A stretch of 63,795 bases of DNA, counting the filler, from Collodictyon triciliatum (lineage: Eukaryota): assembly GCA_043381765.1 (NCBI GenBank). It is 5 parts of 5 records of this genome, joined end to end, with 100 filler letters (N's around TTAATTAATTAA, not from the genome) between each part and the next. Parts side by side here need not be neighbours in the genome. Positions count along the whole stretch, not along the records: positions 14,580 to 29,040 come from JBHJMP010001813.1; 4 more parts are not named here. One strand, written 5' to 3'. The notes under the pieces are model-generated. The model saw only the letters and a list, made by a program, of their open reading frames with translations, ran no database searches and was not told where the DNA came from. A program made the translations under genes and the position numbers. Positions 1 through 63,795 of this stretch are shown piece by piece (within the stretch, counting starts at the first letter, position 1; each line of letters begins with the position of its first letter).

Positions 1-45
<45 letters not shown>

Positions 46-245
46 ACGTTGAGCGAACTCGTTTTTTTGGTTATTTCACGTGCCTTCCTTTGAAGCGTTT
101 TGTGTGTAGGTTTCTTTTATAAGAGTTTACTTATTTTTTTTTTTACTTTGTAGTCAGTTGATCTAAAAACAAAGGAAAAAGTGTAAAAAAAGAAAACCCG
201 AAAAGAAAAAAACGAGTTGACATACAACAGATTCAAGCACCAAGC

Positions 246-3200
246 ATGGAGGCCGACAAAGTGGAGCAGCTCCTGAATCGCCTCCGCAACGTGGAGGAGC
301 GATGCAAAGCCATGGAACGTCTTTTCCTCGAGAAACTGGAACAGGTTCACAGCCTCCTTCTGCAACCACTGCAACCGCCGCAACCGCACTTTCATTCCAG
401 CAAACAACTCAACGCTGCTGCTTCGATGGCCTCCGATGATGTGCCGGTCTTCTGTTCGGAATCCGTGGCTGCCTCGTCGGTTCCTCCCGATGAGAATTGC
501 ATTCCTGTCGAGAGCGAGTGCAACAGAGCGCCGGATAGAGACAAAGCTGCGCCTGTTTCCAGGGAAGATATAATCGAAGTGCTTGATGACGAGAGTCCTG
601 CATGTGATAGGCATTCCAAGGAACCGATTATTGTGGAGGAGAAAGGCTTTCTACCATCTGATGCTGTCGAGGATGCGTTTGATGTGGCACAGATAATCGA
701 TGCAGACAGCCTCGATGGAAGATACGAATATGTTATGAACGGAGAGCGCGATGAGCAGGATGAGTGGGTCTCTTGTCTTTCTTTTCTTTCAACGTCCTTC
801 ATATTTCCCTTTTGTCAGCCCTTTTTCCCTTGATTATTCGATATATTTTCAACATTCATTAAGTTATTTGTTTCTGTGCATCTGTTTGCTGGTAATTTCG
901 ATTTTTATCACTTCAAAGATGTTTCTGTGCATTCGCACTTGTATTCAATCATATGACATGATTCCATTTCCCTCATTCACATACAGGAAAACTGTGATAT
1001 GGACAAATGATTCTGCTCCCTTGCAAGACACTGGGCTCCTGGAATCTCCTGTTTTACTCCCAGATTTATGTCACCACACGTTCTCCTTGGTGGGAGGAAT
1101 GCACATAGACGCCAACAATCACAAATCTGGGTCTTTGGTAGACTCTGACGATAACACCGCGGACGAAGACGCCTATTCTAGCCGAAAGAGACAACGAGCG
1201 GAATCAACTTCAAGAAATGTTGTTTATGCTTCTTATCCTGTCGAGACCTTGGGTGCATCTACCTATGGTGCAGACCCACTCCGTATACATCAGAGCCATA
1301 GGGCTGAGCATTTCATGAGTTCAGAATCATTACCAAATGTAAACTTGGGTGGCAGTAAAATCGATACCTCTCGTTTCTTTTATCCCTCTCAGGCATCCCC
1401 AATATTTAATTCACCTGCTCAGGTTTCAGAGTCTCAATATTTTCCCACTGAAAACCAGAATGCAAATGACCTCACTGGCCCTTTGTCAAATACATTATTG
1501 GGAAGTGATATGATTCGCTCGATGGTCGATCGAATCAATCCCAGTTCTGATGAGCCATCAAATCATCTGAATGGATTATCTACTGGAGACAAACTTGAAG
1601 AAGTCGGTACGGCGGAAAACAAAGAAACAGATATGCTTAATTATCCCACTTCCACGGCACCATTGGTTTTTTCTCAGGTTTTTTTTTTGTTTATTTTAAG
1701 CATCATTTTTATGCTCGTTTCTATTCTCTCAATAAATTGTCGAAAAGAAACCTCATATTTTATTTTTTTTTTAAAAAAAAAATCATCATCGGTATTACAA
1801 TTTTTTTTCTTTATTATTGTTATTGTTGTCCTTTCAGTGAGTCAGATTCCGAAGGATATACAAATATATTATACCCTTTGTAGATATCCAAAAACAATAT
1901 ATGGGACAATATCCCAAGAAAAATGAACAGCATACTAAACAGAAAACTGCAGGTAAAGTATCACTATTTTTTACATGATACAATCACAGAATTTTGCATT
2001 ATTCTGGTTTTATACGCCAAACATCACATAAGGTTTTTTTCTCTCTCTCTCTCTCTCTTTTTTTTTTTATCACTATATTAGTTTCTATTTAACCTTATTT
2101 TAACATAACCTATTTTAGAAAGCAGGTGTACTTTTTATGTATTCGATATTATCTGAGAATGAAAAATGTGGAATATTGTTGAATGATCCTTTTGGGTCAG
2201 GAAAAAAACTGCAGGTTTTGGCATTGCTGCATCTGATTCATCGAAAAAACACGGCAAGTTATTGTCCCTATACAAAAAAATAATGCAAACTTAGATTCGA
2301 ATACTGTACAACTAGTCATAAGTCCATACTCAATTTATTTCGTCGATATATAGAAGGCAAAGTACTTACTGATATGCCCAATTCACACCCAAGCAAATTG
2401 GAGATATGAATTCAAAAACTGTGAACCTTTTCCGAATCTTTACATCGAAATCGACTGGAAGAGTGAGATTGAAGGGGTAGTTTCCTTTTCATGGAGAAAG
2501 ATGAAGCCCTTATCTCATTTACTACAAAATTATTACACGATGTCATATATATTTTTTTATAATCTGATGGTATGTAGGCTGTATCCATAGCCAAGTGGCA
2601 CCAGTTAGGAGGCTTATTGATAATATCACCAGAATCATTTGTGCATAAAAGTCAAGAACAATACAAATCGCCTACTTTTGGCATTACTCCTGATATTGTT
2701 ATAATTTCGGACGCCCATGAAATAAGCCACGGGGTATTTTTCAGATTAAATAGCTGTGTGTTTTTTTTTTTTTTATCATAGTATATCCAAAGTCCCAAGT
2801 TTGCTGCTTTTTTTTTTTTTAAAATGCAGACTTGACTTTATACTTAGTCGACTGTTTTGCATGTTCTCGAGAAATTGGGCGCTATGAAGCGGATTGCTCT
2901 CACTGGCCATCCCATCCTTCAATCCATCCACCTTCACTGGCACTTGGTACTTTTTTTTTTCCACTTTAAAATAGGTATGTAATGGAATAGATACTCTGAC
3001 ATAGCTAATAGTTGTCTTTTTTCAACCTAGATCAATTTTATTCTACCAACACTTCTTGGTTCCTACGAAGAATTCCAATTGATTTATGAAACGCCCATAT
3101 TACGAGGTCAGCGCTCGCAAGCATCCATCTATGCAAAAACCTCATCAAAAACTTTACAAGCTATTCTGCGAATGGAGATAGGAAAAAATATCCTTAGGTA

Positions 3201-6068
3201 GTCTCCGAGCTTTGTAACTTGATTTTTTTTATTATTATTAAAAAAATGACATATTTATGATTAAATATAAACGATTCCTTCATAATATTATACCAGAGTA
3301 ATACGCTGTTTTTTTTTTCTCTGTCCCCCTTCATGACTTTATTTATATTCATATGAAAAATGTAGGAGAAAACTGGAGATATTATGGCCCGAAAGACCTT
3401 TATTTCGGCAAACAATTTTGAAGTTTCCTCTATCCCATGCACAAAGATTAATGTACAAGAAACTACTCACAGTCCGTTCATGGGGACCCAAAGATATCCT
3501 GTACTTCTCGCGCTTGGCTATTTTACTATGCAATGGACTAGAACCTTTTCTAAAGTATGCGGTGGAGAGAAATTCTGGTTCAGATGTTGTAAGGAACACA
3601 CCATCATATGATTAGTTAAAAATTAATTTTCATGAATTTTTGAGATCCAGTTCTAGCGCTCCAAATTTTTTTTTTTTGGGTTTCCTAACTTCTATGTAAT
3701 ATAGTTTGGGAAACGATGCCTGTCCTTGGAAAGCTCGTTGTTTCATTTGACCCAAACTCGAGTTTTATTAGATTGGGCGGCACCATACGGTTCGTCATAG
3801 CTTATCTATACAACATTTAGAATGCACCGATAATTCTATGGATTTCACATGTCCAATATCTGAAATCGAGATTAGGCGCTTTAAATATCCGTCGTAACTC
3901 CAAATCTTGAAAACTTGAGCTGTTCCTTTACTCTCATTTTCTTTCCAGAGTAATTCATACCAATTTATTCAGCATCTTCAATCCAGCAAACGATACGGAG
4001 CAATAAATTAATTGCCTTGCAGTATATAACTGACACCGTGCTGCAGAAAGGGTCACATATCGTAATAATGTCGCAAAGTCACTACACATTAGGTATCTGA
4101 ACAATATTTAATGGTATCAGTGAAATTGATTCTCGTTGGTTTTGCTCTTCAGTGTATTAGGTTTTTGATTTGACCTTAGCAGCTACATTATTTTTAACAA
4201 TCGGCCATCCATTTTTAATTGAATTATTTCGTATTCTTTTAGACTCTATTAGCGATCATCTGGCATCAAAAGACCGAAGGAGAGAGATAGAGAAACGCTT
4301 ATATCGAATCGACGGTTTGACTAGTGCCGAGGAGCGAGCGGATATTTTGAACACTCTAAGTCGACAAGAGAGACCTTCCATCCTTCTTGTTTTGACGAAG
4401 GTATGTCCCAATTTGTAGTCATTGTAAACTTTTTAATTGCATATTATTTTTAAGCTTCTACGTGATATTTATTACATAAAATATGACATGACAGTATATT
4501 CCATTCAACATAAAAGTATTATATCACACCAGGCATCTGCTGGATTGACATTAAGTCACGCTGACCGCCTGGTTTTATTTGATTCTGAAATTAATCCAGC
4601 ATACAACATTCAAGCAATGGCCCAAGTATTATCTCTTTCCTGTCTTACATTCAATGATGATTAAGCCACAGATGCTAAAACATAATTACACATATAAAAA
4701 AAAGGAGTTAATATGGATATTTCAGACTCAATTTAAAATTATGCATAAATAGGTTTACCGTTTAAAAATGACAAACAATACTACTGTCTATCGATTTGTT
4801 TCCACGGAGACTGTGGAAGAATATCTTTTTGGACTATCAAGTGATGGACTGATTCCGTCATGGTATGTGCCCAGCCTTGCTTAATTATTTTCGATTAATA
4901 GTTGATTACAGTGTTTTTAACTGGCCAACCAGGTCAATAACAATGCATATCAATTTCTAATGATCATCAGTGATTGTTTAATGTATTTTTCTTCTGTAAA
5001 AAAAGGATGCTGTTGGATGAAAAGCGCGTAAGTGAGGAGTTTACAGAAAAAATGATGGCCGAAGCGCTAGTTTGCCCGTCTGAATATGCACAAAAGCCAA
5101 CTTATCAAAAACCCCATTACGAAGCCATCAGCAAAGATGCAGTACTGAAGTCAATTATGCGCGAGTAAGCAATACATACGCATCTCGTTCATATGTATTC
5201 ATCTTGATCAATAGGAGTTCTTTCCTTCCAGATGATGTGGCTTCGAGATTTTATTCATTTAGTCTTTCTCTACTGTGCTCATCTCTTACAACACTCCGTC
5301 TATCTATGAAGGTTAGAAAAGCAGATATTGGCCCAGATATACTCTGTGGCCAATTTCCCAAATTACGAAGACATACCAAGCATTACTTCGGAGGACCTTC
5401 GTGAGACCATCTCGCAAATAGAGCAGAAGAGAAGAGCCATCCGAGGTGTTTCCTACAAAATCGATGTAAAAGCTGAGGATTGGGAAGCTCAGTTTCCTGT
5501 AGGAACCCATGCCAACCCGATGCACACAGCACCAACAAACAACGCCGCAACATCCTACGAAAAAAGCGCGAGCCGAGGCCACAAGCACAGGCCTTTAGGA
5601 GATATTGGAATGCCCCCATCATCGTCGACATCTGCACTCACATCGTCGTCTATTCCCACCAGCCAAAGTGCTCTTCGGTCAAACCAAGCGATAGGCTTGA
5701 GACAGACAGATCCATTCCCCACGGTTTCGCTTGTTCCGCCTCTCCGAGGAATCTCGAGCCCTGCAGCCCAGAAAATAGCACAGGAGCGCTTCAACACGAA
5801 TTCGCGGGTCAAGGGACTAATAAGCCACCCTGAGACATCGCTTCATGGACGCCACAACTTTGTAGATGCCGTGGTTGCGGCTGCTGCTGGTTACAATACA
5901 ACTCCAGAGACTAGCCTCCAGACCCTGCAGCAGCCGAGTCCGCTGGTCTCTTCTCAAGGTAACTCGTTCTATGGGACAAAAGAAAGACAGCTATTAAATG
6001 ACACAAAGTCGATAAGTGGCAAGAGAAGAAGAGGCGGCGAACTCAGTCCGCGAAGAGAGCGTCGTTGA
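246..6068 (+). CDS. SNF2/SWI2-family (ATRX/RAD54L2-like) helicase-fold protein, multi-exon, catalytic motifs degenerate
   Basis: Manual splicing (GT-AG plus one GC-AG) gives SNF2 landmarks in order: CGILLNDPFGSGKKLQVLALL (I), LLICPIHTQANWRYEF (Ia), PDIVIISDAH (II), RIALTGHP (III), INFILPTLLGSYEEFQLIYETPILRGQ, SNKLIAL..HIVIMSQ (IV), YRIDGLTSAEERADIL, ASAGLTLSHADRLVLFDSEINPAYNIQAMAQVYR (V/VI), TVYRFVSTETVEE. Confidence 0.85.
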
Positions 6069-6862
6069 TTGGTGTTCTCATCACATTTCTCTTTTTTGGT
6101 TATCTCATTCATCAGCCCACGATAACATACTCTTGATATCCTCATTCTTCATATTATCCGTCTTAGCAGTTTGAATCCTAGCATTTTTTTCTCTTCAAAT
6201 TTCTTTCTGGGATAGTTTTCGCTCGGACATGCGTTCGGGCATTATCCTCCATGTGTTCATGGGATTACACATCCTGTGCATCCATGCCTTTCAGCCATTG
6301 AATTTGGCAGATGTTCTCCCATTATTTGAAATTAAGTGAATGAATAAAGATATATTTCATACCTTTGCATGGTCAATCCTACGAGTCTTTCTCTCTCTCT
6401 CTCTCTCTCCCTTTGTTTGTCATCTCCTTGGCTGGGAAGTGGAGGTGCCAGGCGCCTGCGTTCATGACATTCCGGGATACGCCTTCTTGTTCATGTATTC
6501 GGCCGGATGAAATGTCTTCTTCCAATTCCGGTTGCGATTTTGCCGAAACAAAGCCGAGGCGAAAACAAGCGAATCCAGCAAATGGCCACACATAAACAAA
6601 TCAGCCAACACTGCGCAAGATTGTGGGGTTCACCTGAAAGGCAAAGAGGCCTTTTTCCCTTTTCTTTTTCCTTTTTTCTTTTTATTAGTTTGTTTTATTT
6701 ATCGCGCCCCACCTTCTTTTGTTGTTTTATTTTGTTCGACATGTATTCGCCACGAATCGCCATCGTGTGGAGCCATACTCTTCAACCGAAGCATAAGCGA
6801 TGCTGTCTGCCTTTCTCATACGCAGATTCCTCGGCCTCTTCCCGGCCCACTGGACAAGTCTG

Positions 6863-9800
6863 ATGCCTCCCAAACGCGGNNNNNNNNNNNNNNNNNNNNN
6901 NNNNNNNNNNNNNNNNNNNNNNNNNNNNNNNNNNNNNNNNNNNNNNNNNNNNNNNNNNNNNNNNNNNNNNNNNNNNNNNNNNNNNNNNNNNNNNNNNNNN
7001 NNNNNNNNNNNNNNNNNNNNNNNNNNNNNNNNNNNNNNNNNNNNNNNNNNNNNNNNNNNNNNNNNNNNNNNNNNNNNNNNNNNNNNNNNNNNNNNNNNNN
7101 NNNNNNNNNNNNNNNNNNNNNNNNNNNNNNNNNNNNNNNNNNNNNNNNNNNNNNNNNNNNNNNNNNNNNNNNNNNNNNNNNNNNNNNNNNNNNNNNNNNN
7201 NNNNNNNNNNNNNNNNNNNNNNNNNNNNNNNNNNNNNNNNNNNNNNNNNNNNNNNNNNNNNNNNNNNNNNNNNNNNNNNNNNNNNNNNNNNNNNNNNNNN
7301 NNNNNNNNNNNNNNNNNNNNNNNNNNNNNNNNNNNNNNNNNNNNNNNNNNNNNNNNNNNNNNNNNNNNNNNNNNNNNNNNNNNNNNNNNNNNNNNNNNNN
7401 NNNNNNNNNNNNNNNNNNNNNNNNNNNNNNNNNNNNNNNNNNNNNNNNNNNNNNNNNNNNNNNNNNNNNNNNNNNNNNNNNNNNNNNNNNNNNNNNNNNN
7501 NNNNNNNNNNNNNNNNNNNNNNNNNNNNNNNNNNNNNNNNNNNNNNNNNNNNNNNNNNAGAAATAGTCGACGAAGCGGATGAAAGGCCACAAAAATCCAC
7601 TACTAAGAGAGCAGCCATCGCCAAATCCTTGTCTGTGTGGACGCAGCATAAGACCTGCCTCATCCGAAGCGGCGGTGTGGAGTCATCTGCTGTGGTTTAC
7701 GGCTTTGACATGGTTTGTTTTCGTCATATAACATTTCATAATATGGAACCCTGCCTCTGGCCAGATATGATTCCAACTTTGTTGTGGTTTGTAGCGCTCA
7801 TGGATGTTATCATTAGGACGACACGCTCATCAAGACGAAGAGCGGTGAGAAGTTCCCAAAGTCCGCAGATGATTGGGTCTTTTGGGACAAATCCGTATGA
7901 ACTATGCCTCTTTCTCTTTTGAAATCATCCCTTTCAAATACTCTATTGTTATTCCTATTAATGCATATGGAGATTCTTATCACCTACATCTGGTGGGCTC
8001 AGGTCCCAGAGAAGCTGCAAAAGCTTAGCCTAACAGGGTATGAAGCCTAATAGAAATGTTACACCATACAACATACACCAGAGATAATTTGATTGTCAAT
8101 TTTTCATGTTACTTTGTGCATGTAATACCTTTTGTTTGTTTTGTTTGTGGACACATGCATTAACGCCGATGCTTCAATAAGTGCAAAATTGGTCATCTTC
8201 ACCAACCAAGCGGGCATCTCCAAGGGCCACGTAGATGCGGAGGTGCTTAAGACAAAGATTGCCGCCATCATCGATGCTGTAAGGGACATATAGTTATCCA
8301 AACATGTGCATGTGATTCATACCTGCACGGCTTTTTCTACTTTTTCCAGAAAAAGCGTGTTTGTTTATAATGCGTTACGAAGCCGTGATTCTCGTGCACA
8401 CAGATTGGCGTGCCTATTCAAGTATTTATGTCCACAAAAGACGATACGTTCCGCAAACCAAGCACGGAAATGTGGGACTTGATGGCCCTTATGTACAACG
8501 GGTCCATTGACATCGGTAATACATGATATATTGGATTGTCATTCGGAAGGATAATTGCGATGATGGTGACCACTTTGCTATTGACGGACACGATGCCTTC
8601 TAAACTGTCTTCCTTCCTCAAACAGACCTATCCAAGTCATTCTATGTTGGAGACGCAGCAGGGCGCAACAGTAACTGGGTACCAGGCAAGCCGAAGGACT
8701 TTTCGTGCAGCGACCGGTCTTTCTTTGCTTCATTCCTTCTCAAACCACTTTTTATTCTTTATATTTACTTTCTTTCCCATTTTTCCAGTGTATTCTACCT
8801 CTCCACCATTTTATAACATCACGTCGTTTTCGCGTGATATATCAGAAAGTTTGCGCACAATATCGGAGTCAAATTTGCGACACCCGATGAGTTTTTCCTG
8901 GAGCTCAAGGCCCCCCCGTTCAATTGGGGCTCGATCAATCCAGAGACTGTGAAATCTGGTCTGATGGAATCTCATAACTTTGTCCCAACCACCATGTGCT
9001 CTTAATTCTTTTCACCATTCTTTTCATCATTCTTTTCACAATTCTTTTCATCATTCTTTTCACCATTCTTTTCACCATTCTTTTCACCATTCTTTTCATC
9101 ATTCTTTTCATCATTCTTTTCATCATTCTTGTCACCATTCTTTTCATCATTCTTGTCACCATTCTATTCACCATTCTATTCATCATTCTTGTCGCCATTC
9201 TTTTCATCATTCTTTTCATCATTCTTTTCACCATTCTTTTCATCATTCTATTCATCATTTTTTTCATCATTCTATTCATCATTTTTTTCATCATTCTTTT
9301 CACCATTCTATTCACCATTCTTTTCATCATTCTTGTCACCATTCTTTTCATCATTCTTTTCACCATTCTATTCACCATTCTTTTCATCATTCTTGTCGCC
9401 ATTCTTTTCATCATTCTTGTCACCATTCTTTTCATCATTCTTGTCACCATTCTTTTCATCATTCTTGTCACCATTCTATTCATCATTCTTTTCATCATTC
9501 TTTTCACCATTCTTTTCATCATTCTTGTCGCCATTCTTTTCATCATTCTATTCACCATTCTATTCATCATTCTTTTCACCATTCTTTTCATCATTTTTTT
9601 CATCATTCCGTTCATCTGACCATCTGCCCAAACACCCAAACCAGACAAGCCGCTCTTCACACCCAGCACACCGCCCCTTGTGTCTGCGAAAAAAGAGGTT
9701 AGCATTTCCCTGCCTTGTGCCTTTTCCTTGTGTGTTCGTTGTGTGTGACCCGCTTTTCGCTGCCGTAGCTGATCCTCCTTGTCGGGCCACCAGCCAGCGG

Positions 9801-10647
9801 GAAAAGCACGTTCTGCAAGAGACATTTGATTCCGCGCGGATACTTCCATGTCAATCGGGTGCTTTTCTTTTTCCCCTTCTCTTTCCTTTTTTTCTTTTAC
9901 TTTTACTCGGACAGGCGTTGCACATGCTCGCGATGAATATGTATCATGATCTATTTCCTTCTTATATGTGTTACTGCAAACAGGACACCCTCAAGACAAA
10001 AGAGAAGTGCCTGGCAGCCTGTAAAGATGCCCTCGAGCAGGGCTATAAGGTGAGAGCGCGCAGTTGTTTCCCGATCATCACAATCACCATCATCATCACC
10101 ATCATCATCACCACTCGCAGGTGGTCGTGGACAACACAAACCCCGATGCGGCCACACGCAGCGAATACATAAACCTCGCCAAGCTGCACAAGGTGCCCAT
10201 CCGCTGCTTCGTCATGACAACGTCGCGAGAGTTAGCGGATCACCTCAACATTTTCCGCGAGGTATGTTGACTCGTCCTTCTCCCATCATCTAAAAAAAAA
10301 AACACACACAACATAAAACAAAAATATATTAACAAAAATCAAACAAAAATATAAACATAAACATAGAAATTGACCAAAGGCGACTCTCCGCGCATCCCAA
10401 AGATTGCCGTGGTACGTGTCTTTTTCTCGACCTCGTGTCTGTGAATGGAGATTTTCTAATTCTGTGGAAGTATCGACCGACTCACTCACTCACTTTCTGA
10501 CTCACTCGTGCCCATCCAAAGAACGTGTTCAAGGGCAAGTACCAGGAGCCTACTGCGGCAGAGGGCTTCGCAGAGATCAAGAAGATCAACTTTGTGCCGA
10601 AGTTTGACTCCGAGGCCGACAGGAAGCTCTTCCTGCAGTTTACTTAG
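6863..10647 (+). CDS. PNKP: Bifunctional polynucleotide 3'-phosphatase/5'-kinase; 5' part interrupted by an N gap
   Basis: Spliced product has HAD motif [54 protein letters not shown], kinase P-loop [28 protein letters not shown]; stop TAG 10645-10647. Start ATG (MPPKR) just before the gap is tentative. Confidence 0.93.
6880..7558. other. Intra-scaffold assembly gap (N run)
   Basis: Run of n. Confidence 0.99.
9005..9610. repeat. 12-bp minisatellite (CATTCTTTTCAY with TGT/TAT variants), about 50 copies, inside a PNKP intron (8959-9644)
   Basis: Directly visible tandem array; produces the spurious HHSF/ILFI/MMKR ORFs. Confidence 0.95.
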
Positions 10648-11330
10648 TCTGCCGAGTTGCGGCTCCTCCGATCGACAGTCGTAAACCACCCAGTTTTCCC
10701 TGCCTGATTATCCCTTCGTCTCCCTGTCATCAAATGCATATCGCGCATGTGTGTGTCTGTATGTTTCATGGCTTACTCGCGGCTGACTTGGGCTTTGCCT
10801 TCTGTCATGGAGCAGGCTCGAGAGTGCGTGGGTTTGAGGAAAAAAAGAGTTTGCTTTACTGTTTTCTTGGCCGCAGGGGAAACGGAAGCAGCAGCGAAAG
10901 AGTGGCGTTTCTCCTCTGCTTGCGCGTTGGAAGAGAATATACAAAGTAAATTAAGGAGGACAATGAATGGAAAAATAAGAGAGGAGGGCATTAACGAGCA
11001 AATGGGAAAAAGCGCGTTGACGGCTGCTGTGAAGATGCTTTTGTCGAAGCCTAGTCCGCCGACATAGATTCATCCAGAAAGCCTCAATCGCGCGGGCGCG
11101 ACACAAGGAAAGTCGGCCGGTCCAGAATTACACGTCCACTTGATCTTTTGGATATGATGATAATGAGAACTGGAACAGTATACAGATGTGAATATAAAGC
11201 AACAGAAACATCGCCATACATATACAGAGCCCGAGAATAGCGAGAAAGAAAGAGAAAGAAGGAAGGAAGGAAGGAGAGAGAGAGCTGCCGAGGTTCAGAG
11301 CGGTTGCAAACATGGCGCCACAGACAGACC

Positions 11331-11603
11331 TTAGAACATATCGGTACAGACAGACAACGCCCGCGGCCTGGTTGCAGGACACAGCCCTCTGCGTGCAGCA
11401 GAGTCCGGGTGATCGTCGTCGACAACCCAGAAGACGCGGAGCAAGCAGATTCTTTGCGGCGCGAGATTCTTGACGCGTTTGGCGCAGTGCGCAGCGGCAT
11501 AATCGCAAAGGAGCGAGACCGAGAGCGAGACCGAGGCAGAGGCATTGGCATTCTGCGTCTGGGACGGTGTGTCGGGCAGGCGTTTGCGGGTGGGCTGCTC
11601 CAT
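11331..11603 (-). CDS. Small hypothetical protein (MEQPTRKRLPDTPSQ...)
   Basis: GC-rich ATG-initiated ORF with protein-like composition; no recognised domain. Confidence 0.3.
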   Translation of the reverse strand: MEQPTRKRLPDTPSQTQNANASASVSLSVSLLCDYAAAHCAKRVKNLAPQRICLLRVFWVVDDDHPDSAARRGLCPATRPRALSVCTDMF

Positions 11604-11997
11604 GTTGCTGTCGGCAGAGGGCTGCGAACCTGTGCAGTGTTTTGCTTTGCGTCAGAACCGTGTACTCTTGCCACAGGTACGGCTTCCCGGAGTGCGCGCC
11701 AGGCTTTGCTTGCGGTTCAATGTTGCAGATGATGGCGTTGAGGTTCATATATGATGCTTTCTAATAGAAAAAGAAAAAGAAAAAGAAAAAGAAAAAGAAA
11801 AAGAGAAAGTGGAATACGTGACTCCCCTCATCAAACAGACGAGCAGAGCAAAAAGGACGAGAGGTGAATGTAATCTACCAACGCTCTCAGAAGAATCCCT
11901 CGCCCAGTTTGAACTGATTCAAGTGTTGTGTTGCCTGCTGATTTATTTGTGCAAATCAAAGCGATCGAATAGACTGATTTTCTCCAAAAAAGGATAG

Positions 11998-12087
11998 GAA
12001 GGTTCTAGATGCAATCTGTATCCTTGTAAAGATATAGTATCGAAATTGCGTTCCTTCCAGAAGGTTCCGGGCGATTCCAGAAGGCTC
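11998..12087. promoter_or_regulatory. Cluster of heat-shock-element-like nGAAn inverted arrays
   Basis: TTCcaGAAggTTC at 12055-12067 (perfect 3 units), TTCcaGAAggCTC at 12075-12087, GAAggTTCtaGAT at 11998-12010. Confidence 0.4.
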
Positions 12088-12663
12088 TGCTCCGCGGCCG
12101 TTGAGCTAAACAAATGCGGAAATTATTTTTTATTGTTATTGACATGTGTGCTTTGAATTTCGCGGGCTAAATCCGTGTGAAGCTGTATATGCGGATCAGC
12201 AGCATTCGGTGCGAGCTAACAATCAGGGCGGGTTCGGCCTGCGTCGTGACGAGCTGTGGAGAGAGGCAGAGTTGAATAGTTTTCTCCCTCTTTTCTGGTT
12301 TTTTATTTTAAAAAAAGTTATCGAAACAAAACAAAGCCAAACTAAATATGATTTTCTGTTCAAGGTTTGTCGCACCCTTGTGATGAAGCGTATCTGCTCA
12401 AATATTTCGTTGCGCACATGGTCGGGGATGATGGCGCTGGAATCAGAATGCCCAGTAAATCATAAAAATTCATACGTTAGATGTTAAAACGGATGCACGG
12501 CAGGGTGCGAATCAAAACAGTACGAGACAAAGGCAAGATGCATACTTTTGATACAGAGCCTTTGTGTACAGCTCGAGGTCACTGGATGACGCGGCCCAGT
12601 TGTCAGCCAGAAAATGAAACTCAGCATTCCTCAGGCGCTGGGCACATGAAAAGGTGATGATAT

Positions 12664-12777
12664 AATAATAACAACAATAATAACAACAATAATAACAACA
12701 ATAATAACAACAATAATAACAACAATAATAACAACAATAATAACAACAATAATAACAACAATAATAACAACAATAAT
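12664..12777. repeat. (AATAATAACAAC)n microsatellite
   Basis: Visible tandem repeat. Confidence 0.95.
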
Positions 12778-12855
12778 TTGAAATAAAATAAGTCTATTAG
12801 CAAAAGGTTCTGATTCGAATATTCCCTTTCTTTGTGCCTTAGATTATTGAATGAA

Positions 12856-14320
12856 TTAAAACATGGTATTTGCGAATTGCACGGAGAAACTGACCGATTT
12901 GTCTTCGTCTTTAATCATTTCTGGCACACTCCCAACCTTGGGCTCTTTGATAAGGCCATTTCTACGGAAAACAATCTCAACTGCTTCGTCCATGAAGTCG
13001 TCTCCCTGATTTTGCGACTCGACGAGTATTTGTCGATAGAGCGATATAATCTGGCATGGTATGACATCTTTTAAAATAATCGAGTAACTAATATTAACAA
13101 AATAAACCAATTATGTGTGTTGTTTATTCTTCAGTTATATACATAATAGGCTGGTTATTCCTCTTTGGGAAGCACGCTGACAAACTCATGCTATTCTACA
13201 ATCTAAATGTTTTTTTTTTCATGGCATTCCTTTGAAGAAAGAAAAAAGACGAACAATTTTAACTCACGTCAAATCTGGACTTGGAACTGTCGAGCCTCTG
13301 CATTGCCACAATAAACGAATCAAGATTCACTTGGTCATCCTACAATTTTGCATTATTTTCATCAGTAGAAAAAACACGTACACATTTTCGCAAAAAGAAA
13401 AAAGAAAAAAGAAAAAAGAAAAAAGAAAAAAGAAAAAAGAAAAAAGAAAAAAGAAAAAAGAAAAAAGAAAAAAAAAAAAAGAAAAAAGAAAAAAGGCTTA
13501 CTTTCCCTCATGATGAGGATGTTCAGTATAGAATATTAATTACTTGTCGAGTTTAAATAAAATTTTTTCAAAAAAGTAGGATTTTAAATGGCAACTACTT
13601 TGTGATAAAATATTAAATGATAACTTGTTCCGTCCTGGCAGACTTTAGGAAGAGAAGCAGAGATTCATACGATTTCTCAACCCATTTGTCCACGACGGCC
13701 GAAAGCAGCATCTGGGCAGACACTTCCCTGTATATTATTTAAAGTACTGTCATCATCACTTTATTAAAAAAGAGCACCTTGCTCATGGTATAGCATATAT
13801 AGAGAAAAGGAGGATTGGTATCATAACCATAAACAGATGGAAGTTAATGTATATATTTTAAAAGAAACTAGCCTCTTCATTTTCAATTTATCTGGTGCCA
13901 TCTCCTGTAAGCTATTGAGAAACTTGCCTTGGTCTTCTTGCTCCATAAAATCTAGAAGATGCGTCACCGTATCCTTTGCTGCAGACTTTTTTTTTTATTT
14001 TTGATACAGAAAAGATGACAGAAAAGTAGTGAAGAAAATAAGTAAAATTTGAAAAGGAAGATGATTTAATTGTTGCAATATTGGTATCTTTTAACCAATC
14101 ACTAATCATGTCAAAATCAAGTGATGGTAAATAATGCAGAATTCTTGTTATTTTGCTATTAGAAAATTCAGAGAACAAGAAAAAAAAAAGCAATGATGCA
14201 AAACAAACCAAAGGAACAGGACACATCTCCTCACTATTGAATGCAAAAGGCGGTGCAATATCTGATGAACCCGGCCTGGTTGTTCTGCTGTATGGGACGC
14301 TTAGGACGCACGATGCATAT
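12856..14320 (-). CDS. Hypothetical helical protein, 3' part (possible degenerate EF-hand), truncated by scaffold end
   Basis: Spliced exons read ...KDTVTHLLDFMEQEDQGKFLNSLQEMAPDKLKMKR/EVSAQMLLSAVVDKWVEKSYESLLLFLKSARTEQ/DDQVNLDSFIVAMQRLDSSKSRFD/IISLYRQILVESQNQGDDFMDEAVEIVF... Confidence 0.6.
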
Positions 14321-14479
14321 CTAGAGGAGTAAGAGTATTTTATTTTGATTCAAAGTTGAGAAGAAAAAAGAAAAAGAACGAAGAAAAAGAAAAAAAGAAA
14401 AAAAGAAAAAAAGAAAAAAAGAAAAAAAGAAAAAAAGAAAAAAAGAAAAAAAGAAAAAAAGAAAAAAAGAAAAAAAGAA

Positions 14480-14579
14480 NNNNNNNNNNNNNNNNNNNNN
14501 NNNNNNNNNNNNNNNNNNNNNNNTTAATTAATTAANNNNNNNNNNNNNNNNNNNNNNNNNNNNNNNNNNNNNNNNNNNN
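14480..14579. other. Artificial scaffold-joining spacer N44-TTAATTAATTAA-N44
   Basis: Identical 100-nt structure at four places; the core has stops in all six frames. Confidence 0.97.
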
Positions 14580-14600
14580 ATTATTTTCCGTTTCATGTAG

Positions 14601-15569
14601 CTTTGTATCCCAGGCAATAGCCACCAAGGAAACCACCAAACATCCATCAAACTTCTTACTCAGGCCCTTGTTGATGTACTTTAGTTACATACATATGACC
14701 CTTATGTGTCTCATTTTAAAAGTTTGCAGTTATTTACATAATTATTTCATTTTACTTTGTAACTCACGGGAGAAAAAATAAAGCTTGGCCTTTTGAAAGG
14801 AACTGTCCAGGAAAACATCGAATCTAGAGTATATTCTGAACCATGATGTCATAAATTTGATAAAATATGATAAAGCTTAGCCCATCATAACATATCCTAT
14901 TGTCATGCTTCCCAGCTGTACCTATATATTTAGGACTGCGTAGTATTCATAGTGGCATACTTTCATAGAATTTCACGCGGTTTTACATGCATTCCATCGG
15001 CCATTGGTTGGGAATGGACGTTCACGACACACCAATCATTCCGACATCAACAAAGCTCGTTCCGTGCGTGAGATATACCCCTCCTCCCTTTGGTTCAAAA
15101 CCAAAGCTGTTCATAACGTGAAGCATCCAATTTATTTATTGTGCTCCTTTTCCTTCTATTTAATATTTATTTTCTTTTTTCTGTCTTTTTTTTTCTTTCG
15201 TCTTCCTTTTTTCAGTGGGATGATTGTCACTGTAGAGCCCGGCATTTACATCCCAGACGAGCCCGACATCCCAGCTGAGTAATATATAGACTTTACCTCT
15301 AAAGGATAAAAAGAGAAGAGGCAACGAAATGAATAATAATAATAAAAAAAAAAAAACAATCAACTCAGCCTCCGGGGAATTGGAATCCGGTTGGAAGACG
15401 ACGTCCTTGTTACCTCATCCGCCCCAGAGGTAAAGTAACACCACAACGCAGACCTTTCATCCCGCAACCACACGACCGGACTACCCTTTAATCCGATCCC
15501 GACCCACAGACCCTGACGCACGAAGCCATCATCGACCTCGACGCAGTCCTGCAGTCCAAAGCATCATAA
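14601..15569 (+). CDS. Xaa-Pro aminopeptidase (M24B, PepP/Icp55-like), C-terminal exons only
   Basis: RFYMHSIGHWLGMDVHD, PGMIVTVEPGIYIP, LRGIGIRLEDDVLVT metal-binding motifs; 5' end lost at scaffold edge. Confidence 0.92.
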
Positions 15570-15661
15570 ACAGAAGGAGAGAAAGAAAAGAAATAGGAAG
15601 CAAAAACGCACGCACAGAGCCCAAGCACAAGACCCCATAGAGCCCAGGAAACGCTTGCCAC

Positions 15662-16202
15662 ATGAACGCACTAAGCGCAGAGCAGAAAAAAGGGATCGCC
15701 CTCGCCTTTTCCTCGGGCTTCCTGGGCGCATGCACGGGCGTCATCGGCAAGAGCGGCCTCACGGACAGCACCTCTGGTTTGAGCCAGCCACAGAACTCTC
15801 GCACAAAGATACAAAGATACAAACACGACCAGAGTTCCTAAACCCAGCGAGAGACTCACTCGGCCTCGCATGCCTTCCACAGGGGCTCTTGTCTTGGCCG
15901 GCTTTGCCGCTGCGGCCGTTCTTTGCAACCTGTTCATGGCCAAGCTCTCGGCCCACGCCTCAAACTACCTCCCGGCTGCCTCCACGGCTGTTGCGGGCAC
16001 TGCTGCAAACATGCTTGCCTCTGTGAGTTCGTGCCTGTCTGCTGCCTTGCGGCTCTGCCCCACTAATCCGCCTTCTGCGCTGCAGGCTGTTCTGGGCTCT
16101 CTTGTGTTTGGGGAGAGTGTCGGGCCTTTGTGGATTCTCGGCTGTGGGGCGATCGTAGGTGGCCTCGTCCTGCTGCTTCCAGAGAAGATCAAGAGTGACT
16201 AG
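15662..16202 (+). CDS. TMEM42-like small multi-pass membrane protein (DMT/EamA-like), 2 introns
   Basis: MNALSAEQKKGIALAFSSGFLGACTGVIGK...NLFMAKLSAHASNYLPAASTAVAGTAANMLAS/AVLGSLVFGESVGPLWILGCGAIVGGLVLL. Confidence 0.7.
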
Positions 16203-16502
16203 AGACAGCCGTCACCTTTCTCTTTTATTTCATACGTATAAATCTTCTTTTCTTGCCTGCTTGTCATTACATAAACACACGCCACATTCTTATTTTCTCC
16301 CCTTTTTTCATTTTTCTCTTTTGTTTCTTCATTTTCTCTCCTTTGCATCTCTCTTCTTTTTTTTTCTCCTATCCAACACACATCACAGTCCAAGATGCGA
16401 GACAAGTACAGGATTTATCCCAGCAGAAAGCACAAATACAGTGGTAAATAACATACACACGCCCGAGTGGGCTCTCTCGGCAATAGTGGCAGGCAGGCAT
16501 CC

Positions 16503-19500
16503 CTAGGCGCCGGATCCACGGCGGACCGGATACATGCCGGCCGGATCCATCATCGCCGCGCTGTCTGGCAGAGCGTTTGGCAGGGACGGTACTGTGTCGC
16601 TGTGATGGGCGTTTGACCCTGTTGATCCGGTTGATTCCGCAGAGAGGCGCGGGATGGGCCGGATGTAATCCTCGGGGTTGGTGGCAAAGTCCGTCCGCCG
16701 GATTGGAGGGAGGATATGTTTGGGATGGGGCGTGGTTGGATCCGGTTTGGATCCGTCGCTCATGGACCTTTGTTTGTGTGTGCTGCTACTGTTGGCTGAT
16801 AGGAATGCCCGGGATGGGCTATCTGGGGGGCTGTGCAGCGCCGTGGATTTTGTAGGCATTTTAAGAGTTGTTTGTATGTGATACAATATGGATTTGTTTT
16901 CTTTTGTGTTGATAATAAAGACTCCTTACATCTTGGAGGGACTTGTTGGCTTTGCTGTGAGAGATTTCTTCTCCGACGTGTCCTCAAAGAGGATCATGTT
17001 TTTCTGCTCGGCATTGTGTGAAAGGCGAATTTAGTTTGTGGTGCTCGGCTAGGAATGAGGAAAAGAGTACGGGTTCCACCTTCATCGCTTCGAAAGAGTC
17101 TCCGATACGCAGGGACGGCAGTTTGTGGATTTGTGTGGCTCCTGGGATGATTTCGTCTTGGTAGCTCTTGGTAGCCTCTGTCTTTTTTGGACGGGATACC
17201 TAAATATCGCAGGGATATTGGGCATTAGAAATGTGGAACATTTAGACGGGCTTCAAAGTGTTTGTGATGTTCATCATCTTTGAAACTGAAAGCTGGGGGA
17301 GTTTCGTAATGACAATAAAATAACTGGAGAAAAGAACTAGTAGATAGAGGGCTGAAGCAATATGGTTGTGTATTTTAGCTTCTGTATTGTTGATAACAAA
17401 AAAAAAATGGCGCACTTGGAATGGTTCTTGGGTACAATAGAGACATGACATGGATGGAAGAATGGGTGGGATGTGGTCTGCAGTTGGAGACAGGGCTCCT
17501 TTTCCTTTGGTTCGGAGAATTTGGGGTGTTTTAGTCCGATAAATACGTATTGCTATTAAATTGTTAACAAAAATAACACCTATAAGATACGACTTAAGGC
17601 AATCTTCACATATGTACTGGTCACAGCAGGTAGTTCTCAGTATATCTGTATCGCAAAGTAAGGTCAGAAAATCCGGCCACAAAAGGTTATTCTGAATAAT
17701 AAATATAGATGATTATTTGTGTAAATAGAATTTCATTAAAAAAAAGTGATTAAAGAAAACCTTTCATATACAACATGCAGATTGGACAATAGTATTTGAA
17801 TACAGCGCCTTCATTTGCTGAATGGCGCTTAGGTTCGATGATTGCTCGGATAGTTGTCTCTGTTCGAAATCCAACCTCTCTTATTTGTTGAATAAATACT
17901 GCGTGTCGATGGGTAGATTCGTATTCAATCAGTTCCATAGATCTAAGTCAATAAAGAGTTGTTTTTTATTTTGAAAGGACAACATGTTTGCTATAATTCC
18001 CATCTCTAGGTAAATTTAAGTAGCTTTAACATTATTTGGACGGAAGGGATAAAGAGCGTAGTAGAACTGTTATGATGCAGTACATATTCATATGAGAATA
18101 TACATGAATTGATGTATTTATCATCGATAAGAATTACTTTCGTTGGGATAGTATCCGTAATAAAATGTATAGCAAGATTATGAATGGAACGAGAATGAAT
18201 ATGATTGATGTAACAAAGAGCGGAAATGAGGCGCTCGATGGAGCTGTTTTTCCATAACCGATAGCTGTCCCCAATATACCGCTTATTATCAACCAACTGA
18301 GCTGGTAAAAGCGAACAGACTAGAAGTAGGTTATGTAATTACAAAAAGAACAAGTTTTATTCGCACTGTGAATAGTGTAAAAGGATGTAACAAAGAAAAA
18401 CCTTCTTGAATACAACTTTTAGGTAATATTGAGAAACTATTGCCAGAGAAACTAGAAAGTAGTAAGTCCATCCGATTCCACTATTTGACATTTGATACAG
18501 AAACAGAGAAACTCCTCGTCGAATATTAAATTCAATAATTTCACTTCTCGTTAAGGCGATGTTGGGCTCCTATTCAAAGAGACAAAGAGTATGTGAAATA
18601 GTGGAGATGTTTTACTACATCGCTAACATTCCCACGATAACTGACTGATCATCTTCAATGCCATTGGCATATATATATAATAAGAAGCACACACATGCTA
18701 TTTTGAATCGAATAAAAGGAAGAAAAAAGAAGCACACACCTGTTCATTTCTCACCGCCACCATGGTGTTTGGGTTGTAGTTTGGGTCACAAAGCCTATAA
18801 TCATCGTATTTTGAACGGCCCCGAACATAGCCCGTGTCGTAAAACACGTCAATTCGATACTTCCCAACAGGTAATGTCCCAGATGCGAAAGACAAACAAT
18901 CTGATTTTTCAGAACCGAACGGAAAAAATCCTTCCTTGATAATCTGACTGTAATTGTGCGAAGCTATACATGAAATAACAACCAATGAAAACCATACCAG
19001 CGGTAAGGAATAATTAAAGTGGCGGCGGATTAGAAAATAAAATTGTGTCTGATTAATACCAAAAAAAAAAATGGTCATGGATAGCATATGCAGAATAAGC
19101 ATCACTATGAAGAAGAAAAAAGCAACTGGACAGTGTACCTATTCCGACTATCTGGCTGAAATGGTCCCCCGTGGCCACGTTGGTCCAACGAATTGAGATG
19201 GGATGGGAATCAAGACGGGGCTGAACACTCATATGCACATAGTAAAACTCTTCAGAAAAGCGGATGATTTCCCCTGCGGGCCATACGATCCGATCGGCAG
19301 GGTACATGCCCAGTGATGCGGTGAAGAGACTCCCAAGCACACCAAAGACAAGCAAGGTTGCATAGAAACCTGAGATGAGTCCGAGCCAAAGCACGCCCGG
19401 CCAGACCGAATACACGCGGAACAAACGTCCATGCGATATGTCTGCGTCACACAAGAAGCTAACACATCCAACTGTGTCGCAACAAAGTGGCTTTTCCTGG

Positions 19501-19526
19501 GAGGAATCAACAGAGGCTCGATCCAT
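16503..19526 (-). CDS. Membrane protein with C-terminal RING-type zinc finger and disordered tail
   Basis: Phase-consistent GT-AG exons link hydrophobic segments to YYCPICMLYMKD-ILRTTCCDQYICEDC...SCLYC, then LRIGDSFEAMKKNMILF and a Pro/Ser-rich tail. Confidence 0.7.
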
Positions 19527-21140
19527 CGCGACACTGCCGTTTACTCTTTCTTTGTATCTTTGAGCAGACTACTGCGATTTTGTGGAAAACTCGAAAGTTT
19601 GCAGCACGCTTCCTTCGGCGCTTTGCAGCTTATAGTATAGTCTGGATGAAGGGGTTGGAAAATAGAACAAGAAAAAAAAATTGACTCAGAATTGTTAACA
19701 CACGCAGCACGACGACTGTGTTTTGCGTGGCCTTGAAGCCAATATTGAGCAGTTTGTTTTTTGATCGTGTGTATATAGGTCGCAAGGTTCGTTCGTGTTT
19801 GCGTCTTTGGGGCTTTCGAGACGGCTTGCAAACGGGAACAAGGCTTCGGTCGCCGCCACCAGGCGCGAAGCGGTTGGGGAAACAGCGCAGATCGCAGGAG
19901 GCAGAAAGTCCTGTTCTGTGCAAAAATCCAATGATGGAATAATGGTAAACAAACCGTTCTGTTCCTTCTTTGTTTTTGCACACGCGTGTGGCACATCGTG
20001 AGCACGTGAAGATATTGTGACAACCGAGATCATGTTATCTATGTTACATATATTTATACAATATATAAAATCATTATACAATACTAAACCGGTGTGATAT
20101 CTGCTTTTATGGATAAAATATCAATAGATTATAAATTCCGCATATATTGCAGTCGAATTGGGTATCGCACAAACTAACACCAGTTCTGGGACGAAGCAAG
20201 GCAATAACAAACATCGTAACAAACTCAATGACGAAGTTGTTTATTCGAAGAACAGCACCGAAATTGGAGGATTTTGGCCTCGCCCATTTTCCTTTGCGCT
20301 ATGTTTGACCTGCAACAGATTCATCTTGGGCGGGCAGTTTCCGATTCCTGAGATTGGCGGCCGACCGCTGCAGAAACTCGTGGGTAGTCAAACGTGAGTG
20401 CAGACAGCTGAAGCCGCAAAGAGCATAAACGCTTTCTCGCATACGCTCTTTTCTTCCTTTTTCTACTTTAATTGGAACGATTGAGTCCGATTCGTGTGGT
20501 TCTTGAAGTCAAGTTTCTCTTAGCTGCAAGGGACTCCAATACTGATTTTCGTGTGTATTATGACACCCGCCACCTAAAAGAGAGATAGAGAAAGAAAGAA
20601 AAAGTCTGACCTTCTCGCCTTGTCCAGACACGATCGTCACGACATTCCAGAGTTCATGCTCTGAACGAAGGGCTAAAAGCTGGGGGGTTTTTTTTTTGAC
20701 AGCCGCTTTGACAACATCCCAGACCATTTCAGAGATTATTGCTGTCTTTTTTTTTTTTAAGTGCGCTGTCACCCCAACCTGTCCAGTATTCGATGCATGT
20801 TGGTTCATTGAAACAAATCACTGAAGACAAACAAACAAGCCACCAGAAAGAGAAAGAGAGAAGGTGTGTAGCGGGCTGGTTTCTTGAAGGAAAATAAACC
20901 AAAAATACGGGCGAGTTTTCACTTTTCTGCTGGACTTTGCCGAATACATGATCCCTGTTAGAAAAAAGCTATTACGATATAGAGACCAAAAGAAAGTTTT
21001 CTATTGAGATACAGGAGTGGATATCACACTCTCTCGGTCCTTTGCCCTAAAAGCAGTCACACAAAAACATAGAATAAGATATAAAGCAGCCGGACAATAA
21101 TATTCGAATTTTAAAGACGAATGAAGAGACTCGGCCAATA

Positions 21141-21141
<1 letters not shown>

Positions 21142-21221
<80 letters not shown>

Positions 21222-21231
21222 ACACACAAAT

Positions 21232-21280
<49 letters not shown>
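21142..21280. repeat. (CA)n microsatellite
   Basis: Visible. Confidence 0.97.
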
Positions 21281-21284
<4 letters not shown>

Positions 21285-21458
21285 GTTTTTGACTTTAATC
21301 ACAACCCTATAAACCAACCTAGGGACATTCAGAGCCTAAAGTGTTCGATCCTTTGTGCTGAAAGCAGAGAGCCCCTGTAAAAAAGCAGCAATCAGCAAGG
21401 CTTGTAAAAAAAGTAAGTAAAGAAAGCGAGAGCTATACTTTTCAGAGAAAATAATAGA

Positions 21459-22964
21459 ATGGCCTCGAAGAATGACGCTCCTAAGGTTCGTGAAGTAAAG
21501 CTGGTTTTGTTGGGAGACGTTGGTGTGGGAAAATCCTCGCTTGTCAATCAGTTTGTCCAAAACACCTTCAATCCGTATGCGGAGCCAACTATTGGGTACT
21601 TTTATTTATCATATGACACTTATCACAACTTATTGATATTGGCAAAATTGTACCTGAAATGCTTTGTCATAACACTCTCATGGATCTTTGAAGAAGAAAA
21701 AGAAAGCATAGCACTTTTATATGATCATTTTCTTATGCACATATTATTCGTCGTAATTTCAAGGTTACTCTATATGATCATATATGTATTGACTCTGCGT
21801 CATTTTACAAGTGCTTCCTTTATGACAAAAAATCTCACTGTGGATGACATCGCCATTAAGTTCCAAATATGGGATACTGCCGGACAAGAAAATACCAGTC
21901 CAATAACACAAACCTTCCTTTCAAATATATTGCGTCAACATGCCATAAAGTGTATATTTAAATAAGTTAGAATTTAATGACTACGACCATGGGGTTTCCC
22001 CCTCTGTTCTTGTCTGGTTTTTTTTCTTTTTTAAAAAACCATCACCGTTGTCATTATCATCGATTGGACCTTCAATTGTGATATATACGATACCGTGGAC
22101 TTGCTCCGATGTACTACAGAGGTGCCGCAGCTGCAATTGTTGTGTACGATATCACCCAAAAGGTTATCTGACTATCTCTTTTAAATAATGTGTAATCATT
22201 TCATTTCACATGATTTTCCTCGCTGAATCTCGCTGATGTAACAAAATAAGTGAATAAATCATCCAGGAGCAACTATTTTGTAGATTTTTTTATTTATATT
22301 TCATGCCTATATTTTTATATTTTCAAAACTCCATAATTGCTCACCATGCTTTTTTGTTTGTTTGTTTGTTTGTTTGTTTGTTTGTTTGTTTGTTTGTTTG
22401 TTTGTTTGTTTGTTTGTTTGTTTGTTTGTTTGTTTGTTTGTTTGTTTGTTTGTTTGTTTGTTTGTATGGTTGTTTGTATGGTTGTTTGGTTACTTGTTTG
22501 TGATATTTCGTATGAATACATGCCATCCAGACATCATTCCAAACTCTGCAAAGATGGGTTAAAGAACTGAGGACGCTTGGACCTGAAAACATTGTGATTG
22601 CAATTGCCGGAAATAAGGCAGATTTGGAAGAAAACCGAGAGGTCGACACAGAAACTGGACGCCAGTATGCGGATGAAATCGACGGACTCTTTGTCGAGAC
22701 CTCTGCAAAGACGAGTCGAAATGTGAATGAGATGTTTGTTGAGATTGGTAAGATATGATTATGTGTGTGTGTCCCTCTCTATATTTCATTTTCGAAAGGA
22801 TTTGATGAACAATATATGATTATATTCATACTGAATGGCTGTGATAAACTCTTTTCTTAGCTCGCAAACTGCCTCTGGAAGCACAACCAACAAAGAAGCC
22901 TGGTAACATCAAAGTGGACGTGCCACCACCCACAAAGACAACAACAAGTGGCGGTTGCTGCTAA
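21459..22964 (+). CDS. RAB22: Rab GTPase, Rab22/Rab31 subfamily (Rab5 supergroup); 5 exons
   Basis: [86 protein letters not shown], C-terminal GGCC prenylation site. Confidence 0.92.
21892..22088 (+). other. AT-AC intron (minor-spliceosome-like) in the Rab gene
   Basis: Removal of ATACCAGT...GACCTTCAATTGTGATATATAC restores GQE-A|GA-TAC (GQERY); no GT-AG pair fits. Confidence 0.88.
22351..22463. repeat. (TTTG)n microsatellite in Rab intron 3
   Basis: Visible. Confidence 0.97.
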
Positions 22965-23750
22965 TTAGCAAGTGTCTCTGAGAAAACAAAGGTGATTCTT
23001 TTGTACATGCGCCCTATGTTTTCAAAAGGACATTGAAAATAAGACCATTCATCTATGAATAAATTCCAGCCAAGTGTATATAGAATTATAATGAGTCTAA
23101 CGAATGATGTAAAGTGATCGAGATTGACGGTAGAAGCTACTTACAATAAGAAAAAAAAAACCACCAACCATGTTTGTAAAAACTCATAAATCATACCTAG
23201 GGCTATAACCAAGGTGATAAGAGGCCCTGAGCTAATGCAGTGGTTTCTTTGCGGCGGGGTTATATTTTCCTCTCCTTTACTTCATTCTCTTTCTGCTTAC
23301 TTTGCCTGGCTGATATCTTATCATACTGTTGATTATCCGTTTATCTGGATTAATTTCATCGGTCACCCTCTCTCTCAGTCGCAAAGAGGGTGGTTGATTA
23401 GAAAGGTTTGCTATGCAGAACAAGCTCACTCGCGTTCCCTATCCATTTTTCCCTTCGCCTATTCGATGTTCCCCTTTGTGCCTTCCCCTCATTTCGATAT
23501 CACAACAACAACCAAAATAAATAAATAAAATAAGGCAATTAATCAAAAAAAAAAAAAAAAAACGGCAAAAGAATGAGTCTTGCATATCGTTTCCAAGAAA
23601 ACAACAAATGAAAAAACAAATACAAACAAACAAACAACTAGGACGCGATATTTTTTTTTTTGGGAGGTGGCTTAGTTTATCCAAAATAAGGTGAAGGAGA
23701 GAAAGAAAGCAAGAATGCCAGGAGAGAGATTGAACTGAGAACGTGTGTTG

Positions 23751-26700
23751 TCACTTCTTCACCACAGACAGAAGGTATTTGAGGGAGTTGAGACAGGACA
23801 GGCCCCGCTGCTTTGCAACAGCGTAGAGCTTATCGAGTGATTTGCGGTCGAGAATCTCTGGATAGCGTTGATACTCATTGCAGTTTGAGAGAGCAACCAC
23901 AACAGCATCGATGACTTGGTCATTTGCACTGACAACTGCGAGTCTCTGGAGATGTACAAAGACCTGCTCTTTCAGTAGTGCCTCAAAGATAGAGGTATTC
24001 AGCTCAGAAGGTATGGAAGGGTCCTGGTGGACGGGAGCACAGAGGAAAGAGATGAAGCAGGCGTATTCCCATGCAGACTGATGTACCATAGCCTGAGCCC
24101 TGGGAACGGTAGAGGAAGCTGTTTGCGCGTACTCTTGAATCAAGCGGATGGCGACGTGGTGGCATTTGATGGCAATGCCGCAGCCGCTAGTCAACAGGGC
24201 TTGGAGACCAGCCTTGGATTCTGTGAGCATCTTGAGGCAGCGCCACGCCGTGATAGATGTGGAGAGCATGTGATGGTCAATGAGGGAGCTGAGCACATCG
24301 ACCACCTCGGGAATGGCCTTGATGAGGGCTGTGACGAGGGAAAAGTGAGTCATGTGCGAGAGCCCAGAGGAGAGGAGCTGACTGAGGATGTGGTTGGAGC
24401 TTTGTCTTAGACGCACACCAAGGGTGGTGAGGCCTGAGGAAGTCTTGAGTTCGTGTCGCCCTTCGTCCGAGTCGAAGAAGCGAATCATCACGTAGTAGAG
24501 GTGATATTCGAGAATGGTTTGGGTGGAAGGATAGCATGCGTCCAAGGAAGTTGACGGGGTGAGTGGCTGCGTTGAATTTGAGCATGAAAGAATAATGTCC
24601 GTTTCTCCGTTGGCGACACTGACGAGTGTGTGGAGGGTGGCTTTGCTTTCCATTAGTCGAGAGGAGAAGAGAAGGGAGATGTTGCCAGGGGCGTAGGTCA
24701 GTTTGCTCAGAATGCCAAAAGCGCGGGAGAGCATCCCCATCAGGACTACGGCGAGAGGCTCTTTAGAGAGCCTGGACAGGATTGCTGGGATTATGTACTT
24801 TGAGCGAAGCAAAGAGAGAAAGTCTGCCAGAAACGGGCCCACCTTCTCGACAGGACTCTTTGCGAGTTGTGCTAGACGACCTGGGCACAGAAGCGGGTCT
24901 ATGTTTAGGCCCTTTGATCCAGTGAGTTCGATGAGGGTTGCAGTGCGGTTGGGGAAGTCTACTGACAAGTCCTGGAGAACGGCATTCAGGAGAGAATTGA
25001 AGAGATTGTCGTTGAAAGTTTTCTTGACTGTGGAGAGAAGGATGTCTTCAAGGCCGGGCATAGAGTCTTGCGCACGGATGAGGCAGCCAGCTGAGTAGAG
25101 AAGGGAAGTTCTCAACCTCTCTGGGCCGTAGACTTCGATGAGCTGGAGCATGGGCTCTGGTTGGAGTGGATGGACAAGGAGTGCCGCTTCGTAGTCAAGG
25201 CGTGCGAGTGTGGCTTCACCCATGCTTTGGCGACACAGCCCCATCATGACAAAGTTTTGAGGGAAGTAGGAGGAGGAGCGAGAGATACGGTCGAAGCAGT
25301 TGAACGCGCGTTGCATATACGGGAGTTGGGGATCGGGTTGAGATTGGGATTCAAAGTGAGATTGAGATTGAGATTGAGATTGAGATTGAGATTGAGATTG
25401 AGATTCGGGGTGAGATTGAGGGTGAGCTTGAGATTGTCCAAATCGATGAGCGATGCCGGGGACAGCAAGGTCGGCCATTGCGCTGCCTTGTTCCCAAAGA
25501 GCCAGAGGGGTCTTTTTCGTGAGAACCATAATCTCTAGAATGTCCGAGACGGATTCGATGGCCTTTTTTTCTTTTGCGGATGGGCTCAGAACGAGGCCGA
25601 GGTCCTGGGTGAGGTTCTCAAAGACATAGTCCGGGTCGACCAAGTCGACGAGGTCCGAGTCAGGGAGAGGTGGAAGGTCGGAAGCGAAGAGGTACTTTTC
25701 GCGGACAAGGTCGATCCAGAGACGGACCCTCACCTCGGGGGCAAAAGCAGTGAGGAAGAAGCGGACAAGGATGTCTGCCAGATGGGGGGCATGGGTGGAC
25801 AGGGAAGCGCGAGTTCTTTTGCGGGCCTCCTGCTTGAGGGCGCGACGGACACATTCTGAGGCAGCCTCGCGTTTCCAGCGCAGAAGGACGGAGGGGGTTG
25901 CGTGGAGGATCTGGAGTGTGCGGCCAAGATAGCGCATGTTGACGCCGCGGTAGCGCAGGAGGGCGGGGAGGGGCCACGGCATGTCGAAGCGCAGACAGCG
26001 CACAACGGCGGGGATGCGTTCGTGGAGGAGACAGCGGGTTGCGCGGGCGAGCGCGTGGGGGCCGGCGGCGGGCGTCTGCGCGTGGGACGGGAGCGGCTCC
26101 GGGTAGCCCTTGACAAACTCCGGGCGGAACTGCAGGAGGGCGCGGACGGCGGGGAGGGCGTCCGGGGCGGCGGCGGGGTCCACGGCCGGGACGAGGGATG
26201 CGATGCGCGAGATGCCGATGCAGCCGTCCGGGTCGCTGCGCAGGGGCGGGTGAGATGCGGATAGACAAGGGAGAAGGGAGAAGGGAGAAGGGAGAAGGGA
26301 GAAGGGAGAAGGGAGAAGGGAGAAGGGAGAAGGGAGAGAGAGAGAGGTGGTGGGCACCTGTGTCTGTGCAGCGAGAGTGCGCCGTACACCCAGCGGCGGC
26401 CCGAGAAGCAGCCGGCCAGATTCATCTCCGCGGCCAGCAGGCGTGCACACTCCTCGACGGCGGGGGTGTGTGCGAGGCGCGTGCGCGTGCGTGCAGGGCG
26501 GGCGATGGCGCGGAACCCGGCGTACTGGACGCGACAGACGAGGGGCGGGCGGGGCCGTGTGCGGGTGTCCACTGCAGATGCGGATGCGGATGCGCCGTCC
26601 AGCACGCAGTGTGCGCGGAACTCGTTGCCGGCGGCCTTCCACGCCCACGTGTCGTCGCCCCCAAAGGCCCCGCGCACGTCGCACGCCACGCGCAGCACCA

Positions 26701-27814
26701 GCCGCCCCCTGCGGAAGACACGCACGCTGCCCGCCCCGCCGTCGCACACGTGCGCAACCGTCTTCTCCGGCGCGGGGCGTCGCCACTCCTCCACCACCGT
26801 GCGCAGCAGCCCGCCGCACCGCGCCTCCATCGCCCCGACGAGCTGCCCGAGCCTCGCCGCCCGCGCATACACGTCGGCCGCCGCTGTGGCTGTTGTGGCT
26901 GTTGTGGCTCCGACGCCGCCCTCGCGCACGATGCCCAGGTACTCGCCCTCCCAGTCGCGCTCGTCCTCCCCGTAGTCGTCGCCGTCGCCGTCTTCGTAAT
27001 CATCGTCGTAATCGTCCTCGCCGTCGCTGCCGGAGGAGAGCGAGGAGGGCGCGTCGAGGTAGACGGTCTCCTGCGGCTGCGGCTTCTGTTGTGGCTTCTG
27101 CTGTGGCTGTGGCTGTGGCTGTGGTAGCTTCTGCTTCTGCTGTGGCTGTTGTGGCTTCTGCTGCGGCTCGGGCAGGGGCCGGAAGAGGATCTCGTCGTCG
27201 GCGTCGGGATCGGCAGCGGGATCGGCAGGGGCCTTGCGTGCGGGCGGGCGGGGCTGCGGGGCGGCGAGCAGCATCTGCAGCAGGTGGTGCAGCAGCTCGT
27301 TGGGGCCCATGGGGTCGTGCAGGACCAGGTTGCGGAAGATGGTGTTGAGGCAGCGGAACCAGTCGCCCGGGCGCGCGTGCGGCGAGAAGAAGCGGGTCTC
27401 GTGCTCCAGCGCGTGGTGCAGGCAGATCATGTGCGGGAAGCGGGCCGCCTGCGCGTGCGCCGGGTCCAGCTGCACATAGACAAAGTCCCCCAGGTGCCAG
27501 ACGCCCTTGCGCGTGCCCCGCTCCCCCACAGGCCCCGTGAAGTACTCCAGCCGGTCCACGTACAGGTACCCGTACCGCTGCCGCCACGTGCGGAACCGCT
27601 TGCCCTGCTTGTCCAGCCACCCCTCCAGCACCGCGCGCTGCCGCCCCGCCGCCCCGCCCCCGTAGCTGTTGCCGTTGCTATTGCCGTTGCTGTTGCTATT
27701 GCTGTTGCCGCTGCCGCCCCCGAACAACTCCCCAAACCCCGCTGCCTCAACCTCCTCGTCCTCCGAGTCCCCCAGCGGATCCTCCGTCACGTGCGAGACT
27801 CGTCGCTCGCCCAT
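23751..27814 (-). CDS. PH domain + Clu (clustered-mitochondria/TIF31-like) domain + TPR/ARM-like helical protein; one intron 26236-26357
   Basis: PH: VLEGWLDKQGKRFRTWRQRYGYL...DWFRCL; Clu-like: AFGGDDTWAWKAAGNEF, PLVCRVQYAGFRAIA, LQFRPEFV, LRYRGVNMRYLG; phase-2 GT-AG intron joins ORFs 27814 and 23751 (HRH-S-DPDG). Confidence 0.8.
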
Positions 27815-27989
27815 CTCCTCCTTTCGTTCTTTCTTTCTTTCGGTTTCTCCCTCGTGTCCTTTCGCTGGCTTGTATTGATCTGCTCTCGACGCTCCTCATT
27901 CTACCTCTCTCTCTCTTTCTCCTTCGTTGCTTTGTGTTTCCCGTCACATTCACATTTCTGGAATATCCGTGCCTTCTTTAGAAATGCGT

Positions 27990-28795
27990 TTATGTTGTGG
28001 AGGGCCGATGACGGGTGGTACTTGTCGCTGTCGCTGTCGCCGGTGTCTTTGGTGGATGGTTAAGTCTTTGGGTGCTGGATGGGCACGCCGCTCGCAACCA
28101 GGACTCCTTTTCTACGAGGACTTCCTGGTGAGCTCCATGTAGCGGGACTGTGCGTTCGACCGGCTTCCCTGCAGCGGAAAAGACTTTGTGAGGCGGCTTG
28201 ATGCCGGGTCGGGTGGGAAAGGCGGCTCGCAAGTACTGCAACCATTATTTTTTTTTTTTTTAAAAAAAAAAGAAATATGAAAGGCAAATAATTCTTACAA
28301 GGACAATGGTGTCTTCGATATTTGAATCTCGGCGGCGGTACGAGTCCTGGGATGAGTTTGCATTGTCGCTCGAATAGAGACTCATCAAGTTGGAGAATGC
28401 AGCCGACGCAGAACCAGCCTTTGTTGCGCTATAGCACACGGCCCACACAGAGGAATAGAACAGAGAGAGAAGAGGAAAGAAAGCAATAAGTGGATCAGCC
28501 CAACAAGTATAGAAGATGGGTAGAGAAAACAGAAAAGTGTGACATTGGATAGATATATGAAAACAAGTTGGGGCTGTACCTTGGTTTGGATGCACCACCA
28601 TGGCCACCAGAGCTCACAAGGTCCGGATTTGTGGGACGAAGAAGACTCGGGTTCTGGGGTCGGGCAACCGACGGTTGGGCTGGGCTGGGCGACCTTCTGC
28701 GGCGGCGAGGGGAGCTGCGACGTGGCGAGCGGCTTCTTCTGTGGCGCGGTGACCTACTCCGGCTTCGACTGCGTCTATGCCGCGGGGAGCGACTC
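27990..28795 (-). CDS. RS-rich protein, 3' exons only (truncated at scaffold end)
   Basis: RSRSPRHRRSRSRSRSPRHRRSRSPRRSSPRRRRRSPSP followed by two phase-consistent exons. Confidence 0.6.
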
Positions 28796-28936
28796 CTGTG
28801 TGCAAAGAACATGAGTCGGACACATAAAGCTTACAGTAGTTAACATATCTTTTTCTCATCCCCCCCTCTTCTGCAATTGAACCCAATAAACGAAAAAGTG
28901 TAAAGAGTATCACTTGATACCAGAATATGTTCTCTG

Positions 28937-29040
<104 letters not shown>

Positions 29041-29140
29041 NNNNNNNNNNNNNNNNNNNNNNNNNNNNNNNNNNNNNNNNNNNNTTAATTAATTAANNNN
29101 NNNNNNNNNNNNNNNNNNNNNNNNNNNNNNNNNNNNNNNN
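29041..29140. other. Artificial scaffold-joining spacer N44-TTAATTAATTAA-N44
   Basis: Same 100-nt structure. Confidence 0.97.
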
Positions 29141-29280
29141 CAAACTTTGTAGGGATCCAAATGCAATCTGACAGCTACAACGACATAAAAATGACTTTTA
29201 TTTTATTTTATTTTATTGAAAAAAACTACAAAATCTTCATAGGCGAGACTAAAAATTTATCTCTAAATTATTATTTAAAG

Positions 29281-29385
29281 CAAACAAACAAACAAACAAA
29301 CAAACAAACAAACAAACAAACAAACAAACAAACAAACAAACAAACAAACAAACAAACAAACAAACAAACAAACAAACAAACAAAC
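29281..29385. repeat. (CAAA)n microsatellite
   Basis: Visible. Confidence 0.97.
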
Positions 29386-29431
29386 CTTTCTTAAAGGTAG
29401 GAGTAGGCTTGAATTGAGAATTTATTTGGCT

Positions 29432-32400
29432 TCAGGTACACATTTGGACCAATTCTGCAAATCTCTTGATTTCAACCATGGGCACAGAATACTTCTCCAA
29501 AACCTCTTTCTGATCCAAATGAGCAAGGACATTGCCATCGATTTTCAGAACAATGACCTTTTCAGTGAAGATTTTCCATTTTGTTTCGGGCCTTTTCTTG
29601 AGGAAATCAACCAACTCATTTATACTCAAATCTTGAACACATTTCTTAAGTGGATTCGGGTGAGACGACTCCAAGGTTTCCTTGGACAATTTTAAGAGGA
29701 AGGGGACTTCGTCAGATGATATATGATATTGAGTGACCATGTCCTCCAAATTTAATCGCTCAAACACCTCCTCAACTGCCTTCCAATATTCATTTGATAC
29801 AAAGCTCGCCAGGACATAAAAATTATGATGGTTCAGAAACTCTATAAATTCTCCACGATACATATCTTTAATGGACGTGAATCTAAGGGGAAGTATATCA
29901 TCAAGCTCAAAATTCAACAGTGCACAGTCACTTGACTCTAGCTTTCTCAAAAATGTGGCAACTGTTTTCAAGTCTGGTCTGAGTTTGTAATTTTGTCGCC
30001 AGCAGGTTTTGATTAGTCTCTGGAACCCTGCGGGTGTATTGGGATGTAGCTCTGGTCTAAGTCCTCGAATTGTAAAGCTTTGTGTTTGTGTCTCCCCAAG
30101 AAAAGGTTCGATTCCCGTAAACATATACCATACCACTAATCCATATGCATATACATTACTGGGTTCTCCTCGGTGCCCGATGTTAATACAGTCATCTCCA
30201 TACATATCTTCTTCTCCATAATAGAACGGCTTGCAAACTACTTCATGAATTTCAGGAGCTTGCCAATTCGATGTGCCGTCTTGCTTCCATTCACCAAATC
30301 TTGTCGGAAGATTTGAAGAAACCATGGCATCCGTGCGACGGCTCACTATGCCAAAGTCGACGATTTTTGCCGTATCATTTACAATCATTATATTATCTGC
30401 TTTTAAATCTTCATGGAAAAGATTTTTAGAGTGCATATATGTCAACCCATGGCATATCTGTTGCGAATATGATAAAATTTGTGGGATTGTAGGCTTCTCA
30501 AGGGTACTGCTCTCCATAATTTTCTTTAATGACAAACCTGCAAACTCCATAGTCATGAAAAAATCATTATCCCTACGAAAAACATGAAACAACCGAACTA
30601 TGTTGTTACATTTAGAACATTCAGCCAAAAACTTGCTCTCTAAGATAAGAGATTGAACGACTTCTTCCATAGACGTCCTAGCAGTAGGTGCGATGGACTG
30701 AATTTTGACTACGGCTTCTTTACCTTCAATGCCATTTGTCAAATACACCCTTCCGAACGCACCACTGGCGATATATTGAGTCAATTCTATTTGCCTTGTT
30801 GACCAAATATCCTTCAACTCAAGGTCAATCGTGTTCAATTCAACAAAACTTTTCAATAATTGCTGTGATGATTTTTGTTTCCTTCTAATGTGAGATTGGA
30901 AAACCTTGGAGATTCCTTTTATAGATAAACATAAACTAATTAATTTTAAAAGGAAAAAAGAAGCTGCATATTATGAAATTTATTGAAATAAAACCTTCTT
31001 CCCGAAATATTCGTCCTCTTTTTATCTTTTTGTAGTCAGTCACATGGTTATTTGAGCAAATTAAAGATGTGGCTTCGTCGAAAACCAAGCCAGTTCTAAT
31101 GGTTCCTTGAAGCCCGTCGGACGTGCATTGACTGCAGGGAAATTGACAACAAGATATCAAACGTTCTCGAATGGAAACAATCTTGTCCATCAAGTAACAG
31201 AGTACCATGAAATTGTCTATAAAGTCGACCGAAGTGGTGGAATTTTCATATTTTCGAACTATTATTCCAATCTTGTTTTTTTGAATGTGTAAAAGAACTT
31301 TCAAATCCCCTCCAGGACATACCCTAAATTCCATATTTTGAGGGTGTTCACTTTGAGAGTCAGCATTATACATTTGTCGGACAGATAAATGAATCAATGC
31401 AGCATTATTAAAGAATTGATACTGATGCTCTAATCCAGGAGGCGCTCCTTTAGAAAGTCTAATTGCCAGTGTTATAATATTGCTCTTATCCGATAATTGA
31501 ATGTCTCCATCTCCTATGAGATCAATCGAAACTTCTGACACACAATTGGATTCGGGCTGGTCACTCCATACGGTTTTCAATGAATGAATTTCGTCCATTA
31601 GCGAGGGAAAAGCGATGCATTCTTGATTAAAATTGATCCCTAGTCCAAAGTGATCAAATATACTCAATATGACTGAGAACGTTTTCTCACTAATGTCAAC
31701 CATAAATTCTTTGTCGATTCTATGTTTAAGTGCAGACTTTAACACTATTCCATTCGACTTGCTCCCGAGGCCCTTGAAGCTGAAGACGCAACGGAACGAG
31801 TTGATCAAGAATACTGGATCCAAAAACACAGTACATTTCATGCTTTCATGTGATGAATACCAGACAACAGAACCCAAGTCATGCAGAAATTTTAGAGCAA
31901 AACTGCATCGGTCTTGTGTGAGAGAGAAAACTTGAGCAGCATGGTCATATATATCTTGAATTTCAAGAAATTTGAGGCATTCTCCTTTGGAGTTTAAATG
32001 ACCCTTCAATTGTATGAATGACTGTGGTATATCTTTGTACATATTATCGAGTAGAAGCATCCCATTATACACCGTCTTTTTAAGCTCCGATATTCCTTCT
32101 CCGTTTTTATTACTCAGTAATATTTCTGTATTCAAAAATGAATGTGTATCATTTGTTTTAACAATCTCATCTATTTCTTGGGCCATTTCCATTGAGTGAA
32201 TAGGATTTTGCATGTCTTTATGAGTCCCAGCTATGATAATTCTTGAGCCAGGTGCAAAGTCATCCAACATTTTAATCCATCTATTCAAGTTATTTCTGTC
32301 TCTTCCGTGGTCCAGTCTGTAAAGGATTAAAACTAGGGCCCCAGCGGAGAGGAAGAATGGATGTGTTACCTGGAACTCATTTTGACCACCAAAATCCCAA

Positions 32401-33985
32401 ACTCGCACAGAGATGTGCTCTTTAGCATCTCCTAGGGAAATGTCATGTATGTCTAGATCGATGTGGTCAATCCCATCAGTTCTATTTCTCTGAGTGTCTG
32501 TGGTGCTTTGAAAAGCAGCTTTTGTTTGCATCAAAGAATGTGTGAGAGATGTTTTCCCCGCCTCAGCTTCACCAAGTAAAAGTAACCGCCCTTGCGTCCA
32601 TTTTTGTGTTCCTGATTTCATAGATTCGTACAAAAAATTCATAATTGATTCAGACCCTTGTTTTAAAACATTACCAGGGACGTTGGATATCATGCAACCA
32701 TCAATATTCAATCCTTTCCTCAACCTCACCATATTTCCTAGAACAAGAGGGAGCTGTTTGATCTGTTTCAACAAACAAGGGGTTAAGAACTTTGCAATAT
32801 TATTTCTTTCCATCTGAGCCCGGTTTATTTAAAATAATAAATAAATAGATAAATAAATAAATCGTCGTTTGTTTCATTCAAAATGATACCAAAGGTACAA
32901 ATAAAATATCACACATAAAGTATTAATTTCTTGAAAAAGATAGCTAAAATAACCTGATTATGACTCAAATTAAGCACTTTTAAACTTTGAAGTTTATGCA
33001 CGCTGCTGTGTATATGTTCTATCTATGCATTTGATTGATCAATTCATAGGAATATAAAAGGACAATAATATTAGAAGGTGTGAGTTATGAATCAATCAAA
33101 TGTGATCAATATTTTTGTGTTGTTATCATATAGATCCAATCAAAACATTTCATGCGCCCAGTTGTCAGAGTTTCTCGAGTCTGATAAGTACCTGATTATG
33201 AGATACCTCCAAATGATGCAACCAAGCCATTCCCATCAAACAATATGGAATTTCTTTAAGCTTTTCGTAGTATATAAAATTTACAATTATTTTTAATAAA
33301 AGAGGTATTTTATTATCATTAATTTGTCAAATGATGGTATAGGATATGGTTAATCATGCACAATACATATATATATATATATTGCTTGTTTGAAAGTAGA
33401 ATCGAAATCTTGGCGCGAAATGATTATTTTTTTAACAACAACCTTGTTTGAGTTCATGGTGATTGTTTTTAGATTAGTTATTGATGATATTTCCTCTGGC
33501 AATGATGAGATATCATTATTATCCATGTGCAACTCGCTCAAATTCTGCAGTTGAGATATGGCAGAGGGTATCCAGCGTAGTTTGTTTTTATCTATGTCCA
33601 TGTAACTTATTTGTCTGAGAGAAAATAGCTCAGCTGGTAGAGCCACCAACAAGTTGTCATATAAATACAACTCTTGCATGTTGACTAGCTTGGATATCTC
33701 CTCACGAATGTGCGTAATCTGGTTTCTCCATAGGTAGAGGGCTCTTAGGTTTGTCAAAAGAATGACTCCCTCTGGGATCCGATCCAGATTCTTCCCATCA
33801 AAGTCGAGGTAGGTGCAGTCTGTCAGTGGTGACCTCCAAGGCTTCCAGTCAGGTCCCAGCACCTCTATTTCGGCCAGCAACGGATCGTCCGGGGCTGATG
33901 CTTGCCTGTCCTTCCTGGAGCCACGTTTCTTGTTTGATCGCTCATCTTGTCCTTTTGCTTTTCCCTTACCTTGCGAGTTGCCCAT
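29432..33985 (-). CDS. Roco-family kinase: LRR - Roc GTPase - COR - TKL-like kinase - SAM
   Basis: MGNSQG N-terminus; LRRs (LTNLRALYLWRNQI); Roc LLLLGEAEAGKTSL, RTDGID, VWDFGGQNEFQVTHPFF, IIAGTHKD; COR ALKFLHDLGSVVWY, VFLDP; kinase IASGAFGRVY, HEDLKADN, DFG, WQAPE; SAM-like LSINELVDFL...KIDGNVL; phase-1 intron joins the 625-aa and 474-aa ORFs. Confidence 0.92.
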
Positions 33986-34674
33986 CCCGAGAATACAACT
34001 AGTGTCCGGCTCCTGCACCAGCCAGTCAGGAATCAGGCAGGCATTATGTGGGATTACATGTTGGGACACAGGGAAGCTGATCTGCCTATGTTTCTGTGTT
34101 TCTGTGTTTTTATCTTCTTTTTCTTGTGCAAGCAGATGAGTTTCTTTCAGCAGGCACAGACGCCAGCATGTTAATTTCCACATTAGACCCGCAGATCAAA
34201 TGGTACCGTACCTAGCCACACAGGTCGCTTTCGCAATTCTCTTCGGTCACGAGAGGCTTTTGGTGTGTCGGTGAGAGAGACAGAAAGAAGAAAATAAAAT
34301 AGGGGGTCACGTGATAAAGAAAAAAAGCTGCTGTTTTGCCAGCAGCAGAGTCAACGTGCAAGCATCAATGGACCCACTTGTTCATCAAGAAGGGGCATCA
34401 ATTTTCCGTCCATTCCCAAGCATCCAATCCTCTCGTCTATACTTTCCTCTTTTTTTTTTCTGTTTATTTTTTTCCTCCTCCCTCCCTCCCTCCCTTTTTT
34501 TTTTTTCCTCCCTCTTTCCTTTCTTCTCCATGATGTTACCGCAAATGCCGCAAACTCGCTCACTGCGTATATGCCCACACAGGTTGCCTGAGATAAACAT
34601 TTCCCGCTAGACATACAAGTGATTGGGCGTAGACCGAGGAGCTTTTGTGCAATAATACCCACACGAAAAACAGA

Positions 34675-36483
34675 ATGATCCCAAAGGCCGCACCGGGGTT
34701 CCTTCTCGGCATAATTCTCCTCGCGGTGTTGACCTTTGATTCCTGGGTAGGACCATCTGCAACAGGGGCTATCTTTGGGTTCATGGGTAGCAAAGAATTG
34801 GACGAAAAGGAAGTCCCCGGGTTGGACGTTGGGAGAATGACCATGGCGAGCTTAGTGAATCCCAAACTCAACAAGCATCCATATCAGCGGATTGGAGAGT
34901 TGGATAATGCTGCTATGAATACGACAAAACAGCTTTTCTTGAAACACAAGGGGTCCAATGGCCGCCGCCAGAGATTGTCTGCAAAAAACATCACGATCTC
35001 AGCGCATGAGGCGTATGTCTGGTCTAAAGCAAAGTTCCGCATTTTGTGGAGCAAGAGAGGATTATGGTCGTGTGTGGAACACTGCGCATCTCATCGTTTA
35101 ACATACTTTCAGCTCCATCCCAAAATTCCCTGCTCCGCATCTATGACGTGCTCGTATGAAAAATATCCTGTTCACGAGAGCGTCCCCATCAAGTATGAGA
35201 TGAAGAAAAGTGTCAGATGCAAGGCAAATAACGAAGCTGCGTGCCCTCGTGCCTTGCTTGGTGGATGCAACTCTTTCACTTGGATCGTTCGCCGGGTCAC
35301 TCTGAATACCCCAAAGAGGACATACTCCAGGTTTGTGCAGGATCTGGTAATGAAGGAAGGCCATCCATTTCGAATCCATGCTGTAATGGACTCAGATTAC
35401 GTGGGCTACTGGTTGGTCGTGTCGTTTTATCTGCCAAATATCCTCTTCCACGATAAATGCAATCGACTTTATTGCATTTACACCGATATAACGCGGGACA
35501 TTTATGAATACCAACCTGCTTTACCTGGAGATGCTAGTTTTGCCTACTGTCCAATCCCTTCCTTCCCAGCCACCGAGCAAACCAGGTTGCAACTCGCCTA
35601 TCGCCCAGAAGTCATGTCATCTCCATACCAATTAGTGGTCGAGTCTCGTGTCACAGATATCCCGTATGTCAACATGACCATCTGTGTAATGGTTCGCAAG
35701 GAGGCGGAGAATATGGTGGAGTGGATAGAATTCCATCGCATGATGGGGTATGGCAGGTTCATCATATACGACAACAATCCTTACGGAGAACCCGACGAGT
35801 TTATGGAAGAGTTGCTGCGCATTTATCCCGACAACATTCTCATCCGAAGGCATTGGAAGCTACCACACTCGCAAACTGAGGCTTATACGGATTGCATCAA
35901 TCGCTACGGGAAGACCACCCTTTGGATGACGCTGATTGATGTGGATGAATTCATTGTACCTCATCCCCACCACCCAACAGTCATGTCGGTGTTGGAAATG
36001 AGAACCAGCCGCCACTCCAACATCCACGTCACATGGCTGACTTTCGGGCCATGCGGAGAGGAGGAACGCAAGCGAGGACAGTTGATGATGGACCTGTGTC
36101 ATTTCACTACGAAGCCCTCCTCAGATTACCCAAAGTCGATATTCAAGGCAGATCTCACAGCTGGAATGCAAAACTACGGACCCCACTTCATACGACTCAA
36201 GAGAGACCTCGGAAAAAATATCATGAGCCGGAATTCGGTCACAAAATACCTGCGAAACTATCACTACCGATACAGAACTCATCCTGAATTCATCCAGCGA
36301 CGAAAAGGTCCTCGAGCCGGTCGGGCACTGACATGGTCACTCTCTGAGCTCGAGCAAGAGTGGAAGGATGGGATCAAATACAGCGAGCGACTGAGTGACG
36401 AAGACAACTGGATGCTTCGATTTCGTGACGAGCTGAAGAAACGCACCGAAAAAATCTTTTCACTTATTTTGCAAGGCGAGTAG
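34675..36483 (+). CDS. Type II membrane glycosyltransferase, GT92/GT2-like; intronless
   Basis: N-terminal TM (FLLGIILLAVLTF); CVMVRKEAENMVEWIEFHRMMGYGRFIIYDN, AYTDCINRY, WMTLIDVDEFIVP (DxD), PKSIF, NYHYRYRT. Confidence 0.88.
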   Translation: MIPKAAPGFLLGIILLAVLTFDSWVGPSATGAIFGFMGSKELDEKEVPGLDVGRMTMASLVNPKLNKHPYQRIGELDNAAMNTTKQLFLKHKGSNGRRQRLSAKNITISAHEAYVWSKAKFRILWSKRGLWSCVEHCASHRLTYFQLHPKIPCSASMTCSYEKYPVHESVPIKYEMKKSVRCKANNEAACPRALLGGCNSFTWIVRRVTLNTPKRTYSRFVQDLVMKEGHPFRIHAVMDSDYVGYWLVVSFYLPNILFHDKCNRLYCIYTDITRDIYEYQPALPGDASFAYCPIPSFPATEQTRLQLAYRPEVMSSPYQLVVESRVTDIPYVNMTICVMVRKEAENMVEWIEFHRMMGYGRFIIYDNNPYGEPDEFMEELLRIYPDNILIRRHWKLPHSQTEAYTDCINRYGKTTLWMTLIDVDEFIVPHPHHPTVMSVLEMRTSRHSNIHVTWLTFGPCGEEERKRGQLMMDLCHFTTKPSSDYPKSIFKADLTAGMQNYGPHFIRLKRDLGKNIMSRNSVTKYLRNYHYRYRTHPEFIQRRKGPRAGRALTWSLSELEQEWKDGIKYSERLSDEDNWMLRFRDELKKRTEKIFSLILQGE

Positions 36484-36970
36484 CTATCACATGCCATGCC
36501 ATTATCTTTATATGCCACCACACGATTTTGCTTTGTCACCAAAGTTTCTCGTCAGGCAAAGTCGTTCCACTTTAGTTTCAACCTTTTCCAATCGTTTTTT
36601 TCTGCCTCTTCAATTTTTTTTTTTAAAAAAAAATATAAAATAGTTGGAGATACTATGGGATAAATATACTCGATAAGTTATAGGAGCTGAAAAAGAAGAA
36701 AAAGCAAAGAATGAAAAACCAAACAGAAAGCGAAGAAAAGAGAAAAGAGAAAAGAGAAAAGAGAAAAGGAGGTAAGATGGAGAACGGGAAAAAAAATAGA
36801 AAGAAGAGGGATGATTGCGCTTGTTTTAGTTTATTGCCAATAAAGCACAAAAAAAAAATGTGAACAAAAGTGAGTATACAATTCAGTTCATTATAAAAGG
36901 GTATTTTGCCATATATCAAATGAGGTCTGAGGCAAAAGTGAATGGGGTGACAACAACGTTAAAAAAAAAT

Positions 36971-39900
36971 TCAATCCTGAGTAATTGTTTCTCGGTACTG
37001 TGCAAGGAACGGGATGTGATGTTGAAGTGATTCGTGCAAAGAACATAGAGTAAAAGCTGAATCCAAAGACGAAATTCGAAGTATATCCTATGTTGGTGTG
37101 CTTTTTTTTTAAAAAAAAATCTAATAATATCCAAGTAACAAAGTTCTCCTATTCACTTTTCAAAAACCATATATATATATTATGAGACATACATCCTGGG
37201 CTTGAAATATGTCCTCGAATAGAATGTTCAATTCTCCCTCCAAGTTATCAGTTTCAGCATAGAAAGCACGCAAAGTCGAAATGTCACCCCTGAGCAATCA
37301 TCATAGATTAAAACAAAGTGGAATCAACACACCAAATACAAAAATGGAAGAGTGATGTTGAAACCAAGTCACTTTGTAGAGAAACAGCATGAAGTATTAT
37401 AAAACCTCGACATGGTATTGGTTGGACGACCAGATATATAATGCAATAATTTTTTCCCTCTATTAAGTTCATCTAAAACTGGACGCAAAGCAGAAAGCAA
37501 TACCTCGATCTTAAGTAAGAAGCATAACAATCCGCCAAAACAGGGCGCTCTTTAAAGCAATTAACAAAATCCTCGTGTTGCATAGTATCCTAATATGAAT
37601 AAAGAAGCGAGGGTAACTTAACCTGGTGGATTTTTTTATTTTGAATAATATTTTGATTTATATTCAAACTTTTTTTTGTAGAAAAATCAATTTATCGTTC
37701 AGTAACCGTAATAATGATGACTATTACCCGGAGATATAAAATGGAATAAGTCATTATATCCCAATCACAGCTGTTTTGATACTGGGCTAAGCATTCATCC
37801 AGAAGAGCCATTTTTTCTTTGGTGCCTCTGAAAAAGGATCAAGATATGGCATTTGGTTTTCTTTCAACATTCTTTTATTGAGTATATATGCATATATCTT
37901 ACTGGAAAGAGCTATGTAATTTCAATCGAAAGAGAATAAGTGAAAAAGATCAAATGTTTGCTGTGATCTATTTCTTAACATGACCTATAAATCGATAGAT
38001 ACCTTAGCGTGTGTATCAGAAAGCGGTAGGCCGGATTCTTTTTTATGTAAGTGATAATCAAACTTGGATTCAACGAATTTTTTTCAAGCCTCTCTAGGAT
38101 TTCCTTGTGAACGTCGCTTTGTCCTGATATTCAATTGAAGCTCAAGGTTGTGCATATGATGTTTGTTTATTTAACAACTTCTGCCTGGGTAATTGAATTT
38201 AGAAGGTGACCAAACCTTGTTGCTGTAATAATCTGTTAAAGGCATCCAATAGTGCATCCTTGTCTGACGCAAGAGTCTCTTGTTCAAAAGACGCTTTCTA
38301 TTCATTTATCCCGAGATTAAATTTCATTTCCATCCATAGAATAAGGAGAAATAAGGCAAAAAAAAAAAATGAATATATTTATAAGAATTCGGAACATATA
38401 CAAAGTTTCAAGGTGATGTGAGCATACCAATTTTTCTTCCAGAAGCTCTTTCTCCAAGCGCTGTTTCTGGAAAAATATAATTTGGTATTTACATGGAATA
38501 TACATTATATTATGAACATGAATGATATGGATAAGATAAGGATTACAGTAATAATAAACTGCTTGTGCGTATAGACCTGGAATTCATTTGAAATGAAATT
38601 ATACCTCTGATATCAAATGCTCATTCAGTTGAAATAGAGAAATGTTTCTATCAAGCATTTTGCCTTCCGATTGAAGCATCTTATTCAAATGTTCTTTCAA
38701 TATTTCAACCTCACCGACAAGTCGGTCATTTTCTGGGGAGAAAAATTAAGACATTGAGATGAAATTTGTGGGCAAAGAGATTCTGCAAGGTTGGAGGTAT
38801 AGCTTTTCCATAAAATTACTTTATGCAATATATATTAAATATCTTGAGGCATCTAACCTTTTGCGAGGATTGAAACTCGCTGTTCTAAAGATAAGTTCAA
38901 TGAAGATATCTATATTTTTTTAAAATAAAAATAATAATAATTCAACACGTATCGTTTGGCAGCATTTCGATATTTCATGAGATTAGTCATTATGTGTTCC
39001 ATGATTTGCTATAATTGGTTTTCGAATAAATTCTTATTATATATTGTTTTCCTTTGCATATCAGTATATATTTCAAAAGGAGCCCTTTCGAACAAATTGA
39101 CGCCAATTTACCGTCGCATATTGCAATACTTGTTTTGTCATTTGGCATACCTCATCAATTGTTTCTTTTTGTTTTTTAAACAATTTTTGCCAATTTCTTT
39201 GATTTGTTTCAACAATGTTCCTCATTTCCTCCATCTCTTTCCTGTACTGGTCATTTTCGCTCATCAATTGGGCCTATGATGAAATCATTATTATTCTGAT
39301 GTTAGAGAATACCTTAAATTGAATGAAGGGGTAAACATTATAAGGATAGTGATACATCGGGTATATAAGAATCAAAATTGTGAGGGACGGGTGATTTAAG
39401 ATATATATCGCAGACTTAAATCTGATGAAATATTCTACCTTGTAAAAAAATAGATATAATAAAGGAAAAAGAGCTTGGTGAATGCGCTTATAGTCAATTC
39501 TAGTTTCATCTTACTTGGTTTTTCATGTGTCTATTGAGCTCTCCCAGAAGTGCATCCTTCTCATCTGAAAAAAAAAAGTGAATAAAATGGCCATCAAAAT
39601 GGCCATCACCATGTGATTTTGGTGCTGACGATCAGCTTCATTTTCTTGCACATTTTAAAAGAAAAAGAAAAAAGAAAGGAAAAAAAAAAGAAAAGGAAGG
39701 CATTGATATCATTTCCCTTACTCTCCCAGTTTGTTTCAGACTCTATAATAGATGGAATATTCGATATTATAGATGAGCGCGCTGTTTCACTTTTGATTGA
39801 ATTGATAATAATTAATACAGAGAGGATTTAATCAAAAATATTCGGGAGTCAAATGGTTGTATGAACTTATGTTATACTTAAAAACAAAAAACTCTTTGAA

Positions 39901-42044
39901 TCGAATAAAGGAAAAAATATTTTTCAAAAAAAAAAATCTGCTTAGTGGTGATTGTTGGGTCCTATTGATGGACTAACGAAAATATTTTGTCACCTGTTTT
40001 CCATTTTTAAACTGCTCGGGGTCTTGGGGGTACGAGGAGAACTAGCTGACTTGACAAACATTTTTCGAATTGATGTCATGAGGCTTGGAGAAGAGGCTGC
40101 CGAGTTTCTTTCCAATCCAATAGGTGTTCTACTCTCTGAATTTAAAAGTTTGTTAACAAATAATTGTTCATAAGAATTAAAAACTTAAAACAAAATTGTT
40201 TCCGGAACCTTTAAAAAATACATATAATGGGTTCAGCTTTGATATGGTGGGAATTCTAGAGAAAATGAAATAACAGGAAATTATGAGGCATATACGATAA
40301 CTCCGTGAACACTCCATAGAAAAGCAAGAAAAGCAAGAAAAGAAAAAAAGAAAATGAGAATTAATTTAAACAGGGTTGCTTACCATCTTTAACCTCTGCT
40401 TTGGGTGTTTCATCCATAAGAGAGCGAAGATCGGCAGACAAACGAGACACATCGGTTTCCAAGTACTCAGTGAATCCATCAGCCGATGTGACGTCGGGTC
40501 CGTTTCCTTTCAAATGTGGGGATTCTACGCTCCCATCCATACTTTCGTGTATTTCATCGCCCACATCAGCTTTCTCGCCAACAGGTGTTGCTAGCGCTGA
40601 TGCATTTGTTGATGGCGTTGATGGTGTGCGACTCATGGCTGTCGGGGTCATGGGCGGCTGACTCGCACTTAGAGCAGGAGGTGCAGCTGGCTCTGATGCT
40701 GGAATTGGACTGCCAGAGAATTTCGGTACAATCCTCCCGGTGGGAGTCTTCGCCATGTTTACTTCCTGAGTGTGATCTGATGGTCTTGAAGGATTTGCTT
40801 GGACTGCGGATGAATTGAACTTCATTCTGGTCTGAGGAGATGCAAAACCTTGCTCTGAATTGGAAGATTGTCGGCAAAATTTTTGTTAGCTATTGACTCC
40901 ATATAGAAAAGGATAGAATATAGAGCGAATCACAAGAGTCAAGTCGAAGAGAAAGCGCGATATCATGGATTATTTGGTTGAATGATATTGAGAGAAGCAT
41001 GATTCATGAAATGTTGAATTTGTTATGTTGTTATGACCTCAAGTGGGTAAAAGCTAGAAGGCGGGGCGAGGAATGAACATAGAATCCGAATAAACTCACG
41101 ACTCATTCCTTGCCCAATATTTGCGAAAGCTGAAACTGGACGAACATTATCACCGCCTTTGGTTGTTTGAAGATATGTTTCATTGGAAGGCCCCTGTGTA
41201 GAGAATCTTTGGGGTGTGGATGGCTGTACGGTGCTTGAGGTTGTTAATTCAGTGACAACCCCAAGAGAATTGCGATGTCTAAAAATAAAAAGCCATTGTT
41301 TAAAAAAAAATGCACATCGAATCAGCTCATCATATTTTTATATTGAAGAAAGAATGACAGGCTGAACACCAGGTATTTTTTTCTTTTTCTATTTTTGGAG
41401 AGGGTATGAGAAACTTGGTAAGAGTCAAATAAAACTTTTTTGCGCTTTCCTTCGGATTAATAACCCCTGACTACGTTTGATCATTCCATTGGAACTATCA
41501 ACGTCTTCATTCTGTGTCACTTCACCACAACCTCGTCAAAGAAAACATGTATATGAACCAATACTTTGAGCTTCATTTGCTTCTCTCTTTTCCTATTTCC
41601 TATTTCCTTTTTCCTTTTTCCTTTTTCCTTTTTCCTTTTTCCTTTTTCCTTTTTCCTTTTTCCTTTTTCCTTTTTCCTTTTTCCTTTTTCCTTTTTCCTT
41701 TTTCCATTTTCCTTTTTTATGTATATTTTGTATATCTACACATGATACACTGATAATTTGTTATAACCTTTGGTATATATCTTATCGTCATTTTTCATTC
41801 CTCTTTTCTTGCGTTCGTCAGATAAAAGCAGAAGCACAGACAAAACAATCGCCAAAGAGTAGATGAATCGCAAGTAATTACGGTGGCGGAGTGCTCGGAG
41901 CAATAACAGAGGCTGGGCGGGTCGATCTCAGATCCCCACGTCTACCCGGGCCGCTGTTGTAACTGGAGCCCGTGGATACTGAACTTGGCCGAGACATTAC
42001 CTTTGCACAGTCTTTCTTTGACCCTCTTTGCTCCCGAAACGAAT
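36971..42044 (-). CDS. Ser/Pro-rich disordered + coiled-coil protein with Vps16_C/VIPAS39-like helical C-terminus; many exons
   Basis: Phase-consistent GT-AG exons; coiled coil (NEKDALLGELNRHMKNQAQLMSENDQYRKEMEEMR...); tail LRGTKEKMALLDECL...SILYLRDTMQHEDFVNCFKERPVLADCYASYLRSRGDISTLRAFY; 5' end uncertain. Confidence 0.65.
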
Positions 42045-42166
42045 CTGTAAGTGATTAATGATTAAGAGGCGTTGGTTGGCAGAGAAAAGAACGTAGACTG
42101 GCCTTTGCTCTATGTGCCAGCTGCGTATTGGTGGACTTTGTCATCTTTATCATAATCGGCAAGAAT

Positions 42167-42640
42167 GAAAAGAGAAAAAAAGAGAAAAAAAGAGAAAAAA
42201 AAGAAAAAAAAGAAAAAAGAGAAAAAAGAGAAAAAAAGAGAAAAAAGAGAAAAAAAAGAGAAAAAAAGAGAAAAAAAGAGAAAAAAAGAGAAAAAAGAGA
42301 AAAAAAGAGGAAAAAAGAGAAAAAAGAGAAAAAAAGAGAAAAAAAGAGAAAAAAGAGAAAAAAAGAGAAAAAAGAGAAAAAAAGAAAAAAGAGAAAAAAA
42401 AGAAAAAAGAGAAAAAAAGAGAAAAAAGAGAAAAAAAGAGAAAAAAAGAGAAAAAAAGAGAAAAAAAGAGAAAAAAAGACAAAAAAGAGGAAAAAGAGGA
42501 AAAAAAGAGAAAATACGAAAAGAGAAAAAAAAGAGAAAAAAAGAGAAAAAGAGAAAAAAAAGAGAAAAAAAAGAGAAAAAAAAGAGAAAAAAAAGGAAAA
42601 AAAGAGAAAAAAAAGAGAAAAAAGAGAAAGAGAGAGAAAA
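42167..42640. repeat. A/G-only low-complexity repeat (AAAAAAAGAG-like)
   Basis: Visible; source of spurious K/E/R and F/S/L ORFs. Confidence 0.95.
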
Positions 42641-42781
42641 TACGAAACATGAGACACATCTTATGGCCTTGCCAATGACCGACAACGACACACAACACAA
42701 AATTGATAGAGAAATGTGGATAAAGAGGAAGGAACCAGGAAACAAGTTGTTTTCGATCGGGAAAATGTTTTCGCTTTGAGG

Positions 42782-43279
42782 ATGGAAGAACCGTCCCACA
42801 GAAACGGGCAACCAAAGGCAACCAAAACACAACGCAAGTTTTCAGGAACTGTGCAACCCAGCCTTTCCCTCTTTCATCTGACCAACGAGTCTCTTCGTAG
42901 TCCAGGCAGAGAAGAAGCACAGCCGCTCGACTTGGAGCATTCTTTTTCCGCGCCTCCGATCAGCAGAGCAGACACAAAGCAACGCCGAGAATCCGCCAGA
43001 GTCTTTGTGCAGCATTCCTCTATGGTTCGTGAAGCCCTCCTTGTCGCTGCCTTTGGCGCCGTGGCAAGTGGGCTGCTTTGGTGGCAAAGACAACAGGCAC
43101 CAGAAACGGACCACGAAGGCGCCTTGGAGTCGATCGCCTCGACGCTTGTTTTGGGCGCAAAAACAGGCGACGAAAAACCAGAGAGCAGCCAGACCTTGGG
43201 CAAAGGATCCGCAGGTGCAAAGGCTGGTGCGCCAGAAAACAATCAGCAGTATGTCGCACAAGTGAATCAGTGCATGCAG
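42782..43279 (+). CDS. First exon of hypothetical single-TM protein, truncated by scaffold end
   Basis: ORF with TM segment ALLVAAFGAVASGLLWW, ending at CAG|GTATGT donor. Confidence 0.5.
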
Positions 43280-43586
43280 GTATGTCTTTTATTTGTTTTG
43301 TGGATACGGGTGAGATGCTGGTAAAATGGTATTGGTGGGGAATAGGTGAACTCAGCCTTCTTTTTCTCTCTCTTTTTTCTCTCTCTTTTTTCTCTCTCTT
43401 TTTTCTCTTTCTTTTTTCTCTTTCTTTTTTCTCTCTCTTTTTTCTCTCTCTTTTTTCTCTCTCTTTTTTCTCTCTTTTTTCTCTCTCTTTTTTCTCTCTT
43501 TTTTTTCTCTCTTTTTTTTCTCTCTTTTTTTTCTCTCTTTTTTTTCTCTCTTTTTTTTCTCTCTTTTTTTTCTCTCTTTTTTTTCT

Positions 43587-43686
43587 NNNNNNNNNNNNNN
43601 NNNNNNNNNNNNNNNNNNNNNNNNNNNNNNTTAATTAATTAANNNNNNNNNNNNNNNNNNNNNNNNNNNNNNNNNNNNNNNNNNNN
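43587..43686. other. Artificial scaffold-joining spacer N44-TTAATTAATTAA-N44
   Basis: Same 100-nt structure. Confidence 0.97.
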
Positions 43687-43761
<75 letters not shown>

Positions 43762-43813
43762 AAAAAAAACAAAAAACAAAAAACAGAAATAAAACAAAAA
43801 AATTGCCTGCAGG

Positions 43814-46800
43814 ATGGAGTCCAGCCAAGGCAACCCACCGAAAGCTGCTGCTCCCTTCAGCTTCGGAGCGCCCCAAGCTGCAGTCCCGCTTCCCAGCCAC
43901 CCAAACACGGCAACTTTCCACCAAGTCTACTTTCAAGGACCGGGCCAACAATTCCAAGTCCGATCATCATTTTCACTGCCCGAACACAACCACACGCAGT
44001 CCGATTCCACACACGTGATCAGACCCGTTCCGATCCACGCGGCCACACCTGAAGCAGGCGGATTATTTGGCTCACAGCCAAAGGTGCCATCAAACGAGCT
44101 GCTATTCCATACACCTGTCTTTCCCCAACCGCAAGCCTTCTCAACACACAGCGTTTCGTTGGCCCCTATATCCCCAACACAACCTCACTCCCACTCGCAC
44201 TCCCACTCGCACTCCCAACCTCAATCACAGTCAATACCACTATATCAAGCTCAATCCCAACCACAAACAATATTCCAACCACAATCCCAATCCCAATCTC
44301 AATCTCAATCTCAATCACTGCAACAACCTCAGCCTCTGACAACATCAACTCAAGGCTCAGTTACCAGTACAGGCATAAATCCGCATTTGCTAACCCCAAC
44401 TCACACCATGCATCATCCACTGAATCCAATGACCCACCCAAGCGCAGCACAGAGCAGAGGACTGGAATCCAGCTTCGATAGCACCCAGATACATTCAGAT
44501 AGTGCAAACGGCTTCATGTCAGGATCATACCCGCTCAGGCAAAACACCACACGTGTAAACCCGTCTGCACCCGAGGGACAATCCATCATTTCCGCTCATT
44601 ACGGCGGAATCTCTGGTGCGCTGAGTAGCCCATCCACCCAAAATCCGATTCCCCCTTTTCTTTCAAAGACTTACGACATTGTAGACGACCCAGAGACAAA
44701 CGACATCGTATCTTGGAGTAATAACGAAAGCAGCTTTGTGGTCCACAAGCCAATCGAATTCTCTAGAGACATCCTGCCCAAGCATTTCAAACACAACAAT
44801 TTTTCGTCGTTTATTCGCCAATTGAATACATATGGTTTCCACAAGCTGGACCCCGACCGATGGGAATTCAGCCACCCTTCCTTCCGACACGGTCACAAAG
44901 ATTTTCTTCGTCATATTTCTAGACGCAGAACGAATCCCTCTTTACCTACACCAAACGCTCCAAGAAGCCACACGGTTGAGATTGGAAATTTTGGGAATCA
45001 CGACGAGCTGGAGCAGCTGCGAAGAGATCGAGACTTGCTTGTTGCAGAACTGGTAAATCTGAGACAAGAGGGCCATAATATGCAGCAATTACTCCAAAAA
45101 TTCGTACAGGAGATGGATGATAACAAAAGGAAAACATCGGAAATAAATAAGAGAGTGGATAGAGTCTTGAACTTTCTGCAGCTTTTAATACAACCAGGTA
45201 TATATGTTAAAAAATGAACCTTATAAGCGAATAAAATCAGCATTTTTCTTTTAAAAAATTATGCTGGATAGTATGATATTTGTACAATATTTGTACGGTG
45301 TCATTTTCTCTTCTTTAAAAAAGAACGTCCTATAGGTGGAGGTGGGGCAGTCGGTTTATTTCTTAAGAAAAGGAGACGCGCCGAGGGAATAAGTCCNNNN
45401 NNNNNNNNNNNNNNNNNNNNNNNNNNNNNNNNNNNNNNNNNNNNNNNNNNNNNNNNNNNNNNNNNNNNNNNNNNNNNNNNNNNNNNNNNNNNNNNNNNNN
45501 NNNNNNNNNNNNNNNNNNNNNNNNNNNNNNNNNNNNNNNNNNNNNNNNNNNNNNNNNNNNNNNNNNNNNNNNNNNNNNNNNNNNNNNNNNNNNNNNNNNN
45601 NNNNNNNNNNNNNNNNNNNNNNNNNNNNNNNNNNNNNNNNNNNNNNNNNNNNNNNNNNNNNNNNNNNNNNNNNNNNNNNNNNNNNNNNNNNNNNNNNNNN
45701 NNNNNNNNNNNNNNNNNNNNNNNNNNNNNNNNNNNNNNNNNNNNNNNNNNNNNNNNNNNNNNNNNNNNNNNNNNNACTGAGCTATCACTCTTGGAGTCGA
45801 ACACAACCAGACTTCAAGATTTCGAGGATATTATCATGGATATCGTTGATTCAAGACAGGATTTACTAACTAGACCATTCAACCCCAATAGCTTCTCTAT
45901 TCGCGAGATACAAGAAATTCGAGACGGAGAAGCGTGGACACCCAACCAGGCCACCAATGTCGCATCTCCACTCGATAGTCCATCTCCACATCCATCGCAG
46001 CCACAATCACATATTAAAATGCAGCTGCAAGCACAGACAACCCAAAAACAGCAGCAACATCTACCACCAAGATTCTCTGCAGCTAGTGTAGCTCAAACTC
46101 ACACGAAGATGACCCCAGGACCCTCTAATATGCACATTCCCCAAAGTCCCCCAAATATTACAACACCCTCCTCTTCAACACCTCAGCATTACCAAAAGCT
46201 GGAGCATATATCTACCAACACACCCATGAATTCTTTGCAAAACCAAAGTGGACAACTATATCAACAAGGACAATCGCCTGTATACTCTGGTCCGTCGTAT
46301 AACCCCGCTGTGCCACCAAACACATCTTACTCATCACAACCACAAATATCACAAGCACAATCGCAAGCACAGTCGCAATCACAGCCACAGTATACATACC
46401 ACACTGGGCAGTCAAAAGGCCATCATCACCAACAAACGCAACCAGAGTACAGAAACCCAGCCCAAGAAATATCTAGTTCTCGTCCAGGAAATGTTGGCAT
46501 CGAAGATGATGTAGAAACAGAGGTCGAGATATCCATTGCAAATCCATATCCCACTTCTAATCATCCAGACGCTCATACGACCACTTACCGCTTTTCACAA
46601 ACACATATGCAAACGCCCTCACACCACAGCCAAGGTCTTTCTCAGTCCCAAGACCAAAGACTTATGCAATCAGCCTCCGGGCCGATGCCTTCTCATTCCT
46701 CGTTTCATTCCCACGGAAGCCTATATGCACACCCAATCGGACAAATACAATCGCAATCGCATTCTCAATCCCAACTTCAACCACAATCTCAACCTCAATC

Positions 46801-47940
46801 TCAATCTCAATCTCAATCTCAATCTCAATCTCAATCTCAATCTCAATCTCAATCTCAATCTCAACCTCAATCACAGCCACAATCACAACCACAATCTCAA
46901 CCTCAATCACAACCACAATCACAATCACACGCACACACAGAGGCAATGAGCCCCATCATCTCGAGACAAGGACGAGGACAGACTCAGACGCAGGCAAACT
47001 ACGAACAAGGGTACCGGCACTTCGCAAACGCTTCTCCCCACTCACAAATGCTCAGCGAGCCTTACAAAGGCATCGAGACACAGGAGGAAAATCGCCGGTT
47101 TATATCGCCAAACGTAATCCAATATCAGCTGGCAGGCCCACGCCAAGGATATACGCAATCTCACCATCCTGCATCGTACCCACAAAGCACGCTAGGAGAG
47201 ATCCAGCACCTCTCGTCGCCACACCTACAGACACTCGGCTTCCAAAACCCTCGACTGCCTTATCAATCGCCCATCCAGCAGAACATGTCCATCGCTTCGG
47301 GTAATCTATATGAATCTCAGGGGCACCGTGGAGTGGAGGCTTTCTCTCCATCGAGTCTGTACAACCACTTAGGTGCTGGGGAAGGCGGTCAGGACAATTT
47401 CCTGGAGGACTTTGAGGTTAACACGACACAGTTTGATGAAACTCTGGGGCATAGTGATATTCACTCCAAAGGCAGAGGCGATGCCAGGTCCAATTTTTAT
47501 CACCTCGAATATGCTAAATATGTTTATTCATTTTATCCATTGTTTCCTTTCCTTTCCTTTCCTTTCCTTTCCTTTCCTTTCCTTTCCTTTCCTTTCCTTT
47601 CCTTTCCTTTCCTTTCCTTTCCTTTCCTTTCCTTTCCTTTCCTTTCCTTTAATTTTTCCTTTATTTGCCCACTTCAATAGTTTAATATGATGCGTATAAA
47701 ATAATATCAGGACGATGATGTGATGTGATGTCACTTATCGGAAATATAATTATATGAAAAATCATTTCAATTTTCCTTTTCCTTTTCCTTTAATTAGACC
47801 CACATTTTTTCTCTTTTCTCTTTTTTTTTTTCTCTCACGTAAAAGAAAATTAATCCATCATATAATATCACAGCAAAGGCCACAATGCGGGTGACCATTA
47901 CTCCAGCGGAGGATACAAGCCCCAGTCACCAATAAATTAG
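43814..47940 (+). CDS. HSF: Heat shock transcription factor with long Q/S/P/H-rich extensions; spans N gap 45397-45775
   Basis: DBD PPFLSKTYDIVDDPETNDIVSWS...FKHNNFSSFIRQLNTYGFHKLDPDRWEF; HR-A/B coiled coil; NLS KKRRR; continuity with the 629-aa Q/S-rich ORF and the last exon is inferred across the gap. Confidence 0.88.
47541..47650. repeat. (TTTCC)n microsatellite, probably in the last HSF intron
   Basis: Visible. Confidence 0.93.
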
Positions 47941-48855
47941 TTCATCCTTTTTTAAACATGCATGTCCTATTTTCTTTGCTTTTCTATCAACTTCCTCTGC
48001 ACCGCACGTCTCTTTCTTTTCACCGTTTTTTTTCTTCTCGAAGCATCGAAAGATTGACGGGATTTTCGCATCAAAAAGAAAGAGGAAAGGTAGAAAATCG
48101 TGGGGTTCTTCGCCTCTTCGAAACAACCGCTCACTTTAAAAATACAATCAGACTTCACTGATACAATTTCCAAAGAAAAAAAATAAACTATCATCAGAAA
48201 AAGTTCGAAAGCAACCACTTCATATTTATGTCGGTTTGGTTACACCTAACCGATTCTTTATGCAGTGAGCTGGTGGCGAAAAATTAAAAAAAAAAACTGA
48301 TGGCACCAGCCGCTTCCATAGGGATCTCACATATGATAGTATTTTTGAAAATGAAAAGTAAATGCATAGATATGCGCTACCCGCAAAAATAATCAAGGTA
48401 TTCTTCACTCTTCTTGTCCTTGCCTCCCAGTGCTTGGCTCTTTTGGGGTAATCACGAGTCGTGTGAAACATACCGTACCAAATAAATTATTATCATATTT
48501 TAGGTACAGTAAATATTATATTGTATATTTGTGGTCTTTTCTTAATTTGGGATGATTTCCCTTTAACACAAAACAAATCAAAAGGCCATTATTCGTTACG
48601 CATTAGTCCCTTTGATAAGCAGGGCACCTGGTCTCATTTTTTTTTCCTCCTTTTCTTTTCATATTCTTTTATGTTTCCTTTTTTCTCCTTTTCTCCTTTT
48701 CTCCTTTTCTTTCCCTTTTTCTTTTTCTTTTCTTTTTTCTTTTCTTTTTTCTTATATTTTTTCTTTTATATTTATCTGCACATCCGGCCAATTGAAGAGT
48801 AACAACCAATTTCCCTTGGCTTAGTGATCGCTTTTGCCACTGAAAGTATCCAGGG

Positions 48856-51800
48856 ATGGCCGAAGTCGCCCAAGAAGATGCAAACACATTCAGCAACCTC
48901 GCAAAGGCACTCGCAAACAATGGTTTGTCCAGAGCTCTCCCGCTTGCCCATCACTTGCTCGTACAATATGTTGCCCTTCTCTCTCCTTTCCAAGCTTTCC
49001 TCCTAATCGGCGATGTAACTGTGTCAGTTTAGCATCAAGCTTTCAGTTATCCTGCTCTCACGACCGCTGCTTTCTCACCTACATAATCAGAAAAGAAAAT
49101 TCGTGATGCGGCGATGAAGAGTCTGTCTTCCTGGCTCCTGCGTTCACAGGATATATCCGAGCTGGACATGGCCAAACTCTGCCGTGGATTGTTCTTCTGT
49201 AGGCATCTAGATCTTATCATTATATGTTGGTCTGTGAGAAACACCTATTTTTTTCTTTACTTGCTCCAGAATTCTCCGAGCTGTATCTATTCTCTTTTAT
49301 TCTTTTGTTTATATAATTATTATCTATATTATTGTCTATGAATGCACACGTGTATTCAACTCGCTGCTGGCCAAGCCATCATTTTTTCAACACTTCTCAA
49401 TGTCATCGCTTAGGTATGTGGTGGTCGGATAAACCTCTTATTCAGATGGATGTAGCTGAGAGGATTGCAAAGCTTGTAGCGACGTATCAAAGGGAGGGAA
49501 TACCCATTGCAGAAGCCACCAAAAAGACTCTTTTATTTATTCGCACCATGATGGCTGAGATAGACTGTGAATGGATTCGTATTGATCGATTGAGGTTTCG
49601 TATAGTCCTTATTTCCACTCTAAATGAACCAGCATGTCATAAATAAAAGAGAGAGAGAGGGAGAGAGAAAGAAAAGAAATGACTTTGCTTTTTTTTCTCT
49701 CCCGCGTAATTGTCTCGATTAGCAGAATTTCTCTAAAAAATAAAAAAACCGATAAAATATTATAAAATGTAGGCTCGATAAATTTTACTCTCTTATTCGA
49801 AAGCTAATATATCAGAGTATGATATTGGTTATTCGTTGGGAGATGGATCCAGTTTTTTGCACACCTTTTTTCGAGTTTCTAAGAAGCGAAGTCATATACC
49901 CCAATCTGAACAAGCCCAGCGGCATTCGCTACCATGTCATTGACTTATATATCGATGCCATCAAGTTTTGTCTAGAACAGGCCTATCCCCAACTCGCCAA
50001 AATTGAAGAGAACAATGGCCAAGTGCTGGATTTAAAAATACCAGATGCTGCTATCGATTTATTTTTGAGCCCTATCTTTTCGTTGATACCAGATATCCAT
50101 GATAAAATTTATGCAAGACATGTTTCAGAGATGATATTTGAAAAACTGCTGGATGAATCCTTTATCCCTTATTTAAATCTGAACCATTTGGCCTCTTCGA
50201 TATTCTCTGTGGCCGGTCAACCGTATGTGTGAAAATAGCCATCATTATTATTCATGTATATTAGACATCCGCAAGTTATGACTCGACTATGTCTTATAAT
50301 ATATGCAAGACTCAGTATGATTTGAACATTTACATACCGCCGCATATACTAAAAATTTTCTCTCTCGTAATGGCAGTAAAACATCTGGCTATCTCCGAAG
50401 ACTGCTTTACGCAGTATACGCAAAATACCAAAAGAAGAACCGTGATTTGTACCCTGATGTAGTTATTTAACATCTACTTTACAATTTTTCAATATATGTT
50501 TTCGGTATTTTTATCATAATTATTCGTAAATTATCTGAATTTGAAAATTCTAAAAAGATACCCTCCTATGAATCACACATGGGGAGAAAAAAGTCGCTGC
50601 TGGCTAATGTGGAATGCTGATTTAAACATTTATATGTAGCAAAAATGGGTCTTAGCCACCGACGAACAGGATAATAAGTCCGGAGAGAAGCGAAAAAGGT
50701 CCACTAAGAACGACAAGCTAACAGAGAATATGGATAGTACCCTGACAACTGATATTCCTCTTGCCAGCAATACTGAGTCAAATCAGAGTGTGAATATCAT
50801 TGATGAATCAAGTGAAGATTTTTCTTTGACTATTTCATACTAACGCTCATATTTTCGTAATTTCTATGGGCGATGTTATACAATTGTTACATCATGCATC
50901 GTGGTCATGCGACCATCTTTTGCCTCAATTGAGAAAGACATGCATTTAACATTGAATGTACTAATGGTACCCACCAATTCATAGAATCAGAGACAAAGCC
51001 AGACAAGAAGAAAAAGTCCAAAAAGATAAAACAAGAGCCCCAAGTCGCAGAAGAACCAAGTTCTCAATCTGAAGTTGTAGAGTCCGCCGAGCCACCTCAC
51101 AAGAATGCACCCGTCGAAGCTGTGAGCTTTTCATCATATGAGATACACCTTCTTTCCTACCTTCTTTCTTTTTTGTTTCCCTTTTACTGATGAGTCATTC
51201 CATTTTTCTTCAACATATATCTTTCTGAAGGCACAGTTTCTTTATGGTCCGCAACTTATACCCAGTGTTTTAGTACATGACACTCTTACTATATCTACTA
51301 ACCTTGGGTGTATCGCAACCCAGGCCCCAGAAAAAGAGGCACCTGCACAAGCTGAGACCAGTCCATCCGGCCCGTCTGGCCTGCCCCCAAAAGCATCGAA
51401 AAAGAGCAAGAAAAAAAGCAAGGCAGACTCGCAGGCAGCTCTGTCTGAGATACCCACCGAAGCAGAATATCAAGAACCCATTCCATCACCCACAGAGGTG
51501 AAGAATGAGATAAAGAGCAACACAAAAGGCAAGAAAAAGAAAACTCAGCCGGAACCCGAGAAACTGCCGCCGGCAGATACGGGCTCAGCCAAGAAGAAAG
51601 GTGTAATCTTTGGGTTGGAACATAATACTGTCAAAGGTAATTTATAATATACTTTCTCAATTTACATGAGCCTATTCATCACATCATTACTCTTGCTGTG
51701 TGAAATTTTTTTTTTATTACAAAGCGTGTTTAAAACACTAATCATGTGCATTTTATTTTGCATGAATATTCGATCAGTGAATCATATTTTGTTGATTTAT

Positions 51801-52010
51801 TCTTCCTCTCTCTTTCTCGTCTTCTAACCAACAATCACAATCAAACTATGCTGGACAAGCCTAATGCCGATACATCACACAGAGTACGTCAAGAATGAAA
51901 TGATGGACGGACCAATCACTCCTGTGAAACTCTCTCGACCGCGCTTTGGCGTCCTGAAATCTCCGTCTCCAGTTGCAACGCGCAGACAATTGCACATTGC
52001 CGACGAATAA
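48856..52010 (+). CDS. RRP1: Ribosomal RNA processing protein 1 (Nop52 domain)
   Basis: LAKALANNEKKIRDAAMKSLSSWL, MAKLCRGLFFCMWWSDKPLIQ, EWIRIDRLRLDKFYSLIR, GIRYHVIDLY; K-rich tail with KKGVIFGLEHN. Confidence 0.9.
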
Positions 52011-52393
52011 ATAGTCCAGAGCGCAGTTTCAGATTATTATAATTATTCTTATTATCATTATGATTTGATAACCCGTGATGCTTTTGTTTACGAGGCGATG
52101 GAGCACACAGCTGTGTATTTCTATACCCGGTATTGTTCCATTTACATGTGAGAATATATGATATACGAAACCGTATGGATGTTTGTAGATTATATCGTAA
52201 AAAAAAAAAAAAAACACGACTGAGGAAACAATGTTGGGAAGGCTACAACCTAGATTGTTGTGTGATTGTATTCCCAATTTGTTTTCTTTGTACTTTTTCT
52301 CTCTCCATTTCATCTGGTTTCTGTGCTTTCCCTGCTTTCCTATCATTTATTCCGCTTCAGAAGATGTTCCTGTTCAATAAGCGTGTCGCAAAG

Positions 52394-57785
<5,392 letters not shown>

Positions 57786-58132
57786 CTTCAACTTTGGGGT
57801 TTTAACAAAGTTATTTAAATAGAAAGGTCAAAGAGAAGAAAATTAGTTCCGCGTCTCTTTGGTAACATTCCAGTAATTAAATGATGGTATAAAATATAAT
57901 AAAAGAGGTATAATTCTCTTTGTAGAGTAATTTTAATTTCGTTTTTTTTTTGTTTTTTTGTTTTTTTGTTTTTTTGTTTTTTTGTTTTTTTGTTTTTTTG
58001 TTTTTTTTTTTTTTTTTTTTAATAATTTGAATTGTGTACAGAAGAAAAAATATGGTTGATTGACAAATATGAGTGGAACTCCTTTTTGTATATCTTATAG
58101 ATTAGTGTATATCGAATTGGTATGCAATTGCT

Positions 58133-58232
58133 NNNNNNNNNNNNNNNNNNNNNNNNNNNNNNNNNNNNNNNNNNNNTTAATTAATTAANNNNNNNNNNNN
58201 NNNNNNNNNNNNNNNNNNNNNNNNNNNNNNNN
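58133..58232. other. Artificial scaffold-joining spacer N44-TTAATTAATTAA-N44
   Basis: Same 100-nt structure. Confidence 0.97.
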
Positions 58233-58471
58233 TGTATGTATGTATGTATGTATGTATGTATGTATGTATGTATGTATGTATGTATGTATGTATGTATGTA
58301 TGTATGTATGTATGTATGTATGTATGTATGTATGTATTATGTATGTATGTTATTGTATGTTATGTATGTATGTATGTATGTATGTAATGTATGTATGTAG
58401 TATGTATGATTGTATGTATGTATGTATGTATGTATGTATGTATGTATGTATGTATGTATGTATGTATGTAT
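58233..58471. repeat. (GTAT)n microsatellite
   Basis: Visible. Confidence 0.96.
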
Positions 58472-60546
58472 GTGTTTGCTCTTTATCCTACCCGTTAAAA
58501 CAATCCAAGACACAAAGTCTTCTCAGTCTTTCTTGGCTGAGTTTTTAATTAATTACACGACAGGGAAGAGGATAAAGCCCACGCCGAGAAGAAACGTTTA
58601 CATGTTTGATATTTCCATTGTTGAAGACAAAAAGCAAGCGTGTTGCATTATCATCCAATTATTTATTTTTATTGACACTTGAGTTTGCGGAATTGTAAAC
58701 TTAGGAAAAAACGGCACGTCGCCGCTGTCTTGACCACTGGAAAAAGATTTAAAGGAAGAGAAGCAATCGCCCAAACGGCGCGAGTGGACCTGATTCATCA
58801 AGCAACCGTAAATGAATTGATTATTTGTAATTTTTATGGTGCCAAATGGTGTTTAATCAGCGGTCTCCTTCGTTCGATTTGACAGCAATTCATGTTCTCA
58901 ATGTTGTCGTCTGATTACTTTTTCCGTGGCATGTCCTGTTTCAGGGATTCAGTGTCGGAGAAGCAGGTACGGGCTCTCAAGAACACCAGCTCGGGCATGT
59001 ATGATTTCATACCGGCGCTGGAACCTGTTAAGAAGGTTTGTCCATACCAGTATATTCAATTCTCTCTGGATGCAATCTTTCCACTCGTCTTTCAACAATC
59101 ATGAGGCTAACCGGACCATTTAATTTTACGAATCTGAAAATTCATTGGTTTGTCGCTCGCAGGAGAGGGAGGCCACACCAAGCCAATCTACCATAAGAGA
59201 TCATCATGATTGTACCAGCGTTTGTTTGTCTAGTTTGTTTCTCAAGCGCCATCGTTAATACCCCATGGACTTAGGAACAAATAAGAATCAACCATAGTCT
59301 ATTTAGAGTGGTTCGAATAAAGAAGCCGCAATGTGCATTCTACGACTATCGGAACTCTTCGCCTTTGCTTCAAAATTATCCCGGGAGTTGGACTTAATTT
59401 CCTTTTTTCTTTTTCTCTTTTCTCTGCTGTTTTATGTCATTGGGTTTTTAGAGCTTTTCTATTGTCCAGCTATCTCCTTCCCGTTCTAAACTAAGGGTTT
59501 CATTTTTTGTTTTGTTTTTTGTTTTGTTTTTTTTCGTTTCTTTGAAGGCTGTAGAGTAGAAAGAAAATGTGAGATTGCTGGCGCAAGTTCAAGGGAGCAA
59601 GGCAGTTATGACAAGCGAGGGTATTGTCGGTCTTACTTTGGTGCTTGACTCGGAGGCATGGAGAAGGCCCAAAGTCGGCGCTTCAGGATGACACGTGTGG
59701 CGGGAGAACTTGGTCCTCGGGCGAAAAGCGGTGCTAAATATCGGCGTTTACAATTCATATAGAATGTGCTTTTTAAAAAGAGTGAATAGCCAAGTCTGCC
59801 TTTAAAACAAAAAATAAATGAAATGGGTTGTTCTTAAATATTACCAGGGATGGGCGCTGCGTGTTTCCAAACTGGCATTTTCTTTGCATTGTTTCTAAAG
59901 TGTTTAAAGAACTTGATTTTTAGGTTTGCACTCTTGAGACACATATTAAAGTGATGCAAGTGGCAGAGGGAAACGCGGGATGCTTTTGGGTCTTCGTACC
60001 TGTGGTGAGCGGAAAGGAGACATCTTACTCCGAAGGGTGTACGTCTTTTGGCATATTGTCGCATTTAAAACGAAGGTACATGGTAGTCGACGGTTCTTTT
60101 TCCTTTTTTTTTTCCTTTCCTTGTCCTGGATTTGGTCGAGAGTCAGGCTTTTAGTCAGGTGGCTTAACAGGAAGCGGAAAGTGAAAGAGCGATCTCGGCG
60201 GACTTGTGGTTGATTCTATGGCCTTTCGATATCCACAAGACTTTCCTCACTTGTTACTGATTATTTCGTTTGTGGCGGCTGATTCAATCTTTGTGCCAAC
60301 GTGGAATTATTCGGCAAATCCGCACTCTGCTCAAGTATGGGGTAGACCCAACATTTCCTATTTCGTGGAAGAGGGAAAGAACTGGATTTTGCAATCTACA
60401 CCCAGACAACTTGCCGCATATCCGCGTGTTGTGGCTCTTTGGCTGCGTCTTTTTCCCTTTTTTGAAGTCCATCGACTAGCTACTTCTTTTTAGTGTTGTT
60501 CTTTGGGATGGATGCCGTGTAGTTTGGCCTTTATTTCTTTGACAGC

Positions 60547-62640
60547 TTGCGTTATATGTCTCGATGGTTCCGGGGAGGGGTTGTACTTTATAGCGATGTG
60601 ACAGGATCTGCAATCTCACCGCCAGGATACTCCGTGGTGTTTTCAATCTTGCCCTTACCAGTCGGCCAAGGCGGTTCTTGAGTCCCTCGATTCTGCTCAA
60701 GGTCAAGGACACGTGGGCAACCCATTTGTGGCACGGAAACTGTGGTCCACCCTCGTCGATGAGGCCCTTTGAGAGCCGAGAGAGAGCGGTCTTGGATGCA
60801 GGAGCCTTTTCCACCCTGGCCATTTTGGAGTCGTGATCTGTCGACGGCCCGATATTTGACGGTGATTTATAACATAATTTCAGTCTCACATCCTACTCCT
60901 TCGATGGCTGCTGTTTTTTCGTCTTTTCTGGGAGATTTCTGAAAACGAAACAACGCGGTCATCTGATGGCTTTGTTAAAAAGAGTAGCTCAACCCAAGGC
61001 ACAGAACGCGGATTCTTTTTCTGCAGCCGGGGACTTTCCCTTGGAAAACCATTCTGCCGTTGCAGCATTATCGGGTTAGAGTGCGATTGGATAAAAAGAT
61101 TTTCGCAGGAAATCATATTTCGTCGTCAGTTACCCCAAAAACAATAAGAAAAAGGGAATTTTTTTTATTGGCCACTTAAGCGGACACTACAATTAACATG
61201 CTTTCCAATATAGTAGCTACGTATAATTATGAGAATCAGGACGTTTTTCGAGGATAGAAAACTAGTTAACAAACTGGTTGGGTAAAATTCCCGAGTGTTG
61301 CTTGCTTCTCAAGATTCTCGAGGCCCCGATGTTGCGACATTGAACGCCTTCAGTTAGAATTGTTATAGCCAATGCGTTGTTCACTGGACTCTAGAACTTG
61401 AATGATGCGGTGTTGCAACTCAAGGAATACAGATTTATCAACAGTTTAGAGTTCATTTTCTACCATTAGTGTAAACCAAAAGAATAACGTATATCAAAAC
61501 TACGTATGTTTTCAACGTGAGCAATTAGCGAAAATTAAACCAAAATATAGCGCCATGAAAGATAATGAGGTGCGGTCGAAATAGAGTTTGGTGTACGATG
61601 ATCTGGAAATAAACGTTCCATGTTTGATGGAGGGGATAATGTTGGTTTTGGCTTTACCAAGCTCCCAAAGTTTGAATATTTTTTCACCCAGCAACGCTGC
61701 GAGGCAATGTCGTAGCAATATGATCTCGCTGCCACAGGTAAGATTCAATGGTTGTGTATTTGATAAAGAAGCCAAATGCGTTGTATTGTAGTAGTCTTCG
61801 AGCTCTTGGTATACTTGTTTTGAGAGAAAATAGTAAGGAGTACTCAACATCCTTAGAACACAGATTATTTTCTTTATCAGATAACAAGTCGTGTGGAAAT
61901 CTCAATTAAAACTATTGGATCATCAGACATTGTAGACCGAGTTGGTCACATTTTTATGCACTTTTTAACACGTGTTAGAAACAAATTGAATACAAACATG
62001 CGAAATAGAGAAAATGCTATACAGGGAAACGCCCCAATATTATTCATTGTAAATTTCATTCAATAGATGTTGGGGAAGAAAAATCCCGTGAAAGTAGAGG
62101 AAATTTATTTTAAATTAAAAACTATCCTTATAGTTACTTGACGAATCAGATAGAAGACTGAGAGAACAAAATAAGGATCTGTTACAGTCCCAAATCAACC
62201 AATACTCTGGTATTCTTCAACAGGTTGGCTTTTGGCTCGTGGCTCAAATCAGAAGCCAGTATCTTCAACTTCTTCAATCTTCAATTCGACACACATGACT
62301 TGCATCGTGATCTTGATCTCAGCGAGTTACATTACCCAGGAATGAATAACTTTTGGTTTGTCTACAGAAAGCAAGTGAGTGAGGTGAGTTGGTGCAGTAG
62401 GAGAAGCAGAGGGCCCAGTTCACTTTTGTTGCACTCAAGGAATTAAATGTATGCACGCTTGACCAGAGTTGGTGCTTTTACCGTTCGACTGCTGCGCTGG
62501 CACTTAGAACAGAAAACGAACCAGTCGCGAGGGATCGATGTTCTCTTCAAAGTCCTTCACGAAAAAGGAGTACAGACTCCACAAAGATTTACAGCGGCCT
62601 GGAACTTGGATCTTTTGCGAGGAGGCCTCCAACTTGCTGT
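60547..62640 (+). pseudogene. Probable decayed multi-exon gene or mobile-element relic
   Basis: Exon-like AG...GT-bounded blocks with protein-like frames carrying scattered TGA/TAG stops; no recognisable family. Confidence 0.35.
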
Positions 62641-63628
62641 GAGCTGACTTGCCACAATCTTTTTATAGTTCAAGAAGCATAGTTAGTCGACAGGGCATCG
62701 AAAAGAATACAAAAACGGACAGTGACAACGACAAAAGTAGCAAAATGAAAAAAGGGAGCTTTTGAAAAAAAAAGTGAGGGAGGGACATAAGAAAAGGGTT
62801 TGATTAAAAATACTAGTTGTTTCAGTGGACGTAAGCTGTAATAACCACTTCTTGAAACGTGAAGACGTGTCCAGTTGATCAAAGTCTCCAGCAAACTGAG
62901 GCACCCGAGCTTCGGGCAATGCTGAATATAGCTCATGGTTTGTTTAGAAACTGTTTTGTGTTCTTTTACTCTTTAAAGATAAGTTGTTTAGTTCGCATAC
63001 TCACCGTTGGAATATGAGCTACTTCTGCATCGTTACTTTGTCTTTAGAATCGGGTTCGGACTATAACGCTATGTGTCCTTTCTGAGGTGGCTGGGCTTAA
63101 AACAAAGCGAAAGAAACTGCACCACTAGTATATGAACAAAGAATTTCGAGACACGCTCTCGTTCTTTTCACTTTAATTGAAACTTCTATTGTGTTGGGCT
63201 CTTGTTTGTTATTTGGAAAGTTCTTCCAGCAGTTTTTTCTCTGGCCAGGCCACCTTTGCCGTCTGCTGGCGTGATGCGATCGAATCCTTCTCCCAGATTC
63301 ATCAACAAAAAGAGATTCACTAAAACGTGATTCAGAACGCGTTTTTCCATATTTGAATAAATTCTGTGAAAGTTTCTTGATAGGGTGGAATGCAATACTC
63401 AGGATTTTTGTTTTGGTCTTTGTCCGTTTATCAAATCATTTTTTATTAGAACTCCAGGACCTCCACTTTTTAATTTGCAATACAACCAACACTATGATTC
63501 TTTTGGCAGATTTTTGCCATCTGATTCAATGGCATGAAAGCCCGCATAATTACTTTTCTTCATATCATTGTTGCCCAAAAAAAAAAAAAAAAGGAAAGAG
63601 AGGAGGCAGGAAACAGTAAGGATTGGTA

Positions 63629-63712
63629 GAAAAGGAAAAGGAAAAGGAAAAGGAAAAGGAAAAGGAAAAGGAAAAGGAAAAGGAAAAGGAAAAGGAAAAG
63701 GAAAAGGAAAAG
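63629..63712. repeat. (GAAAAG)n microsatellite
   Basis: Visible. Confidence 0.95.
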
Positions 63713-63795
63713 AAACTACAGCATCCTTACAGCATCAGAACCGACCGCGCAGAATCTCTCAAATGACCTCAAAGAACACCAGTAAAATCGGAGTG

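What the first reader, a model, noticed from the sequence alone, without database searches (positions are those of the whole stretch)
21892..22088. AT-AC intron with a non-consensus donor (ATACCAGT) in Rab22: candidate diverged minor spliceosome
Seen: the invariant Rab motif [19 protein letters not shown] is split by 197 nt. The only known terminal pair that restores it is AT..AC (gaa a|ATACCAGT...ATATATAC|ga tac); slid alternatives give TA-CG or AA-TA. ACCTTCAAT (22068-22076) puts adenosines 13-14 nt before the AC, with no polypyrimidine tract. Established: AT-AC ends and a CCTTRAY branch point 10-20 nt upstream mark U12-type introns, whose donor RTATCCTT is normally nearly invariant; the rare U2-type AT-AC introns use ATAAGT-like donors. 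This donor fits neither (C at +4, AG at +6/+7). Inference: this lineage may have a minor spliceosome with altered U11/U6atac donor recognition.
Basis: partly seen in the sequence, partly recalled or inferred. Interest (0 to 1): 0.85.

Follow-up and report, generated by a model that had tools for sequence, protein, structure and literature searches.

The report
Spliced AT-AC intron with odd donor
A Rab GTPase gene of a deep-branching protist has a real, spliced AT-AC intron at a site where other eukaryotes have a minor-spliceosome intron, but its start signal fits neither known spliceosome, so the lineage may read minor introns differently.

Summary
Observation confirmed. The 197-nt AT..AC intron (21892-22088) is real: cDNA contigs of two runs join 21891 to 22089 with no ambiguity. 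The product is [19 protein letters not shown], as in the closest homologue (Rigifila ramosa protein, 82% identity).

The organism is a CRuMs-clade protist; its nearest named relatives are Rigifila and Diphylleia.

A metagenome scan found introns at the same site and phase in Rab5-family genes:
- Canonical U12 donors (ATATCCTT): 15 loci, 4 genes.
- U2-like AT-AC donors (ATAAGT, ATACGT, ATACTA): 7 loci, 5 genes.
- Wherever the downstream exon could be read, the intron ends in AC.

So this intron descends from an old U12-type AT-AC intron. Its donor ATACCAGTC fits neither the U12 consensus nor the very weak local U2 pattern. No intron examined here has a polypyrimidine tract, so that cue is uninformative.

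Two hints favour a lineage-specific extended donor:
- Unspliced contigs that read as another Rab align through the same 9 intron bases.
- One STT3 intron pairs GTACCGTTT with TTCTTAAC 9 nt before its AG.

No genome is held, so snRNAs and minor-spliceosome proteins could not be examined.

Verdict: the diverged-minor-spliceosome reading is plausible (about 0.42) but unproven. A 'trapped' U2-type AT-AC intron is the main rival (about 0.36).

The parts
21459..21595 (+). Rab5/Rab22-family GTPase, exon 1 (ATG at 21459). cDNA 5' ends lie at about 21454-21457, so the 5' UTR is about 5 nt.
21596..21811 (+). Intron 1, GT-AG (GTACTT...ACAAG), phase 2.
   Evidence: Joint in X1 and X2; spliced aligner.
21812..21891 (+). 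Exon 2, ending WDTAGQE plus the first base of the Arg codon.
21892..22088 (+). The AT-AC intron: 197 nt, phase 1.
   Evidence: Joint 21891 to 22089 in 1 contig each of X1 and X2, both = 0.
21892..21900 (+). Donor 9-mer ATACCAGTC. Four non-self contigs (1 in X1, 3 in X2), which read as other Rab genes, also align through these 9 bases.
   Evidence: records 3, 5, 7, 8 align up to 21900 and then diverge
22068..22076 (+). Branch-point-like ACCTTCAAT. It reads as CCTT-C-AAT, i.e. the U12 motif TCCTTAAC with one extra C. Its A's lie 13-14 nt before the 3' end.
22063..22069 (+). ATTGGAC, perfectly complementary to intron positions +7 to +13 (GTCCAAT, 21898-21904). This is a possible 7-bp helix between the two intron ends; support is weak.
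   Evidence: It is in the MFE structure but not the centroid, z = -1.45. Shuffle p = 0.038; 4 of 22 introns have a 7-bp helix.
22089..22162 (+). Exon 3 ([25 protein letters not shown]).
22163..22530 (+). Intron 3, GT-AG. It contains a (GTTT)n run at 22356-22463.
   Evidence: Loose end after 22162 equals window 22531 onward.
22531..22747 (+). Exon 4.
22748..22860 (+). Intron 4, GT-AG. Placed by homology only.
22861..22964 (+). Exon 5, ending ...SGGCC plus the TAA stop.
55217..55363 (-). STT3 intron 10: GTACCGTTTC...GTTCTTAAC, then 9 nt, then AG. Phase 1, with T at exon position -1. It is the only other intron in the window that shares RTACCR, and it has the best U12-like branch motif.

Best explanation
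Shown:
- This is a genuine intron that is spliced out of the mRNA of a Rab5/Rab22-family GTPase gene in a CRuMs-clade protist.
- It descends from an old U12-type AT-AC intron that sits at exactly this codon and phase (WDTAGQE | R) in Rab5-family genes of other eukaryotes.
- Its 5' signal is now ATACCAGTC instead of ATATCCTTY.
- Its branch region is ACCTTCAAT, 13-14 nt from the 3' AC.

Inferred, and my leading reading:
- The intron is still removed by a minor-type (U12-like) spliceosome whose donor recognition has shifted in this lineage to an extended motif of the form RTACCR(K)T(Y).
- That shift would require matching changes in the U11 and U6atac snRNAs.
- The branch site would still be read by a roughly canonical U12.
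- A at +1 and C at the last position would keep the usual AT-AC end pairing.
For: 1. Splicing at AT|AC is seen in cDNA contigs of X1 and X2.

2. Same site and phase in other organisms. Of 62 metagenome loci matching WDTAGQE+A|ATA:
- 15 loci (4 distinct genes) start ATATCCTT. In the 3 of these genes where the next exon could be found, the intron ends AC and has TCCTTAAC or TCCATAAC upstream.
- 7 loci (5 genes) have other ATA donors.
- 40 loci are not introns (38 read QEN[KR]GG as coding sequence; L045 and L046 also read on as coding sequence).

3. The donor does not look like a local U2 donor.
- C at +4 occurs in 2 of 21 GT-AG donors, C at +5 in 3 of 21, and G at +7 in 2 of 21.
- By hand from those counts, ACCAGT at +3 to +8 is about 0.4 times as likely under the U2 donor frequencies as under plain intron base composition.
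- Exon position -1 is A, whereas 16 of all 22 introns have G there.

4. An extended motif seems to be kept. Four non-self contigs (1 in X1, 3 in X2) align up to 21900, that is 9 nt into the intron, then continue with a different intron-like sequence (TTTCTCT.TAC plus a T run). The upstream letters shown read as other Rab sequences...TTVKFE (X1, position 21865) and ...KN (X2, position 21854).

5. A second intron of the same look exists. Of the 21 GT-AG introns mapped, only STT3 intron 55363-55217 has ACC at +3 to +5.
- It also has the best U12 branch match (TTCTTAAC, 7 of 8, 9 nt before AG), is phase 1, and has a non-G at -1.
- Chance estimates: about 0.011 per intron for the branch match and 0.003-0.012 for the donor. 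Multiplied by hand, that is about 0.003 over 21 introns, before any discount for looking after the fact.

6. YCTT(N)AAY ending 7-16 nt before the 3' end is expected by chance in about 1.8% of random intron ends.

7. Precedent: in Physarum the U12 branch motif and the U12 snRNA changed together (Results section read).
Against: - No minor snRNA or minor-specific protein of this organism could be examined. No genome is held, and two Rfam scans of the window found no snRNA.
- In the papers I read, no lineage has a changed U12 5' splice site; even Physarum keeps RTATCYTT. A change would need both U11 and U6atac to co-evolve.
- The branch-like motif has an inserted C relative to TCCTTAAC, and the donor looks like ATATCC with one T deleted. 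Indels in both cores are what decay after loss of U12 recognition would produce.
- At this very site, 5 of 9 distinct AT-AC genes in the metagenome scan already have non-U12 donors, so leaving the U12 class while keeping AT-AC is common here.
- The shared 9-mer rests on short aligned pieces (36-47 nt, 2-3 mismatches at unknown positions) of de Bruijn contigs. Gene conversion around the conserved WDTAGQE codons, or a chimeric contig, could produce it.
- TTAAC is also a good U2 branch motif.
- Two such introns among 22 would mean an unusually high minor-intron density.
- RTACCRKTY (4 matches, 4.77 expected) and the donor-plus-branch scan (18 matches; 12-31 for control donors) are not enriched in the window.
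Confidence: 0.42

Rival explanations
1. A 'trapped' U2-type AT-AC intron. The ancestral U12-type intron lost U11/U12 recognition, either because the lineage lost the minor spliceosome or through donor mutations. It is now removed by the major spliceosome, which in this organism needs almost nothing beyond the terminal dinucleotides. The AT and AC ends persist because changing one end alone would break the first-to-last-base interaction. ATACC and CCTT.AA are decaying relics of ATATCC and TCCTTAAC.
For: - Local U2 donors are extremely degenerate: only GT is fixed in 21 of 21, with +3 A/T/G and +4 to +6 mixed. Acceptors lack polypyrimidine tracts (4 further ROCO introns read by eye look the same).
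- At the same site, 5 of 9 distinct AT-AC genes from other organisms have non-U12 donors. Two of these have TACTAA-type branches and pyrimidine tracts (L059, L003).
- Lin et al. 2010 describe this rare AT-AC U12 to AT-AC U2 path and explain why such introns stay trapped (passages read).
- Both motifs differ from the U12 cores by single-base indels.
- No paper in the searched library reports a minor spliceosome in CRuMs.
Against: - The converted introns elsewhere match their own U2 consensus (ATAAGT, ATACGT). This one does not match even the weak local pattern. By my hand count it would offer U1 only about 3 scattered pairs and no G at -1, yet no unspliced contig of this gene was seen.
- An unconstrained donor would not be expected to share 9 bases with other Rab sequences.
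- It would also not be expected to share RTACCR plus a U12-like branch with an STT3 intron.
- C rather than G at +5 is the U12 state. Lin et al. stress G at +5 for U2-type AT-AC introns.
Confidence: 0.36
2. Some other recognition route. Examples: both spliceosomes can use the intron; a variant snRNA of the major system is involved; or splicing is helped by pairing of the two intron ends (positions +7 to +13 with 22063-22069), which brings the donor next to the branch region.
For: - A perfect 7-bp end-to-end helix is present in the minimum-energy fold. Shuffle p = 0.038.
Against: - The fold z-score is -1.45 and the helix is absent from the centroid.
- 4 of 22 introns reach a 7-bp helix.
- In the other Rab contigs the sequence after +9 differs, so the helix would not be conserved unless it is compensated.
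Confidence: 0.15
3. Artefact: assembly error at the donor, a pseudogene, or a processed copy.
For: No independent DNA reads of this organism covered the donor. X1 and X2 come from one study.
Against: - The spliced cDNA has 0 mismatches in exons 2-3 and an open frame of 203 codons.
- The protein is 82% identical to the Rigifila homologue.
- The same 9 intron bases are seen in other contigs.
- Four differences from ATATCCTT are not a typical sequencing error.
Confidence: 0.03

Closest known systems
Canonical U12-type (minor-spliceosome) AT-AC introns, including those found here at the same site of environmental Rab5-family genes (groups L005, L019, L036; L032)
   Same: - AT..AC ends.
- The same codon and phase.
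- No G at exon position -1.
- A CCTT..AA motif with adenosines 13-14 nt before the 3' end.
- Phase 1.
   Different: - The donor matches RTATCCTTT at only 5 of 9 positions (C at +4, A at +6, G at +7, C at +9).
- The branch motif has an extra C.
- Dependence on U11, U12 and U6atac was not tested.
U2-type AT-AC ('type II') introns: the SCN4A/SCN5A introns in the literature, and L056, L042, L059, L003 here
   Same: AT..AC ends with a non-U12 donor. Likely descent from a U12-type AT-AC intron at the same position.
   Different: - Those donors equal the local U2 consensus apart from +1 (ATAAGT, ATACGT), with G at +5 in the sodium-channel cases. This donor has C at +4 and +5 and no fit to the local U2 pattern.
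- Those with readable 3' ends have U2 branch motifs and pyrimidine tracts (L059, L003).
Transformed minor system of Physarum polycephalum (Larue, Elias and Roy)
   Same: A lineage-specific change of a core minor-intron signal, matched there by a changed snRNA. It was first noticed in GTPase genes with AT-AC introns.
   Different: - In Physarum the branch motif changed (TTTGA, with a U12 change) while the donor stayed RTATCYTT. Here the donor is the changed element and the branch looks near-canonical.
- No snRNA evidence is available here.
- RTATCCTT is not enriched in this window (6 matches, 4.15 expected).

Membership tests
U12-type (minor) intron | Terminal dinucleotides AT-AC or GT-AG | tested here: met
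   AT..AC, fixed by the cDNA joint with both = 0.
U12-type (minor) intron | 5' splice site RTATCCTT (extended, nearly invariant) | tested here: not met
   ATACCAGTC matches 5 of 9 positions of RTATCCTTT.
U12-type (minor) intron | Branch motif TTCCTTRAC close to the 3' splice site | tested here: inconclusive
   ACCTTCAAT at 22068-22076 matches only if one C is bulged. A's lie at -13 and -14. The best ungapped match in the last 48 nt is 6 of 8, at distance 30. The chance of YCTT(N)AAY at 7-16 nt is about 0.018.
U12-type (minor) intron | No polypyrimidine tract | tested here: inconclusive
   The tract is absent, but it is also absent or weak in the other 21 introns (pyrimidine fraction 0.41-0.77, A-rich before AG). 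The feature is therefore not diagnostic in this organism.
U12-type (minor) intron | [quoted passage not shown] | tested here: met
   15 loci (4 genes) have ATATCCTT at the same codon and phase. AC ends and U12 branch motifs are present in 3 of those 4 genes.
U12-type (minor) intron | Organism has U11, U12, U4atac, U6atac and minor-specific proteins | not testable with these tools
   No genome is held. Window Rfam scans gave 0 hits at gathering threshold and only 2 repeat-like mir-297 hits at E <= 1.
U2-type AT-AC (type II) intron | 5' splice site equals the organism's U2 consensus except A at +1 | tested here: not met
   Local donors are G|GT[A/T][A/T][G/T]TTT. ACCAGT uses rare letters at +4, +5 and +7 (2, 3 and 2 of 21), and exon -1 is A. 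The local consensus is so weak that this test has little power.
U2-type AT-AC (type II) intron | U2-type branch motif and pyrimidine tract at the 3' end | tested here: inconclusive
   No tract is present. TTCAAT or GTGAT could serve as weak YTNAY-like sites. Local U2 introns are equally vague.
Rab5/Rab22-family small GTPase (the host gene) | Ras/Rab fold with G1-G5 motifs, WDTAGQE switch II and a C-terminal CC prenylation motif; closest relatives are Rab5/22 proteins | tested here: met
   - 70 of 88 candidates scored E <= 0.001, with Pfam Ras (PF00071) precomputed. Source names include Rab-22 and Rab5 family.
- The spliced product is 203 aa, ends SGGCC, and is 82% identical to the Rigifila protein over 180 aa.
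- Whether it is Rab22 proper or another Rab5-group member was not resolved by a tree.

The most novel reading that the evidence does not exclude
CRuMs protists (or at least this diphylleid-like lineage) keep a minor spliceosome whose 5' splice-site code has moved from RTATCCTT to an RTACCR-type motif, with compensating changes in U11 and U6atac. If so, it would be, to my knowledge, the first known co-evolution of the minor-intron donor with two snRNAs. It would also mean that standard tools miss all minor introns of this supergroup.
Probability: 0.38. Interest if true: 0.87.

Novelty: new variant of a known kind. Interest (0 to 1): 0.64.

Why it matters
- Minor-intron donors are treated as almost invariant across eukaryotes, and classifiers rely on that. 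An RNA-verified AT-AC intron that sits at a U12 site but has a different extended donor, in a supergroup near the base of Amorphea whose splicing has not been described in the library I searched, gives a concrete test of whether the donor code itself can evolve.
- If the intron is instead a trapped U2-type AT-AC intron, it documents, together with the environmental series found here (ATATCCTT, ATAAGT, ATACGT, ATACTA, ATACCAGT at one site), how one ancient U12 intron leaves the minor class repeatedly without changing its ends.
- In practice, gene predictors that allow only GY-AG introns will break this Rab gene and its paralogues.

Tried and rejected
Tools that gave nothing:
- Whole-genome search for U12: no genome is held, so the U11, U4atac, U6atac and protein searches were not possible.
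- Rfam on the window: 0 hits at gathering threshold. At E <= 1 there were only two mir-297-like hits in a TG/CA repeat at 58232-58481, which I take as false.
I did not pursue it.

Read laying:
- X7 laid 0 contigs.
- X3 (metagenome) gave only pieces of about 36 nt, less than 95% alike, on the conserved WDTAGQE codons. It shows neither this organism nor its habitat. I drop the 'freshwater' idea that the run list first suggested.

Motif counts in the window, none enriched:
- RTATCCTT: 6 matches, 4.15 expected.
- TCCTTRAY: 5 matches, 11 expected.
- ATACCAGT with up to 1 mismatch: 42 matches, 35 expected. The second exact copy, at 59044, lies inside what looks like a GTTTGT-type intron.
- Donor-plus-branch scan: 18 hits, against 12-31 for five control donors.
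- RTACCRKTY: 4 matches, 4.77 expected. The two extra hits (34198, 43324) have no exon context.

Other leads:
- End-to-end helix: not significant overall.
- STT3 intron 53282-53173 has GTATCCTCAT but no U12 branch motif near its 3' end. I do not count it as U12-like.
- Lineage search with the CLU-like ORF: none of 8000 candidates scored.
- Nop52 homologues were too weak (only 1 of 25 below 1e-10, and that one is a 99% identical ORF fragment) to map more introns.
- Physarum as the source organism: rejected, because GTATCYTT donors and TTTGA motifs are not seen among the 22 introns.
Full report
**What is there**

The window is eukaryotic: about 40% GC, microsatellites, assembly gaps and short introns. 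A five-exon gene on the + strand between 21459 and 22964 encodes a 203-residue Rab5/Rab22-family GTPase.

The finding's coordinates are exact:
- Exon 2 ends CAA GAA A at 21891.
- The intron runs from ATACCAGT at 21892 to ATATATAC at 22088.
- Exon 3 starts GA TAC at 22089.
- ACCTTCAAT is at 22068-22076, with its A's 14 and 13 nt from the last intron base.

Protein logic alone cannot separate AT-AC from a boundary slid by -1. AA..TA also gives QERY, using a CGA codon. A slide of +1 gives QEKY, which more distant homologues do have.

**RNA evidence**

No genome is held for the window, so I used public runs. Of the 21 runs listed, only X1 and X2 held the gene itself. They come from one study and each held 0.24 of the sampled words.

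Laid on 21290-22350:
- One 1007-nt contig of X1 and one 261-nt contig of X2 join 21891 to 22089. The tool reports 'skips 197, AT..AC, both = 0', with 74 and 23 letters on the shorter side and 0 other letters in exons 2 and 3.
- The same contigs join 21594 to 21811 (GT..AG with the cut +1).
- The X1 contig and a separate X2 contig (record 10) go on after 22162 with letters that equal window 22531 onward.
- The two joint-bearing contigs begin at 21454 (X1) and 21457 (X2), directly after adapter-like letters. I recognise these, from recall, as a template-switch oligo end, so they are cDNA and the 5' UTR is only about 5 nt.
- X1 and X2 have no depth inside the intron.
- X7 laid nothing. X3 gave only short, less than 95%-alike pieces on the conserved motif.

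The intron is therefore real, uses AT|AC, and the gene is expressed. This rests on one study, and no independent DNA reads check the donor letters.

**Which organism**

- The nearest protein to the Rab is P0002: 79% on exon 4, and 82% over 180 aligned residues of the spliced product.
- The nearest proteins to the window's STT3 are P0080 and P0081, at 87-93% on single exons.
- The collection names P0002 as Rigifila ramosa and P0081 as Diphylleia rotans. Other high STT3 hits are amoebozoans.
- The window therefore comes from a CRuMs-clade protist, closest to the diphylleid/rigifilid side. It is not Mantamonas sphyraenae, whose genome is 59% GC (passages read).
- In the searched library no paper links U12 to the CRuMs genera, and the only paper holding both 'minor spliceosome' and 'CRuMs' is an unrelated Polycomb paper.

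**What normal introns look like here**

I wrote a protein-to-genome spliced aligner. It uses BLOSUM62 and allows any intron ends, with penalties of 8 for GT-AG, 11 for GC-AG, 13 for AT-AC and 22 for anything else.
- On the Rab gene it recovers the RNA-supported introns and picks AT-AC for the second one.
- On STT3 (57755 to 52400, minus strand) three homologues give the same 18 introns, all GT-AG. One donor, near 54530-54560, is ambiguous.
- Four more ROCO-kinase introns, read by eye, look the same.

Over the 21 mapped GT-AG introns:
- Only GT is fixed.
- Position +3 is A, T or G (9, 8, 4).
- Positions +4 to +6 are mixed and +6 to +8 are T-rich.

Over all 22 mapped introns:
- Exon position -1 is G in 16 of 22.
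- Acceptors are A-rich just before AG. The pyrimidine fraction at -25 to -4 is 0.41-0.77.

**The site is an old U12 position**

I scanned the metagenome contig collection once, with a degenerate pattern for WDTAGQE plus A|ATA. It returned 62 loci. Sorted by what follows the pattern:
- 38 loci read on as coding sequence (QEN[KR]GG, an intronless GTPase). Two others (L045, L046) also read on as coding sequence.
- 15 loci, from 4 distinct Rab5-family genes, start an intron with the canonical U12 donor ATATCCTT at exactly this codon and phase.
  - In 3 of these 4 genes the next exon could be found. The end that restores QER[FY] is AC, with TCCATAAC 13 nt upstream (L005 group) or TCCTTAAC about 36 and 52 nt upstream (L019 and L036 groups).
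  - L032 is cut off.
- 7 loci, from 5 genes, have other ATA donors: ATAAGTGTC (L056, L042), ATAAGTATC (L059), ATACGTATC (L003, L022) and ATACTATTTC (L047, L048).
  - All five genes end in AC in the one locus each where the next exon is readable (L022 and L047 are cut off).
  - L059 and L003 have TACTAA-type branches and pyrimidine tracts, which is a U2 look.

This Rab5/22-group position therefore holds an ancient AT-AC intron that is U12-type in some lineages and has left the U12 class in others without changing its ends. That matches the rare 'AT-AC U12 to AT-AC U2' path and the 'trapped' state discussed by Lin et al. 2010 (passages read). It also matches the U2-type AT-AC class of Sheth et al. 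2006 (passages read).

**Where the window's intron stands**

- Its donor matches RTATCCTTT at 5 of 9 positions.
- It also uses letters that are rare in local U2 donors: C at +4 in 2 of 21, C at +5 in 3 of 21, G at +7 in 2 of 21, and no G at exon -1.
- By hand from the counts, ACCAGT is about 0.4 times as likely under the U2 donor frequencies as under plain intron composition.
- The branch-like motif matches TCCTTAAC only if one C is bulged. A YCTT(N)AAY motif at that distance is expected by chance in about 1.8% of random intron ends.

**Two hints of a kept, extended donor**

First hint: shared intron bases in other Rab contigs.
- Four contigs that are not this gene align to the window up to 21900, which is nine bases into the intron. 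They are X1 record 3 and X2 records 5, 7 and 8, with 36-47 nt aligned and 2-3 mismatches at unknown positions.
- They then continue with a different intron-like sequence (TTTCTCT.TAC and a T run).
- The upstream letters shown read as other Rabs: ...TTVKFE at the X1 start, as in Rab5, and ...LEQKN at the longer X2 start.
- The plain reading is that at least one paralogue has an unspliced intron at the same site with the same, or nearly the same, nine-base donor.
- Rab5 genes elsewhere have ATATCCTTY at this site, so the same new 9-mer in two old paralogues needs an explanation. The candidates are a constraint on a new motif, a conversion tract over the very conserved codons, or a contig chimera.

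Second hint: one STT3 intron.
- Among the 21 GT-AG introns, only STT3 intron 55363-55217 has ACC at +3 to +5 (GTACCGTTTC).
- The same intron has the best U12 branch match of all (GTTCTTAAC, 7 of 8, 9 nt before AG), is phase 1, and has T at exon -1.
- My chance estimates are about 0.011 for the branch match and 0.003-0.012 for the donor per intron. Multiplied by hand, that is roughly 0.003 over 21 introns before any discount for post-hoc choice.
- TTAAC is also a good U2 branch motif, which weakens this hint.

**Weighing the readings**

For a minor-type spliceosome with a shifted donor code:
- U12 ancestry of the site.
- C at +5.
- A branch motif at the U12 distance.
- A poor fit to U2 donors, yet clean splicing.
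- The shared 9-mer.
- The STT3 look-alike.
- The Physarum precedent for signal-and-snRNA co-evolution.

Against it:
- No snRNA or protein of the minor system could be examined. Both window Rfam scans found none.
- No lineage in the papers I read has a changed U12 donor, and two snRNAs would have to follow such a change.
- Both motifs differ from the U12 cores by single-base indels, which is what decay would give.
- Leaving the U12 class at this site is common.
- The window shows no enrichment of RTATCCTT, TCCTTRAY or RTACC-type motifs.
- Two such introns in 22 would be an unusually high density.

My odds:
- Diverged minor reading: 0.42.
- Trapped U2-type AT-AC intron: 0.36.
- Another route, such as dual use or help from the weakly supported 7-bp end-to-end helix: about 0.15.
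- Artefact: about 0.03.

**Novelty and verdict**

- AT-AC introns, U12-to-U2 conversion and transformed minor systems are all known.
- New here is an RNA-verified AT-AC intron at a demonstrable U12 site, with a donor that matches neither class, in a supergroup whose splicing is undescribed in the library I searched.
- I rate it a new variant of a known kind. It is worth a genome-wide follow-up that would settle it quickly: snRNA genes, a junction catalogue and donor logos.

Limits:
- I could not see the supplements of the surveys that might already list this position or these taxa.

Noticed in passing
window 57755-52400 (-): STT3 (oligosaccharyltransferase catalytic subunit) gene with 18 introns, all GT-AG. 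Donors are extremely degenerate and there are no polypyrimidine tracts. It is 87-93% identical on single exons to Diphylleia rotans proteins.
   Followed up: yes
window 53173-53282 (-): This STT3 intron starts GTATCCTCAT (7 of 9 to the U12 donor) but has no U12 branch motif near its 3' end. It also has a 7-bp helix between its two ends (shuffle p = 0.011).
   Followed up: partly
window 21454-21459: cDNA contigs of X1 and X2 start 5 and 2 nt before the ATG, right after adapter-like letters. This suggests a very short 5' UTR and no spliced leader on this mRNA.
   Followed up: no
window 23751-27895 (-): The segment around 24-28 kb is very GC-rich (0.55-0.69, against about 0.39 elsewhere). It has long overlapping ORFs, a weak eIF3_p135/CLU hit and a weak PH-domain hit, plus SPFSLLP and QS repeats. 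A homologue search found nothing (0 of 8000 candidates scored). Its origin is unexplained.
   Followed up: partly
window 34195-29432 (-): ROCO-type kinase gene with LRR, Roc, COR-A and protein-kinase domains. It has long exons and a few short GT-AG introns.
   Followed up: partly
window 34633-36483 (+); 43793-45217 (+); 49756-50232 (+); 14969-15430 (+): Other genes: a GT92 glycosyltransferase in a single 616-codon ORF; an HSF-type DNA-binding protein with long Q/S/P-rich tails; a Nop52 exon; and what reads by eye as the C-terminal exons of an M24-type peptidase next to an assembly gap.
   Followed up: partly
window 6880-7558, 14480-14579, 29041-29140, 43587-43686, 45397-45775, 58133-58232: Runs of N (assembly gaps). 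Several come as paired 44-base blocks flanked by simple repeats.
   Followed up: no
window 21143-21279; 22356-22463; 52552-52663: Long microsatellites: (CA)n just upstream of the Rab gene, (GTTT)n inside Rab intron 3, and (TG)n inside the last STT3 intron.
   Followed up: no
L019/L060/L001/L004/L051 and L014/L029/L036/L050/L057/L062: In these GC-rich environmental Rab5 genes the canonical U12 AT-AC intron has its TCCTTAAC motif unusually far from the AC end (about 36 and 52 nt), separated by a G/T-rich spacer.
   Followed up: partly
38 of the 62 loci (e.g. L015, L034, L009): A large family of intronless GTPase genes reading ...IDLWDTAGQEN[RK]GG.LRDAYLKGA in metagenome contigs. Neither the family nor its hosts were identified.
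   Followed up: no
L059 and L003/L022: AT-AC introns with ATAAGTATC or ATACGTATC donors, TACTAA-type branches and pyrimidine tracts at the same Rab5 site. They have the look of a U2-type intron in a fungus-like genome.
   Followed up: partly
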